From Vicinamibacterales bacterium (GTDB taxonomy: Bacteria; Acidobacteriota; Vicinamibacteria; Vicinamibacterales; UBA8438), in contig OZ244976.1 in NCBI GenBank assembly GCA_965222905.1, forward strand, positions 6,794,012 to 6,858,011: a stretch of 64,000 bases of DNA, in the 5' to 3' direction. The notes under the pieces are model-generated. The model searched no databases, was not told the DNA's origin, and worked only from the letters and a program-made list of their open reading frames with translations. A program made the translations under genes and the position numbers. Shown in pieces: positions 1 to 64,000 of this stretch (the stretch's first letter is position 1; each line of letters begins with the position of its first letter).

Positions 1-186
1 CGTCAGCGGCTGCGGCTGGGCGGCCGGCACCGGCTCAGCAGACCGGCCGGCGTGCGTCGCACCGCCCTGGGATGAGCCGGCGGCGACACCGACGCTGCCG
101 ACCCCGATCTGCAGCAGGAGTGCCGCGGCGCACAACAGGCGTCTGGCCAGATCAACGAACCACATCACCTTCTGCTGTCGTTCCAT
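1..186 (-). CDS. 5' part of a putative secreted protein, running off the window edge
   Basis: ATG at 186; reads MERQQKVMWFVDLARRLLCAAALLLQIGVGSVGVAAG..., a signal-peptide-like stretch; open to base 1. Confidence 0.35.
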   Translation of the reverse strand, partial: MERQQKVMWFVDLARRLLCAAALLLQIGVGSVGVAAGSSQGGATHAGRSAEPVPAAQPQPLT

Positions 187-539
187 GCACGGCAGAATAG
201 CGGCTGCGAACGTGTTGGGAAAGGGGCGGCTGGTCACCAGGCAAGCGTAGGGCTGCGACTGCTACCGCCGAGGCAGAGGTCCCTGAGCTCGTCGTCGCCC
301 TCCTCGTCGAGGTTCCCGATCTCGAGTCCGAGCGGGTGGCCGACTCAAGCTTGGCCCGAAGACGCGGAAATCGTCGGCGAAGTCAGGCGGGTCGGCCGTA
401 GCCTGCCGCAACCGGCAGAAGGCGCCCGGGTCGACCGGCGGGCGAAGGGTGACTATCTGGCAATAGGCGGTCCGGTTGGCCTCAAGCCACTGGCGCTGGA
501 CGAGGCGGCGGAGCGGGAGCCTGCGCGTCGGGACCCGGT

Positions 540-1268
540 TTGTCGGGATCCTGGCGGCCGTTCCTGGAGATCAACATGCTCGACGTCGACGGGATCGACG
601 TCGACGAGTTGAAGCGATTCACGAAGAGCTCGTACGACCTCGACCACATCCTGAGCACGGCCAAGGACCTGAAGTACACCCGCGAGGTTCTTCGACTGCT
701 AACCGCCGAGTGGACCGATCCGTCCGAAGCGTTCGTCCGCCACTTCGCCGGACAGGTCTACGAAGGGGTGAAGACCAAGGCCGTGATCGAGCAGTTCACG
801 CGCGCCACGAAGAAGGCGCTCCACCAGTTCGTGGCGAAGCGCATCAGTGACAAGCTGAAGTCGGCGCTGGCGAGCACCGACCATGACGACGCTGCGGCGG
901 CGACCGACACCCCCGCAGAAGAGAGTGCGGCAACGACCGCTGCCGACACCGGTATCGTCACCACCGAGGACGAATGGCAGGCCTTCTACGCGGTGACGGC
1001 GATTCTCAGCGAAGAGGTGTCACCCAACAGAGTCGTCATCCGCGACGCCAAGAGTCTCTGCGCCATCCTGCTGGACAACACGAACCGACAGCCCATCTGT
1101 CGGCTGTACTTCAACAAGGGCCAAAAGAAGATCGGCCTGTTGAACGAGGAGAAGGCGGAAGAGCGGGTCGCGATAGATTCGATCAGCGACATCTTCGGCC
1201 ACGCAGAGCGGATCAAGGCGACGGTGCGGCGGTACGAGGCTGGTCGGAACGCCACGGCGGCCGAATAG
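540..1268 (+). pseudogene. C-terminal part of a type I restriction enzyme HsdR_N-like (restriction endonuclease-like) protein; N-terminal nuclease domain missing
   Basis: RPFLEINMLD...ELKRFTKSSYD...IVTTEDE...RDAKSLCAILLDNTNRQPICRLYFN matches the C-terminal half of this family as I recall it; no N-terminal half upstream. Confidence 0.6.
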
Positions 1269-1675
1269 TCGCCCTGTCGCGTCACAAGCGGCAGGACAGA
1301 ACAAGCAGGGCGCAAAGCGCCAAGCACCACAGAGGACGTCGGCCGGCCAACGAGCACGAGTTCAAGGGAACAGGCGCCGAGCAGGTCAGGCAGCCCGAAG
1401 TCTCCGGCAGGGATCGGCACCGACCCTCCTTCCCCATGGGGCGCGTTCATGGCAACCGCCGCGCACGCGCCAGGACCGGGCGGAGGCGCGCCCGGGCGGC
1501 ATCGTCATCGACGACCGGCGAATGAGGAACGCCATGAGGTTCAGTCTGGCCCTGCATGGATCCAGACCGGCGTCTGGGGAAACTGAAGCTGCACATCAGC
1601 GAACGGTGCAACGAGGGCGTCGACAGCAACGCGCTGACAGCCGAAGGCGTCGTGATGAAGTGTCAGAATCCTGAA

Positions 1676-2575
1676 ATGCCTGCCGAGCCTCTCTCCCGCA
1701 TCGTGCTTGCAGCCGTGCTCGCGGCCCTGCTGAGTGCTCCTCAAACGGCTTCCGCACAGCTGGCGTCCGGGTTCAGCATGACGACCGGCATCCCGGATGA
1801 GCCCCCGGAATCCGCGGACGAGTGTGCTCCGCTGCGTCCCGGTACGGAAGACGACGTGCGGCTGACGCCCACGGGTGTTCTGACGCTCGAGTTCCACTCC
1901 GTGTGCCTGCACCGATGGGCGCAGGGCGAGGACCTGGCCGAAGTGACACTGCAGGTTTCCGCCTACCTGCACGCGTCCGGCAACGTCGAACGCCTCCTGC
2001 ACGTGCCGAGCTGGACCGTCTCCGAGCGTTCGGTGGGTGTCCACGTCCGTCGCAGCCGGTCCCGTTCCGCGCGCCTCGAGGTCGATCGTCTCGCACCCGC
2101 GTTCCCACCCGCGGTCATCGACATTGACGGGACCGGCGCGGCCGTCGACGACGCGCTCGAGGTCACGGTGACCGAAACGGGCACGGGCCAGGACTTCACC
2201 GTGCGGGTTCCGGTCCAGGAGGAGCGCACGCACATCGGGCTGACCGACTCCTTCCTGTTCATCAAGCGTCTGCGTCCGTCCCGTGACGTCCCCGCCGGCG
2301 TCGACATCCGTGCCGTCAACTTCGAGGCCACCCCCGGCATCACGCACCGCCTGCAGTTCTCGCTCGGCAGTCCTTCGCGCCGCCGCTGGCTGAGCATCGG
2401 GCTCGGCTACAACGTCTCCTTCATCGACTGGGGCGGGGAGGACAAGGGCATCGGCGCCGGGCCCATCGTCACGTTCATGGACGACGCATTGCAGCTGACG
2501 TTCGGCTGGGCCCTGAACGCGCGTACCGCGCGGATGTACTACGGTGTCGGGTTCAGCGTGGTGGGCCTGCGCTGA
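1676..2575 (+). CDS. Secreted hypothetical protein with a beta-strand-rich C-terminus (possible outer-membrane protein)
   Basis: Signal peptide MPAEPLSRIVLAAVLAALLSAPQTASA; C-terminal alternating strands (SIGLGYNVSF, LQLTFGWAL, YYGVGFSV). Confidence 0.6.
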   Translation: MPAEPLSRIVLAAVLAALLSAPQTASAQLASGFSMTTGIPDEPPESADECAPLRPGTEDDVRLTPTGVLTLEFHSVCLHRWAQGEDLAEVTLQVSAYLHASGNVERLLHVPSWTVSERSVGVHVRRSRSRSARLEVDRLAPAFPPAVIDIDGTGAAVDDALEVTVTETGTGQDFTVRVPVQEERTHIGLTDSFLFIKRLRPSRDVPAGVDIRAVNFEATPGITHRLQFSLGSPSRRRWLSIGLGYNVSFIDWGGEDKGIGAGPIVTFMDDALQLTFGWALNARTARMYYGVGFSVVGLR

Positions 2576-2840
2576 GCTTCCGGCCGACGCCCGATACGCA
2601 ACTCCGTGCCGGCGACCGAAGCCCCGCTGCGATACCGGGGCAGACCGGGAAGAGCGAGCACGTACGCGGTGGGCGGCCAGTGGAGGGAAACCGCGTAGAG
2701 CGGTCGTTCGAGAAACTGACGCCCGGGACGCCCTCGAGCAGCGTGAACGGCGAACGAGGAACGGTGCCCCCGTGCGGGGACGGGGCCGAGGCGACCAAGG
2801 CCAGCAACAGGCCAGCGGCGAACGACGTGGGACCGGCCAT
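2576..2840 (-). pseudogene. Frameshifted, truncated paralog of the secreted protein at 7104-7775
   Basis: SPFTLLEGVPGVSFSNDR / YAVSLHWPPTAYVLALPGLPRYRSGA vs SPFTPLEGLRGVTFSNDRYAVSLHWPAVSYAMELPGLPAHRSGA; 2-nt insertion near 2700; ATG overlaps the upstream stop (TGATG). Confidence 0.7.
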
Positions 2841-3337
2841 CAACGATGGGGGCAGTTGAGCGCATCGAGCGCCCGGCCTGCGCCTGTCAGCTGGAACTCG
2901 TCGCCGACCGTGTCTGCCGGGTACTGCGTGGCCCACACCCTCAGATACGGATGGCGGCGCAGGTTGTCGAAGAAGCCGAGAGCCTGCGGATCGTACCGCA
3001 ACCCGGCAGCGTCGTCGCCGGGCCACGTCATGAGATAGGCCACCTCATGGTCGTCGTCGAGAGACCAATGCTGCCGCTCGACGAGACCGTCGCCACCCCA
3101 CTCGAGGACGACTGACCCGTCCGCGAGGACGGCGTCGCCGGTGAAACCGAAGGCGAGGACGTAGAAGCCGCCGCGGCAATCGACCAGCATTCGGGTCTGT
3201 CCATAGACGCCGTCGGCGAGAGCCATGACCGTCCGCTGGCCCGTCAGATCGTCGACGACCGGCATCGACCGCCATTGCGCGGCCGCCGAGGAAGCCAGCA
3301 GGAAGAAGAGGCAGGAAACGGCCGCGACACGGATCAT
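2840..3337 (-). CDS. Secreted hypothetical protein, 165 aa
   Basis: AAGGAGG RBS before the ATG at 3337; signal peptide MIRVAAVSCLFFLLASSAAAQ. Confidence 0.7.
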   Translation of the reverse strand: MIRVAAVSCLFFLLASSAAAQWRSMPVVDDLTGQRTVMALADGVYGQTRMLVDCRGGFYVLAFGFTGDAVLADGSVVLEWGGDGLVERQHWSLDDDHEVAYLMTWPGDDAAGLRYDPQALGFFDNLRRHPYLRVWATQYPADTVGDEFQLTGAGRALDALNCPHR

Positions 3338-3460
3338 GTGAACCTCCTTGAGCAGGACACGGAAGTATAGAGAGCAGACGTCGAAACAGGACCTTCGCCG
3401 GATCAGCGGCTTGCGGCGATGCCGCTGGGAGGCGGAACCCCGTGGGAGAATCAAAGACCG

Positions 3461-4726
3461 ATGGACATCAACCAGGACCGCATCTGGTATCTCAAGCTCC
3501 ACTGGCAGGTGCTCGGCGCCATGCTCCTCGGCGCCCTCGCCGGCCTGATCTTCGGCGAGGGAGCCGCCAACACCGTCGGCTGGGTCGGGGACCTCTTCAT
3601 GCGCCTGCTGCGCATGGTCATCGTTCCCCTGGTCCTGGCCTCCATCGTCTCGGGGGTCGCCTCGATCAGCGGCGGGCGGGCCATCGGACGCCTGTTCGGC
3701 AAGACGCTCGGCTACTACTTGCTGACGAGCTTCCTCGCCGCGACCACCGGCCTCGTGGTCGTCAACCTGTTCCGGCCGGGGGTGGGCGCCTCCCTCGGCA
3801 ACGCCGCGGCGAGCGCGCAGATGCCCGAGCTCGACGCCCCCACGTCGGGCGTCGAGCTGCTCCTCGGCATCGTGCCGACGAACGTGCTCTCGTCGGCAGC
3901 CGCGGGCGACATGCTGCCCATCATCTTCTTCAGCATCGTGCTGGGGACCGCGATCGCCAACCTGAAGGCGGACGACGCCCGCGGCACCCTGATCGGGTTC
4001 TTCAACGCGTTCTTCCAGGCGATGGTCGCCCTGACCTCGGGCATCGTCAGGCTGCTGCCCATCGGCGTTTTCGCACTGATCACGCGGATGGTCGGCACCA
4101 CCGGGTTCGAGTCGTTCGAGCCGCTGATCTGGTACTTCCTGACCGTGGCGACCGGGCTGACCATCCACCTCTTCGTCACCCTGCCACTGGCCCTCGTCGT
4201 GCTCGCGCGCATCTCCCCCGCCATCCACTTCAAGAACCTGCGCAACCCGCTGCTGATCGCGTTCTCGACCAGCTCGGCAGCCGCAACGCTCCCGGTAACG
4301 ATGCGCACGGCCGAGGAACGGGTGGGGATCTCGAACAGGATCTCGTCGTTCGTCCTCCCCATGGGCGCGACCGTGAACATGGACGGTACCGCGATCTTCG
4401 AGTGCGTAGGGGCTCTGTTCATCGCCCAGGCCATCGGGTTCGACCTGTCGCTCGGCGCGCAGACGGTGGCCGTGATGACGGCGCTGCTCGCCTCGATCGG
4501 CGCGGCGTCAGTGCCGTCGGCCGGGCTCGTGGTGATCTTCATCGTGCTCGACGCCATCGGGCTCGGCGGCCACCCCGGGGCCGAGGCCATCGTCCTCGCC
4601 ATGCTGGCCATCGACCGTCCGCTGGACATGTACCGGACCGCCGTCAACGTCTTCAGCGACTCGTGCGGCGCCGCGATCATCGCCCGCTCGGAGGGCGAGG
4701 ACGGAATCGACACCGAAGTGAGGTAA
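3461..4726 (+). CDS. Dicarboxylate/amino acid:cation symporter (DAACS, GltP-like)
   Basis: Multiple TM helices; family motifs AFSTSSAAATLP, LPMGATVNMDGTA, ASIGAASVPSAG, DRPLDMYRTAVNV. Confidence 0.95.
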   Translation: MDINQDRIWYLKLHWQVLGAMLLGALAGLIFGEGAANTVGWVGDLFMRLLRMVIVPLVLASIVSGVASISGGRAIGRLFGKTLGYYLLTSFLAATTGLVVVNLFRPGVGASLGNAAASAQMPELDAPTSGVELLLGIVPTNVLSSAAAGDMLPIIFFSIVLGTAIANLKADDARGTLIGFFNAFFQAMVALTSGIVRLLPIGVFALITRMVGTTGFESFEPLIWYFLTVATGLTIHLFVTLPLALVVLARISPAIHFKNLRNPLLIAFSTSSAAATLPVTMRTAEERVGISNRISSFVLPMGATVNMDGTAIFECVGALFIAQAIGFDLSLGAQTVAVMTALLASIGAASVPSAGLVVIFIVLDAIGLGGHPGAEAIVLAMLAIDRPLDMYRTAVNVFSDSCGAAIIARSEGEDGIDTEVR

Positions 4727-4967
4727 CAGCGCGTGGTGAAGGCCGTACTGCGGGCGCCGCATGGCGGGCGAGGCTTCCACTCGGCCACGTCGGCCACTGA
4801 TGGCTCTCGGGCAGCCTCCCTACCCCCGGTGCCCCGGCCGGCGGCGACGATCCTGACCACCACGCGCTCCGAGCCGTAGTCCTGTCAACGGGCCAGGAAG
4901 TACCGTGTCAAGGCGACCGATAGAAGAAAGTTCACCCGCCCGGCTGCGGGCTTGTCACAGAGCCGCT

Positions 4968-5105
4968 CTACCAGCCGAGCGTGCCCCGGCCCATGAGCCC
5001 GTTGCTGGTTTCGCCCTGCATCGGCATCTCCCGCCGCTGCGCGTCCACGCCCAGCTCGAAGCTCACGTTGCCCCGGTCGAGCACCCCGATGATGATCCGG
5101 ATCAT
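4968..5105 (-). CDS. Small ORF (45 aa), not in the supplied track
   Basis: AGGAGAG RBS then ATG: MIRIIIGVLDRGNVSFELGVDAQRREMPMQGETSNGLMGRGTLGW*; high GC3. Confidence 0.35.
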   Translation of the reverse strand: MIRIIIGVLDRGNVSFELGVDAQRREMPMQGETSNGLMGRGTLGW

Positions 5106-5162
5106 CTCGCCTCTCCTGGTCTCAACCCTTTGCGCGCAGCCTCTCCCGCGGACGGCGCGTCC

Positions 5163-5735
5163 TCATCGCCGTCCACCGCGACCCACGCCGAACAGGCGGA
5201 TGAGGCCCGCCTCGTACAGCCGGCGGCAGTCGGTGGCGTCGCGGCCGCGGTCGTCATCCAGCAGCGTGCCGGCCATGCCCCTGCCGCTGAAGCGGATGTC
5301 GTCGCACTCGCGGTCTCGCGCGTACTCGCTGCTGTCGTCCCCGAAGTCGATCCGGCCCGAGACCGGGTCGACGCCGAACAGGCGGATGAGCCCCGCGTCG
5401 TACAGTTGGCGGCAGTCGGTGGCGTCGTGGCCCCGGTCTTCCGCGAGCAGCGTCCCGCTCATGTAGGTCCCCTCGAACCGCGGGTCGTCGCACTCGCGGT
5501 CCCTGGCCCAGGCACTGCTGTCGTCGCCGAAGTCGACGCTCCACTGCGCGTTGCCGCCGCGGTACGACTGTCGCGCGGGTGCCTCGCGAGGCGTTCTTCC
5601 GCCGCTGTTCCCTGACGGCGGTCCGAGTCCGGACTCGAGTGCCGTCCCGATCGCGCCGGCTCCTGCCGGCGTTGCCAGGTGCAGTGTCGCAGCCGCCAGG
5701 AAACAGAGACCGTATTTCCTCTTCGTCTCGACCAT
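5163..5735 (-). CDS. Secreted protein with two tandem acidic Cys-pair repeats (DFGDDSS..RECDD..RF...DATDCR)
   Basis: N-terminal signal-like segment; two repeats of about 55-60 aa visible in protein and DNA. Confidence 0.75.
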   Translation of the reverse strand: MVETKRKYGLCFLAAATLHLATPAGAGAIGTALESGLGPPSGNSGGRTPREAPARQSYRGGNAQWSVDFGDDSSAWARDRECDDPRFEGTYMSGTLLAEDRGHDATDCRQLYDAGLIRLFGVDPVSGRIDFGDDSSEYARDRECDDIRFSGRGMAGTLLDDDRGRDATDCRRLYEAGLIRLFGVGRGGRR

Positions 5736-6070
5736 CGTTGTTTTCCCCCGAGTTCCGGTCCTCACGGCACCGCGGCGTAGCGGCGCTTGTCGGCTGAAGG
5801 GTACCGGCCTGCGGTCGTCGTCCCGGATGCGGCGCGGCGCAAACCGTTGGTCTTCCGTCCGGGCTCGTCGCGGTCGTTCGGTGCCGCAGGGCAGGATCTC
5901 TGCCCTCGCGTTGGACCCCGCGGGGTTCTCCGTCCTCTGGGATCTGGAGACCGCACCCCCGCCGCGATGGTGCATCCCGCTCCCCCTACACTTCGTCTCG
6001 GAGAAACCGCTGGCGGCGGCTCCCCGCCGGCGTCTGTCCTGGGCCGGGGCTGCCAGAGAGGCTGAACAGC

Positions 6071-6487
6071 ATGAGACGGTTTACCGGCTTTAGCCGGCCC
6101 GGGCGTGAGATTCAGGTGGTCAAGCAGGGGTGGAGCTGGCCCGCCTTCTTCTTCAACGTCCTCTGGGCCCTGTGGCACCGCATGTGGCTCCTGGCCTTCG
6201 GTGCGTGGCTGGGCGAAACCCTCGCTCCTGCGTTCCTGACCTTCGCTTTCGAGTCTCTGAGCCGCGCCGGTGTCGACGCGTTCCCCCTGGTCCTCTCGGC
6301 AGGCTTGGCCTTCGCGCTTGGTGTCCCTCTCGCCTTCGGCGGCTGGGGCAATTCGTGGCGGCGCGACCACCTTCGGTCGCGTGGTTTCGCGGAGTGCGGC
6401 ACCGTGGCTGCTCCGTCGGTGGCGGTTGCCGAGCGGCTGCTCCTCACGCCTGCCGGCGCGTCGGGGTCCGGGTCCGGCGACCGGTGA
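6071..6487 (+). CDS. DUF2628-like membrane protein
   Basis: VKQGWSWPAFFFNVLWALWHRMW motif followed by TM segments. Confidence 0.7.
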   Translation: MRRFTGFSRPGREIQVVKQGWSWPAFFFNVLWALWHRMWLLAFGAWLGETLAPAFLTFAFESLSRAGVDAFPLVLSAGLAFALGVPLAFGGWGNSWRRDHLRSRGFAECGTVAAPSVAVAERLLLTPAGASGSGSGDR

Positions 6488-7095
6488 TCCGAACGGTGTT
6501 GGAGTCTTCTGCCATGACGCATGGAGCCGTAGCGGGCTTTCGTCCCAAGAGTCAGGTGCTGCAGGCTGCCGCGGTCGGGGCCTGTGTCGTCGCCGCCTTC
6601 GCGGGCGGCCTTCCGCTCGCCCTGCTGTCCGGTGTGGTTGCCGTCCTCTACCTGACCGGCGGCAAGTACGTCGACGTCGACTGTGCCGCAGGTCGCGTTA
6701 CGACCCGGTGGCGCTTCGCCGGCCTTGCGTTGGCGGTCGTCGATACCCCCGTGCGGATCAGCCGCCTCGAGTTGCGGCCGGAGTGGATGGCCCGTTCCTC
6801 GGGCGACGGTTACGTCGACCGCAAGGGTTCGATGGTCTACGACCTGGTGCTCGTCGGCGCCCCGTTGGACGACGACGGCGAAGACGAGGTGGTCATCGAT
6901 CTGAAGGAAGACCAGGTCTTCTTCGGTGCGTCGGAACGCAGGGCCCGGACAGCAGCCAGCGCCCTGCGCTTGCCCCTGGCGGTCCGTTGGGACCGGCTCT
7001 TCTCCGATCTCGCCCCGACCGAGCGGCAGTGCGGCGAGTGGACGGACCCTCTCGTCTATCCGTCCGCGCTCGGAGATTGGCGCCGGTGGCTCTGA
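6484..7095 (+). CDS. Membrane-anchored hypothetical protein
   Basis: GTG overlaps the upstream stop (GTGA); N-terminal TM pair followed by a beta-rich soluble region. Confidence 0.6.
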   Translation: MIRTVLESSAMTHGAVAGFRPKSQVLQAAAVGACVVAAFAGGLPLALLSGVVAVLYLTGGKYVDVDCAAGRVTTRWRFAGLALAVVDTPVRISRLELRPEWMARSSGDGYVDRKGSMVYDLVLVGAPLDDDGEDEVVIDLKEDQVFFGASERRARTAASALRLPLAVRWDRLFSDLAPTERQCGEWTDPLVYPSALGDWRRWL

Positions 7096-7103
7096 GGGCG
7101 CCT

Positions 7104-7775
7104 TTGTGGACGCGGTTGTCGGCGGCGCTGGCCGTCCTCGCTGTCGCGTCGGTCCCGCCGACGCCGGCGCCGGCCCTCGGCGCGGGCGTTGCCGAGCTCT
7201 CGCCGTTCACGCCGCTCGAGGGTCTGCGCGGCGTCACTTTCTCGAACGACCGCTACGCCGTGTCGCTTCACTGGCCCGCGGTCTCCTATGCGATGGAGCT
7301 TCCCGGCCTTCCCGCGCACCGCTCCGGGGCTCTGCCGGTTGGTACCGAGTTGCGCGTCGGCTGCCGCGCGGACAACGGCCGCCCGGGCTATGGTGTTGCT
7401 CCCGCCCGCGCGGTTCTGGAGCTGCGCCGCCATCCGGCCGCCCGGGCGACCTACGGTCTCTTGCACCCGATGTTCTGGATCCTCGGTTTGACGGGCAACG
7501 ATGTCGGGCGCACCAGTCTGGGCGTTTCGCTCACCGGCTTGCCCGCTCCGATCGCCGTTGTCCTCGAGAACCCGCGCGTGTACGACCTCGGGGGCCGGCT
7601 TCCGATGCGCGTCGCCGGGCTGCCGGCCGCGCATGTGCTCTCCTTGATTGCTCAATCGTCGGCACTCGATCTGGCTGGCGAGGGACCGCGGACCGCGATC
7701 TCCGTCCGCTTTGCCGCGGCACCGGCCCTTGTGCCGGCGGCTGCGGCGATGCTCGCGCATTGCCCCTCCACCTGA
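7104..7775 (+). CDS. Secreted hypothetical protein (intact paralog of 2576-2840)
   Basis: TTG start just after the previous stop; signal peptide; similarity to the pseudogene at 2576-2840 supports coding status. Confidence 0.6.
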   Translation: MWTRLSAALAVLAVASVPPTPAPALGAGVAELSPFTPLEGLRGVTFSNDRYAVSLHWPAVSYAMELPGLPAHRSGALPVGTELRVGCRADNGRPGYGVAPARAVLELRRHPAARATYGLLHPMFWILGLTGNDVGRTSLGVSLTGLPAPIAVVLENPRVYDLGGRLPMRVAGLPAAHVLSLIAQSSALDLAGEGPRTAISVRFAAAPALVPAAAAMLAHCPST

Positions 7776-8216
7776 ACGTTGGTGAATGCGCCGGTCCGCG
7801 TTCGCATCCGGTACTGCGTTCATGTCGACGACGGCGAGGTCGAGGTTCTCGAAGCGATGGTGAGGTTGGGGCACCAGCAGCTCTCTACCTGTGCGGGCGT
7901 CGCCGCTGCCAGCCGCGCGGTCTCGATGGCGCCGCACCGTCGTCGGCTCGCGCCCGTCGGTCGCGGCCAGGGTGATTTCCCTGGAGGTCAGGTTCAGCAT
8001 GGTCTGTCTCCGGTTGGCGACGAAATCGCCTCATGTACGGTTCGGGGTAGTCGTTTCCGCGGGGGAATCGACTACCCCGGCTTGTTTCGCGGTCGATTCG
8101 GCCCGTCGCTTCGCGGATGGGATGCGCGGTTGCGCTGGGTCGGTTCGGCCAGGCGCGCTTGCGGGTATCCGGCGCTGCGCCCGCCCTGGGTTCGGCTGTC
8201 CGTCTTCGATCAATAA

Positions 8217-8582
8217 TTGTTGCTCATGATCGATCTGGTCTTCTCCCCCGTCGTAGCCGGCACTGTCTTCGCCCTTTGCGCTGTGGCCCCGCTCACCTTT
8301 GCCTTGGAGTTTGCTGACGGGAGTTCGGGCGAGGTCGTGCCCGACTGGCTCGCCGTCTGCCGTGTCGTGTCGTTCCTGGCGATGATCGCGGCTTGTGGCT
8401 GGCTGTGGTCGACGAACGCAACCGACGCAACCCTCCGCCGTGCGGCTGCGCGGGGCGTTCCGGTTGCCGCGATCGTCGAACGCTGCGATCGGCTCGAGCC
8501 CCTGGGCTCGCTCGACGACTGCCTGAAGGCCGGCATCCGGCGCTACGAGCTTCGCAGCGAGATCGCCGACGCGCTCAACTGA
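8217..8582 (+). CDS. Small membrane hypothetical protein
   Basis: Two hydrophobic segments; plausible codon usage. Confidence 0.45.
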   Translation: MLLMIDLVFSPVVAGTVFALCAVAPLTFALEFADGSSGEVVPDWLAVCRVVSFLAMIAACGWLWSTNATDATLRRAAARGVPVAAIVERCDRLEPLGSLDDCLKAGIRRYELRSEIADALN

Positions 8583-9054
8583 TCGCGCGCTGGCCGCTCC
8601 CTCCGGTCGACATCGGTGTCCGCTTCTTCCTTCGGCGGCAGCCGGATCAGGTCCCGGTGTCCGAGCTCCTCGCGCAGCGGCACCAGATCGAGCTCCGAGC
8701 CGTCGTCGAAGTGCACCGTCAGGCCCTGACGGCGCCCGCCGAGCCGTTCGGCCACGGCCAGCACTCCCTTCGCGTAGTCGACCGGTCGCCGGTGGAGGGG
8801 ACGCTGTTCATCGTGCCGGCGCACCAGGCCGCCTCGGCCGCGGTGAGCCCGCCCGGGCCGAGCTTGCTCGCCGCGGCCTGCATCTCCTCCGCCGTCGCCG
8901 GCACCAGCCTGTGGCGGTGGGTCTCCGGCCAGCCGGTCCGCCGGCGTCCGTCCGCGAGCGCCGCGTGCATGCCCGGTCCGGCGCCGACCGGCTCGTCTCC
9001 GTCGTACAGGATCCAGCCGGCGCCCTTCTGCCGGCGCTCTTCGGCGTCGTTCAT
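8543..9054 (-). pseudogene. Hypothetical protein, apparently frameshifted near 8825
   Basis: MNDAEERRQKGAGWILYDG... continues in an adjacent frame as ...RPVDYAKGVLAVAERL...LTVHFDDGSELDL. Confidence 0.3.
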
Positions 9055-9113
9055 CGTGCTCCTCCTGCTGCAGGTCTTCGGTCGCGCTCGCTCTTCATCC
9101 CCGGTCGCCTCCG

Positions 9114-9425
9114 CTACGTGCGGTCGAGCACCTTCCTCGCCTCGCGCGCCGCGCGCTCGGCGCTCTCGAACCCGGTATGCGGCCAGGCCACGCTGGGGCG
9201 TCCTTCTCGCGACAGGCCGCCGTCGCCGTCCAGCCATAGACGGTGCAGTCCGTCGGTGCACCGCTCGACGGCCACCACCCGTTCGATGTGCGGGCACGCC
9301 GAGGGCGTCTTCTGGCGCTCCATGACGTGGGTCGTGCCGATGAGATCGAGGTTCTCTGCCGCGATCCGATCGGCGGTCTCGTAGTCGCCGCGCAGCGCGG
9401 CGCTGGTGACGGACGTTGCGGTCAT
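9114..9425 (-). CDS. Hypothetical protein
   Basis: GGAG RBS; MTATSVTSAALRGDYETADRIAAENLD... Confidence 0.45.
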   Translation of the reverse strand: MTATSVTSAALRGDYETADRIAAENLDLIGTTHVMERQKTPSACPHIERVVAVERCTDGLHRLWLDGDGGLSREGRPSVAWPHTGFESAERAAREARKVLDRT

Positions 9426-9648
9426 CGTGGTCTCCCGGTGCGCGAAGCTGTCGGCGCGTTCCTGCCGTTCTTCGCGGTCTCTCGGTCGCTCCAACGCGTT
9501 GGGGCGGGTTGCAGCGCGCGTCTCGGCGCGCCCGCGGTGGGTGAGGTTCCCGGTGCTCTCTGGATCTCTGGGGGGGGGCGATTCGTCGGGCGTTCGTGCG
9601 CCTGCTCACGTGGGACGCTTTCGCTGATGGTTGGGGTCCGGTGCCTGT

Positions 9649-9921
9649 TCAGCCGGCTTGCTCGTCACGTCCGAGCCAGTCCCAGACCGTTGGCATCGTG
9701 TATCCCGCGTAGAAGCGCGTCAGCTTGAAAACGACGGCGTCGGCGACCCGATCTTTCCCCTTGATCCCGGCCGTGACGGCCACATCTTCCGGCAGGTCTT
9801 CGGCTCGAACGAGCGACACCGTGTCGTTCAGGCTGTGCACGTCCGAGTACGCCTCGTGGAGTCGTTTCAACGACTCAGCGTTCGGCTTGTCGAGGACCAC
9901 TGCGAAGACTGCGCTCGCCAT
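9649..9921 (-). CDS. Small alpha/beta hypothetical protein, 90 aa
   Basis: AGGAG RBS before the ATG at 9921 (MASAVFAVVLDKPN...WDWL). Confidence 0.6.
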   Translation of the reverse strand: MASAVFAVVLDKPNAESLKRLHEAYSDVHSLNDTVSLVRAEDLPEDVAVTAGIKGKDRVADAVVFKLTRFYAGYTMPTVWDWLGRDEQAG

Positions 9922-10277
9922 CTGGAATCTCCTACGCTCTGGACTGCGGCGTGTTCTGCCCGGAGCGCCGGCCTCGTGTTCGGCGTCTACCAGACGCGGA
10001 TCGATGACGAGAGCCTTATATCGGCGCTCGGCAAGCATCGCCAGGTTGTCCACCGCGTTCTACGCCGGGCGAAGGAGTATCGCGAACGTGTTGGTCGGGC
10101 GCAACCGCCGTGTGAGGCCGGAACACGCCGGAGCTGGCCGTGAGGCGTCAGTCTCGCTACCCCGCCGTGCGTTTCATGGATCTATGCCACTCCTGCGGTT
10201 CCTTGAGATTGGTTCAGCCGGCTCGACGTTCCTCGATCGGTCCGAAGGATCAAACTGAGACACTACCGTGGTTCGGG

Positions 10278-11120
10278 TTATTCCGCGCCGTTCGGTCTTC
10301 CGCTTGCGTTCCGGGACTTTCCCTCGGGCCTTCTTGGCCGTCTTCTCATGGCTTCCAGGATATTCTTCCACCACGTGTCGCTGTTCGCCAGGCTAGTGTC
10401 TACAAACCTGAGCACTTCGTCCATTGAAAGTTCCGCCGTTGGGCCCCCGAATTGGAGGTAGTCCGCTCTTGACTCATAGAAGGCTGCGAGCCGGACCATG
10501 TATCTGTACAGAGCCGCAGTTATTCGCAGAACGAAAAACAACAGAAGCAGCGGCCCTATCGACTCGTTCCATGCCGGGCGCGAGCCGTGGTCGAGCAGCT
10601 CTTGCAGCAACGCGACGGCGTTGGGATCCGTCAACACCGACTCCGGATCTGCGTCGCCCCGAAGCGATTCGACGAGCGACGGCAGCTGCAGGGGAAGGCT
10701 CTCATGGTATTCGGATCGGGACCAGGCCGTCATGGCGAAGACGTAGAGACCGCCCAGCGCGATTGTCGTCATTCCGAGGAACAGACCGCCTGCTGCTGCT
10801 CTGCACAATCTGCCCCGGATTCTGAAATCCCGGCTCAATGCCTCCAGTGCTTTGTTTTCCGCCCTGAGGCGGTAGCGCTCTTCTGGTACGTTGCGCACCC
10901 ACTCGGCCACGCATAGGTAGAGCGCGACCAGTGCGAGGACCGCTACCGCCGCGCCCTGGACCAGCCCAATCCAAACTTCGAGCTCCCCCGGTGCGAGCGT
11001 TTGCACCGTGGCGAAAAGCAGGGCGACGCCCACTCCCCAGCCGGCGATCAATCCGACTGCTCTGCCGGCGGCTCGCCACAGGACTTGCGCCGCCTGCGCC
11101 ACCCATTCCCTTATCCCCAT
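10278..11120 (-). CDS. Multi-pass membrane protein
   Basis: About four TM helices; C-terminal YRYMVRLAAFYESRADYL motif; lies 6 nt downstream of 11126-11650. Confidence 0.7.
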   Translation of the reverse strand: MGIREWVAQAAQVLWRAAGRAVGLIAGWGVGVALLFATVQTLAPGELEVWIGLVQGAAVAVLALVALYLCVAEWVRNVPEERYRLRAENKALEALSRDFRIRGRLCRAAAGGLFLGMTTIALGGLYVFAMTAWSRSEYHESLPLQLPSLVESLRGDADPESVLTDPNAVALLQELLDHGSRPAWNESIGPLLLLFFVLRITAALYRYMVRLAAFYESRADYLQFGGPTAELSMDEVLRFVDTSLANSDTWWKNILEAMRRRPRRPEGKSRNASGRPNGAE

Positions 11121-11125
11121 TTCGT

Positions 11126-11650
11126 CTACCGGCCCGGGTTTTCCTCGACTCGATCGAGTTGTTGCCTCAAACTGCCGATTGCCCTATGCTGGCCTCCGAG
11201 TTTCAGCCAGCCCGTCACTGTGGCGGTGTCGCTGTCTTCCCCGGTTTCTTCCCCGCCGGCGCTCTGCTCGGCCGGAACGTCCCCCTCCTCTTGCGGCTTG
11301 CCGGCAGCCTCTCTCGTGGTTCCGTCGGCGTCGTCCTTGGTCTCGACTTTCACCCAGACGAAGCGTCTCCAAACTAGTGAAGACTCCTTCACATCGCTGA
11401 CGCGCACATGTTTGCCCTCGGGGATCGTTTCTCCCGTCGGCTCGCCGTCCCTCCACAGGAAGCGCAGGACCGGCACCCTTTCCGGCTCTTCGTGGAGGAC
11501 CAGTTCCTCCCTGGCCTCGAATGTCCGGTTCAGCGCCTCGCGCCGCACCAGCTGTTCCCCGGCTGACTGAGCGAGCAGCGGTCCGCCGCTGGCTCCCGCC
11601 AGGAGCGCAAGCACCAGTACTTCGCACCGACGGAAGCGCCATCCGCGCAT
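11126..11650 (-). CDS. Secreted small beta-rich (SH3-like) protein
   Basis: GGAGG RBS; signal peptide; GETIPEGKHVRVSDVK...FVWVKVE pattern. Confidence 0.6.
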   Translation of the reverse strand: MRGWRFRRCEVLVLALLAGASGGPLLAQSAGEQLVRREALNRTFEAREELVLHEEPERVPVLRFLWRDGEPTGETIPEGKHVRVSDVKESSLVWRRFVWVKVETKDDADGTTREAAGKPQEEGDVPAEQSAGGEETGEDSDTATVTGWLKLGGQHRAIGSLRQQLDRVEENPGR

Positions 11651-11915
11651 CTTGTCCTCCCTTCCGCGAGCCCTCTTCGCGAGTGTACTCCTTCCCTCGC
11701 TGCTTTCACTACCCAGAGAGACGCAGGCAACGAGCGCCGACCATGCAAGTCCCTTCATCGTCTCCATTCCATCCTGAGCCTCATTGGGACCGGACGTTAA
11801 CGGAAACGCGTTTATCTGACCCGACGCCGTGCTCAGGCTGCCGTGCTGCGGCCCTCGGGCCAGGCGACGTCGGCTGTCTCGCCTCGCATCTTCCTTTGGT
11901 GCGGCATCGCCGAGT

Positions 11916-12105
11916 TCACCGAAGGCGATCGGGCGCCCTCTGTGCGCCCTCATGGCCCTGGTCGGCCGCCGTGCGGTACCACCGGGCGGGCTTCCAATCG
12001 ATCGCGACGCACGCCGCGACCATGCTCGTACATGGAGCCAAGGTTGCCCTGCGCGACGGGGCTTTCCTGTCCGGCGGCGCGTCGGTACCAGCGAACCGCT
12101 TCGGC
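11916..12105 (-). pseudogene. Sel1-like repeat protein remnant
   Basis: EAVRWYRRAAGQESPVAQGNLGSMYEHGRGVRRDRLEA / RWYRTAADQGHEGAQ with a 1-nt frameshift; cut by the IS end at 12106. Confidence 0.7.
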
Positions 12106-12286
12106 GGGCGCATTCCCGATTTCCCGGTCACGCGCTCACACCCACCGGCGTCATGGCCATCCGCTGCAAACAGTTCCATCTGCCGGACTTATAGAAAGAC
12201 CGCAGGAGAAGAATCGCGTCGACGCTCTCCGGTAGCCAATAGATGGATGCGCCCTTGATGCGGAGATTGATGACGCGACGGATGGC
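12106..12286 (-). mobile_element. Orphan terminal fragment (181 bp) of the ISKra4-family IS at 52562-54140
   Basis: Identical by eye to 52562-52742, including the terminal IR GGGCGCATTCCCGATTTCCCG. Confidence 0.9.
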
Positions 12287-12289
12287 ACC

Positions 12290-12580
12290 GGTGAGGCTTG
12301 CGCGGTGCTCATCGCCGGGTCGGTGGTCGTCCCCGTGCTGGCGTACGCGCCGGCGGGCGACCGGCTGCTGGCCGAGTCGCACCTTGCGCCGTATGCGGTA
12401 GTGGGCGCGGATGCGGCGGTCGCGCTCGCTCCGGCGGAGCTGACCGAGCGGTACGGGGAGCGGATGGGCACGGTACGGGCGTTCTGGCAGGAGCGTGCCG
12501 AGAGCTCGCGCGCGCTGCAGCGTCCGGGTCCGGGGCAGGCGCCGCCGCTCGACCCGCAACTGCCCCGGCTGCCGTGGTGA
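12290..12580 (+). pseudogene. Possible C-terminal remnant of a CvpA-family membrane protein
   Basis: ...LLAESHLAPYAVVGADAAVALAPAEL... resembles CvpA C-termini; no N-terminus. Confidence 0.3.
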
Positions 12581-12684
12581 TTGGATCCGCGCGGCTTGGA
12601 AGGGGACATATATTTTCCTTGACCGGAGCCCGGTGCATTTGTAGGCTTGCGCCGTTGCCTGGTTTCAAATCGGGGGTGGTACGG

Positions 12685-13352
12685 ATGAAGGGTCGTAATG
12701 GAGTGAGAACGTGGACACGGGGTCGTTCTTGGATGGGAACGAGTGGGAGTATTCCGTTTCTGCGCGTGGTTCAGGCCGTTGTTGCGTTGATCTGTTTCGG
12801 CTTGTGGGCCGGTAATGTTGTCGCGCAGCAGGGCGATGTCGCCAGTCCTGTTCTGCAAATTGGTCATGCAGTCACTGTGAGAGGTGTTCTCGATGCTTGG
12901 GAGAATTATCCGTCTGGGTTCTCCATGAGTCGTGGAGATCGTGTGGTTCAGATCCACCCTGGAGAGGTTTATGAGGTTATTGGAGTAAAGACAATCCCGT
13001 CCGTCATCTGGGGAGATAGTTAGGACAGTGATCGATATAAAGTTGTCAACTTCGTCGATGGCCCCGCGGTACACGGCGATTCCCGATGGCGCGCGTATTC
13101 AGGCCCAGTAGATCCGGGCCCATTGCTGCCGGCACCCCATCGCGCCGAGAATGAGCCGCCGACGCAAGGAGATAACCAGCTAGTTTCGGCCAGTGTCCTT
13201 ACTACGTCCGAGTGCGTCCCATGGATACTTTGGAGCATGAGTGCAATCTGGCGCCCTGTTGGGTTTATCAGGGTAGAGACAGGGTCGGGCCTCCTTGGAA
13301 TCTTGACGCTGTTACTGTAGGCGTGGCTGATCCGGTGGAGCTACCGGAATGA
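12685..13352 (+). pseudogene. Secreted SH3-like protein interrupted by a MITE
   Basis: Removing 13023-13198 and one TTA restores ...TIPSVIWGDSYYVRVRPMDTLEHECNLAPCWVYQG...ELPE*, whose TGA overlaps the next ATG (ATGA, 13349-13352). Confidence 0.8.
13023..13198 (-). mobile_element. 176-bp non-autonomous MITE with ISAzo13-family ends
   Basis: Ends GGACAGTG...CAGTGTCC; TTA target duplication (13020-22 and 13199-201); ends match those of the IS at 38264-40852. Confidence 0.9.
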
Positions 13353-13508
13353 CGCCTGAAGCTCAGGCGCCGTTGACGTTACCCCAGGCGTTTGGTGACT
13401 TTCTCTTGTTCAGTCTGTTGGGGTGTCTCGTTATGATTCTTGGCCACATTGCGGCGCAGTTGCGCCGTAGAGGGACACTCAAGAATGCGTGGAATGCGCA
13501 TTGGGTTT
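13349..13508 (+). pseudogene. N-terminal (TM) part of a gene split by the ISKra4-family element
   Basis: MTPEAQAPLTLPQAFGDFLLFSLLGCLVMILG...NAHWV ends at the IS IR at 13509. Confidence 0.55.
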
Positions 13509-13575
13509 GGGTGCGGCTCTTTTGCGTCGGCGGTCCAGAGGGGTCCAGGAGGGGCTGCGAGCGGCATGGCAAGAG

Positions 13576-15186
13576 CTACTTGACCCGGCGAAGGCGAGGT
13601 GAGGAGGGCGATGGGGGCGGCTCGCTGACCGGCGGTGCTATCCCGTCAGCGTAGCGCTGGGCGTGGTTCCGCTCGTACTCGCGCGCTTCGTGGAAGTCCC
13701 AGTACGCATCGAAGTCGCCGCTGGCCCGTAGCGCCCGCAGCTTCAGGACCGCCTCGGCGCCGACCAGCCGCCAGCGGGCTCCGGTCAACTCCATCCGGTC
13801 GCGGACCAGGTACCGGCACGCCCCTTCGATCACGCCGGTGGCGATGGGATAGCCCGCCGCGAGGTAGCGGTCGTAGTGCAGATACGGCGCGTACTTCTGC
13901 AGGTAGTCGGCGCACGTATCGACCGGCTTGCGGGTGTCGCTCGACAAGCCTGCGACGGTCGCCGCCCGCCGCATCGCCGCGGCCACCTTGCTGGACTTGC
14001 CCTCGAGAATGCTCTGCACGCGCGTCCAGGCCCAATGCGCCGCGTCGGGGCTCCCCTCGCGATGGAACACGTGCGCCGCCTTCCAGACGTACTCGACCAC
14101 GTGAATGATGTCGAGGATCACCGTCACGTCGACGCCGTAGGCGGCGGCGCCCGCTTCGACGAGGGCGAGTTGCGTCTCGGCGCCGTCGACGAGCACGACC
14201 CAGCGCTTGACGCGCTCCGGGTCGTGGCGCTCGGCTTCCAGCATCGCCTCGGCGACCACCTCGGCCGGATCGTGTTCGAGGCTCGCCCAGACCCGTTTGG
14301 CCACCGGGCGAGGACGCACCGCCGCGGTCTTGGCCCGATTCTTGGCCTTGGCCGCCGGCTGTCGGGGCATCAGGCTCTGCAGGAAATCCTCCGGGCTGCG
14401 CACCAACGGCGCGACCGCGTAGACGGCGGCCACCGTCGCCATGCGTTTGGCGTGCTTCTTCTCGCCCGGCCGCAGGCGGTTGAACGGGGAGAGCTGCTCG
14501 CGTTGCCGCCGGCGCCTCTCGGCCGCCTTGCGCGTCGCCTCGCGCAGGTCCTCGTGATGCAGCACCACGCCCTTGCCGTCGAAGGTGAGCACCACAACCG
14601 ACTCGTCAGCGACCGGCTCGCCCGCCGCCGCTCGGCGCGCCGCGTAGAAGGCGTCGAAGTCCTCAGCCGCGCGAGCGACCAACTGTTCCGCCTGACGCTT
14701 GGGCACCTGGGCCCCGCTATGGCGAGACAGCTCGAACAGCGCTTCGTCGAACGACCGCGATGCGGCCGCTTCGGCCACCCGGCGGCGCACCTCGAGCGAG
14801 TAACGCTCAGCCGGCAGGTTCAGCGACGCATCGAGCGGATGCAGACTGTCGTGACCGTGCCGCGCGTAGCCCAGGCGCTCGACCGCCACCGTCCCGAAGG
14901 TCGTCTCCAACTGCCGGTCGTGCAGCCGCCGCTCCGAACGCTCGACGCCGTCGGCCCCCTCGACCGGACCCGCCGCCTCCCCCGGGCTGCGTTGGTCGAG
15001 GTGCCCTTGCAGGAGCTTGCGCATCAACTCCTGACCACGCCGGTTCAACTCCCGTTCGATGTCGCTCTCACGCATCTGCAGGGCCTCGCGCGAAGAAAGG
15101 TAGGCTTTGGTCTCCGCGAAAGAAGCCTCCGCCGCCGCATAGGGCGCCGGGGCGGGTGGAGCGGTGCGGCGGAGAACAACTTGCAT
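13576..15186 (-). CDS. ISKra4-family DDE transposase
   Basis: LTFDGKGVV, VLVDGA, ILDIIHVVEYVW, PIATGVIEGACRYLVRDRMELTGARW motifs. Confidence 0.9.
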   Translation of the reverse strand: MQVVLRRTAPPAPAPYAAAEASFAETKAYLSSREALQMRESDIERELNRRGQELMRKLLQGHLDQRSPGEAAGPVEGADGVERSERRLHDRQLETTFGTVAVERLGYARHGHDSLHPLDASLNLPAERYSLEVRRRVAEAAASRSFDEALFELSRHSGAQVPKRQAEQLVARAAEDFDAFYAARRAAAGEPVADESVVVLTFDGKGVVLHHEDLREATRKAAERRRRQREQLSPFNRLRPGEKKHAKRMATVAAVYAVAPLVRSPEDFLQSLMPRQPAAKAKNRAKTAAVRPRPVAKRVWASLEHDPAEVVAEAMLEAERHDPERVKRWVVLVDGAETQLALVEAGAAAYGVDVTVILDIIHVVEYVWKAAHVFHREGSPDAAHWAWTRVQSILEGKSSKVAAAMRRAATVAGLSSDTRKPVDTCADYLQKYAPYLHYDRYLAAGYPIATGVIEGACRYLVRDRMELTGARWRLVGAEAVLKLRALRASGDFDAYWDFHEAREYERNHAQRYADGIAPPVSEPPPSPSSPRLRRVK

Positions 15187-15420
15187 GGCTCAACGCTCCC
15201 GTAACCCCCGTAACCGCCGCTTGTCCAGGCCGCGCGCCAGCACCGCGCTGGCCAGGTTCTTCCTCAGTACGCATCCAGGCTCCGGCTACCCGCGGCGGCT
15301 GCGGACCGCCGCAACTGGAGCCAAGTGTCACCGTGCGCCGGTCGGCTCCCATCGGATCGCGGACCCAATGCCGACAGGCCCTTCGATGAGCCGGCGACGA
15401 GCACCGCACGCCGCGTCGCC

Positions 15421-15870
15421 GCTGCCACGTGGATGATGTCGAGTACCACGGTGGCTTCCAGGGCGTACGCGGTGGTGCCCGCGAGGCGGTCGCGATGGTC
15501 ACGCGGCGGCGCATCTCGACCCAGTAGCGCTCCGGCAGCAGGTTCAGCGCGGCATCGAGCCGATGCAAGCCGTCGTGACCGCGCCGCGCGCAGCCCAGAC
15601 CCACAACCTGCATCGTGCCGGAGGCCGTTTCGGCGTGGCTTTCGTGCTCGCGCGGCTCCGAGCACTCGACACCGCTGGTGTCCTCGGCCGGACCAGCAGC
15701 CTCTTTCGGGCTGCGTTGGTCGCGATGTCCTTGCAGGAGCTTGCGCACCAACTCCTGGCCCCGCCGGTGCAGTTCCCGTTCGAGTTCGCTCTCGCTCATC
15801 TGCCGGGCTTCGCTGGACGAGAGGAAGGCTTTGGCATCCGCGAAGACAGCATCGGCCGCTGCGCACGGGG
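15421..15870 (-). pseudogene. Internally deleted, diverged paralog of the ISKra4 transposase
   Basis: FADAKAFLSSSEARQMSESELERELHRRGQELVRKLLQGH matches the N-terminus of 13576-15186, then jumps to TVVLDIIHV. Confidence 0.8.
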
Positions 15871-16401
15871 CTCGCCTCGGGGGATCGATGCAAGGGACGC
15901 CGGTTCGGGGCACGTCGAATGTACGTCCCTGGAATCCTGTCGTCACAGCCATCGCAGGCCTGCCTCCCTTCCCACGGCACCGTACCAGAACGCCGCGCGA
16001 ATGTCCAGAAGGGAGCGCGCCTGTCGGGGAGAAGACCGAAGGTGTTCGGCGCCGTGACGAGGCTCGGCTGGCTGCCGAAAAGACGCCGGTACGCGCTGGC
16101 CTGCTTGATGTCCCTCCCGAAATGGCCACTGGGGAGACGCATCCGCGGGCAAAAGAGCCCATGAATAGGGCGAAAAATCCTCTATGAAGAGCCGCACCCC
16201 GCGAATGTCCAGAAGGGAGCGCGCCTGAGGGGGACCGGCGCGTGCCGGCGTCGTGGTCGGGTCGGGCGGCGGCCCGAAAAGAGGCGGATGGGGCGCTCGC
16301 CGGACGCTGTCACCCCTCAAAACGCACTGAAGAGGGAGTGTCCTCGGACATAAACCCTTATGAATGAGCGAGATAGCAATCTATGAAAAAGAGCCGCACC
16401 C

Positions 16402-16989
16402 TTCTCTGCCTCCAATCTGAGTGTAGCTCCAGAGGCGGTATGGCGTGCGTCTCAGAAGAGGCTTTACGGCCCACGGAACGAGACGCCAGCGGAACAGGAA
16501 TCCCTGACAAGAGCTGAGCAGGACGCTTACTGGAAGATCCTGACGCGCCTGCGGCCACCGCAGTTGGCCGTCTTGCCGGAGGTGCTCGGGTACATTGGCC
16601 CGAACCTGAAGATGTTCCTGGAAAGCAGGGAACTCGACGTGGAGATCGTCCACGACGGGGAGTTCATCGTCTTTGTGGCGAACAGGGCCGTGGAGATCGA
16701 CAGCTTCGACGGTGGCTACGGGAACGTATCGCAACTGCTTCAACCCAGCGAAGAAAGACCAACGCTGACGATGATTGCAGACTTCCAGCATCGGGCGTAC
16801 GAGGGCTACGACGGTCCGTTCGTCGCCTTCTGGGGGGAGGAGCGCTTGGATAGGTTCCAGACGTCAATGTGGCGGATCTTGGCCCTGGGGGCCGTTCCTG
16901 ACGAGATGGTGTGGAACGACGGCCGTCGAGGACAACGAGACACACAGGCATCTCCGGAAGCAGAGACAGCGACAGCCCAGCGGCACTAG
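16402..16989 (+). pseudogene. C-terminal part of the gene split by the ISKra4 element
   Basis: Frame is open from the first base after the IR: FSASNLSVAPEAVWRASQKRLYG...QDAYWKILTRLRPPQLAVLPEVLGY... Confidence 0.55.
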
Positions 16990-17089
16990 GACCGCTGGCA
17001 GATGGCCCCGGCGGGCGCTCGCTATGCCGAGGACCAAGGGGCATTCGCGAGTGTGTGGCGCGCTTGGCGTGCAAGGCACACGAACGGAT

Positions 17090-17560
17090 TGGCAGAGCGA
17101 GCGAGAAAGTGCCACGTTCGGCGCCGACTACTCAAAGAGCCGGATGGTCACCGGCGTGTCGCTGTCCCACAGCCGCGGGCTCAGCAGCTACGCCGGCGTC
17201 GACACCGGCCGGATGACCTCCGCGGTCACCGGACTCTACCCCTGGATCGGTTTCCGGGCGTCCGAGCGGGTGACCGTCTGGACCGTCGCCGGCTACGGCG
17301 CCGGAGGCCTCCTGCTCAGTCCCGGGGCGGGCGTGCCGGTTCAGACCGGGCTGTCGATGGCTCTGGCCGGCGGCGGCGGCAGGGGGGAGCTGCTCGCCGG
17401 CGACAACGGCTTCGGACTCGCGTTCAAGGCCGACGCCCTATGGGTCGGAACCAGGACGGACGCTGCGAGCGGACCGACCGGGAATCTGGACGCCACCCGG
17501 GGCGGGCGTGACCCGCTTGCGCACCGCGCTCGAGGGCTCGCAGAGCATGACCGTGGCCGT
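17090..17560 (+). pseudogene. Autotransporter beta-barrel domain fragment
   Basis: TFGADY...TGVSLSHSRG...TGLYPWIG...VWTVAGYGAG...LAFKADALWV; truncated at both ends. Confidence 0.75.
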
Positions 17561-17610
17561 CTAGGGGGACCACCGCCAGCATCTCGGTAAGGGGCAGAGG
17601 CCCAGTCAGA

Positions 17611-17961
17611 TTGATTAGGAGGATCAGAATGGCTCTGTTAGCATCATCCGCGTGGATACTTGCTCATGCAACAGCAGGCGTAGAAGAGATCTATTACCGA
17701 GAGAATCCTGCGGGAAGAAGCGGACAACACGGGTCTACTCCAGCCATGACGCTGTACAGGAAGGACGTTGAAAGCCAAAGGGCATTCCCAGAAGATTGGC
17801 CGAACGCAGCGCTAAAGGAGCTGCTTACCGCAGGGTACATTATGCGGATAGACAAAGACGGGACCGACCCTCCCGAACGGTACGCCTACACAGAGGCGGG
17901 CCGCGAAGCTGCACCTGGATTTCGGGAGGCCCTTGAGGAACATCAGCGGATGCCGAGGTGA
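17611..17961 (+). CDS. Hypothetical protein (start uncertain)
   Basis: Protein-like C-terminal half (ALKELLTAGYIMR...YAYTEAG), possibly winged-helix-like. Confidence 0.4.
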   Translation: MIRRIRMALLASSAWILAHATAGVEEIYYRENPAGRSGQHGSTPAMTLYRKDVESQRAFPEDWPNAALKELLTAGYIMRIDKDGTDPPERYAYTEAGREAAPGFREALEEHQRMPR

Positions 17962-18003
17962 CAGAATCGCATCCGTAACCTTGAGCCGGGGCATAATGAC
18001 GCG

Positions 18004-18450
18004 GTGAGGGGAACCACCAGCGCCAGAAGAACGCCGCACCGGAGCGGACGGAGGCCCGAAAAGCCAACGGGGTTGAAGGCCAAGTGCCGCACGGTAACCG
18101 ACGCGATGGAACGGATCGGCACAAGGCTCCGAATCGCCGTCGCCGCGGACGGCGATGCCGAACCGTTCCTGATCCACGCGAGCTACGAGATCGACAGCCG
18201 AATGCACGTCTACCGGAAAGCCGAGACCGAAACGGCGATCACCGACGCACTCAAGCCCATCGGCGCAACCTGCCGGGAGTTCCTGGACGAGGCCGCGGAA
18301 ACCGGACGGCGTCTAGCGACCTCCCGGACACCGCTCCCCGTCGTCTGGGACGAGCCGGCACTCGTGATCGCCGGGATGGCACCCGGCACGGTAGCCCGCT
18401 GGCGAGAACGTCGGGACAACGGCAACGCCCCAGCAGGAGCGGGGCAGTGA
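18004..18450 (+). CDS. Hypothetical protein, first gene of a coupled three-gene run (start may be 18106)
   Basis: Stop overlaps the next GTG (GTGA) behind an AGGAG RBS. Confidence 0.5.
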   Translation: MRGTTSARRTPHRSGRRPEKPTGLKAKCRTVTDAMERIGTRLRIAVAADGDAEPFLIHASYEIDSRMHVYRKAETETAITDALKPIGATCREFLDEAAETGRRLATSRTPLPVVWDEPALVIAGMAPGTVARWRERRDNGNAPAGAGQ

Positions 18451-18902
18451 CCCGCGAAGGCCCACTGGGCCGGGTCAAGGGACGGTGGCTGGGCGACGAC
18501 TTGGTCGATCCGGACATCTACGCCAAAGGCGTCGACGATGGCTGGAACGACGTCGAGCTGTACCGACTGATCGTGCGGCAGCTGCAGCGCAGCTTCCACT
18601 CGGGCAGCGACGCCGATCGGCGGACGATGCTCGCCAACCGGCCTCACCTGACCGGCACGAAATGGGACGCGGCCATGGCGGCCGTCATCGAGCACACCGC
18701 CCGGCTGCACGGCTACGAACCGCCGGCGTGGGTAGACGAGCCCCAGCGGTTCCTGGACAACCCGGTAAAGCTAACTAGGTTGAAAACCGACAGCGACTCC
18801 GCTTGGCAGCCCGGCGCGTTCCTACGACACGGGGTGAGCGTCGACAGCCGAGACCTGGACTGGAGAACGGGCGATGGCCGGCACTGGACCGCTGAACTCT
18901 GA
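18447..18902 (+). CDS. Putative antitoxin partner of the downstream nucleotidyltransferase
   Basis: P.LTG..WDA..AA.IEH....G...P.W...P.RFL...QPGAFLRHGV pattern; overlaps the downstream gene by 29 nt. Confidence 0.6.
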   Translation: MTREGPLGRVKGRWLGDDLVDPDIYAKGVDDGWNDVELYRLIVRQLQRSFHSGSDADRRTMLANRPHLTGTKWDAAMAAVIEHTARLHGYEPPAWVDEPQRFLDNPVKLTRLKTDSDSAWQPGAFLRHGVSVDSRDLDWRTGDGRHWTAEL

Positions 18903-19746
18903 GAACATCACCGGACTCCTCGACGACCTCGACAAGGCGCTCCACGAGGTGGGCGAACGAGCAGAGGTCTACCTAGCGGGAGGTGCCCGGATGCTCTTCG
19001 GGTGGCGCACGGACAGACACACGAAGGACCTAGACGGCGTAATGCGCAGCGGCCAAACCATACTGATAACGACAGCGATGCGGATGAGCGAGCGCCACGG
19101 CCTCGAGCCGACGTGGTTGAACCCGGCCGTCACCTACTTCGTGCCAACGAAACCGGACCCAGACGAGACCACGCTGTACAGCGGAAAGGCGCTGACGGTC
19201 AAAGGCGCCTCCATCGAGCACATGCTGGCGATGAAGATCCGAAGTCACCGAGACATCGACCTCGACGACGCCGAGGTGCTGATCAGGCGGCTGAAGCTGA
19301 GTAGCACGCGGGAGATCCAGCGAATCGCCGACGACGCCTACGAGGGACACAGTGGGAACAACCAGACCAGGATCCAGGAAGGGCTAAAGCGAATCGCCAA
19401 AACGATGCCCGAACTGATCGTGAACCACCTCGGCAACGAACACCCAGGCCCCGCGCGGGCGGCGACGGTCCACCAAGGTAACCGCGACCCCAACGCGATA
19501 AACGCACCGACGCCGAAAGGGCGGTCTACCCAAACCCCCGGACCCGGGGAAGCTAGCGGAAAGAGCCAGAGGAGCGCCACAGGCGCTCCGGAAGAGAAGA
19601 ACAGAACACCGAGTGAACGGAAGCCGCCGCAGGCAGGAGGAGACCCAGCGGTAGGAGCACCGCCAGGGCGTCCACAGACGACCCAACGCAATGGGCCCGA
19701 CGGGCAAGAAAGGCCGAAACCGGGCAACGGCGGGTACGAGCACTAA
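18874..19746 (+). CDS. DUF6036/AbiEii-like nucleotidyltransferase (putative toxin) with a disordered C-terminal tail of about 100 aa
   Basis: VYLAGGARM...RHTKDLDG (GG..DxD), WLNPAV, MLAMKIRSHRDIDLDD motifs. Confidence 0.75.
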   Translation: MAGTGPLNSENITGLLDDLDKALHEVGERAEVYLAGGARMLFGWRTDRHTKDLDGVMRSGQTILITTAMRMSERHGLEPTWLNPAVTYFVPTKPDPDETTLYSGKALTVKGASIEHMLAMKIRSHRDIDLDDAEVLIRRLKLSSTREIQRIADDAYEGHSGNNQTRIQEGLKRIAKTMPELIVNHLGNEHPGPARAATVHQGNRDPNAINAPTPKGRSTQTPGPGEASGKSQRSATGAPEEKNRTPSERKPPQAGGDPAVGAPPGRPQTTQRNGPDGQERPKPGNGGYEH

Positions 19747-19780
19747 AGCCGCCAGCGCGCGAAAACGGAACCACCCGCCC

Positions 19781-20005
19781 TCACATCGACCGGAACCAGC
19801 GCAGAGCCTTCGCGGCCGTGTGGTGGTCGACGCCAAAGTGCTCCGCGATCCTGCTGACGCGAGCACCGCGCTCGAACATCGCAGCGCTGACCGGGCCGAT
19901 GACCTGGTAGATCGGGATCACGAAGGGGTCTGAAAAACCAACGTCGGCGAGAAGACGACCGAGGGTTCTGAATCTTTCAGTCCGCGTCCACCACCTGCTC
20001 GCCAT
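19781..20005 (-). pseudogene. Short HTH-containing remnant, probably the tail of a recombinase-associated gene
   Basis: WWTRTERFRT...PIYQ...ARVSRIAEHFGVDHHTAAKALRW. Confidence 0.4.
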
Positions 20006-20526
20006 AAGTTATTGCACATAAGACACTTACAGCCGCACATGGGGCGTCGACCCGCATTCCACCCCCCCATTAATTCGCGCGGTTTCAGCGGATGCCCAGA
20101 GCCGTGCGCGGACGCAACTGGACATCTGAGCTCCGGCGCGATCAACCGCCGGAGACGGACGTGCTGCCACGGCCTGGGCCAGCCGGGTGTCAGCGGCAGA
20201 GGTGCCGTGCCTTGAGGTCGGCACTTGTACGACACTCGCGGTCGCGCGTACGCCCGATAGTGATCGCAGCACGCATCACGGCACGCCCGCTTCTGGCCTC
20301 CCGGTCCGTGATGAAGTCCGCGCAACAGGCCGCGGTGAAGAACCACCGCCTGCCGAGGTCCACCTCTGGCAGCCGACCACGCCGCGGTCAGGAGCCCGGT
20401 TCCTTCCGCGAACAGCTCTGGACATGGGCTGAAGCTCCGCGACTAATGGCGGATGGAATCCCGGGTTGACGCTCCCTCACGAACCGATAACTCTTGTGAT
20501 TCCAAACCCTTATAGCAGGAGCGCTG

Positions 20527-21417
20527 GTGGACCAGATGTTCGCCGAGGCGACCGCAGTCGTAGTCGAGCAGAAGCGCTCCGGCTGGCGCAATCCGAAACA
20601 CGCGCAGGACTGGCCGGCGAGCCTGAAGCGGTTCGTGTTCCCTCGGTTCGGGCAGCGCTCCGTCTCGGAGGTCACGAGCGCCGACGTCCTCGGGGTCCTG
20701 GCCCCGATCTGGCACGAGAAGCCGGAGACGGCGCGACGGGTCCGCCACCGCATCGGCGCCGTGATGCAGTGGGCCGCGGCCATGGAGTACCGGCCCGACA
20801 ACCCGTGCGAACGGGTCGTCGCAACGCTCGGGCGCCAGCGACGCGTGGTCCGACACATGCGTGCCCTGCCTCATGCGGAAGTCGCCGCGGCCGTGGCGAC
20901 GGTCCGGGCGTCAGGAGCCACCACCGCGGCCAAGCTGGCGTTCGAGTTCCTGGTGCTCACGGCGGCGCGGTCGGGCGAGGTACGGCTCGCACGCTGGGAC
21001 GAGGTCGACCTCAACGCCGAGATGTGGACCGTCCCGGCCGACCGCATGAAGGCGAACCGCGAGCACCGGGTGCCGCTGTCGCGCCGCGCCGCAGAGATCC
21101 TCCGGACCGCCCTCACGCGGCGGAACGGCAGCAAGCTCGTGTTCCCCAGTCCCCGTGGCAAGCCTCTCTCCGACATGACCCTGTCCAAGCTGCTCAAGAA
21201 GCAGGGCGTGCCGGCCGTTCCGCACGGCTTCCGATCCAGTTTCCGCGACTGGGCGGCCGAAGAGACCAACCATCCGCGGGAGGTCGTCGAGGCGGCCCTC
21301 GCCCATCGGGTCAAGGACCAGGTCGAAGCCGCGTACGCGCGGTCCACGCTCTTCGAGCGCCGCCGCCGGCTGATGGCTGACTGGGGGGCGTATCTCCATC
21401 GAACGCCAGTGGCCTAG
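20527..21417 (+). CDS. Tyrosine recombinase/integrase (P4-like), N-terminal arm-binding domain absent
   Basis: Catalytic set TAARSGE (R), HGFR (HxxR), ALAH (H), AAY (Y). Confidence 0.9.
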   Translation: MDQMFAEATAVVVEQKRSGWRNPKHAQDWPASLKRFVFPRFGQRSVSEVTSADVLGVLAPIWHEKPETARRVRHRIGAVMQWAAAMEYRPDNPCERVVATLGRQRRVVRHMRALPHAEVAAAVATVRASGATTAAKLAFEFLVLTAARSGEVRLARWDEVDLNAEMWTVPADRMKANREHRVPLSRRAAEILRTALTRRNGSKLVFPSPRGKPLSDMTLSKLLKKQGVPAVPHGFRSSFRDWAAEETNHPREVVEAALAHRVKDQVEAAYARSTLFERRRRLMADWGAYLHRTPVA

Positions 21418-21419
21418 CT

Positions 21420-23870
21420 CTGCCCGTGCCCCGGATGTCCGGGGCTGGACTGTAGTGAGCAGGAGGTCATCCGAACTCGTCCCGCAGTTCGAAGCCAAAG
21501 GTCATGGCAACCAGTTGAGTGTAGCCGTGCCACATCAACTGTGCGCCGGGCGGGTCGCGTTGGCGTCCGAGCCACCCGCCGAGGCGCCCGACCAGGCCGA
21601 CAGCGTCGCCGAGGCGCGTCGGCGGCGGCAGCTTGCGTGAGCGGGCGAAGGTGGCGAGCACGCGCAACTCGCCATCGGAGAACAGCAGGTCGCCCGGCAG
21701 GTCGGGCACTTCGCGCCCGAGTTGGACCATCAACTGGATGCGCCACGCGATGACCATCTTGATGGCCATGGCGCGTTCGAGCCGCTCGGCCGTGTGGTGC
21801 TGCAACTCCTCGACCTTGCAGCCGGACTTGAGCACCCGGAAGTATTCTTCGATGCGCCAGCGCCGGACGTACCATTGCAGGATGCGCATGGCGTCGTCGG
21901 CGCTGCTCACGGGCAACGTGGTCAGCAGGAACCACTCCAGCGGCTCGACCGCGGGCGGTGGTTGTTCCTCGCGCACGTGGACGACCCACAGTGCGACCGG
22001 CTCGTCGCCGGGGCAGGGCAGCGGCACCTGCTGGTAGCGCAGCGTCACGTCGGCGACCCGCTCCGCCCGGCGGTCCTTGCGGGCCTGTTTGCTGGCCTTC
22101 ACGCGCGCGCTCAGCCGCTGCACCTCGACCTTGGCGGCGCCTCGGGCCGGCGCGTTGCGCACCGTATCGAACAGACGGCGTGAGACCGTCTGCCCGTCGG
22201 GCGTCTTTTCCCTGCCGAGGACGCGGTCGGCCTTGGCGCGGACCAGCAGGTCGACCTGCTGGGCAGCCGCGCGGTGCTCGACGAACAGGTCGAGGAAATC
22301 GGCCTCGCGGTCCATCACGCACACCACGCGGGTCTCGGACAATTGTTCGGCTGCCTGCGCGCAGTCGCGCAGCCCCTCGATCCAACGGAACGACTTGCGC
22401 TCCTCGCGCGGCTTCGGGGGCGGCTCGCCTTCCGCCTCGGGATTCGGGGGCGCAGGCGCGTCGAAGGCGGCCCGCAGCACGCCCAACGCCAGCCCGTCGG
22501 GATTGACGGCCAAGGTCGTGTGCAACTCCAGGCCGCGCGCCACCGCCCCGGTCTGGTTCGAGCCGATGGCCCCCAGCCCCTGCGTCTGCCCGCGCCGGGT
22601 GAAGTTCAACCGGGTGCCGTCCTGGATGCACAGCACCGTGTCGTGCGCCTGCATCCGGCGCAGCGTCTGCTCGCGATGCGGCGCGAGGATGTTGTCGACC
22701 GTCACCGCACTGTCGGCGGGCTGGTCGATCAGCCGGTAATGGCCCTTGACCATCGCGCGGGCGCCGTGGGCGGCGCCGGTGATGGCGCGCATCGGAGACT
22801 CTGCCATTTGCTGCGCGCTCTGCACCAGCCGCGCGCTCAGACGCGCGTCGCCCAAACGCGCCCCGCCGAACTCGTGCTCCGCCCAGACCGCGGCGTCGAG
22901 ACCGTCGCCAACCGCCAGCGGCGCCAAGACCGGTGCAGGCACTGCGAGGCGGGTGTGCCACGCCGGCTCCAACGCATACATATACACCGCCTTGCGCGTT
23001 TCCGGCGCCGCGTGCGTGCGATCCTGGCGACCGCGACCGCAGGTCTCACCCACCCGAACCCAGTTCGCCGCGCGCACGCTCGCCCCCGTCTGTTCGGTCT
23101 CGTCGACGAACGTCTCCAGCAGCCAGGGGCGATAGCCATACAGACCCTCGCAGTCGTCGCCGACCGTCCGGACGACCCGGCCCAGCACGTGCGAGGCCAG
23201 GTTGCGACACATAATGCCGGGGCGCACCAGCAGCCGGCACAGTCCCAACACCCGGTGCAGGTGCGCGCGCCGGCCCGCATCGTCCCACCCGACCCAGGCG
23301 TCGCGGGACCGCAGCCGCCGCGCACTCGCCGCAAACCCGACCCCGCCCAGCCAGCCATGCGCCGAACCCACCAGATACCGCAGTTGCGGGCCGACGAACG
23401 GACCAGCCCCGCGCGGGTGCTCGTACGCCATCAGCGTGTTCCAGACCTGCCGCTGCTCGTCGGTTTCCACCAGCTCCAGGGTCAGACCCACAACCTTGCC
23501 GACCGTGTCCGGCACGTCCACCGCCGGCGCCAGCGGGTGCGGGAGCACCCGCGCCCGGCCCCCACCACCGCGGGCACCTCGACCCGCAGGCAGCGAGACG
23601 TGGCCGGCCGCCTGCAGGTCGGACAACGCCCGGCAGCAGCTCGCGCGTTGCCACCGGCCCCGTCCGTCGCGGAAATCGAACGCTTCACAGACGCGATCAG
23701 CGACTTGGCCGAGGCTGCCGACACCCTGCGAAACCGCCCCGTCCAGCACGTCGCGCAGGCGGGCGAGGTTGTCCCGTAGAATACGTGAGACCTGATTCTG
23801 AATCTCCATGCCGGCCACCGTAGCGAAGTGGCGGCAGGAAGTCCAGCAAAAAATTATGGGCCACGGGCAG
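21420..23870 (-). mobile_element. IS4-family element, 2451 bp
   Basis: IR CTGCCCGTG(C/G)CCC; 8-bp target duplication GCCTAGCT (21412-19 and 23871-78). Confidence 0.9.
21467..23818 (-). CDS. DUF4338 (DruA-like) domain fused to an IS4/Tn5-type transposase
   Basis: N-terminal half: GPQLRYLV...GFAASARRLRSRDAWVGW...RNLASHVL...LLETFVD...AANWVRVGET.GRGRQD; C-terminal half: EFGGARLGDARL, CIQDGT, MDREAD, RWRIEEYFRVLKSGC. Confidence 0.9.
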   Translation of the reverse strand: MAGMEIQNQVSRILRDNLARLRDVLDGAVSQGVGSLGQVADRVCEAFDFRDGRGRWQRASCCRALSDLQAAGHVSLPAGRGARGGGGRARVLPHPLAPAVDVPDTVGKVVGLTLELVETDEQRQVWNTLMAYEHPRGAGPFVGPQLRYLVGSAHGWLGGVGFAASARRLRSRDAWVGWDDAGRRAHLHRVLGLCRLLVRPGIMCRNLASHVLGRVVRTVGDDCEGLYGYRPWLLETFVDETEQTGASVRAANWVRVGETCGRGRQDRTHAAPETRKAVYMYALEPAWHTRLAVPAPVLAPLAVGDGLDAAVWAEHEFGGARLGDARLSARLVQSAQQMAESPMRAITGAAHGARAMVKGHYRLIDQPADSAVTVDNILAPHREQTLRRMQAHDTVLCIQDGTRLNFTRRGQTQGLGAIGSNQTGAVARGLELHTTLAVNPDGLALGVLRAAFDAPAPPNPEAEGEPPPKPREERKSFRWIEGLRDCAQAAEQLSETRVVCVMDREADFLDLFVEHRAAAQQVDLLVRAKADRVLGREKTPDGQTVSRRLFDTVRNAPARGAAKVEVQRLSARVKASKQARKDRRAERVADVTLRYQQVPLPCPGDEPVALWVVHVREEQPPPAVEPLEWFLLTTLPVSSADDAMRILQWYVRRWRIEEYFRVLKSGCKVEELQHHTAERLERAMAIKMVIAWRIQLMVQLGREVPDLPGDLLFSDGELRVLATFARSRKLPPPTRLGDAVGLVGRLGGWLGRQRDPPGAQLMWHGYTQLVAMTFGFELRDEFG

Positions 23871-24309
23871 GCCTAGCTCGACACGGTCTCCCCGGCATGC
23901 CGCTGGTGTTCCCGCCAATGGAGACACAGGCCGCGCTCGTTCGGACCGCGCGGCTCCGCCGCAGTCGCGGAACGCCTCGCCTATCGCCTACGCGAGCCTC
24001 ACGACCGACAACGCCGGCAAGGCGGCGGGCCATCGCTGGGCGGAGGCCCAGACCTCCCCTCGGACCTCCCCCCCGTCTCCCGACCGCCGTAGACAAGACC
24101 ACCCGACTTCGCGTACCATCGTTCCGTGCCGAAGCACTAGGAGTCCGTCCGCGAATCGGCGATGAGGATTGTTTTCTCCATGCGCGGAGCGGCTACACAT
24201 CGGAGGGCCATCGCTTACTGAGAGCCGCCGTCGGTGTTTTCGGCGCGACGCACGGCGTCCCTTTCCGCCGGTCGCCGCAGGTGAGCGCCGAGCGTTAGGC
24301 CGAACAACG

Positions 24310-25362
24310 ATGCTGTCCTTCCCAGTGCTGCTTGAGCACGAACTTGCGTGTGGCGTCGATGGGCACGGCGCATCCGTACGCGCTTCGGTGCTAGACGCAG
24401 CCGCAACGGTGTTGGTCTGTCGCGGCGCAGACACTCTCATTGTACCGGCGCCAGATCCCAAAACGCTCGCTGAAGTATCGGCTGGAATTGAAACCATGCC
24501 CGCCCCCCGACGATCGATAGTGCGTATCGTCGATACGAACGGATCGGTGTTACAGCAGGTGCGGTCATTTTTGGACCCATTGGTAGCCCAAGCGATGAAA
24601 TGGCCTGAGAACGCATTCGTCAATTTCGCCGAGGGTTTCTTGTACCAAGTGGCCCTCGCACAGTCGCACAGAGCCGGGATCGTGTCCTCTAAGATCAACA
24701 TCATGCGTGAATTCGTGCCGAGAATTAGTACGGCCTCATTCCGCGGAGAAGCCCGGTACCGCCTTGCAGAACTAATCGGCGTGATCGCCACGTACGAACC
24801 TATCGAAATACCGCACGCACTTCTAGCGACGCCAGTTGATCGTGCACTCGCTTCCCGAATCGACGAGATCCTGGAAGTCGCCGAGTTCAAGCATGTCGTT
24901 GCGGCATCAGGTTGGGTCGGGGTCGCCAGAAAGCCTCGGCTAGCAGTGGCGCGATTGTGGCGCCACTTCCGCGCGCTGTTGTCGAAACCACAGGTCAGTA
25001 CAACGCTTGGCTTCGCGAGTGCCGTTGGTGACATCGGAGGTGCTTCAGTTGTCGGCACGGCAATCTCTAAGATGAACGATCTCGTAAGTCGAGGCGAGAA
25101 GCGAGAGTTCGCGCCGCCCTTCGTTCCACTCGGTTCTGCGCAACTCGGAATCTGTCGCATGGCCCTCTTGAGCCGACATCCAGATGCCGTGCCACCGCCT
25201 GGCTCCATCATGCTCTTCGAAGGCACACGTGGCGGTCGGACTGGCGCCTCGTGGCTGAGCGTTGGAGAGGAATCCAAACTATTCGATGAAGAGAAGACGG
25301 CGTTGGCTACCAGTTTGTCTGCAGTGCAGAAGGTTAGGGAAGTTAAGCACCGCTTTTTCTGA
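24310..25362 (+). CDS. Unknown protein, 350 aa, lower GC than its surroundings
   Basis: Long ORF with A/T-richer codon usage; no motif recognised. Confidence 0.65.
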   Translation: MLSFPVLLEHELACGVDGHGASVRASVLDAAATVLVCRGADTLIVPAPDPKTLAEVSAGIETMPAPRRSIVRIVDTNGSVLQQVRSFLDPLVAQAMKWPENAFVNFAEGFLYQVALAQSHRAGIVSSKINIMREFVPRISTASFRGEARYRLAELIGVIATYEPIEIPHALLATPVDRALASRIDEILEVAEFKHVVAASGWVGVARKPRLAVARLWRHFRALLSKPQVSTTLGFASAVGDIGGASVVGTAISKMNDLVSRGEKREFAPPFVPLGSAQLGICRMALLSRHPDAVPPPGSIMLFEGTRGGRTGASWLSVGEESKLFDEEKTALATSLSAVQKVREVKHRFF

Positions 25363-25437
25363 GTGCTCGATCTAACCGGGGCTGGAGCCGACGGCGCGCA
25401 AGCAATCACGGGTGCCGCGGCTCAGCCCTTGCCGTTA

Positions 25438-25526
25438 GAACACTGCGCGACACTAACTGGTTATCTCCTTGCGGCAGCGGCTCATTCTCGGCGCGATGGG
25501 GGCGCGGCAGCGATGCGCCCGGATCT
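25438..25526 (+). mobile_element. Second, partial copy of the ISAzo13-type MITE or IS left end
   Basis: About 12 mismatches in 89 nt against the reverse complement of 13110-13198; preceded by TTA. Confidence 0.8.
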
Positions 25527-25529
25527 GCC

Positions 25530-25760
25530 GGTCTCGCGTGGACGCCGACCGATCAATGTTTCGTGGGATGACGCGGTTGCGTATGCGGAGTGGTTGTCCG
25601 GTCAGACTGGCAAAGAATACCGACTGCCGACCGAGTCGGAGTGGGAATACGCGGCGAGAGCCGCGACGATGTCGGTCTATAGCTGGGGCCAATACAGTGG
25701 TGATTCTCGGGCTAATTGTGTAACCTGCGGCAGCAGCTGGGGTCCTGAGCGAACGGTGCC
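25530..25760 (+). pseudogene. Formylglycine-generating enzyme (SUMF1/EgtB/PvdO) domain fragment
   Basis: [39 protein letters not shown]...ANC..C. Confidence 0.85.
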
Positions 25761-25883
25761 ACCGGATCGTTCGCGCAGGGCTCGGAACGCGTTCCCGGGT
25801 AGTCGGGCCTCTCTGGCGGCTTCCTCGTCCGTCAGGTTCTGTCGCTCCAGTTTGGCCTCGATGAGGCGCTTCAGTCGGTCGGT

Positions 25884-26044
25884 CCTTGCCCGATCTGGTG
25901 CGTGAGACTCCGCGCGCTCGCCTCGCAGAGACCCGATTTAAGATGCTCATGAGGAAGGCGGGTAAAGAAGGCGTTGAAGGCATGCGGGGGCTTCTCCCGG
26001 ACATCGTCAGCGAGACCGTTCGCAAGACCCTATTCGGCGTCTGA
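25884..26044 (+). pseudogene. C-terminal remnant of a DUF2321 protein (copy of 32973-33461)
   Basis: [52 protein letters not shown]. Confidence 0.85.
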
Positions 26045-26062
26045 TCGTGCACTGGGAGACGA

Positions 26063-26548
26063 GTGATGATGAGGATGGAGATCGCCATCACGCAAGCCGC
26101 GGGCTTGCGCCGGGTGGCTGCCGATCTCGACCGTGTTTGGGTCGGCCACCTGAAGGGTGGTGATCGGACGACCCCCGACGAGTTTCTCGGGAGTATGCTC
26201 GCCGCCCCTGTCTTGCGCGCTCTGGCGGCAGAGCTGGCCTTGAAGGCCGTCGCCATCAAGACGACGGGGGCGCACAAGCGGGGGCACGACCTCCTCAAGC
26301 TGTTCGACGCGCTGGACCAGAAGACGCAAACGGCCATCGAGCAGCAGCGCGAGGGCGTGGTCGAGCGGGTTGTGCATGGGTCTGTGCGGTCCATCCTCGC
26401 CAAGCACAAAGGCGACTTCACCGCTTCGCGGTATGTCGGGGAGATGCCGCCCGGCTCGAAGCCGACGTTTGCGTACGGGGATGACTTAGACGTAGCCCTT
26501 CAAGACCTGATCGCCGTGTTCGAGGAACTGCCCAGCGGCGCGCGTTGA
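26063..26548 (+). CDS. HEPN-like domain protein (copy A)
   Basis: LRALAAELALKA...GHDLLKLFDAL...FTASRY pattern. Confidence 0.7.
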   Translation: MMMRMEIAITQAAGLRRVAADLDRVWVGHLKGGDRTTPDEFLGSMLAAPVLRALAAELALKAVAIKTTGAHKRGHDLLKLFDALDQKTQTAIEQQREGVVERVVHGSVRSILAKHKGDFTASRYVGEMPPGSKPTFAYGDDLDVALQDLIAVFEELPSGAR

Positions 26549-26562
26549 GCAAGATTCGCCGG

Positions 26563-26583
26563 ATTTCAAACTGAGACACTACC
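26563..26583 (+). mobile_element. IS1-family terminal sequence
   Basis: ATTTCAAACTGAGACACTACC; reverse complement starts GGTAGTG (GGnnnTG signature); near-copies at 32417 and 34115. Confidence 0.7.
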
Positions 26584-27300
26584 CCGCCTGGGGGTGCCGG
26601 GTTCATCCCCGTCGCGATTCCGCCCATTTTGTCCCGGCTCCAGAGCCTGTCGGCGCCGCCTTGGGTCTCGCTCCCCCATCCGGGTTCGACTTCCGCTATC
26701 CAGCCCAGCGGGCTCTCCGGGCGCGGGTTGTAGCTGATGGAGATCGAGGTTCCCTGCTCTTCGAACCCTTCGGCCTGGTGCATCAGCAGCCGCCGCATAC
26801 GCACATCGATCTGCAGGCCGCTGCGGTGCTCCGTCAGCAGCAAACCCGTGCCGACGTCGATTCCTGCGCCCTGTTCGGCGTCGCCGGCGTCCCTTCGGAT
26901 GCCGACCTCGACGCTCGGTCTCAGGTTTACCCACCGCCCCATGGTCCAGGTTCGGGATCCCTCGATGGCGCTGCGTATCCGGCTCACGTCGGCCCGGCTG
27001 GCGGCCAGGCGCCCCTCAGGGGTCTCGACGCCGTCGATGCTCGTCACGGCCTGCAGTACATCGGTCTTGAGCGTAAGGCCCACGATCGAGTCGTTCCCGG
27101 TGAGCTGTCCCTGGGCGCCTGCTGCGTGCATGCGCATCGTCATCGGGCTCGTCAGGGCCGCTCCGCGTTCCGGGGTCAGCCTGAGCCGCCCTCGTCCGTA
27201 GCCGCTCACGCCCCATACGGTCGTTCGCTCGTTGACCCGGTAGCCGATCCACGGGTAGATGCCGACGACCGAGGTGTGGGTCGCTCCGGTTCCGCGTCTC
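26584..27300 (-). pseudogene. Autotransporter beta-barrel domain fragment
   Basis: GIYPWIGY...VWGVSGYGRG...LRPSVEVGIRRDAGDAEQGAGIDVG...PLGWIAEVEPGWG; cut at the IS1 end. Confidence 0.8.
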
Positions 27301-27339
27301 TGGTAGGCCGACCTGCTCGGACTCAATGCCGCACCCGCG

Positions 27340-27830
27340 CCGCCGCGGACGATGAAAGGTGGCGAGCACGGCCGCGAGGTCCGAGATCCCGAACGGCCGC
27401 GCCTGCCCTCGATTCCGATCGCTGGCGGTCGGCCGATAACCGGCCAGCACCCGGGCCGTGCGCTCGCCGGCGGGAGCGGGCTGCCCGGCCAGCTTCGCGC
27501 GGAAGCACGCCGCGGCGACCGCCATCGCCGCGCTCGACGAGGCGCGCCCGGCATCGTGCAGCTCGGCGAGATAGGCCGCCAGGGTCACGTCGTGGAGCTC
27601 GCGCCCGTCGAGCCAGGCGTCGAGCCGCCGAAGCGCCCCGGCGTAGGCCCGTCGGGTGTTCGGGCTGACTCCGCCGAACCCATCTGGAAAACCCGCGCAG
27701 CGTGTCGAGGAGTGGCGGCGTGCCCGGTGTCGTGGAGCTCGGCGACGTAGGCGGCGAGGGTCGGATCATCGAGCGGGCGCCCGTCGAGCTACCCTACCCG
27801 TCGCGGCGGCATAGCGACGCTGGCGTACTG
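27340..27830 (-). pseudogene. Two tandem remnants of a tyrosine-recombinase N-terminal (SAM-like) domain
   Basis: SPNTRRAYAGALRRLDAWLDGRELHDVTLAAYLAELHDAG and LDGRPLDDPTLAAYVAELHDTG. Confidence 0.65.
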
Positions 27831-27849
27831 GCATGCGTCGCTGCCGGTC

Positions 27850-28000
27850 CGGAACTACTCGCCGACGGGCCCCGGCGTGGGGCTACGGCGGCTCGGGTCC
27901 GGCCCAGCTCGCGGTGACCGATGAGGCGACGGCCGAGCAGTGCTACCAGAGGTTCAAATGGAGCGTCATCTCGCCAATCGCGGCGGACCCGAGACGTCCT
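27850..28000 (+). pseudogene. DUF6166-like fragment
   Basis: YSPTG..WGYGGSGPAQLA...YQRFK. Confidence 0.55.
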
Positions 28001-28417
28001 TACGCCATGAAGACCGACGCCATCGTCGGGATCAAGGTCACCGAGACCTTCTCGAAGGCATCTGGCCGTCTCGGAAAACGGTTTTTACGTTGGTAGGAGA
28101 CGAACGGTTCGATGCGTCGATGAAGGACCAGCTCGCAGCACGGCCACGAGAATGGCACCAAGGCGATTGCTCGTACCGACGATGCTCCAACGTTGCCGCC
28201 GACGCCGACGTCACCTCCGGTGAGCGTCCGTACCAACAGGGACGTGATCGTCTCTGCGCGAGGCTCCGATGGCCGCGCAAGACGAACCGGGCGTCCGGCC
28301 GGTCCTTGCGCTTGCCGAGCGGCTTTGCCTCGTGGTGACCCGAAGAAGGACCGTGAGCCAATCGGCGAGCTTCATCCCATTCAGAGTGCGAACGGCAATG
28401 GCGATCCTGACGGTCTG

Positions 28418-29332
28418 TCATAGGAACCCGAGCAATTCCATGAAATCCATTTCGGAGAGAATTTGAATAGGAACACCCTCTGCAATCAGACGTTCGGCTT
28501 TGCGATGTTTCGCACTCTTGCCATGTCTGGCCAGCCTGCGGACATCGGGTTCGCCAGCCACCAACAACGTGGTTTTCCCACTAACGGTATCCGCAACCGA
28601 ACAGCCGGCCGCGGCGGCCAGATCCGCTGCCAGAGAATGAACAAAGCTCAAAGCCCCAGCGAACACAACCACTTCACCAGCTAAGGGGCCGCCGGAAACA
28701 CCGTCGCGCTTGACTGTCGTCGACGCCCCGGATGCACAATCAGCAACTGTAGTCAAGGGTCTCCCAACCACGGTAAGAGCATCGAATAGCCGACGGGTGC
28801 TGATGCCCAATGCCTCCATGGCCGCCAAGAGAACCTTGCCAGCCGCCCTGGCGTCCGCCAATGCATCGTGATGTTTTAAATCGTAGGAAAGAAACTCGCA
28901 CACTTCGTGGAGTCCGTAACCGGAACGTGCAAGCTCGGGCCACGCACGACGGGCCAAGACCGCCGAGTCCAGCCACGTACAGGTAGGCAGAACAACCTGC
29001 CAACGCGCAGAGGTCTGTGTCAGGGCCACCCGATCGAACGGTGTATGAGAAACAATCACACGCCCCGAAAGAAGACCGCAAATCCTGCTCGACATCCGAC
29101 CCCACGTGGGCGCGTCGCGAACTGCAGCTTCATCGATTCCGTGAATATCGACATGCTGGGCAGAAAAAACATCCTCCGGATTCACCAGTGTTGAATACTC
29201 CGACTTCACGATGCCGTTGTGGAAATCGACGATGCCAATGGAGCAAATTGACGAAGGGTTCGTATTCGCCGTCTCAACATCAACAGCGACGAAAGCGTTT
29301 GAAGAGATACGAGACATGTTTTTCAGCACCAT
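28418..29332 (-). CDS. DnaQ-like DEDDh 3'-5' exonuclease with a C-terminal BRCT domain
   Basis: VAVDVET, SHTPFD, LDS, HHDALADA; VVFAGAL...VSGKTTLLVAG...KHRKA..L...ILSE. Confidence 0.9.
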   Translation of the reverse strand: MVLKNMSRISSNAFVAVDVETANTNPSSICSIGIVDFHNGIVKSEYSTLVNPEDVFSAQHVDIHGIDEAAVRDAPTWGRMSSRICGLLSGRVIVSHTPFDRVALTQTSARWQVVLPTCTWLDSAVLARRAWPELARSGYGLHEVCEFLSYDLKHHDALADARAAGKVLLAAMEALGISTRRLFDALTVVGRPLTTVADCASGASTTVKRDGVSGGPLAGEVVVFAGALSFVHSLAADLAAAAGCSVADTVSGKTTLLVAGEPDVRRLARHGKSAKHRKAERLIAEGVPIQILSEMDFMELLGFL

Positions 29333-30026
29333 GAATTACACCCGGAGACTACAACCACCATTCATCCAGGGTCCCAAAGCCGCAACTGTGGAGCCGCGGC
29401 CGATACGGACGTAGTATACGTGATCTGAATTCAGCGTGTACACGTGCATGCACCACACACACTACACGGCGCAGATCTGCGGGCGCCCGCGTAGCGCGTC
29501 GCGCTTCTTGCCGGACCGGAGCGGCGTCGTGAGCGGTCAGATCCCGAGACTATCACGTCGTTGTTGGCCAGTGGAGGCTCCGGTCCGTCTGTCAAGCAAG
29601 ACATAGTGCAACTTCGAAGCCTGACGAAACCGATTGAGGACGGCGGCGTTCCGCGCTGGCGAAGGACCGGACCTCGGACTTGGCACTCGCGCGGCGCGCT
29701 CCTCGGTTACCCCGACTTGGTAGACAGGATCACGTCGAGTCCTTGCAGAACCACTGCGACGAAAGTGAACGTTCCGGCGGTCTGACCCGCCAGCGCACGG
29801 AGAAGTCGGAATGCGGAGGCGACACCGGGATCCCGGGTCCGGCTCGAGGCATAGTCGTCCGCGGTGAAGCCGCTTGGCACGAAGGAACTCCGAACCGATA
29901 CGAGAGCCCATTGCCTGTCGCGTTCGCTCAGCGATGGCCGACGGCAGCGACTCGTTCGTGGGTGGGGTGGCACCGTGGCGTGGAGTTCGGTGCGGACACC
30001 ACTCCTCCTCGCTGCTCCCGTTCTCG

Positions 30027-30400
30027 TCATGTGGCTGGGCGGTGTTGTTCGATCTGTCGGATCAACGCCCGCGCCCACGCGAGCGTTGGCGTCGCCGGCA
30101 ACCTGATGCCGCCCTTCGTAATGCTCGCGACGTGTCTTGTCGTGCCGTGACTGTTGTCGAGCACGTCGATGGACCTGAGCGACGCAGCCGTTCCGGAAGG
30201 GTTCTTCTGGGCCGCTGGACCACCGCCGCGTGATCTCCGGAAGCGGGACGTCATGTCCGGTGCCCGACGTGACGCGTCGACGCACGCGCTCGATGTTGAT
30301 CTCGGGTCCTGTCGTGCCAATGAACACCACCTTGACGTCGTACCCGTTCGAGGCTGCTGTGCGTACGATCCTGGGCCGCGAACGTCCCGAATAGGTACCC
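30027..30400 (-). pseudogene. Zeta-toxin/P-loop kinase family fragment, frameshifted
   Basis: FEGTYSG...GYDVKVVFIGT..PEINIERVRRRV..GHDVP..ITRRW / IDVLDNS; Walker A region missing. Confidence 0.7.
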
Positions 30401-30409
30401 TCGAAACCT

Positions 30410-30473
30410 GCGTCACTCCGGCCAAGGCCATGGCCTTCGCCACGCGGTTGGAACCCGGCTCCGAGCGAAGGAC
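30410..30473. repeat. Direct repeat of about 65 bp of the XRE-HTH gene start (other copy 31592-31658)
   Basis: GCCATGGCCTTCGCCACGCGGTTGGAACCCGG(C/T)TCCGAGCGAAGGAC occurs at both sites. Confidence 0.8.
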
Positions 30474-31081
30474 GTAATAGGAGGGCGACAGGCAGCGGGG
30501 AACGCCGGGAAGGCGGAGCACGATGAGAGAGACGAGAGACTGCGGGCGCCGGGCTCCGGGCTACAGCAGGCGCTGCAGGAAGCGGGGGCGTGCCGGCATG
30601 AGGGGCACGAGGTCGAGTGGCTCGCCGCGCCCCTGGCCGGCGGACCAGGCCCGATCGGGCGCCGGGCGGGCGCCAACGGCGAGGGCGGCGGAAGGGAACC
30701 GCGGGCCGAGAGGACCGGCGCAAGCCCGGGGGGCGCAGGCGCAGTGGTGAGCGGGGTGTTTACCGACGGGTGCGCAATCCCGAACCCGGGACCGGGCTCT
30801 TTCTGCTGCTTCCCGCCGGCCTCGTTGCGGCCGCGGCCTCTCCGCATTTTCAACGCGGTCGCGTCTCTACTGCCGTCCTGCCGGCTTCCTCCCCACCCGC
30901 GTCCTCTCGCTCGGTCTCGTCCCCGGCGTCCTGCTCCGGCCGCGCCTCTCGCAGCCACCCCGCGCGTGGGCCGGGCGGCCGTCGCCGACCCCGTTCCGCT
31001 CGTCGTAGTCTTGCAGGATCCGGTCGCCGATCGCTCTCGTGGAGCTCGCTGTCCACGCGTGCCGCCCCGGTGGTTCGACCC

Positions 31082-31450
31082 CTACTCGAGCGGCTCGCTC
31101 GTTGCGTGCGCTCTCCCCGCCGCCTCGTCGATCAGCGCCGGCGTCACCGTCTGCTGCTCCTTCATGTCGGCGAGCGTTCTTGCGACCCGCAGCACCCGGA
31201 TTGCGGCCTCGGCGCCTTCCCTCTCCCTCTGCCGCTCGAGTTCGCGGGCTGCTTTCGCTGTCAGTCTCGCGCCTGCGTAGACCCTGTCGGCCTGTGCTGT
31301 GCCGTTGCGGCCGCCCGGCCCGTAGCGCGCCTCCTGCATCTGTTCGGCCTCGCCGATCCGTCGCTGCAGCGTTTGCTCGCGCACGTCCCTCGCTGTCCGT
31401 CCCGGGGGCGTTGTTTCCCTCTCCCGGCGGCCGACCCAGGCGCCGATCTG
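31082..31450 (-). pseudogene. C-terminal remnant of a YifB/ComM (Mg-chelatase-like) ATPase
   Basis: IRVLRVARTLADM...VTPALIDEAAGR. Confidence 0.55.
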
Positions 31451-31459
31451 GAAGATGCG

Positions 31460-31682
31460 TCCGATCCTCGATACGGCAACCGAAGTAGGGGGCGAACTTC
31501 CAGGCGTTCTCGACGGTAATGGTGCGATACCTCCCGCGGGCGACATCGCTGACGTAGGGCTGCGTCAGGCGGAGCGCCTTCGCGAGGGTCACCTGCGTCA
31601 CTTTCGCCAGCGCCATGGCCTTCGCCACGCGGTTGGAACCCGGTTCCGAGCGAAGGACCGCGAGCTGCTGCTCGGTGAGCAT
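31460..31682 (-). CDS. XRE/Cro-C1 HTH regulator, 3' end fused to unrelated sequence
   Basis: MLTEQQLAVLRSEPGSNRVAKAMALAKVTQVTLAKALRLTQPYVSDVARGRY..ITVENAWKFAPYFGCRIED. Confidence 0.75.
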
Positions 31683-32416
31683 CTCGAATGGAACTATACG
31701 TGTGAGACCTTCGCCACGTTCTCGACCGCATGCCGCGGGCGGGGCCAGCGGAGACTGCCGCCGTCAAGGTGGGAGAACATGCGGTTCGGGCTCGGCGACC
31801 GGCGTCACCGCTCGTCGTCGAGGCTGACTCGAGGCGCGCAGCAGGATTGGTGGTCTGCTCGGCCGGCGCGACGCCGGCCAGGCTCCGGTTCAGGCCCGTC
31901 TTTGCCTTCACGTTCGACCCGGGCGCCTCGTTGGTTCCCCGCGCGTGCGGGCGTTGCTCCCGGCAACTGGCAACCAGTTGCAAGTTGCCGGGAGGTCCAT
32001 CCCCGCGCGGGCGGGGTGCGCCTGTAACCTATTGGTACTGCGATAGTTAGCGGGTTCTAGTGTGCTGTCGGACCATTCAGTCCCACATCCCATTCTTCTT
32101 GGTTGCACGGCCGCGTGGGCTTTGTGCTCGTTCCGGTCGAGCTGACCGTTGGGTTGGCTTGTTCCTGAGCTTCTTGACCGCAACTCCTCGCGGTCCTGGT
32201 TGGACCGGGCCCAGGCCCTTTCCCGCGGCCCGGTCCTCGTTGGGTTACCGTTCGGTCCGGTCGCCGCCTTGCCAGTGACCGTGTGAGTCGTCACCGGCAA
32301 TCCGATCTCCACCTGACTCGTGGGTGCCTGCAGAGCCCCCACCGCCCGGGCGCCGTCCACAGGGACTGCCGCATGGAGCCGTTCGAACTCCGGCGGCGAC
32401 GCGTAGCTGGTTTTCC

Positions 32417-32437
32417 GGTAGTGTCCCAGTTTGAAAT
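32417..32437 (-). mobile_element. IS1-family terminal sequence
   Basis: GGTAGTGTCCCAGTTTGAAAT, about 30 nt after the HEPN copy B stop. Confidence 0.7.
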
Positions 32438-32467
32438 CCGGCGCGGCTAACCCGGCACGGACCTTGC

Positions 32468-32953
32468 TCAACGCGCGCCGCTGGGCAGTTCCTCGAACAC
32501 GGCGATCAGGTCTTGAAGGGCTACGTCCAAGTCAACCCCGTACGCAAACGTCGGCTTTGAACCGGGCGGCATCTCCCCGACATACCGCGAATCTTCGAAG
32601 TCGGTCTTGTGCTTGGCGAGGATGGACCGCACAGACCCATGCACAACCCGCTCGACCACGCCCTTGCGCTGCTGCTCGATGGCCGTTTGCGTCTTCTGGT
32701 CCAGCGCGTCGAACAGCTTGAGGAGGTCGTGCCCCCACTTGTGCGACCCCATCGTCTTGATGGCGACGGCCTTCAAGGCCAGCTCTGCAGCCAGAGCGCG
32801 CAAGACAGGGGCGGCGAGCATACTCCCAAGGAATTCTTCGGGGGTCGTCCGATCACCACCCTCCAGTTGGCCGGCCCAAACACGGTCGAGATCGGCAGCC
32901 ACCCGGCGCAAGCCCACGGCTTGCGTGATGGCGATCTCCATCCTCATCATCAT
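32468..32953 (-). CDS. HEPN-like domain protein (copy B)
   Basis: About 90% identical by eye to 26063-26548; AAELALKA, GHDLLKLF, FEDSRY. Confidence 0.7.
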   Translation of the reverse strand: MMMRMEIAITQAVGLRRVAADLDRVWAGQLEGGDRTTPEEFLGSMLAAPVLRALAAELALKAVAIKTMGSHKWGHDLLKLFDALDQKTQTAIEQQRKGVVERVVHGSVRSILAKHKTDFEDSRYVGEMPPGSKPTFAYGVDLDVALQDLIAVFEELPSGAR

Positions 32954-32972
32954 CACTCGTCCCAGTGCCCGA

Positions 32973-33461
32973 TCAGACGCCGAACAGAGTCTTGCGGACG
33001 GTCTCGCTGACGATGTCCGTGAGAAGCCCCCGCATGCCTTCAACGCCTTCTCTACCCGCCTTCTTCATGAGCTTCTTGAACCGGGTTTCTGCGAGCCGCG
33101 CGCGCGGATTCTCACGCACCAGATCGGGCAAGGTCTTCTTCAGGGACTCCTTCTCATCATCCGACAGAGCATCCATCTCGTCAGCCATTTCTTCGGCGGC
33201 GCGGAGGGACGTTGCCGTCCAAGGGAACGGCTCCCCGCACTTGTAGCAGAAGGCGGGTGCCGTGTACCTGCTGAAACGGATGACGTCCGGCACGTGGTGT
33301 GTCCCGCGGATCTCGGTCTCGCAGGCCGGGCACGCCGTGATCGTTCGCGAGCCGCACTTGTCACAGTGATCCTGATTGCTGATCGGATAGTCGCGCGCGC
33401 TGGAGTTCGCCACATGCCCGTTCTCGCAGATCTGGGCGAGGTCGTAGTGACTGTCGTCCAT
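32973..33461 (-). CDS. DUF2321 zinc-ribbon-like protein
   Basis: YDLAQICENGH, HCDKCGS.TITACPAC...IRG, PAFCYKCGEPFPWT, LPDL...PRARLA..RFKK. Confidence 0.85.
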   Translation of the reverse strand: MDDSHYDLAQICENGHVANSSARDYPISNQDHCDKCGSRTITACPACETEIRGTHHVPDVIRFSRYTAPAFCYKCGEPFPWTATSLRAAEEMADEMDALSDDEKESLKKTLPDLVRENPRARLAETRFKKLMKKAGREGVEGMRGLLTDIVSETVRKTLFGV

Positions 33462-33709
33462 GCCGCCTCTCGTCGGAGCCCGCCGGATGCGGACCCGGTT
33501 CTGTGTCCCGGTGGATTCGTCAAGGGGAGAGCGCTGAACGCCGGGGTCGTCAGGTCTCGGGTCACGGTTGCGTCATCGCGGCCGTGTACCCCCATCCAGT
33601 GTATCAGATCCCGCCGCAGACCCCAGGGCTTGCGGTTCCGCACGATCGGCGAGACTGGCACTGGGGGTACGGCACGGCGCGCCGTGCTACCCTGATCTGA
33701 ATGATCTTC

Positions 33710-33870
33710 CGATCGTTGGCCGAATCCACAAGACGTTGCGGGTGACCCCGGCGATGGCCGCGGGTGTGACGAGCGAGCTTCGGGATGTCGAGTGGATCGC
33801 GGAGCTGGTGGCGGCACGGGATCCGAAGCCGGGTCCGCGGGGGCCGTACCGGAAGACGAAGCAGCCATGA
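33710..33870 (+). pseudogene. C-terminal remnant of an IS1-family transposase
   Basis: RIHKTLRVTPAMAAGVTSELRDVEWIAELV...KPGPRGPYRK. Confidence 0.75.
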
Positions 33871-34073
33871 GTAAGACTGACAGCCAGAAGCTCGACCTTG
33901 AGAAACTCCTTCAAGACGGGTACGCCAAGTACGCCGCCGTTACAGAAGACAAGTTCGGCTCGCCGAAGACCCAACTGGCCCCAGTCAGGCGATTCTGCGA
34001 CTTCTTGCTGAACGGAACCGTCCCACACCCCGACATTCCCGTTCCTGGTCCGCCGCCGAAGTTGCGGCGCTGA
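33867..34073 (+). CDS. 68-aa passenger ORF inside the IS1-family remnant
   Basis: ATG overlaps the transposase stop (ATGA); followed by the IS end at 34115. Confidence 0.5.
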   Translation: MSKTDSQKLDLEKLLQDGYAKYAAVTEDKFGSPKTQLAPVRRFCDFLLNGTVPHPDIPVPGPPPKLRR

Positions 34074-34114
34074 GACGCCAGTGCCGACGAGTGACCGCGC
34101 CTGATCAGCGCGAG

Positions 34115-34135
34115 ATTTCGAACTGAGACATTACC
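34115..34135 (+). mobile_element. IS1-family terminal sequence
   Basis: ATTTCGAACTGAGACATTACC. Confidence 0.7.
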
Positions 34136-34247
34136 GGTTTTCCCGGATCGTTCTCGTGATTCCGCGCGCGCTGTATGGCTCGTTGGCGCGCTCGGTCGTC
34201 CGTCGGTGGCCGGGGATCTTCCTGATCGAGCAGGGTGCCCGTGCCCT

Positions 34248-34982
34248 CTACGGCATCACGCGTTCGACCATCTCCAGCCGCGTTCGGGTGCTTTGTCCCG
34301 GGACGGTTCTTCCTTCCACCAGCCGACGGGCCAGCCGCCGGATCTCGCTCAGTCTCGTCGGCCGGTAATTCAGCTGCTCGACGCTGACGTTGATGTGCCG
34401 GTTCGGCGTCGGTGACTCCTGCTCGTGCACGTGTCCGTGGACGTTGATCGCGCCGTGCGGCACCTGCAGCAAAGGCACGTGGGTCAGCACGAGCGGCGGG
34501 TCGCCCGCCGCGTACAGCGTCACCGCTGTGCGGTCGATCTCGAACGGGCGGATCTGATTGACCGGGTCGACGTCGTGATTGCCGAGCACGAGCCACTTCG
34601 CCCCCGGCGCCTTCTGCCACCATTCTTGGTGGTGCGCCAGGGCCTCGCCGTCGACGGTGACGTCGCCCAGGCAGATGATGGTCTCGCCCTCGGCCACCTG
34701 TTCGTACCAGGCCTCCATCATCGCCGTGTCGGCTGCGGCAGTCGTCCGGAACGGTCTTCCGAAGACGGTGCGCGAGTGTTCGTGCCCCAAGTGCAGGTCC
34801 GACCAGATCCAGGTCGTCGCGTCGGCTTCGGTCCACCCCGCTGGGCCGATCGTCTGCGCCCGCCGGATCAGGGCCTCGGTCTGCCGCCGGTTCACCATCG
34901 GGCCTCCAGGCGGCAGCAGCGACTGCTGCAGTTCGTCGACGTAGAGCGCGTGCAGCCGCTCGGCCGCCGTTTCTACTGCCAT
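34248..34982 (-). CDS. Calcineurin-like metallophosphoesterase with an N-terminal extension
   Basis: SDLHLGH, LGDV, GNHD, LTHVP, VHGHVH, NVSVEQLNYRP. Confidence 0.9.
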   Translation of the reverse strand: MAVETAAERLHALYVDELQQSLLPPGGPMVNRRQTEALIRRAQTIGPAGWTEADATTWIWSDLHLGHEHSRTVFGRPFRTTAAADTAMMEAWYEQVAEGETIICLGDVTVDGEALAHHQEWWQKAPGAKWLVLGNHDVDPVNQIRPFEIDRTAVTLYAAGDPPLVLTHVPLLQVPHGAINVHGHVHEQESPTPNRHINVSVEQLNYRPTRLSEIRRLARRLVEGRTVPGQSTRTRLEMVERVMP

Positions 34983-35393
34983 CGTCTCTCCGCTGTTTCC
35001 CTTCCCCGGGACGGGGACATTCGTCGCGTAGGTGTTCACGCCTTCTCCGGTCAGGACCGACGGCCGTGCGCCGCGACCTGATTATCTCTTGGCGCGCCTG
35101 CTCGGGTTCGTGCCGTGCTCGCGCTTGCGCCTGCGTGCTCAGCCCAACGCGTTGGCCTTGTTGTGCCCTCGGTCCCGCGGCTGCAGGCGGTCCCGCGGCT
35201 GACCGTTTCTCGGCGGGGGCACGGTCAGCCTGCCGCTGGCTTGCTCCTGCCCGCACCCTTGCGGGCGCTGCACGACGTTAGCGTCGACCTTGCGACGTTT
35301 CTCTCGCTTGCCAGTTCCGTATACGATCTGCCCCAGACGCCGTCTGAGAGGCTCAATCCTTGAGCCCGGACGGCCCGGAAATCATCCTCGCGC

Positions 35394-37388
35394 ATGACCA
35401 ACGGCGACCTGCACTGGATTGCGAACTACATCTGGGGGATCGCCGACGAGGTCCTCCGCGACGTCTACGTCCGCGGCAAGTACCGCGACATCATCCTGCC
35501 GATGATTGTCCTGCGGCGCCTGGATGCCGTGCTCGAGGAACGCCACCGGGACGTCCTCGACATGAGCGCGTACCTTGATGAGCTCGGCGTGGTTGACAAG
35601 GACGCCACTCTCCGGCAGGCGGCGGGCCAGGCCTTCTACAACACCTCGAAGTTCACCCTGAGCGATCTACGCATTTGCGCCAACCGGCAGCAGCTCAAGA
35701 CCGACTTTGAGGCCTACCTTGATGGGTTCTCGCTCAATGTTCAGGACATCCTCGAGAACTTCGAGTTCCGTACCCATATCTCGAAGCTCTCCAAGGCCGA
35801 CGCGTTGGGCACGCTGATCGAGAAGCTCACCTCGCCCGACGTCAACCTGGGCCCAGACCCGGTGAAGAACGCCGACGGCTCCGTCCGGTATCCCGGACTC
35901 GACAACCACGGCATGGGGTCGATCTTCGAGGAACTCCTCCGGCGCTTCAACGAGGAGAACAACGAGGAAGCGGGTGAGCACTGGACGCCGCGCGACGCCG
36001 TGCGGCTGATGGCGAAGCTCGTCTTCCTGCCCGTCGCTGACGAGATCAAGTCTGGCACCTACCTGCTCTACGACGGCGCCTGCGGCTCTGGCGGCATGCT
36101 GACCGTCGGCGAGGAAACGCTGCAGCAGCTTGCGACCGAGCACGGCAAGGATGTCTCGACGCACCTGTACGGCCAGGAGATCAACGCCGAGACCTACGCC
36201 ATCTGCAAGGCGGACCTGCTGTTGAAGGGCGAGGGCGAGGCGGCCGACAACATCGTCGGCGGTCCCGAGCACTCGACGCTCGCCAACGACGCCTTCCCGT
36301 CGCGCGAGTTCGACTTCATGCTCTCGAACCCGCCCTACGGCAAGACGTGGAAGGTCGACCTGGAACGCATGGGCGGCAAGAAGGAGATGTACGACCCGCG
36401 CTTCGTCGTCGAGCATGCGGGCGATCCTGAGTACTCGCTGGTCACGCGCTCCAGCGACGGCCAGATGCTCTTCCTTGCCAACAAGCTCTCGAAGATGAAG
36501 CAGGGCACGCTGCTCGGCAGCCGCATCGCCGAGGTCCACAACGGCAGCTCGCTGTTCACGGGCGACGCCGGGCAGGGCGAGAGCAACATCCGCCGCTGGA
36601 TCATCGAGAACGATTGGCTGGAGGCGATCGTTGCCCTCCCGCTGAACATGTTCTACAACACCGGCATCGCCACCTACGTCTGGGTGCTCACCAACCGCAA
36701 GCCCGAGCACCGCCGCGGCAAGGTGCAGTTGATAGACGCGACGAAGTGGTTCCGGCCGCTCCGCAAGAACCTGGGCAAGAAGAACTGCGAGTTCGGCGAC
36801 GAGGACATCGCCCGCATCTGCGACACGTTCCTCGCCTTCGAGGAGACCGAGCAGAGCAGAATCTTCGACAACGCCGCCTTCGGCTACTGGAAGGTGACCG
36901 TCGAGCGGCCCCTGCGAATCGAGGCCGCCGCCCCGAACCGCGTCTACAACGCGGCCGAGATCAAGGCTCTGAAGGAGACCGGCAAGCGGAGCGAGGACGC
37001 GCCGGCGATCATCCGGAAGGTCCACAAGCGGGGGACGGAGGCCGATTCGCTGCGCGGCCTGTTTGCCGTCACCGTCGACGGCCGGGCCGTCGTAGTGGAG
37101 TACGAGCCGGACACCGACCTGCGCGACACGGAGCAGATCCCACTGCAGGAGGACGGCGGCATCGAGGCGTTCCTGCGGCGCGAAGTGCTGCCGTACGCCG
37201 CTGACGCGTGGTACCAGGCCGACAGCGTGAAGGTCGGCTATGAGATCAGCTTCACGCGCTACTTCTACAAGCCGAAACCGATGCGGTCTCTGGCGGAGAT
37301 CCGGGCTGATATTCTGGCGTTGGAGCAAGAGACAGAGGGACTGCTGGCGCAGATTCTGGGCCACGGTGAAGCGGCCGCGACGCGATGA
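35394..37388 (+). CDS. hsdM: Type I restriction-modification N6-adenine methyltransferase subunit M
   Basis: YDGACGSGGML (SAM binding), NPPYG (motif IV), GEHWTPRDAV, FYNTGIATYVW. Confidence 0.95.
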   Translation: MTNGDLHWIANYIWGIADEVLRDVYVRGKYRDIILPMIVLRRLDAVLEERHRDVLDMSAYLDELGVVDKDATLRQAAGQAFYNTSKFTLSDLRICANRQQLKTDFEAYLDGFSLNVQDILENFEFRTHISKLSKADALGTLIEKLTSPDVNLGPDPVKNADGSVRYPGLDNHGMGSIFEELLRRFNEENNEEAGEHWTPRDAVRLMAKLVFLPVADEIKSGTYLLYDGACGSGGMLTVGEETLQQLATEHGKDVSTHLYGQEINAETYAICKADLLLKGEGEAADNIVGGPEHSTLANDAFPSREFDFMLSNPPYGKTWKVDLERMGGKKEMYDPRFVVEHAGDPEYSLVTRSSDGQMLFLANKLSKMKQGTLLGSRIAEVHNGSSLFTGDAGQGESNIRRWIIENDWLEAIVALPLNMFYNTGIATYVWVLTNRKPEHRRGKVQLIDATKWFRPLRKNLGKKNCEFGDEDIARICDTFLAFEETEQSRIFDNAAFGYWKVTVERPLRIEAAAPNRVYNAAEIKALKETGKRSEDAPAIIRKVHKRGTEADSLRGLFAVTVDGRAVVVEYEPDTDLRDTEQIPLQEDGGIEAFLRREVLPYAADAWYQADSVKVGYEISFTRYFYKPKPMRSLAEIRADILALEQETEGLLAQILGHGEAAATR

Positions 37389-37412
37389 AGCCGAGCGCAA
37401 CGGGAGCGGGCA

Positions 37413-37655
37413 ATGACTGATAATCCATCGGCGGAGTCGCGAGCGCGGCCGGCGGAGATCATCTTTGAGGTCACGGAAGCGGTCGAAGGCGGGTACGACG
37501 CCAGGGCGCTTGGATACAGCATCTACACGCAGGGAGAGAACTGGGACGATCTGAAGGAGATGGCGAGGGACGCCGTGCTCTGCCATTTCGATGAGGACGG
37601 GGCGCCGCGCGTGATCCGGCTGCATCTCGTGCGGCAAGAGGCTATCGCGGTATGA
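37413..37655 (+). CDS. hicB: HicB-like antitoxin
   Basis: EIIFEVTEAVEGGYDARALGYSIYTQGENWDDLKEMARDAV..HF; coupled to hicA. Confidence 0.75.
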   Translation: MTDNPSAESRARPAEIIFEVTEAVEGGYDARALGYSIYTQGENWDDLKEMARDAVLCHFDEDGAPRVIRLHLVRQEAIAV

Positions 37656-37900
37656 AGCTGCCCCGCGACCTCTCCGGCACCGAGGTCGCCCGGCGGCTCG
37701 CCCGTCACTACGGCTATCGCGTGACTCGGAGCCGAGGCAGCCACATGACCGTGACGCTGACGGCGGAAGGCGAGCAGCATCAGGTGACCGTACCGCGGCA
37801 TCGGGACGTGCGAATCGGCACGCTGGACGCGATCATCGCCGATGTGGCGGCATTCCTGGGTCTGCCCAAGCAGGCGGTACGGGACACCCTCTTCGGTTGA
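37652..37900 (+). CDS. hicA: HicA-family mRNA interferase toxin
   Basis: GYRVTRSRGSHM...VTVPRHRDVRIGTLDAII. Confidence 0.9.
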   Translation: MKLPRDLSGTEVARRLARHYGYRVTRSRGSHMTVTLTAEGEQHQVTVPRHRDVRIGTLDAIIADVAAFLGLPKQAVRDTLFG

Positions 37901-37904
37901 TGTG

Positions 37905-38263
37905 ATGGCCGCCGAACTCAAGCCGTATCCGGCCTACAGGGACTCCAGGGTGGAGTGGCTGGGGAAGGTGCCAACGCGTTGGGAGGTGCGTCGAGCAAAA
38001 TGCCTATTTCGTAGGATCGTTGGCGGATCAACACCATCGAGCGACCAACCGCGATACTGGGGAGGCGCTCACGTTTGGGTGACGCCGACCGACGTTAGCA
38101 GGTCCGCCCGCATACGCGGTTCGCAACGACAATTGACGCAGGAGGGGTTGCTCAGTTGCTCAGCCGAACTCGTGCCAGCCGGGAGCATCGTAGTCACTTC
38201 ACGGGCGCCGGTTGGAAATGTTGCGCTGGCTGAAGTGCCGCTCTGCACCAATCAGGGCTGTAA
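37905..38263 (+). pseudogene. hsdS: Type I RM specificity subunit S, truncated by ISAzo13
   Basis: LKPYPAYRDSRVEWLGKVPTRWEV...GGSTPS...SRAPVG...TNQGC, then the IS; remainder not found. Confidence 0.9.
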
Positions 38264-39441
38264 GGACACTGCGCGAAACTAGTTTGCCATCTGCTGGGTT
38301 GCTGGTCATACTGCAGGTATGAAGCGAGACATCGAGCTGGAAGCGACCCTGGTTGCGAAGTATGCCGTGGTCGCGCCCGTGTTGGACGAGCGCAGTCGCC
38401 GCCGGTGGGCGGCGGCCGAGTCGCTCGCCATCGGCTACGGCGGCGACGCGGTGGTTTCGTCGGCCACCGGTGTGGCTCGGGAGACGATTCGCAAGGGGCG
38501 CCGGGAGATTGCCCGCGACGAGGCGCCGACGGACCGCATCCGACGCCCTGGCGGCGGACGGCCCCGCATCCAGCAGGATCAACCCGGCATCCAGGCCGCG
38601 CTCCAAGCGCTGGTGGATCCGCTCACGCGCGGCGACCCGACCTCGCCGCTGCGCTGGACGTGCAAGAGTCGCGCGAAGCTGGCGGCGGCGCTGACCGAGC
38701 AGGGGTGGCGGGTGAGTTCGACCACTGTGGGCCGGCTGCTGCACCGCCTGGGCTACCGGCTGCAATCGCCGCGCAAACGGCAGGAAGGCGCCACGCATCC
38801 GGACCGTAACGCGCAGTTCGAGCACATCAACCAGACCGCGGACGAGCATCTGACCGCCGGCCAGCCGGTGATCTCGGTCGACACGAAGAAGAAGGAGCTG
38901 GTCGGGAACTTCAAGAACGGCGGGCGGGAATGGCAGCCGAAGGGCACGCCGCCGGCGGTGCTGGTGCATGATTTCCCGACCGACGCCGAGGGCAAGGCGA
39001 TTCCGTACGGCGTCTACGACATGGCGCGCAACGAAGCCTGGGTGAGCGTGGGCTGGGACCACGACACACCGGCGTTCGCGGTGGCGTCGATTCGACACTG
39101 GTGGCATCAGATGGGTTGCGGCGCCTACCCCGAGGCCACGACCCTGTTCATCACGGCCGATGCGGGCGGGAGCAACGGGTATCGGTTGCGCGCCTGGAAG
39201 CATGAGCTTCAACAGTTGGCCGACGAGACCGGACTGACCATCGAGGTGAGTCATTTTCCACCCGGCACCAGCAAGTGGAACAAGATCGAGCACCGGCTCT
39301 TCTGTCACATCACGGCGAACTGGCGCGGCACCCCGCTGACGACGTACGAGACCATCGTCGACCGCATCGGGAACGTCCGGACAGCCACCGGGCTCCGGGT
39401 CCGGGCCGAACTCGACGCCGGGGAATATCCCACAGGCGTTA

Positions 39442-40734
39442 GGACACTGCGCGAAACTAGTTTGCCATCTGCTGGGTTGCTGGTCATACTGGAGGTATGA
39501 AGCGAGACATCGAGCTGGAAGCGACCCTGGTTGCGAAGTATGCCGTGGTCGCGCCCGTGTTGGACGAGCGCAGTCGCCGCCGGTGGGCGGCGGCCGAGTC
39601 GCTCGCCATCGGCTACGGCGGCGACGCGGTGGTTTCGTCGGCCACCGGTGTGGCTCGGGAGACGATTCGCAAGGGGCGCCGGGAGATTGCCCGCGACGAG
39701 GCGCCGACGGACCGCATTCGACGCCCTGGCGGCGGACGGCCCCGCATCCAGCAGGATCAACCCGGCATCCAGGCCGCGCTCCAAGCGCTGGTGGATCCGC
39801 TCACGCGCGGCGACCCGACCTCGCCGCTGCGCTGGACGTGCAAGAGTCGCGCGAAGCTGGCGGCGGCGCTGACCGAGCAGGGGTGGCGGGTGAGTTCGAC
39901 CACTGTGGGCCGGCTGCTGCACCGCCTGGGCTACCGGCTGCAATCGCCGCGCAAACGGCAGGAAGGCGCCACGCATCCGGACCGCAACGCGCAGTTCGAG
40001 CACATCAACCAGACCGCGGACGAGCATCTGAGCGCCGGCCAGCCGGTGATCTCGGTCGACACGAAGAAGAAGGAGCTGGTCGGGAACTTCAAGAACGGCG
40101 GGCGGGAATGGCAGCCGAAGGGCACGCCGCCGGCGGTGCTGGTGCATGATTTCCCGACCGACGCCGAGGGCAAGGCGATTCCGTACGGCGTCTACGACAT
40201 GGCGCGCAACGAAGCCTGGGTGAGCGTGGGCTGGGACCACGACACACCGGCGTTCGCGGTGGCGTCGATTCGACACTGGTGGCATCAGATGGGTTGCGGC
40301 GCCTACCCCGAGGCCACGACCCTGTTCATCACGGCCGATGCGGGCGGGAGCAACGGGTATCGGTTGCGCGCCTGGAAGCATGAGCTTCAACAGTTGGCCG
40401 ACGAGACCGGACTGACCATCGAGGTGAGTCATTTTCCACCCGGCACCAGCAAGTGGAACAAGATCGAGCACCGGCTCTTCTGTCACATCACGGCGAACTG
40501 GCGCGGCACCCCGCTGACGACGTACGAGACCATCGTCGACCGCATCGGGAACGTCCGGACAGCCACCGGGCTCCGGGTCCGGGCCGAACTCGACGCCGGG
40601 GAATATCCCACAGGCGTTACGGTGACCAAGGAACAGATGGACGCACTCGCGCTGGTCCCCGATGCGTTTCACGGGGAATGGAATTACAAACTGTTACCCC
40701 GATCAAGTTGAAGACTTTATATCGATCACTGTCC
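39442..40734 (+). mobile_element. ISAzo13-family IS (inner, intact copy)
   Basis: GGACACTG...CACTGTCC flanked by a TTA duplication (39439-41 and 40735-37). Confidence 0.9.
39497..40711 (+). CDS. ISAzo13-family (Rhodopirellula-type) transposase
   Basis: ISVDTKKKELVGNFKN, ITADAGGSNGYR, PPGTSKWNKIEHRLF, HGEWNY. Confidence 0.95.
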   Translation: MKRDIELEATLVAKYAVVAPVLDERSRRRWAAAESLAIGYGGDAVVSSATGVARETIRKGRREIARDEAPTDRIRRPGGGRPRIQQDQPGIQAALQALVDPLTRGDPTSPLRWTCKSRAKLAAALTEQGWRVSSTTVGRLLHRLGYRLQSPRKRQEGATHPDRNAQFEHINQTADEHLSAGQPVISVDTKKKELVGNFKNGGREWQPKGTPPAVLVHDFPTDAEGKAIPYGVYDMARNEAWVSVGWDHDTPAFAVASIRHWWHQMGCGAYPEATTLFITADAGGSNGYRLRAWKHELQQLADETGLTIEVSHFPPGTSKWNKIEHRLFCHITANWRGTPLTTYETIVDRIGNVRTATGLRVRAELDAGEYPTGVTVTKEQMDALALVPDAFHGEWNYKLLPRSS

Positions 40735-41004
40735 TTACGGTGACCAAGGAACAGATGGACGCACTCGCGCTGGTCCCCGATGCGTTTCACGGGGAATGGA
40801 ATTACAAACTGTTACCCCGATCAAGTTGAAGACTTTATATCGATCACTGTCCTATGCTTGCAAACTATTCATTATAAATGGTTTACATATACATCGCGGA
40901 GTTCGGTGCGGAATCCGCCTTTCCCGGTCGAGGCATTTGATGCCAGCGTTGCGGCCTAGACTAGCGGCACGCCTCGTCGAAGCAGACCCAGCCAGTCGGC
41001 GACA

Positions 41005-41095
41005 GGCGGGAGACTGGGATTCGAACCCAGGCAGCAGGTTGCCCCGCCAACGATGTTCACGAATCGCTGGCTTCAACCACCCAGCCATCCCTTCC
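41005..41095 (-). tRNA. Aberrant or pseudo tRNA-Ser-like sequence, 91 nt
   Basis: D arm GCT..GG..AGC, long variable arm with a GCAA loop, T arm CTGGG-TTCGAAT-CCCAG, 3' G-CC; but an 8-nt anticodon loop, G at the A14 position and a bulged acceptor stem. Confidence 0.65.
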
Positions 41096-41442
41096 AACAC
41101 CGTCGGGTTCCCCCCACCAGCGGATCACGCCGTCCCCAACCCGCGGTCCGGCGCCTAGCTGCCCATCCGAACCCGCGTCGCCGCGCGCTGCTCAATCACC
41201 TCCAGCCTGCGGGATGACGATCCGCCAACGCGCTGCCGCCCGTTCTCGAGAATCGCGATGGGCGCGCGGCCGACCGCGACGCCCGGGCTGTTTGAGCGTG
41301 CGCACAAACTCCGACTTGCACGGACTCAAGCTGTCATCTCAGCGTGTCCAGCACGGAGTACTCGGTTCGCGTCCATCCTGGGGGTACGACGCCGCTGGTC
41401 TGGCATGATACTGTGAACGCTCGACGTCTGGAGGAGCGTGAC

Positions 41443-42732
41443 ATGCCCAACCCGAGCGCCCCGCAGACCGACCGGCGCCAGTTCCTGCGGATGCTGGCCG
41501 CCAGCCCCGCCCTGCCGTACGTCACGCTCTCCCCCAAGATCCTCCACGCGCTCGGCCAGGAGCCGTTCCGGGAGGGCGGCCCCGCAGGCGAGCTGATCGC
41601 GTCGCCGGAAGAGGCGCTGACGGTCTTCGACTTCGAGGCCGTGGCCAAGGAGAAGCTGCACTACGGGCACGTGGCGTTCCTCGGCGGCACCGAGGACGAG
41701 GGGACGTACCGCGCGAACCGCGAGGGGTTCACGCAGTACCAGCTCCGCGTCCGGCGCCTGGTCGACATTCGCCGCATCGACATGTCGCTGTCGCTCTTCG
41801 GGTCGAGCGCGCACTCCCCGATCCTCCTCTGCCCCTGCGGCGCACTCAGCGCCTTCCATCGGGACGGCGAGGTGGAGGTGGCCCGCGCGATGCACACGCG
41901 CGGCCACATCATGGCGCTCTCGAACGCGGCGAGTCAGCCGATCGAGGACGTGGTGGCGGCCCGCGGCGGGCCCGTCTGGTTCCAGCTCTACCGCGACCCC
42001 GACTGGAGCCAGACGCTGGCCATGATCAGGCGGGCCGAGGCGGCCGGCTCGCCCGTGCTGGCCTGGACCATCGACAGCCAGGGCGGCGGCAAGCGCATCG
42101 TGCACGCGCGCGCCCGGCGCCGCGACCGCGCGTTCTGCGGCACCTGCCACACGCTGAACCCGGACGATCGCGGCCTCGCGCTCCCCGGCTTCCTGGGATC
42201 GACGATCAACCCCGAGGGCAAGCCGATGACCACCACGCCGCCGCTCGGGCCGCCCCAGCTCGACGGTCGCATCGCGACCTGGGACTACGTCAAGCGGCTG
42301 AAGGACGCCACCTCCATGAAGGTGGTGCTCAAGGGCATCGTGACGCGCGAGGACGCGGAGCTCGCCCTGGAGTACGGCGCCGACGGCATCTGGGTGTCGA
42401 ACCACGGCGGCCGAATGGAGAACAGCCTGCGCTCGTCGGTCGAGTGCGTGCCCGAGGTGGCGGCAGGCGTCGCCGGGCGCGCCCCGATCATCGTCGACGG
42501 GGGCTTCCGCCGCGGCACCGACATCTTCAAGGCGCTGGCCCTCGGCGCGACGGCCGTGGGCGTGGGGCGCCCCTACATCTTCGGCCTGGCCGCGTTCGGG
42601 CAGGCCGGCGTCGAGACGGCGCTCGACATCCTGGACAGCGAGCTGCGGATGGTGATGCGGCAGGCCGGCACCCCCAGCCTCGGGCGCATCACGTCGTCCT
42701 ACGTGCGCGATCGCCGGATGCCGGCCTGGTAG
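41443..42732 (+). CDS. FMN-dependent alpha-hydroxy-acid oxidase/dehydrogenase with a twin-arginine signal
   Basis: GGAGG RBS; DRRQFL; KVVLKGI, VSNHGGR, VDGGFRRGTDIFKALALGA..VGVGRP. Confidence 0.9.
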   Translation: MPNPSAPQTDRRQFLRMLAASPALPYVTLSPKILHALGQEPFREGGPAGELIASPEEALTVFDFEAVAKEKLHYGHVAFLGGTEDEGTYRANREGFTQYQLRVRRLVDIRRIDMSLSLFGSSAHSPILLCPCGALSAFHRDGEVEVARAMHTRGHIMALSNAASQPIEDVVAARGGPVWFQLYRDPDWSQTLAMIRRAEAAGSPVLAWTIDSQGGGKRIVHARARRRDRAFCGTCHTLNPDDRGLALPGFLGSTINPEGKPMTTTPPLGPPQLDGRIATWDYVKRLKDATSMKVVLKGIVTREDAELALEYGADGIWVSNHGGRMENSLRSSVECVPEVAAGVAGRAPIIVDGGFRRGTDIFKALALGATAVGVGRPYIFGLAAFGQAGVETALDILDSELRMVMRQAGTPSLGRITSSYVRDRRMPAW

Positions 42733-42769
42733 GTCCCGGACGCGAGGCTCGACGTGCACAGCGGCGAGG

Positions 42770-42975
42770 TGGCGCTGCAACCGTGGAGCACCTTTGCGAG
42801 CTCCACGGGCAGCAGCCGCCGGTGTGGCTGGAGAAACCCGAGCGGTTCCTGAAGATCACCTGGATACTGCCCACCACGCCGACCATGGTGAAGGAGGCGA
42901 TAGCGTTCGCACAGCCGCGTTCATCCGGCACGGTGCGCTGCCGGATCCGAGATGCCTCGACGCTCGAGGGGTGAG
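42770..42975 (+). pseudogene. Remnant paralog of the putative antitoxin at 18447-18902
   Basis: VEHLCELHGQQPPVWLEKPERFL...AAFIRHGALPDPRCLDARG, with one frameshift. Confidence 0.7.
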
Positions 42976-43043
42976 CGACATGAGTGGGTCCCTGGGTCGC
43001 AACCGGATCATGAAGCTGTTCGAGACGCTCTCGGCCAGACTAG

Positions 43044-45130
43044 CCCATCTTTAGCAAGATTCCCGACAATTTTGTAGATTTAGGCGATATTTCGAGGATC
43101 GCATCCCCATAACTTGTTGATTCTAAAGGATCGGGTGTTGGCGGTACTGAATGTAGTGCCATAATCGTGTGAGTGGTTGTTGCTTCTGGGGACGTGCACC
43201 CGCTATCGTGGGCGTGTGTTCATTCGCCGCACCCAAACCCGGCGGACCGCCGACGGACAGCCCTACTTCTCGCATCGCCTCGTCCACTCCGAGCGCATCG
43301 GCAACGCCGTCCGCCAGCGCACCCTGCTCAATCTCGGACGCCACTTCGACATTCCCCAGGCGCAATGGCCGCTGGTCTGCTCCCGCAGCGACGACATCCT
43401 GGCCGGCCAGACGCCCCTGGTGGCCGATTGCCCGGCCGCCGTCGAACGCGAAGCGCAGCGCATAGCCGCACAGTTGGTCGCCCGCGGCACACCGGTGCAG
43501 GGACCGGCAGCCGGGCCGACAGACGTGCAGCCGGTCGACGTCGACTCGTTGCGCCTGGTCCGCCCCCGCAGCGTCGGCGTCAAGCAGGTCGGCCTGTGGG
43601 CCCTGGAGCAATTGGGCCTGCCGGCCCTGCTGACCGAGTTGGGCGTCAACGGCGCGTTGCGCACCGCGGCGACCGGCGCCGTCGTCGGACGCCTGGCCCA
43701 GCCGGCCTCGGAGCGCGCCACGCACCGCTGGCTGCAGGAACGCAGCGGCCTCGGCGAGTTGCTCGGCGTCGACTTCGAGACCGTCAGCCCGATGCAGCTC
43801 TACCGCGCCTCGGATGCGCTGGTGAAGCACCGCGAGGCGATCGAGGCGCATCTGTTCGAGCGGGCCATGGGACTGTTCGACCTGCAGCCGACGGTGACCC
43901 TCTACGACCTGACCAACACCTATTTCGAAGGCGAGGCGGGCGCGCAGCCGCAGGCAAAGCGCGGGCACTCGAAAGAGAAGCGCAGCGACTGTCCGCTGCT
44001 GACCCTGGGCCTGATGCTCGACGCCAGCGGCTTCGTGCGCCGCTCGCAGGTCTTCGCCGGCAACGTCCGGGAACACCGCACCCTGGCCGGCATGCTGGAG
44101 GCACTCGATGCGCCGGCCGGCGCCCTGGTGGTGATGGACCGCGGCGTCGCCACCGAGGCCGCCATCGGGTGGCTGCGCGACAACCGCTACCGCTATCTGG
44201 TCGTCAGCCGTGAACGCCACCGGCAGTTCGACGCCGAGGCCGCCGTGGCGGTCCGCACGCAGTCGAACCACACCGTGCATCTGCACAAGGTCGTCTCGAC
44301 CGACCCCGGCGAGGTCCGCCTGTACTGCTACTCCGAAGAGCGGGCCCACAAGGAGCGGGCCATCGTTGAGCGGGCCGCCGCCCGCTTCGAGGCCGCGCTG
44401 ACCACGCTCAACGAGGGGCTGGCGCGCCCCCGCGCCCACAAGCGCCTCGGACAGGTCTGGCAGCGCATTGGGCGACTGAGAGCCAAGCATACCCGCGTCG
44501 CCAAGCACTACCAGATCGAGGTCACCCCCGACCAGACCGGCGAGAAGGCCGCCGCCGTCACCTGGACCCGTCGCCCCCAGGACGGCTCGATGGCCACCCA
44601 TCCGGGCGTCTACTGCCTGCGCAGCAGCGAGACCGACTGGGACGAAGACGCCTTGTGGCGCACCTACACCACCCTCACCGACGTCGAAGCCGTCTTCCGT
44701 GCACTGAAGTCCGAACTCGGCCTGCGCCCCATCTACCACCACAAGCCGCAGCGGGCCGATGGCCACCTGTTCATCACCGTCATCGCCTACCAGCTCGTGC
44801 AGGTCATCCGCACCCGGCTGCGAGCCCACGGCGAACACGCCAGTTGGACCACCCTGCGCCGCATCCTCGAAGGCCAGCAGCGCGTCACCGCCACCTTCCG
44901 GCGCCCCGACGGGCGCACCCTGCACGTGCGCACCGCCACGCAGGCCGAACCCGAACAGCGGGCCATCTACGACGCGCTCGGCGTCGACCCGCAACCGGGA
45001 GGCGTCCGCAAGACAACCATCTGACCGACCCATTTCCCGGTTTGCGCAGGTTTGTAGTGCCACTCGAGCGCTTTTGTCGCTGTAAGTTGCTGATTCCGCG
45101 TTGCTTAGTACTGCGGCTGTTAAACTTGGG
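43044..45130 (+). mobile_element. IS1634-family element
   Basis: Imperfect IR CCCATCTTTAGCAA / CCCAAGTTTAACAG; CTAG target duplication. Confidence 0.9.
43216..45024 (+). CDS. IS1634-family transposase
   Basis: LYDLTNTYFEG, RGHSKEKRSDCP, VVMDRGV, LTDVEAVFRALKSELGLRPIYH. Confidence 0.95.
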   Translation: MFIRRTQTRRTADGQPYFSHRLVHSERIGNAVRQRTLLNLGRHFDIPQAQWPLVCSRSDDILAGQTPLVADCPAAVEREAQRIAAQLVARGTPVQGPAAGPTDVQPVDVDSLRLVRPRSVGVKQVGLWALEQLGLPALLTELGVNGALRTAATGAVVGRLAQPASERATHRWLQERSGLGELLGVDFETVSPMQLYRASDALVKHREAIEAHLFERAMGLFDLQPTVTLYDLTNTYFEGEAGAQPQAKRGHSKEKRSDCPLLTLGLMLDASGFVRRSQVFAGNVREHRTLAGMLEALDAPAGALVVMDRGVATEAAIGWLRDNRYRYLVVSRERHRQFDAEAAVAVRTQSNHTVHLHKVVSTDPGEVRLYCYSEERAHKERAIVERAAARFEAALTTLNEGLARPRAHKRLGQVWQRIGRLRAKHTRVAKHYQIEVTPDQTGEKAAAVTWTRRPQDGSMATHPGVYCLRSSETDWDEDALWRTYTTLTDVEAVFRALKSELGLRPIYHHKPQRADGHLFITVIAYQLVQVIRTRLRAHGEHASWTTLRRILEGQQRVTATFRRPDGRTLHVRTATQAEPEQRAIYDALGVDPQPGGVRKTTI

Positions 45131-45256
45131 CTAGCCGCACGCGGGACTCGGGGCCAGCTTTACATCGTCGGCGGCAGCGCGATGATCGGGGTGATCCGCG
45201 GCGTTGCGGACAGACCTGTTCGTGGACTACATTTGGTCCTGAGGGGGAGTCGTGAC

Positions 45257-45532
45257 ATGCCATTGTCCGACCGGATCAAGCCGATCAGCTACCTGAAGGC
45301 TCACGCCGCCGAGATCATTCGCACGCTCGCGGACCAGCCGGAGCCCTTGATCGTCACACAGAATGGCGAGGCCAAGGCCGTCGTGCAGGACATCGACAGC
45401 TACGAGCAGATGCAAGAAAGCATGGCTCTTCTCAAGATGCTCGCGCTGGGGAATCGTCAGATCGATGCCGGTCGGGTGCAACCGGCGGCCGAAGTCATTG
45501 CGCGGCTTCGGGAGCGCCATCAGGCCGACTGA
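45257..45532 (+). CDS. Phd/YefM-family antitoxin
   Basis: IKPISYLKAHAAEII...PLIVTQNGEAKAVVQD. Confidence 0.9.
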   Translation: MPLSDRIKPISYLKAHAAEIIRTLADQPEPLIVTQNGEAKAVVQDIDSYEQMQESMALLKMLALGNRQIDAGRVQPAAEVIARLRERHQAD

Positions 45533-45798
45533 TGCCCGTCACGGTCCGGCTGACCGATGACGCCGCCCGCGACCTGGAAGAAATCTTCGACTACGTCTCC
45601 CGGCAAAACGCGCCGAGTAGAGCGGAACACGTGCTGGATCGGATAGAAGAGGCCTTCCAGGCGTTGTCCGCGTTCCCCCAACGCGGCAGCTACCCGAGGG
45701 AACTGCTGGATCTGGGGGTCCGGGAGTATCGGGCCCTGCGCCCCCGGCAGCTTAGCCGCGATGGACACCACGCCGCGGTCGCGGTGCGCCGACAGTAA
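45532..45798 (+). pseudogene. RelE/ParE-family toxin, C-terminus replaced
   Basis: VRLTDDAARDLEEIFDYV...FPQRGSYPRELLDLGVREYR, then an abrupt unrelated tail. Confidence 0.75.
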
Positions 45799-45839
45799 GG
45801 TGCAAGTCTCGCGACCCCGCCCTCCTGCATACGGCCCTC

Positions 45840-46298
45840 CTACCAGGGAATGCTGTACGGCAGGCGACGGCCGCCCCCGATGGCCAGTGCTGCCAGCCCG
45901 CCGATGACGGGCGGCCCGTATCCGTTGGTGAGATAGCCGGACGTGAACATGATGCCGCTGGCGAACTGGAAGTTGAGCACCATGGCGAGCGCCACCGTCG
46001 CGGTCAGGCCCACCCGGAAACCGGTGATCAGCGCCGTGCCGGCGACGAGTTCCCCCAGCACCACCAGCCGGGCGAACAGCGGCGCGCCCGGAACCGCCAC
46101 CCATTCGAGGTACCAACGGCTGATCGAGACCGGCTCGAAGGAGAGCCACTGCTCGAGCTCGTACGAGAGATGCGCGCTGTCTGCGAGCCATGCGAGCTTG
46201 CCGTACCCCATCAGGACGAGAAACAGTCCCATGATCAGCGACAGGGTCCGTAAGCCGCCCGCGGGCGAGTGGAGAGTCGTCATGTCTACTTCCCGCAT
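45840..46298 (-). CDS. DoxX-family membrane protein
   Basis: LIMGLFLVLMGYGK...LVVLGELVAGTALITGF...MVLNF. Confidence 0.8.
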   Translation of the reverse strand: MREVDMTTLHSPAGGLRTLSLIMGLFLVLMGYGKLAWLADSAHLSYELEQWLSFEPVSISRWYLEWVAVPGAPLFARLVVLGELVAGTALITGFRVGLTATVALAMVLNFQFASGIMFTSGYLTNGYGPPVIGGLAALAIGGGRRLPYSIPW

Positions 46299-46690
46299 TT
46301 CGGTCTCCGGGCATTCTAAACTCAGGAGCCGGTGGCATGTCGACCGACTCGCACCCAGCCGCGGGCAGCCCTGCGTGGCGCTCGTCCCGTGGTCTTGCGC
46401 GGGATCCGTGGCGTGTTGGCGGACGCCGGAGATTGCCGAATTTCCGCCCGTGCCGGGCGGAGCACGCGATGTTCTTCACTCTCTGGTGCGTCGGCCTCGG
46501 TTGACCCCCGTGCGTCCCCGGGACCTCCTTCGTGCACGTTCAACTCCCTCAATTGCGCCGGTCGATCCCCGCTGGCGCGGGGCGGAGGTCGCCGGAGGCG
46601 AGGCGCGGCCACCGCGGCTCGGGTCCATCCCCGTGCCCGGTGGCGCTCCCCGAAGAGACCGCTTCACGCATCGACCTGGGCAGGCGTGAT

Positions 46691-47086
46691 TTATCCCGGC
46701 GGGCGCGGGGCGCACCTGCTCCTCGCGTCAGCGGAAGCGGCGCGGGGCCACATCGCTCTGGCCAGCCAGGGGATAGACACGGCAATAGTCCCATCGTAGC
46801 GATGGCCATTCGGCGAGGCATCTACCGGGGGATGCGCGATCGCCGTCGGACGGTCCGCCGTGGGCCACTGTCGGGGTCGATTGCTCGACTCGATGCCCGC
46901 CACGGCGTCGTCGTTCCGCGCCAACTCACCGCAAGCGATCGCTTCCATGCTCTCGCGCAAGGCCTGCAGGTCCGCTCGCACGACGCCGGCCAGCTCGATC
47001 ATGACGTGGCTCACGAGCCAGGCGGACCCGAAGATGGCGACCACGATCACACAAACGCCAACGGTCAACTTCACGTCGTTACTCAC
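46691..47086 (-). CDS. Membrane-anchored hypothetical protein (C-terminus doubtful)
   Basis: N-terminal TM helix followed by a coiled segment. Confidence 0.35.
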   Translation of the reverse strand: MSNDVKLTVGVCVIVVAIFGSAWLVSHVMIELAGVVRADLQALRESMEAIACGELARNDDAVAGIESSNRPRQWPTADRPTAIAHPPVDASPNGHRYDGTIAVSIPWLARAMWPRAASADARSRCAPRPPG

Positions 47087-47269
47087 GTCGGCGAACCTCC
47101 TGCAGCACCGCCGGAAGTCCAGCTCGGCCCGAGCGGCCGCCAGCGAACCATCCCACCGGGCATGACCCCGTAAGTTCGGGCCAACATCGTCGTACTCTGC
47201 CGCCGCGTCCCGGCAACGTCAAGGCGTAAGCCGCCGCGATCCGGTCGTTGCCGGCGCCGGTCCGGACAT

Positions 47270-50206
47270 CTACGCTCCGGCTCTATCGTCGTCGCGCATC
47301 TTCGCCAGCGCTTCGGTCAGCCGGCGGTGTTCCTGCTCGTACAGCCGCGCACCGAGTCCGGCTGGCCTCGCTGCTGCGAGTCTGTCGACCTTGAGCAGCC
47401 ACTCGATGTCCGCGTTGTCGCCGTCCAGCGCTGCCGCTTCCTCCCACTCGGCCTGCTTGCGCAGAATCCGCCTGACGTCGGCCGCCGTTCCGGCCTGTTC
47501 GTACGCTTCGCGCGCTTCGGCGGTGTGTCCTCTCTCTTCTTCGAGCCGCGCGACCAGCAGCGGCTCCCACCCGCTGGCGTGCAGCAGGTTCTCGACCTGG
47601 CCGAGCAGGATGTTCCGGCTGGTCTCGTTCGTGTCGGCCTCTGCCGCGTCGAGCAGCGTGCTGATCGCTGTTTCGCACAGCTCATACGCCTTGTCTGCGG
47701 CGTCTCCGTGGTAGCCGGTCAGCTTCAGCCAGCCCTCGACGTCGTCGGGGAAGTAGTGGCGGGCACTCGACGGGTCGCTTGCCCCTTCGATCAGGCCGCT
47801 TCGCAGCGTCTGCTGCATCCGCGCCACGGCCAGATCCGGCCAGTAGCGGCGTCGCGGCGCGGCGTCCTTCAATGCCTGCAGCGCTTCGAGCAGCTTCAAC
47901 CTCGGCCGGTCGTCGGGCGATTCCGTCAGCAGGAACTCGACCACGCCGTGCTCTATCGACCGGATGATCTTCTGGCCGGCCCAGTCGTGGGCGTCGCTCC
48001 CCTCGTCCGGGATTTCCTCCTCGGTTTCGGCGTCTATATCCACGCCGACTTGCAGCGAACCCCTCAGATGCACGTTGTCTTCCCTGTCCTCGCCGGCGGC
48101 GAGAAGCAGGGCCAGAGTGCGCATCAGCGTCGCGCGCGCGTCGCGGCGCACGCCGCGGTCGGACACCCCGTTCGGCACGTCCGGCGCTCCCATTTCGGCG
48201 ACCGTCTGGCCGGCGATCTCCCAGGCCCGGTCCGGGTCTTCCTCGACGATAGCCTCCGCCCGGCGGATGCGTTCGCTCGTGCGCTCTTCGGGCGTCGCCG
48301 TCTCGTCTCCGAACCTGGCGATGATGTCGTCCTGGTTGTAGCGGCCGGCTCCGCCGACCAGCGCCAGCGTGCTCAGGTCCTTGCGCGCGTCCGGTTCGAC
48401 GTTGACCACAGCCAGCGTCTCGGTCGCCCGGCTCAGCGCCACCCGCAGCTGGTCGATGGCCGTTCGCCGGCTCTCCTGCCGCAGCGGTGTCCTGTCTTCG
48501 ATCACGTTCCCGTCGAAGGCCTCGATAGCCGCTCCCACATCCAGCACGCACACCCGCTGGTACTCCAGGCCCTTGGCCTCGCCCGGCGTCAGCACCAGCT
48601 TGCGGCGCCTCTCGTCCAGCCATGCGGGGGGTTCGTCCGCTGCAGTGATCACCGCGGTTCCCTCCAGGGCGGCGAACTGCTCGACGAGCCCGTTGGCCTG
48701 TTCCGTCCGGTCGACGCGCACGTACAGCGCGTGGCCCGTGACGTGCTCGGACTCGACTACCGGCTGCTGCTTCTCCGGCCGGCGGTTCTTGTCGACCAGG
48801 CTGTAGAAGATGTTCGACCGGTTGACGACGGCCGCGATCCGCGACGGGCAGCGCACGTGATCGTGCAGATCGAACGTTGCCGGCTTGCGCCAGCGGCTGC
48901 TCAGCAGCTCGGTGTAGCGTCCCCACTCGAAGCCGCTGGCCTCGACGCGCTGCCCGGCGTCCCCGGCTATCAGCAGCCACGGGCTCTTGCCCGTGCGCTT
49001 GCGGCATGCCCGGAGCAGCTCGAGCAGCATCCAGAACTCGGTCAGGGTCAGGTCCTGCGCCTCGTCGACGACGAGACGGTCGAACTCCATCCCCTCCGGC
49101 AGGCCCTTGCTGGAGAGCAGGCGCGCGGCGGCCGCGGCGGCCGCCAACTCGGGGAATATCTCCACGCGGGTGCTCTCGGGCACCTTCTCCCACAACCGCA
49201 GGAGCGTCTTCGCCGTAGCGGCGCCGATCCCCTGCTCGTTGCCCCGCTGCTGGCGGTACGCATCCGGGCGCAGCGCCGCCAGCTTCGCGCCTTCGTTGCT
49301 GTCGGCCTCGCCGTCGACGCCTCTACCGAGCAGCCGCCCGCGCACTTCGGCGTACACGGCGGCCTCGTGGCCTTTCCACGGGTGGCGTTCGTGGCCGACG
49401 GCCTGCTCAATCGCAAGGCCGAGTTTCCTCCGGCTTTCGGCCGGCGGTATCCGGCGCACGTCCGCGCCGGTGATCTCGCCGGTCAGCGTCCGGAAGTCCG
49501 TCGCGCGGACCCGGCTCGTCGACGGCGCGAAGGCCGCCAGCCGTTCCTCGGCGCTGCGTTTCAGCCGCGCCGACCACGTGACGTAGAGGACGTTCTCGCC
49601 CGAACGCGCTTCGATGGCCCGCCACAGCGCCGTCGTCTTGCCGCTTCCCGGGCGTCCGCGCAGCACCCGCACCGGGCTCCGGTCGGTCTCGAACGACGCC
49701 TGCTGTCTGTTCTGCGGCCGTCCTGCGATGTCCTCGTCTATATCCGTCGCCTGCTGGATCGGCAGGTAGTCGGCCCGCCTGCCGCCACCCAGCGCCGCAT
49801 GGTCGTCGTGGTGCCGCACGGCGCGCACGACTATCGTTCCCGGCTCGGCGCCGCAACTGTCCGCCGGTCCGCTGCTCCCGGCTATCCCCCACCACAAGTA
49901 GTACTGGCTGCCGCGTGCGCCGCCGAGCGGCGAGCGCCGCCACCCGCGGTTCGGTCGCGCGCACCCCTTGACGATCGCGGTGCGTCCGTGGGCGGCCAGC
50001 TGCTCGAGGATCAGCCCGAGCCGCCGGTACAGGTGCGACCACTCCCGCAGCGTGTCCGACACGCTCGGGTGCAGCCATATCGGCTTCGCCAGCGAGCACG
50101 GCTCGTCGGGCTTCTCCGGCGCGATGTCAGCGCTGAAGCCGTTGGCCTCGTCCGCGGCTCCCGCCCGGGGCCGGCTTGCGCCGCGGTTCCGGCGTCTGTT
50201 GGTCAT
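47270..50206 (-). CDS. 978-aa SF1 (UvrD/Rep-like) helicase with an N-terminal RelE-like domain and a C-terminal helical region
   Basis: GRPGSGKTT, YVTWS, VVDEAQD, AGDAGQ, HVRCP, TPGEAKGLEY, LRVALSRA; N-terminal ...YYLWW...VRAVRHHDD. Confidence 0.9.
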   Translation of the reverse strand: MTNRRRNRGASRPRAGAADEANGFSADIAPEKPDEPCSLAKPIWLHPSVSDTLREWSHLYRRLGLILEQLAAHGRTAIVKGCARPNRGWRRSPLGGARGSQYYLWWGIAGSSGPADSCGAEPGTIVVRAVRHHDDHAALGGGRRADYLPIQQATDIDEDIAGRPQNRQQASFETDRSPVRVLRGRPGSGKTTALWRAIEARSGENVLYVTWSARLKRSAEERLAAFAPSTSRVRATDFRTLTGEITGADVRRIPPAESRRKLGLAIEQAVGHERHPWKGHEAAVYAEVRGRLLGRGVDGEADSNEGAKLAALRPDAYRQQRGNEQGIGAATAKTLLRLWEKVPESTRVEIFPELAAAAAAARLLSSKGLPEGMEFDRLVVDEAQDLTLTEFWMLLELLRACRKRTGKSPWLLIAGDAGQRVEASGFEWGRYTELLSSRWRKPATFDLHDHVRCPSRIAAVVNRSNIFYSLVDKNRRPEKQQPVVESEHVTGHALYVRVDRTEQANGLVEQFAALEGTAVITAADEPPAWLDERRRKLVLTPGEAKGLEYQRVCVLDVGAAIEAFDGNVIEDRTPLRQESRRTAIDQLRVALSRATETLAVVNVEPDARKDLSTLALVGGAGRYNQDDIIARFGDETATPEERTSERIRRAEAIVEEDPDRAWEIAGQTVAEMGAPDVPNGVSDRGVRRDARATLMRTLALLLAAGEDREDNVHLRGSLQVGVDIDAETEEEIPDEGSDAHDWAGQKIIRSIEHGVVEFLLTESPDDRPRLKLLEALQALKDAAPRRRYWPDLAVARMQQTLRSGLIEGASDPSSARHYFPDDVEGWLKLTGYHGDAADKAYELCETAISTLLDAAEADTNETSRNILLGQVENLLHASGWEPLLVARLEEERGHTAEAREAYEQAGTAADVRRILRKQAEWEEAAALDGDNADIEWLLKVDRLAAARPAGLGARLYEQEHRRLTEALAKMRDDDRAGA

Positions 50207-50829
50207 TACAGCTCGTCCTCGTCGTGCATCACCCTGTTGGCCAGCACCCACGCCAGCGTCTCGCGCGCCTTGCGGTTGAGCGGGATGCGCTCGTCCTCGC
50301 GCGCCCTCTCGATCCGCTCGTACGTCTTGTGCCGCCGTCGCCGGGCGTACAGCCCGAGGAAGTGCGCCAGGGCCTTGCTCTCGCAGACTTCCCTGACCGT
50401 GTAGTAGCGGTACGTCGGCGGCTCGCCGCTCCGGCTGTCGACAAGAACGTCGATCTGCTCCACCCGCCCCGGCAGCCACGAGATGCCCCGACCGCGTCCG
50501 CCCAGCCCTGCACTGAACGCCAGCATCTCGTCGAGCCACTTGTCGAGGAGCATTCCGGCCTCGCCCTTGCCGAACTGCTCGCCGTGCTCGTTGGTCACCC
50601 ACCGCCGCATGTAGCGGCGTCCGGCCGCGCGCAGGAACGCCGGGCCCTGCTGGCCGCCGAGGCTCTTGCCGTCGCTGTCGAGTCCCGCCGGCATCGTGCC
50701 CTCGTGCAGCCACGCGTCGGCTGCCCTCAGGTCGACCGCGCGCGCGAGCGTCGGGTGCAGCTCGGGCGGCACTCTCTTCACCACGTCCGCATACAGCGGG
50801 TGCTCGCTCCATCGGATGTCGTTCATCAT
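50206..50829 (-). CDS. Unknown protein, 207 aa, translationally coupled to the helicase
   Basis: TAA overlaps the helicase ATG (TAATG); strongly biased codon usage. Confidence 0.8.
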   Translation of the reverse strand: MMNDIRWSEHPLYADVVKRVPPELHPTLARAVDLRAADAWLHEGTMPAGLDSDGKSLGGQQGPAFLRAAGRRYMRRWVTNEHGEQFGKGEAGMLLDKWLDEMLAFSAGLGGRGRGISWLPGRVEQIDVLVDSRSGEPPTYRYYTVREVCESKALAHFLGLYARRRRHKTYERIERAREDERIPLNRKARETLAWVLANRVMHDEDEL

Positions 50830-51009
50830 CGCTTCGGTGCCGCGGTTGGCCTGCCGTGGCGCGCGGCCTTCGCATCCGCGCGGCCAGCGGCTGGTTCGGG
50901 CAGCAGGCCCACGGGTTCCGCTACGGCCGTACAGTAGATGATCTTGGGGGGCGTCGGGCGCGCTGTCGCCCGCCCGGCCGCGGCACTGCTCGACTTGCTC
51001 GACCCGCCG

Positions 51010-51375
51010 CCCGGCACGGCCTTGACCCGGCCTGGCATCGCGACACCGACGTGCATCTGCGCGTCCGCTTGGGCGAGGCGCCCAAGGAAGGGACCTCGGC
51101 GGGCGTGACGATCTGGCCGCACCGGTGTCGGCGTTGACGGGCCGTCCGGTACGCGGCCTGGCGATGAGTGCGAAATCACCCTCGACGGCCAAGTGCTCGC
51201 GGTCGGCGGCATCGCCGAGAAGGTGCTCGCCGCGCACCGCGGCGGCCTGGGCCGCGTCCTCCTGCCGCTGGGGAACCGCAGGCAGGTCGACGAGGACCTC
51301 GACGACGGCCTCCGGTGCGCGGTCGTCGTCGACTACGTCACGCGGACCGAGGAGTTGGGTCGATCTGGCCCTGCA
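51010..51375 (+). pseudogene. Lon protease C-terminal (S16) domain remnant
   Basis: [19 protein letters not shown]...[36 protein letters not shown]; frameshifted. Confidence 0.8.
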
Positions 51376-51539
51376 TCGTGAGGAGGTCGTCGAGCCGCAT
51401 CCCGAGCAGCCGCGCGCACGCGGGCAGCATCCCCGGAACGCTTCCAGCGCCGTATCGCCTGCGGTGTCGAACCGCGCGATGAACACGTCGAGCAATACGC
51501 GTTCCCGGAAGAGAAGGGGGCATCGACAACACGACCGAG

Positions 51540-51665
51540 AGAAGTGGCTGGAGTCCAATCCCGACGGGGTCCTCCAAGATGGACGGATCCGGAGCATCGG
51601 GCGCCAGGTCCGAACCGACCGCGGCGGACTCATCGACCTCGTCGGCGTGGACCGCGACGGATCCG
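51540..51665 (+). pseudogene. NucS/EndoMS-like PD-(D/E)xK nuclease fragment
   Basis: EKWLESNPDGVL..GRIRSIGRQVRTDRGGLIDLVGVDRDG; truncated before the ExK motif. Confidence 0.6.
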
Positions 51666-52561
51666 TATGCAATCGGCGCTACGGTTTGAACGGGACGCCA
51701 TTCGACGACCGCACCCCGAGGTTTCGGAGGATGGTGACCAGACGGAGGGCCTGTTCGGGCCCGGCGGCGCGCGCTACGACTGGGTCGCCTTTATCGCCGA
51801 CGGGTTCCGGGCTTGCTGGCTCTGTCCTCGTCCGTCGGCGAGCTCGGTTGTCCGCCGAGTCCGGAGCGTCGTGACTCCGTGTGGCGGTGAGGGTCCCGCG
51901 AATCTCGGCCTTGTCCTTCTGCCGGCGTCCGGGTCCCGAGGGCCGTGGTGTTGCCGGCACTCCCTTTCTTCCGTCGCCGTCGCTTGTCACGGCGCCGCAT
52001 TACTGCTCCTTTGCGAGAACCCCAGCGTCGAGATCGCTCAAACGCAGCATCGTACACCGCGAGCGTCGACTCGCGGATCGACACCGATACCCTCGCAGAA
52101 GCAGCCCGACGCCGGGTACTTGGTGATGTCGGTCCCGGCGGGTGTTGCAGCGCGAAGCCGCCGCGAGTTCCCTGACCGCCGGCCGCTCCTGCACTACTGC
52201 ATCGCCGCGGGCCGGCAGCATAGATATTAGTTGGAGTCCTGCCTATCGCTGTTGATCTGTGACAATCCGTCCCACGCCTCCTCATCGCTCTGCGCGCCCT
52301 CGAGGACGCGCGCGATACCCTCCGGCGATACGCCCGCAAGGCGCGCGCGCACAGCGCTCATCCAAGTCGCGACCGGGTCGGGTGAGCCGGGAAAGCAGGT
52401 TCTCGCTTCTGTACGCCGTGCCGGCCGCGTCGGCTGCGCAGACGGAGTTTCACTACCAGTACGGCAAGCTTGCGAATCCCTTCGCGCGGACGCGCCACTT
52501 CACGGACATTCAGGCGGTTCAGCTGGCGTCGAGCTGGTGCCCGGGGACAGCATCGTGTTAT

Positions 52562-54140
52562 GGGCGCATTCCCGATTTCCCGGTCACGCGCTCACACCCA
52601 CCGGCGTCATGGCCATCCGCTGCAAACAGTTCCATCTGCCGGACTTATAGAAAGACCGCAGGAGAAGAATCGCGTCGACGCTCTCCGGTAGCCAATAGAT
52701 GGATGCGCCCTTGATGCGGAGATTGATGACGCGACGGATGGCGCTTTCGACGGCGCCGCTGCCCCGCGGAAGCCCGAGCCCGACCATTGTGGTGTAGGCG
52801 AAACGATGACGGTTCTTCAGGAAGTAGTTGAGGTGCGTGCGGATCTTGCCGGCCGTGCGCCCGCGGCACAGCTCCCGCAGGGCCGTGATCACCTCGTCCA
52901 CCCGTGCTCGCTTGAGCAGCCCCCGCGTGCGGTTGAGCCAGCGGGTGCGTTGGGTCGCGCTCCAGCGGCGCAGCTTGACCGCGTCCGAGAGTTGCTTGGC
53001 GGCATGATAGAAGTCGATCAGCCCCAGCACCTGTGTCGGCGAGAGCCCGAGCGCGGCGATGAGGCGCTGGAGGCGTCGCCAGATCCAGGGCGCGCCGTCG
53101 GCGATGAAGAGCACCTTGTCAGCGGCGTTGAGGCCGACCTGCCGCGCGTACGACAACAGCAGGGCGAAGACCGCCTCCGGTCCCCGGAGCGTGCCGTCGA
53201 TGATCGGGGCCCACGTCTGAGACGGTCGCCCGTCGTCGCCGACGACGTACAGGATGAGGAGCTTCGGTTCCTTCCAGTCGGTATGGAATCGGTTGCGCCC
53301 CTTCTTCGTCTTGGGGCCACGCTTCTTGCGCCTCACACGGACGCGGCCCCCGTCGAGGGAGACGACCACCCGCTTCCCGGTCACGCGGTCCAGCAGGCCG
53401 CACGCCGCGCTCTGCTGGGCCGCTCGGGCCCGCGCAGCGTAGCGATAGGCGGTCGAGCGGAGGGTCTTGATATCCAGGGCGATGCCGTCGGAGCGGAGCT
53501 GCGCCTGCGCTTCGGCCAGCGAGCTGTGCATGGCGACCGCGCGGCTTGCATCCGAGGCCAGCTTCGGCGTGCACCGGTCGTAGATGCCCAGCACCACCAA
53601 GGCGGGGTAGAGTCCCGGCCTCCGCTTCGCCCGACGGGCGTGTTTCTCGCGGTAGTACGGCGTCGTGACCGGCACCGTCGTGCCCCGGGAGGTGCGAACG
53701 TTGACGGTCTCCAGGCCGTCGCTCCGCATCCGCCGGGGCAGGTGGCGACGAGGGCGCTCGCCGCGTCGCCAACCGCGGCCGAGCGCACCGCGCGTTGCAG
53801 CACGGGGGTGAGGAGGGCGCCGAAGAACTCGTCCGCGATGACCCGCAGCTGCTCTTCGCACTGCTCCGCTTCCTCTGCCGACCTGGGCGCTGGAGCACGC
53901 GCCTCAAACTCCAGCGCCCGCCGGAGGGCAGTGCGCAGGTGGACGGGAATGTTGCCAAGATCGATCTCGCGGCTCGGGGTGTCGATGGCGCTCTTGTCCA
54001 TTTCAACGCACCATCATGGGCAGTCCGAGCCGTAATGTCCAGTACCACCCTCCCCGTCTGTCCGAAGACCGGCTCAACCTCCCCCAGCCTCACAGTCCAT
54101 CTTTGCCTACACACTGCTCCGGGAAATCGGGAATGCGCCC
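52562..54140 (-). mobile_element. ISKra4-family IS (1579 bp) with a frameshifted transposase
   Basis: Perfect 21-bp IR GGGCGCATTCCCGATTTCCCG; transposase split between 53381-54001 and 52584-53861 (VSLDGG, FIADGAPWIW, IDFYHA, GSGAVESAIRRV); no target duplication seen. Confidence 0.9.
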
Positions 54141-54412
54141 GGCGGACCGGCTGCCCGGCCCGGCTCGCCTGTCGTGTGACTGCAGCAACCCGCTCGCCGA
54201 CAACGGTGTCCAGGGTCTGGGCGTGCGTTGCGGGCGACGCCGCCACGAACATCAGACCCGCTACGAGCGGCCCGAATACGAAGGCACGAACCTGACTCGG
54301 CAAGCCAGGAGCCTGCGCCGTAGAACGCAACGGAGCGAGTTCTGCTGCGCAGGCTCCTGGGCCGGTGGGGGCTGGGGCCGAACGCGGCGCCCTGGCGACG
54401 GGTTTGGCGGCG

Positions 54413-55117
54413 CTAGTCATGGGCCGAGCTCCCGGGATGCAGACTGCACCTGCCATCGAAGAGGTGAATCTCCCGCCTGGCGTGCTCCGCGTAGCGCGGG
54501 TCGTGGGTCACCATGCAGACGGTCGAGCCCTCGTCGTGCAGCGCCTGCAGCAGCCCCATCACCGCCTCGCCGTTCTTCGAGTCGAGGTTGCCGGTCGGCT
54601 CGTCGGCCAGCAGGATGGACGGCTGCCCGGCCACTGCCCGCGCCACCGCCACGCGCTGCTGCTGGCCGCCGGAGAGCTGGCTCGGCAGGTGCTTCGCCCG
54701 GTGGGCCATCTCCACCTTCTCGAGCGCCTCGGTCACCCGTTCCCGCCGTTCCGCCCGCTTCATGCCGCGGTAGGTGAGCGGCAGCTCGACGTTCTCGTAG
54801 ACCGTCAGGTCGCCGATCAGGTTGAAGCTCTGGAAGATGAAGCCGACCTCGCGGTTGCGGGTCCACGCCCGGTCGGCCTGGCTGAGCTGCGCCACCGGGC
54901 GGCCGTTCAGCGTGTAGTCGCCGGCGGTAGGTGAATCGAGCAGACCGAGGATCGACAGCAGCGTCGACTTCCCGCAGCCCGACGGACCGGAGATGGCGAC
55001 GTACTCGCCGGGGTGGATGGACAGATCGATGCCGTCGAGGGCATGTGTTTCGACCTCGTCGGTGTAGAAGATCTTCGAGACGTTCTGCAACTGAATCAAG
55101 GCTGACGCTTCACTCAT
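54413..55117 (-). CDS. ABC transporter ATP-binding protein (MacB/LolD-like)
   Basis: GPSGCGKST, LSGGQQQRV, LLADEPTGNLD, MVTHD. Confidence 0.95.
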   Translation of the reverse strand: MSEASALIQLQNVSKIFYTDEVETHALDGIDLSIHPGEYVAISGPSGCGKSTLLSILGLLDSPTAGDYTLNGRPVAQLSQADRAWTRNREVGFIFQSFNLIGDLTVYENVELPLTYRGMKRAERRERVTEALEKVEMAHRAKHLPSQLSGGQQQRVAVARAVAGQPSILLADEPTGNLDSKNGEAVMGLLQALHDEGSTVCMVTHDPRYAEHARREIHLFDGRCSLHPGSSAHD

Positions 55118-55195
55118 CTCGGCATGCCTCCGTTTCAGACGTGACGTTCCTGCTCCGCACCGGTCTTTCCCCTTGCTCGACGCGTGAGAGCGGCC

Positions 55196-56449
55196 CTATT
55201 CGATACGCACCCGATCGAACTGATCCCAGGTGGACATGTCGGACAGGACCACGCGGTCGCCCGGCTGCAAGCCCTCCAGCACCTCGATGGTATTCACCGA
55301 GGCGCGGCCCAGGCTCACCCGCATTCGGGACGCGTGCGTGCCGTCGGCCTCGACCCTGAACAGGCTGACCACGCTCTCCTCCTGACCGAACACCGGCCGG
55401 CCGACGAAGAGGACGTCGTCCATCCGCTCCAGCTCGATGGTGCCGTCGACCGTCAGGTCCGGGCGGGCGCCCCGCGGCAGCGCGCCGTCGAGGGCGACGT
55501 CGACCGTCACCGTCCCGTTCTCCACCGCCGGGTCGATGCGGGTGACGTGGCCCGGGATGATGCCGTTGCGGGTGTCGATGGCCGCGGACTGGCCGATCTG
55601 GATGTCCTTGGCCTGCGTCTCCGCGATGCGCAGCTCGGCCTTCAGGACGGCCGGATCGCCCACCCGGGCGAGGTTCGTGCCCGTGGTGACGCGCTGCCCT
55701 TCCTCGAGCGGCACCTGTTGCAGGACGCCGGGCATGCCGGCCCGGACGCGTAGGTCGGCCACCTGCTGCTGCCGCAGCTCGTACACCGTCCGCAGCCGGT
55801 CCACCTCGGCCTGTTCGACCGCGAGCTGCGCCTCGACGGTGCCGGTGGCCATCTGCAGCCGTTCCTGCTCGAGCGCGTAGCGCGTGTCGAACTCCTGCTC
55901 GGCGGACTGCGACTGCTGCAGTTGCAACGACGAGACGAGGCCCTGCGCGAAGAGCTGCCCGTCGGCGTCCGCCTGCAAACGGGCCGTCTTCAACTGCGCG
56001 TCGGTGGTCGCAAGCGTCGCCCGCTGGTTGAGCAGCTCGCGCTCCACCTCCACCTGGCGGTTGCTGTAGCGCGCCTCGGCGGCTTCGAGATTCAGCCGCG
56101 CCTCGAGCGTGGACTGCTCCAGCTCGGGGTTGCTCAGCTCGAGGATCACGGTGGCGGGGGCGACGAGGGCGCCGGGTCGGATGACGATCCGCTCGACGGT
56201 GCCGTCGGTAGTGGCCGGGATCCAGCGGATCTGCTCCGGGACCAGCGTCCCGGTGCCGCGCACCTGCCGGACCATCGGGCCGCGCTGCACCGTGTCCAGA
56301 TAGAGCGTGTCGCGGTCGACGCGCGGCGCCGCCGGCTCCAGGCGCGAGACGCCCAGCGTGACGACAGCCACCGCCATGACCGCGGTCGCGGCATACAGAG
56401 CTTGGCGCAGCTTCTTCTTCCGTGCGAGATCGGGTCGGGAGATGTCCAT
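55196..56449 (-). CDS. Efflux periplasmic adaptor subunit (HlyD/MacA-like)
   Basis: N-terminal TM; VQRGPMVRQVRGTGTLVP; coiled coil; GEV/GTVTVDV-type beta-barrel; LEGLQPGDRVV. Confidence 0.9.
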   Translation of the reverse strand: MDISRPDLARKKKLRQALYAATAVMAVAVVTLGVSRLEPAAPRVDRDTLYLDTVQRGPMVRQVRGTGTLVPEQIRWIPATTDGTVERIVIRPGALVAPATVILELSNPELEQSTLEARLNLEAAEARYSNRQVEVERELLNQRATLATTDAQLKTARLQADADGQLFAQGLVSSLQLQQSQSAEQEFDTRYALEQERLQMATGTVEAQLAVEQAEVDRLRTVYELRQQQVADLRVRAGMPGVLQQVPLEEGQRVTTGTNLARVGDPAVLKAELRIAETQAKDIQIGQSAAIDTRNGIIPGHVTRIDPAVENGTVTVDVALDGALPRGARPDLTVDGTIELERMDDVLFVGRPVFGQEESVVSLFRVEADGTHASRMRVSLGRASVNTIEVLEGLQPGDRVVLSDMSTWDQFDRVRIE

Positions 56450-56473
56450 TTGTCGTTACCGCCTCTGATAGAC

Positions 56474-56490
56474 ATATCGATTTCCGATAG
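56474..56490. promoter_or_regulatory. Candidate operator TATCG-N5-CGATA upstream of the efflux adaptor gene
   Basis: TATCG ATTTC CGATA in an AT-rich upstream region; a similar motif lies upstream of padR. Confidence 0.35.
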
Positions 56491-56647
56491 AACACATCTA
56501 TAGAATTACAATACGTAGCGGGTTGCGATGTGGTTCCGCCCGGAGGGGGGCCGTCGTGAACCCCCGGTCGACCTGCGCCACTCTGCCCGCCGGAACGACG
56601 GCAGCGGCGACGCTCACTGCGCCGCGGACGAAGACGACGCCAGTGAG

Positions 56648-57068
56648 CTACTCGATACGTAGAGCGGCGAGAGGGTCCACGCGGGCCGCCCGGCGCGCGG
56701 GCACGCCCGCAGCCGCGGCGGCCACCAGCAACAGCACGAGGGACACGCCCGCCAGCGTGGTGAGGTCGGTCGGCGAGACTTCGAAGAGCAGCGACACCAG
56801 CGCGCGCGAGGCCAACAGACCGGCGGCGACGCCTGCTCCCGCCAAGCGGAGGGCGCCGCCCACGACCATCCGGACCATGTCCCGCGGCTGCGCGCCCATG
56901 GCGAGCCGCAGGCCGATCGCGGCGACGGCGAAGCCGGGGCTGCGCCGCAGCACCCGCAGCCCGTAACGAACGTCCAGAAGCCCTTCCGCCAGAGCCGAGC
57001 CGAATCGCGACGCGCGGACGCGCTCCTCGGGTCGCCCCGTCGCGGCCGTCGCCGGCGTCAGGAGCCAT
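56648..57068 (-). pseudogene. FtsX/MacB-type ABC permease collapsed by internal deletion
   Basis: N-terminal DVRYGLRVLRRSPGFAVAAI joined directly to C-terminal GLRLAMGAQPRD...PARRAARVDPLAALRIE. Confidence 0.85.
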
Positions 57069-57260
57069 GCCCGTCACCAGGTCCGGGGCGACCGTGACGA
57101 ATCCCTCGGCCGCGAATGCGTCGGCGACACTCGCTGTCGGTCATCATCGCACGTGTCAGGTGCGGGGCGCTCCTTTCGCTTCAAGGGCATCGGTCCACTC
57201 TCGGCACCGTCGAGCCGCCGTCGTCAGCATCCACCAGGCAGACGAGGTATCTTTGGCGTC

Positions 57261-57909
57261 GTGAGCGAAGGTCCGCGGACGCTCGGCGGGAAGCTCGCGG
57301 CACTGACGGGCCGTTCGAAGCTCGCCGAGCTTGCGATCGAGTCCCTGATGGTAGTGTTCGCCGTCCTCGTCGCGTTCGGCGTCGAGGAGTGGCGGGAAGA
57401 GCGCCAGCTACGCCAGTTCGCCGATGTGGCGCGGGCTGCGGTAGAGCTGGAGCTCAGGGAGAACCTGGACGAATTCCGCAAGGCAGAGCCGGCGCTGGCA
57501 GAGGCCACCGAACTGTTCCAGCGCGTACTCCAGGCCGAGAGCGAGGACGACCCCATCTTCGCGGACGGCGAGATAAGTTTCTCCCTTCCTCTGGCGGAAA
57601 TCTCGTCGGCAGCCTGGCGTGCGGCGCAAGCCAGTCAGGCTTCACCCCTATTTCGACTACGACTGGGTCATCCGGATCTCGCGGGTCCATGACGTGCACG
57701 TTCTTTACGAGCAGGCACGCGGCCAGTTGCTCAGCGACATGAGCCTGCTGTTGGCCACCATGTCATCCGATACGTCCCCGCTCGAGATCAAGGATGAGCT
57801 CCGCCGGGTCCACGGACGGCTCCTGCTGCTCCATCAGGTGCACGCGGCGGTACAAGGGGAAATCCAGACGCTGCTGGACGACGCGGAATCCGCCCCGCCG
57901 CAGGAATAG
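57261..57909 (+). pseudogene. Membrane-anchored DUF6090-like protein, frameshifted near 57645
   Basis: ELAIESLMVVFAVLVAFGVEEWREER...ISSAAWRAAQ / PYFDYDWVIRISRVHD. Confidence 0.65.
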
Positions 57910-58019
57910 GTACTGCTCGCAACACGCGGTGTGCGTCAATTGCCTGACGGCGAGGACGTTCACTTCCGGGTCCGGCTGGAACCCCGCGCAGGTTGTCGCC
58001 TGCGGTCTTGACACTTTCC

Positions 58020-58290
58020 GTGCGCCTGCTGGCCGACCGTGTACAGTCGCTGCCGGCCGTTCTCGGCGCCGCGTACACCAGGCAGCTTCCCATGGTCCGG
58101 GCGCGGTCGCTGGTACCCCTGCGCACTACGCCGGAACTGCCGGCCGAGCCGGCCCCGCCTCCCGCCCCGCCGGGCGTGGTGAACCCGCCCGAGTGGCCGG
58201 ACACGGGCATGTCAGCCACGACTATCTCGACGTCAGGGGAATCGGCGTCGTGGCGGGACGCGGCTTCGACGAGAGCGACTGTCAGAAAGG
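58020..58290 (+). pseudogene. MacB-like permease periplasmic-domain fragment
   Basis: LADRVQSLPAVLGAAYTRQLP; VSHDYLDVRGIGVVAGRGFDESD. Confidence 0.6.
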
Positions 58291-58360
58291 GAATTACTTC
58301 CGACTCGTCGGGGAATAGAACCGGCTGGCTGGTGTCGTTCCCTTTGTCGGGGGGTTGGGC

Positions 58361-58771
58361 TCAGCGGATGGCCAGGACTGGCCCTTCCGGATGGCGCGGC
58401 GCCAGCGTTCGGTTTCTGCAGTCGGCGACAAGGTCGAGCATTTCGAGTACGACCTGTCCGATCAGGACCTCGCTCCCGGCCGGTCCGACGATGGCCTCGG
58501 TCCGCGTGGCGAGGTTTCCGATCTCGATCGTGACGTCGGTCACGGGCCGTTCTTCGCGGCGCTCGTCCGCGTAGACGACGGTTCTCGTTCCCCAGTGCCG
58601 GAGCCCCAGCTCCGTCGCGATCTCCTCGGGGATTACGAGACTTACCGCCCCGGTGTCGACGACCCCTTCGACCGTCGTTCGTCGGACGTCCGCTTCGACG
58701 CGCAGTCCGAGGTGTACGGCTCCGCGGTCGTCCCTGTTCTCCAGCGTCACGCTGGCTCGAATCTCTCCCAT
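58361..58771 (-). CDS. Clan AA (retropepsin-like) aspartic protease
   Basis: VVDTGAVSLVIP, VLIGQVVLEMLDL. Confidence 0.9.
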   Translation of the reverse strand: MGEIRASVTLENRDDRGAVHLGLRVEADVRRTTVEGVVDTGAVSLVIPEEIATELGLRHWGTRTVVYADERREERPVTDVTIEIGNLATRTEAIVGPAGSEVLIGQVVLEMLDLVADCRNRTLAPRHPEGPVLAIR

Positions 58772-58936
58772 CGTCCTGATCCTCGGATTCTGACGTACCC
58801 GGAACTGCGGGTCCACCGCGTTTCTCCCGGTCTCGTGTTGTTGGGAGTTGGCGTTATCTCCGCCTTCCGGCCCGCTGGTCGGCTCTATTTCGACCGCCGG
58901 TCGGATTTTTCTCGACCGACTCTACCCGCTTTTCGG

Positions 58937-59527
58937 TCATCGGGCGCCTTTCCAGCGTCCTGGAGCGCGCTCACGAAACGCAAGCGGTTCGACCGGCCGG
59001 CCTCCACGAGCGCCCAAGTTGTCGTCGCGCAGAGGGGGATCGCCATCCAGAATCGGCCCGGCGGTATGGATCGTCGGGCCACGCATCTCGCCCCGGGCGA
59101 TACGGTCGCGCCACTCCAGGATGTACGGGCGGCCATCCATGTTGCGGACGGTCGTGACCCCGTTGGCGAGAAACAGATCGAGCACCCGTGGATCGTTGCC
59201 GTACTCCAGGTGGACATGCATGTCCGCCAGGCCGGGCATGAGGTACTTGTCGGTGCCGTCGACGATCGCGAACGTGTCGGGCACGCTGACGTCTTCCCGG
59301 TTCCCGATGCTGACCACGGCGCCGCCGGAAACGAGCACCGTCTGATCGGGAACCGCGGCGACTTCGCCGACCATGGACAGGACGCTGACGCCGACGAACG
59401 CGATGTCCCGGACGGCGGGAGGGGCGGCCGGCTCCGGAGGCGGCTGCCCGCATGCGGACAGCACCGTGCAGAGCCCGAGGGTGACGCGCGCGAGCAGTAG
59501 GGCCAACGGCGATTTCACGGACAGCAT
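58937..59527 (-). pseudogene. Amidohydrolase-family lipoprotein, C-terminally truncated
   Basis: Lipobox LSAC; VDGTDKYLMPGLADMHVH; ANGVTTVRNM; ends after about 180 aa. Confidence 0.8.
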
Positions 59528-59557
59528 CGGGAGTGCCTTACGGAACCGGAAACGTGG

Positions 59558-60324
59558 CTACGGGAAACGGAGCACGTCCCCGTCCAACGGAAGCCCGGAT
59601 CGGCGGTCGGCTTCCGGAGCCAGTTCGGGCGGTTCCGAATCCGTCCAGTCCGCGACAACGCTGTTTGTTGTTGTCACGCCGAGAAACCCGAACGAATCGA
59701 TGAGGAATGGAAGCCCTTCACCCTCCAAACCGGGCGCGTCGGAGACGTGGAAGTGCAGGTGCGCACCATTCGTATTGCCGGAATTTCCAAGTCGTCCCAG
59801 CATGTCAGCGCGTCTGACTCGTTGTCCGACTTCCACGGCCACGCTGTCCCTTTGGAGATGCGCATAGAGTGCGAACGTGTTCGTGCCGAGCTCGAGCACC
59901 ACGTAGTTCCCGGCGGCGGCTTCCAATGTCACTTCATCCAGCGGAGACGATTGGGCAAGCGGCGGACGGTCGGAAACCCCGTCCCTGATGGCACGGACAA
60001 CGCCTTCGGCCACGGCAATGACCTCCGCTCCGAAGCCGAACCAATCCTCATTCGTCGTACGGTCGACGTCACCGACAACCGCAACGCCGTTCTCGTCCAG
60101 ACCCACGACGTCTATGGCGAATCGTTGTGCGACAATCGCCCGTCCGTTCGAGATGTGCACGCCACCCCAATGACCTCGAAGGGTCCTGGCGGAAACGGAG
60201 TGTACAGCTCGACGGGAGCGTACACCTGGGTGGCCGTGGCGCGCGCCTCCAGATGCAACATGAGCATGGAGACGAATATAGCGACGGTCGCAAAACAAGC
60301 TCCCGTTACCGGCCATCCTGACAT
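59558..60324 (-). pseudogene. M23-family metallopeptidase; signal peptide in a different frame (likely frameshift or deletion)
   Basis: QRFAIDVV, FGAEVIAVAEG, AGNYVVL, YAHL, LGNSGNTNGAHLHF; leader MSGWPVTGACFATVAIFVSML is out of frame. Confidence 0.75.
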
Positions 60325-60458
60325 CGCTGCGCTCCAGTCCTGCTCATCGGGTCCCGCACGTTGCCTGTCAACATGGCCGCAAGCATACAAGATGTCACTC
60401 AGGGGCTGGCTGGGAGGCGGCGCAGGTTGTTGTCGAGGTTGTCGAGGTCAATTCGCGG

Positions 60459-61142
60459 CTATTCCCTGCGCAGGACGCGCGCCGGCTCACCGCTCGTCGC
60501 GCGCAGCGTGGGCATCAGGCACGCCAGCGTCGCCGTGGCCGCCATCAGGGTGGGAGCCGCAAGAAGGTGCGGCCCCCAGCGGTACTTCTCTGCCGTGAGG
60601 CCGTGCCCGGACCGCACGGTTTCGCGAACCCACATCGCGCCGCCGCCGAAGCCGACGTGCAACGTCGTCTTCCCGGTGCTCGCAGCCCTGAAACGTGCTG
60701 TGACCTGGACGTAGTGGGTCGGCGCCGTTCGACAACGGCGTGCTCGTCCGGTCTGTTCGAACCAATGCCCACAAGCAAACGCCCGGCGATGCCCCAACGG
60801 TCGTTCAACCAACGCACCACCCGGGTGTCGACAGTCGGCACCGTCGGCAGCGTGATCAGATCGCCAACGGTGATGGCGGCGTGAAAGCCGCCGCCAAGCT
60901 CGACCTCGTTCCGCGCGGGCCGGTCCGCCGTGCCCCCAATGTTCGTTCGACGACCCGGCGACGCCGAGATCGACCGTCCTGCCCGCCCGCGGCGACTGTT
61001 CGCGCGATGCCGTCAGGTCGGCGTATCGACCGCCTGCATGCAGCTTGATCCAGTCCGTACCGTTTGGTTGGGCCGCGCTGGGACTGACCGCTACGCCCGC
61101 CATGAGCGCCGCTGCCGCGCCGTGTCGGATTGTGAATGTCAT
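60459..61142 (-). pseudogene. Degenerate small beta-barrel gene fused to an ABC-permease C-terminal tail
   Basis: Signal peptide; VRWLNDRWGIAG and HYVQVTARFR...TLHVGFGGG resemble 61342-61932; ends ...ACLMPTLRATSGEPARVLRRE. Confidence 0.55.
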
Positions 61143-61341
61143 GGGGTTCCTCCCGACCACTGATGCTCATCCAGTAGTTGCACAGAACGCTCCTGAAACG
61201 GCTCAGCGAGACGGCCGGTCGGCCGGTGTATCGCCCGCGGGTGGCCCGTCCTGCGCTCCGGACACCCTGGCTGGCTCGCTTCAAGTGAGCCGATCCACCG
61301 GCCATCCGCGCATTCCTCTGTGCGGACGGGAGGAGGAACCG

Positions 61342-61932
61342 ATGACTCATCGACTCGCGAGCGCGTTCGCCGTCGTTCTGCTGGCGGCCTCGCCTGCCCT
61401 GGCGCAGATGGAGCCGAGCCGGGAGCTTGAGCTTGGCGGCGGCTGGTTCCAGGACAACCCGCTGGACGTCGACGACATCGGCGTCGTCCCGTCCGGCCCG
61501 AGCGTCGACTTGGCGTGGACGACGTGGCGGAACGAGCGCACGGGCATAGCCATAGGCGTCACGTCGATCCTGGGACGTGACGCTTCGAGGTGGAGGAAGC
61601 AGGAGGTCGGCATCTACGGGCACGTGACTTGGCGCTGGCGGTGGGTGAACGCCGATGGGCGGGGCTTCCTCCACTTCGGCGTGGGTGCCGGGCCGTTGCT
61701 CGGCCGAGAGAGCACTCCGGTCGTGAGTTGGGACCCCGAGCGTCAGACCTGGTGCTACACCGGTGAAACGAAGCATCGGCTGGGGCTCGCGTTCATCCTG
61801 TGGCACGTCGAGCTGATGGCCACGCGGACCTTGCGGGACGGGCTCGACGTGCGCGTTGGCGTCAGTACCACGCCGCTGCTGTACGTGCCCATAACCGCGC
61901 ATCCGGTCGTGATGGCGGTGTGGAGGTTCTGA
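61342..61932 (+). CDS. Small outer-membrane beta-barrel protein
   Basis: AGGAGG RBS; signal peptide; amphipathic strands; C-terminal aromatic residue (VWRF). Confidence 0.75.
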   Translation: MTHRLASAFAVVLLAASPALAQMEPSRELELGGGWFQDNPLDVDDIGVVPSGPSVDLAWTTWRNERTGIAIGVTSILGRDASRWRKQEVGIYGHVTWRWRWVNADGRGFLHFGVGAGPLLGRESTPVVSWDPERQTWCYTGETKHRLGLAFILWHVELMATRTLRDGLDVRVGVSTTPLLYVPITAHPVVMAVWRF

Positions 61933-62174
61933 CCGCCAAGTGAGCCGAACAACGGCATCGATAGAGTCCGGCGCGCCCGACGCGCAGCGGCCTTCCGGCC
62001 TTCCGCAGGAAGAGTTCAGGAGGGAGCGACCCCAGGAGCGACCCCCGGCCCGGCAGGTGTAACGAAGGCACACCTGCCGAGGCCGCAAGCATTCCCCGGT
62101 AGGAGGCGGCCGGGCGGGCCGGTGGCCGCGCGCATGAGCCGGCCCAGGTGCTCGCGTCCCGCAAGGAGCTTGTC

Positions 62175-62855
62175 ATGCCGTATGACGTTCGGCGCTTCGC
62201 AATGTTCGTGGGCGGACTGATGTGCCTGGTGCTGCCGGCGTCCGCCGCCGAGGCCCAGACCCGACCGCATCGATTCGAGATCGCGGACGGCACGATGTAC
62301 GGCTTCCAGGATCCGGAGCGGCCGGTGACTGCCGGGTGGATCGTGTCGAGCGGTTTCGACCTTGGGCGGCAGTCGTTCGTGGTGGAGGGCGCGTGGCACC
62401 GGGACGCCTACGCTCTGGAGCACCCGTGGGACTTCGACGAGGTGTTCCGCGAGAGGCTTCAGAGCCGTTACTGGATGCTGCTGGGCGGCGTCCGGGGCGG
62501 AAAGCGTCAAGGGCGCGTGGCGCCGTACTACCAAGTCCTGGCCGGTGGCTTCGCGGCCCGTTTCAGGAGGGACTACGAGTGGCCGGCGTCGATCGACACC
62601 GAGACGGCGAACACCGAGTGCGGAGGCTACGTTGACGGAGTGCTGGTCCATCCGTGCCTCTACGTGCCGTACCCCGAGTTCGACGAAGAGCGCCGGGCCG
62701 GGTTCGTCATGCAGCCGGGGATGGGCGTGGACGTGAACGTCTGGCGGCGATTCACGCTCCGTCTGGCGGCCGATCTGCCGATCCTGGCGAGCGGCGACTA
62801 CGTCATCCTCCGGCCGAAGCTCTCCGCCCGCGTCGTCGTCGCGCTGGGGCGCTGA
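62175..62855 (+). CDS. Small outer-membrane beta-barrel protein
   Basis: AAGGAG RBS; signal peptide; APYYQVLAGGF, FVMQPGMGVDVNV. Confidence 0.75.
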   Translation: MPYDVRRFAMFVGGLMCLVLPASAAEAQTRPHRFEIADGTMYGFQDPERPVTAGWIVSSGFDLGRQSFVVEGAWHRDAYALEHPWDFDEVFRERLQSRYWMLLGGVRGGKRQGRVAPYYQVLAGGFAARFRRDYEWPASIDTETANTECGGYVDGVLVHPCLYVPYPEFDEERRAGFVMQPGMGVDVNVWRRFTLRLAADLPILASGDYVILRPKLSARVVVALGR

Positions 62856-62899
62856 CGCCGCGAGAGACCGCATCGTGTGGAGCGCTCACGAGGCGATTG

Positions 62900-63151
62900 G
62901 TGAGCCGGCGCGCAAGGTCCTCCCTGGCGCGGTGTCAGCGGCACGAGGCGACCACCTGCACCAGGCGCTCCGGGGCCGCAAACGGCCCGCCGCGCCGCGC
63001 GCGGCGACATACCCCTGGCCAGGTTCTGCTCGACCAGCATGCCGAAATAGCCGTCGAGCTCCTCGCGGAGCTCCCGCTCGACCTCGTCGCGGCGGAAGAT
63101 GGCGCGCAGGAAGTGGCTGCACGGGGCGAGCAGCGAGTCGATGACCGACAC
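62900..63151 (-). pseudogene. ABC permease N-terminal prefix domain only
   Basis: LRAIFRRDEVERELREELDGYFGMLVEQNLARGMSPRAARRA; rest absent. Confidence 0.8.
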
Positions 63152-63160
63152 TTCGACTTC

Positions 63161-63487
63161 CTACGCGGTGTCCAACGCCAGGTCGATGGCCACCGAGATG
63201 CGCTTCCAGTTGCGCGCCTCGGCTTCCAACTGATGCCGGCCGTCCGGCGTCAACTCGTAGTACTTCGCTTTCCGATTGGTCTCCGAGCGCCCCCACTCGG
63301 CCGTCAGCCAGCCCTTCTGCGCAAGGCGGTGCAGGGCCGGGAAGAGCGAGCCGGGGTTGACGCGGAACGCCCCCTGCGTAATCTGCTCCACCCGCCGCGC
63401 GATCCCGAGGCCGTGGTCCGGCCCCGTCGTGAGCGCACGGAGAATCAGCAGGTCGAGGGTGCCGCGCATGAGGTCGGTTCGGGACAT
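63161..63487 (-). CDS. PadR-family transcriptional regulator
   Basis: LMRGTLDLLILRAL..GPDHGLGIARRVEQ...GSLFPALHRL...RKAKYYELT. Confidence 0.95.
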   Translation of the reverse strand: MSRTDLMRGTLDLLILRALTTGPDHGLGIARRVEQITQGAFRVNPGSLFPALHRLAQKGWLTAEWGRSETNRKAKYYELTPDGRHQLEAEARNWKRISVAIDLALDTA

Positions 63488-63508
63488 CGGCGTGTCTCCT
63501 GGCATCCC

Positions 63509-63555
63509 TATCGAATTTCGACAAGACTAACCATAGGACCTATCGAATGTCAATG
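63509..63555. promoter_or_regulatory. Candidate PadR operator(s)
   Basis: TATCG-AATTT-CGACA (63509-23) and a weaker TATCG-AATGT-CAATG (63541-55) just upstream of padR. Confidence 0.35.
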
Positions 63556-64000
63556 GATCCCGAAGGTCGCGATGCAGCCGGTTGCAGCACGGTTGAAGCG
63601 CGTATAGCGATTGCCATGTCGCCGCTGACGGTGGACAGTTTCAGGCGGGCGCCGCCGGCGGCGGCAATCCCTCGAATCGCGCGGCGTCCTCCCTCGAAGA
63701 CGGGCGTGTGGCGGGACAGGTCGCCCCGGCCGACGAGGATGGGAATGTCGGAACGCAGGTCTCCGTTGAAGGACTGCGCATCCAGCTCGAATCCCGAGCC
63801 GCCCGGCACCGTCAGGAAGATGCCACCGGAGTGCGAACGCAATTCGTACCGGCCGTCGGCAGCGAGCGCGCCGTCGAAGGTCACCGCTCCCGATACCGTC
63901 TCCACCGCGACGCGATGGGACTGGACTCCTTGCAGCGCCACCGCGCCGCCGAAGGACTTCACTTGCAGCCGCGGTACCCGGACCCTTTCGATATCGATGT
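63540..64000 (-). CDS. DUF4097-like beta-strand repeat protein, 5' end outside the window
   Basis: Repeating VETVSGAV / LRSHSGGI / AQSFNGDL / LSTVSGDM units. Confidence 0.8.
   Translation of the reverse strand, partial: IDIERVRVPRLQVKSFGGAVALQGVQSHRVAVETVSGAVTFDGALAADGRYELRSHSGGIFLTVPGGSGFELDAQSFNGDLRSDIPILVGRGDLSRHTPVFEGGRRAIRGIAAAGGARLKLSTVSGDMAIAIRASTVLQPAASRPSGSIDIR

Follow-up and report, generated by a model that had tools for sequence, protein, structure and literature searches.

The two related gene pairs in the window (the whole 64,000-nucleotide stretch of DNA analysed here) are probably the cargo of IS1-family cassettes that inserted independently and took up their genes from the defence pool, and they probably do not form a toxin-antitoxin system. 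The finding shows how IS1-type elements and their transposase-less derivatives carry small genes of the conflict type from one phylum to another, and it provides a first contextual handle on DUF2321. Related loci are designated below by L numbers.

Two insertions of an IS1-type element

An inverted repeat of about 700 bp with diverged copies, whose identity had been estimated by eye at about 90% in the preliminary description, is real: copy A (25884-26583, plus strand) and copy B (32417-33133, minus strand) align with 657 matches, 41 mismatches (94.1% identity) and 21 gap columns, and the arms 26064-26558/32458-32952 and 25884-26057/32960-33133 are 95% and 92% complementary, respectively. The gene content had also been read correctly. 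DUF2321 is full in copy B, whereas in copy A the ORF at 25886-26044 (plus strand) matches only positions 109-156 of the PF10083 profile (E 8e-11) and is therefore a C-terminal remnant. In both copies an HEPN-like ORF of about 160 aa stands open shortly 3' of DUF2321, at a distance of 17-29 nt from stop to start in the window, varying with the ATG chosen. Homology between the copies ends exactly at ...GACACTACC, positions 26583 and 32417, and the 24-nt end motif gave no match in 100 shuffles, so that chance would not be expected to produce it.

Copy B belongs to a complete element of 1,719 bp (Table 1), bounded by terminal inverted repeats of 25-28 nt that begin GGTAGTG... and GGTAATG.... In the IS1 family, following the ISfinder rules, ends read GGnnnTG and the target duplication spans 8-9 bp. 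Both copy B ends start in this way, and 8-bp duplications flank not only the element in the window but also two relatives that likewise have inverted repeats, L226 (GATCCCCG) and L223 (CGCCTGTC). The latter is a 4.7-kb relative that carries the same gene pair together with an intact IS1-type transposase of 309 aa, which scores 31.1 bits against PF03400 (gathering score 24.1) and has IS1 as its best NCBIfam family, at 57 bits under a curated cut-off of 100. The transposase remnant in the window corresponds to the C terminus of this protein. The inverted repeats, the three independent 8-bp duplications and the transposase of the full-length relative bear out the earlier claim that both copies finish in an IS1-type terminus. 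Since the pair is also carried by full-length relatives that have kept an intact IS1-type transposase, it spreads as transposon cargo. Furthermore, a relative's metatranscriptome contig has its break precisely at 32416/32417, the element end.

No autonomous transposase with matching ends was found in the window. IS ends that enclose passenger genes without a functional transposase, as seen here, define a mobile insertion cassette (transporter IS and cassettes are both defined in PMC3129680), and the copy B element is probably a non-autonomous IS1-family member of this type with a degraded transposase, its cargo operon consisting of DUF2321 followed by an HEPN-T-type protein. It shares with IS1-family transporter IS and mobile insertion cassettes (IS231/MIC231) the GGnnnTG ends, the 8-bp target duplications, a probable IS1-type DDE transposase in its full-length relative L223, a cargo unrelated to transposition between the ends and, with the cassettes, the absence of a transposase from the window copy. 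It differs in its undescribed cargo, the DUF2321 and HEPN-T pair, and in that the L223 transposase, under the NCBIfam cut-off, is a distant member of the IS1 family.

Table 1. Features of the two element copies in the window
Feature	Position	Strand	Evidence or remark
Copy A DUF2321 remnant, 52 codons (~residues 109-162)	25884..26044	+	PF10083, alignment to copy B (homology starts at 25884)
Copy A HEPN-T-like ORF, intact, 161 aa	26063..26548	+	PF05168 26.4 bits
Copy A HEPN-proximal terminal inverted repeat, CCGGATTTCAAACTGAGACACTACC	26559..26583	+	homology end at 26583
Target-site duplication, left, GGTTTTCC (8 bp)	32409..32416	.	recurs at 34136-34143
Copy B HEPN-side terminal inverted repeat, GGTAGTGTCCCAGTTTGAAATCCGGCGC	32417..32444	+	23/28 positions match the opposite end
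Copy B HEPN-T-like ORF, 160 aa from second ATG	32468..32950	-	PF05168 24.8 bits, alignment, AlphaFold, Foldseek
Copy B full DUF2321, 162 aa	32973..33461	-	PF10083 E 1e-60, alignment, model, PHROG 16447
Non-coding leader 5' of DUF2321, conserved in related elements	33462..33700	-	alignment, BLAST extents
IS1-family transposase C-terminal remnant, 47 codons	33721..33861	+	tblastn with L223 transposase: 53% identity, E 5e-10
68-aa ORF overlapping transposase stop	33867..34073	+	common to L001 only
Copy B second terminal inverted repeat, GGTAATGTCTCAGTTCGAAATCTCGCGC (minus strand)	34108..34135	-	23/28 positions match the HEPN-side end
Target-site duplication, right, GGTTTTCC	34136..34143	.	same 8 bp at 32409-32416

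Elsewhere within the element, the 68-aa ORF matched no family, an Rfam search of 25000-35000 had no match, including in the conserved leader, and a promoter and terminator scan was uninformative, with no consensus promoter in that leader. The end motif was also considered as a tRNA-derived attachment site for a P4-type integrase, which lies downstream in L002 and L082; this was rejected on account of the inverted pairing of the motif and the 8-bp duplications that go with it.

Copy A shares 98.7% DNA identity with L081, a contig from another metagenome; the values for copy B are 98.4% with L001 and 89% with L224, against 94% between A and B. In the tree, copy B groups with L001 (support 95/84), and the nearest row to copy A is L081 (99% identity), without a resolved join. 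The two copies fall into different sublineages, which speaks for separate events: judged by these comparisons, they are independent insertions of diverged element sublineages and not an in-place duplication. Copy A is probably what is left of another element, of a different sublineage, at its HEPN-proximal end; this element inserted separately and in reverse orientation, and its other half was lost afterwards. Two inverted arms of about 700 bp around a mosaic segment of 5.8 kb might also be taken for an in-place duplication or inversion, or for a composite transposon moving the intervening 5.8 kb, but we regard this as very improbable, given that each arm is nearer to the copy of another assembly than to the opposite arm. 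The target duplication of copy B is, moreover, intact on both flanks, so no A-B recombination has occurred since copy B inserted, and because copy A has no outer end and both HEPN-proximal ends point inward, there are no outer ends for composite transposition.

The two cargo proteins

The HEPN fold proposed for the ORFs of about 160 aa was recovered by profile and structure searches. Both proteins exceed the PF05168 gathering score of 22 (Table 1) in a weak match limited to 41 residues (54-95), and the AlphaFold model of the copy B protein (pLDDT 83.5) has HEPN structures as all of its top Foldseek matches (1ufb, 4nqf, 2hsb, 3o10 and 8xeh), of which 1ufb reaches probability 1.00, the best, though modest, E value of 8.8e-3 and TM-scores of 0.51/0.62. 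A PDB sequence search with the HEPN profile returned only chance homeodomain matches, and NCBIfam held nothing for either the HEPN or the DUF2321 protein. In the family alignment, E56, K60, H74, R122 and Y123 are invariant and the E56x3K60 motif is present; no histidine lies 4-6 residues past R122, in agreement with the earlier remark that a canonical Rx4-6H motif is lacking.

On the basis of H74, R122 and E56x3K60, we infer that the protein is a variant of the AF0298 type, which is known for an alternative histidine (PMC3710099), and an alternative RNase or ligand-binding site could be formed by H74 with R122 and E56. HEPN-T proteins AF0298 (2hsb) and TT1696 (1ufb) share with it a small stand-alone all-helical HEPN fold, a conserved Ex3K, an arginine without a histidine 4-6 residues later, a second invariant histidine N-terminal to this arginine, and the clustering with restriction-modification operons described for HEPN-T (PMC3710099). 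They differ from the window protein in that the latter matches no PDB chain at the sequence level, reaches TM-scores of only 0.5-0.6 and has no nucleotidyltransferase partner. The family is small, with 75 clusters found mostly in metagenome-assembled genomes of Acidobacteriota and Gemmatimonadota, and proteins 76-81% identical occur in these two phyla and in one assembly labelled Gammaproteobacteria.

The PF10083 match of the copy B DUF2321 protein is full-length, covering residues 6-158 of 162. The protein has a double zinc ribbon (C12/H16, C33xxC36, C44xxC47 and C72xxC75) and a C-terminal helical domain, and its model has a pLDDT of 87. Foldseek of this model against the PDB gave nothing significant, with weak matches to the zinc ribbons of NrdR and TniQ at probabilities of at most 0.57, and a full-text literature search for DUF2321 yielded a single, unrelated paper. 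We infer that DUF2321 is a zinc-ribbon partner of the HEPN protein in a sensing or a regulatory role.

The suggestion that the open HEPN reading frames reflect purifying selection does not follow from the two window copies alone, which differ by 24 substitutions at a dN/dS of 0.59 (p = 0.23 against neutrality), but does hold across the clade, where the median is 0.37. For DUF2321, dN/dS is 0.19 between the copy A remnant and copy B, and the clade-wide median is 0.24. These medians therefore indicate purifying selection on both genes in the wider clade. Selection on the pair as such would be weak, since it is intact in only 4 of about 11 contexts.

Linkage of the two genes

A co-occurrence survey of DUF2321 with HEPN, as proposed in the preliminary description, showed no general association: pairing is confined to one clade, defined by DUF2321 identities of 80% or more, which spreads with this element as a unit. 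This HEPN gene is absent from all 137 other DUF2321 loci, and most HEPN homologues occur without DUF2321, several of them directly after restriction genes. Intact HEPN without an adjacent DUF2321 is found in L002-L011, L081, L083 and all more distant loci, and DUF2321 is intact although HEPN is disrupted or lost by deletion in L225/L226, L231, L232 and L227. The 214-aa gene called 3' of the L227 DUF2321 has a low-complexity sequence with no relationship to HEPN, and is therefore probably not a gene.

These patterns bear on whether the pair could be a type II toxin-antitoxin system, in which an HEPN RNase toxin and a DUF2321 antitoxin would stabilise the element or its host replicon. The genes are small, co-directional, at times overlapping and carried on mobile DNA, HEPN toxins are known from HEPN-MNT and other systems (PMC3710099), and the full DUF2321 of copy B could cover the orphan HEPN of copy A in trans. 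We nevertheless consider such a system distinctly unlikely: the pairing is not conserved, the would-be toxin is kept without its antitoxin, and the reverse is seen as well, the HEPN protein lacks Rx4-6H, no DNA-binding antitoxin fold could be recognised in DUF2321, and PADLOC (PADLOC-DB 2.0) gave no match for either protein. HEPN-MNT systems resemble the pair in that genes for a small HEPN protein and a small partner lie side by side on defence or mobile DNA, but here the partner is a zinc-ribbon DUF2321 and not a minimal nucleotidyltransferase (no such domain was found with Pfam), the motif is missing and either partner may be lost with the other intact. This frequent loss speaks against a strict toxin-antitoxin relation and leaves room for a sensor-effector defence module or for two unlinked cargo genes. 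Of the mobile two-gene toxin-antitoxin or anti-phage module first proposed, the mobile cassette stands, and homologues of both genes do occur amid restriction-modification and nuclease genes, whereas an obligate toxin-antitoxin relation does not hold. The adjacency seen here is one of co-transposition, with loss patterns that rule out a strict toxin-antitoxin relation.

A possible, though rather unlikely, alternative is that HEPN and DUF2321 are unrelated passengers captured successively by one IS1-type element. The association of HEPN with the element end is the older one, as L010 and L083 (56-57% identity) have both without DUF2321; elsewhere no constant partner accompanies either family, loss of one gene or the other is common, and dS between window copy B and L224 is unequal (0.10 for HEPN, 0.26 for DUF2321). 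Set against this are the tight spacing, with overlapping start and stop in L222, L223 and L231, the purifying selection on both genes, and L222, where the intact pair outlasts both element ends. Other DUF2321 genes also lie tightly beside nucleases, a pattern that hints at nuclease-type effectors as recurrent partners. On the preferred reading of cassettes carrying defence-type cargo, DUF2321 and HEPN would most likely be a dispensable sensor-effector pair or two separate accessory genes.

Defence context

The cargo would derive from a defence or conflict gene pool, to which the surroundings of both families point. DUF2321 occurs in prophage-like contigs and defence islands, often right beside nucleases, and its 48 tightly linked neighbours include, as raw counts with no background comparison, Mrr_cat (3), HNH (2-3) and methyltransferases (2), as well as MmeI and HsdR. 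A more far-reaching and, in our judgement, doubtful idea is that DUF2321 is a widespread zinc-ribbon sensor or regulator with swappable nucleases (HEPN-T in this case, Mrr-type or HNH elsewhere), forming a compact two-gene defence family that an IS1-family transposon picked up and spread in this lineage. If true, it would add a new compact family to the known defences, easy to test in laboratory strains.

HEPN homologues lie directly 3' of hsdR in L004 and L006-L008 and of an MmeI-like gene in L009; those of L082, L222 and L083 are close to genes for Type ISP, MmeI or HsdR. The position directly 3' of such genes recalls the PrrC/RloC-type HEPN nucleases, from which the window protein differs in its length of only 160 aa, its lack of an ABC-ATPase domain and its location as IS cargo outside a restriction-modification operon. 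Neighbour clustering of 80 HEPN loci, in which antisense ORFs from the high-GC DNA introduced noise, left hsdR as the sole recurrent neighbour, and in the window itself an hsdM gene lies about 1.3 kb past the copy B element end.

The DUF2321-HEPN pair as cargo of an IS1-type cassette

The preliminary description of a DUF2321 and HEPN gene pair present twice as an inverted repeat was correct, as judged by repeat finding, alignment, Pfam matches and a shared end. Copies A and B are 94.1% identical in a global alignment (657 matches, 41 mismatches and 21 gap columns), and their homology stops precisely at ...GACACTACC (26583 and 32417); the 24-nt end motif is absent from shuffled sequence. The DUF2321 match in copy A is limited to profile positions 109-156 only, which identifies that ORF as a C-terminal remnant. 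Both ~160-aa ORFs 3' of DUF2321 match the HEPN family PF05168 slightly above its gathering score.

Features of the two cassette copies and their surroundings
Feature	Coordinates	Strand	Details
IS4-family transposase	21467-23818	-	783 aa
DUF2321 C-terminal remnant, copy A	25886-26044	+	PF10083
Inverted arms, shorter block	25884-26057/32960-33133		174 nt, 92%
Inverted arms, longer block	26064-26558/32458-32952		495 nt, 95%
Long ORF	26418-27554	-	No Pfam match
Small ORF between arms	27833-28096	+	DUF6166, E 9e-9
DEDDh (DnaQ-like) exonuclease between arms	28418-29332	-	Weak BRCT tail
Direct repeat	30406-30473 and 31591-31658		68 nt, 91%
Flanking duplication	32409-32416 and 34136-34143		GGTTTTCC
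Complete element, copy B	32417-34135		1719 bp
Full DUF2321, copy B	32973-33461	-	PF10083, E 1e-60
Conserved leader 5' of DUF2321	33462-33700		~240 nt
Transposase C-terminus remnant	33721-33861		47 codons, aligned to L223 transposase
Third, diverged end-motif copy	34111-34135		Opposite to that at 32417
PdeM-like metallophosphoesterase	34248-35039	-	Immediately past copy B
Type I hsdM	35394-37388	+	Past copy B

The two ends of copy B's element, GGTAGTGTCCCAGTTTGAAATCCGGCGC and GGTAATGTCTCAGTTCGAAATCTCGCGC, agree in 23 of their 28 positions, and the same octamer directly borders them on either side; both are ends of a single element that has a target duplication. IS1-family elements are recognized by GGnnnTG ends and 8-9-bp duplications (ISfinder). 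Read from the 34135 end, the element consists of a 68-aa ORF, a transposase remnant, a leader, DUF2321 and HEPN, the remnant sharing 53% identity (E 5e-10) with the transposase C-terminus of L223, a related element on a metagenome contig. Insertion sequences with passenger genes are known as transporter IS and their transposase-less derivatives as mobile insertion cassettes (PMC3129680), the kind to which copy B belongs; copy A comprises ~700 bp of another such cassette, from its HEPN-proximal end. The window contains one complete and one truncated cassette, and the DUF2321-HEPN pair is cargo of an IS1-family element, spread by transposition.

The architecture of copy B's element recurs in relatives on metagenome contigs, each with its own 8-bp duplication (CGCCTGTC at L223 and GATCCCCG at L226). 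The L223 element spans 4.7 kb and encodes an intact 309-aa transposase, which matches PF03400 (IS1 transposase) above the gathering score and has IS1 as its top NCBIfam family, at a score under the cut-off; its cargo comprises a Clp-like SDH protease, two unknown ORFs, DUF2321 and HEPN. The element or near relatives were found in sequencing runs of at least seven studies. Fragments of relatives of both genes (90-97% identity) in metatranscriptome assemblies are a weak sign of transcription, since carried-over DNA could also yield them. The non-coding leader (100-240 nt) is conserved in copy B, L222-L226 and L232; in the window it includes a GC-rich palindrome, GCACGGCGCGCCGTGC, and neither an Rfam match nor a consensus promoter was found in it.

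Origin of the two copies

Judged from sequence comparison, copies A and B arose by two insertions, not by duplication. L081, a contig of another metagenome with a different truncation point, shares 98.7% identity with copy A; for copy B the figures are 98.4% with L001, a Vicinamibacterales assembly that has the same left flank, and 89% with L224, against only 94% between A and B. The protein tree groups B and L001 together (support 95/84); the row closest to A is that of L081 (99% identity), a join that is not resolved. Copy B still carries an intact target duplication on either side, which means that no recombination between the A and B arms has followed its insertion. With no outer end on copy A and both HEPN-proximal ends directed inward, the two copies cannot be a composite transposon.

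L001 joins segments that match window positions 12102-12286, 15263-15823, 34319-35037 and 52562-54141, tens of kilobases apart, an arrangement that indicates extensive rearrangement by IS elements, or segmental duplication, in the surroundings of the island.

Extent and meaning of the pairing

The pairing belongs to one element lineage, because it recurs only within the DUF2321 clade of at least 80% identity. There, the pair is intact in copy B and L001 and in L222, L223 and L224, L222 being the sole case in which both element ends are gone. In the same clade, HEPN is disrupted by an IS66 insertion or a frameshift at L225 and L226 and by another IS at L231, and at L232 an internal deletion took HEPN, leaving DUF2321 and the element end. 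No HEPN was found at L227 (DUF2321 74% identity) or L228-L230 (70%).

Searching from HEPN, a small family of 75 clusters, we found DUF2321 adjoining it in 1 of 80 genome loci (L001). HEPN and an element end occur without DUF2321 at L002, L003, L005, L010, L081 and L083. Five loci have neither an IS or element end nor DUF2321: HEPN lies ~40 nt 3' of hsdR in a type I restriction-modification operon at L004 and L006-L008, and 3' of an MmeI-like gene at L009. The hsdR-linked loci are from Gemmatimonadota assemblies and one labelled Gammaproteobacteria; HEPN sits at ~4001-4567 in L007 and L008. Distant alphaproteobacterial relatives are solo genes in varying island contexts. From the DUF2321 side, 467 relatives were confirmed in a metagenome scan and 58 in a viral-contig scan, and the 137 loci examined contained neither HEPN of this family (0/137) nor a conserved neighbour family. 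Adjacency across contexts is not independent evidence for functional coupling, because both genes transpose together.

Of the toxin-antitoxin or anti-phage module first proposed, a strict toxin-antitoxin system is unlikely in either direction, since HEPN and DUF2321 each occur more than once in intact form with the other absent; we regard a true pair of this type as quite improbable. The cargo probably derives from a defence or conflict gene pool, and non-lethal loss of either partner fits a defence pair made up of sensor and effector, or accessory genes with no link between them. A cooperating defence-type pair is a tentative possibility, and unlinked cargo genes are a slightly less probable one.

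Proteins, selection and surroundings

The HEPN assignment made from sequence held up in Pfam (PF05168) and in structure searches. The AlphaFold model is all-helical (pLDDT 83.5), its best Foldseek match is 1ufb TT1696 (probability 1.00, E 8.8e-3, TM 0.51/0.62), and the other top matches are all HEPN: 4nqf, 2hsb AF0298, the sacsin HEPN domain 3o10 and the HEPN-MNT complex 8xeh. In the family alignment E56, H74, R122 and Y123 are invariant and K60 nearly so; no histidine follows R122 by 4-6 residues, which bears out the reported lack of a canonical Rx4-6H motif. The protein therefore falls in the AF0298-type HEPN-T subtype, which lacks the motif histidine, carries an Ex3[KR] motif and has a second strongly conserved N-terminal histidine that could be an alternative active site (Anantharaman et al. 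2013, PMC3710099). The window protein is exactly this variant; loss of Rx4-6H is no argument against HEPN membership, and catalytic activity is putative. PF05168 proteins cluster with restriction-modification operons (Anantharaman et al. 2013, PMC3710099).

The DUF2321 model (pLDDT 87) has a double zinc ribbon at its N-terminus, in which four CxxC pairs or their equivalents are invariant, and a helical domain at its C-terminus; no PDB fold matches it. The protein matches PHROG 16447, of unknown function, and DUF2321 genes are present on 58 contigs of viral or prophage origin; a full-text search gave no papers about the family. Among 48 tight co-directional neighbours of other DUF2321 genes (Pfam; survey loci L084-L221 and L228), Mrr_cat occurs 3 times, HNH 2-3 times, DNA methyltransferases twice, and MmeI, HsdR and TnsD/TniQ once each, raw counts without background comparison that point to a nuclease or restriction-modification neighbourhood. 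The locus is largely explained as an IS1-type cassette with previously undescribed DUF2321-HEPN-T cargo, and its main value is as an entry point to DUF2321.

Purifying selection on HEPN, suggested earlier from the two open frames, does not emerge between the window copies, whose 24 substitutions give a dN/dS of 0.59, indistinguishable from neutrality (p = 0.23), but is seen clade-wide (median 0.37, 166 pairs). With a DUF2321 median of 0.24 (34 pairs), both genes are constrained across the clade, HEPN only moderately. The DUF2321 remnant against copy B gives 0.19 (p = 0.007), a low value that probably reflects divergence before truncation.

The PdeM-like gene and hsdM lie right next to copy B, so the insertion of the cassette fell at the margin of a restriction-modification locus. 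The long ORF reaching copy A's terminal repeat, which supplies its final codons, is probably a gene interrupted by copy A. Between the arms, the exonuclease has a match to PDC-S48, a protein of a PADLOC candidate system (E 6e-36), and the direct repeat, in a mosaic segment, is the N-terminal part of an XRE-type helix-turn-helix gene, present twice. The IS4-family transposase has a 350-aa N-terminal extension before its IS4 core, with NCBIfam IS4_3 matching residues 359-775.
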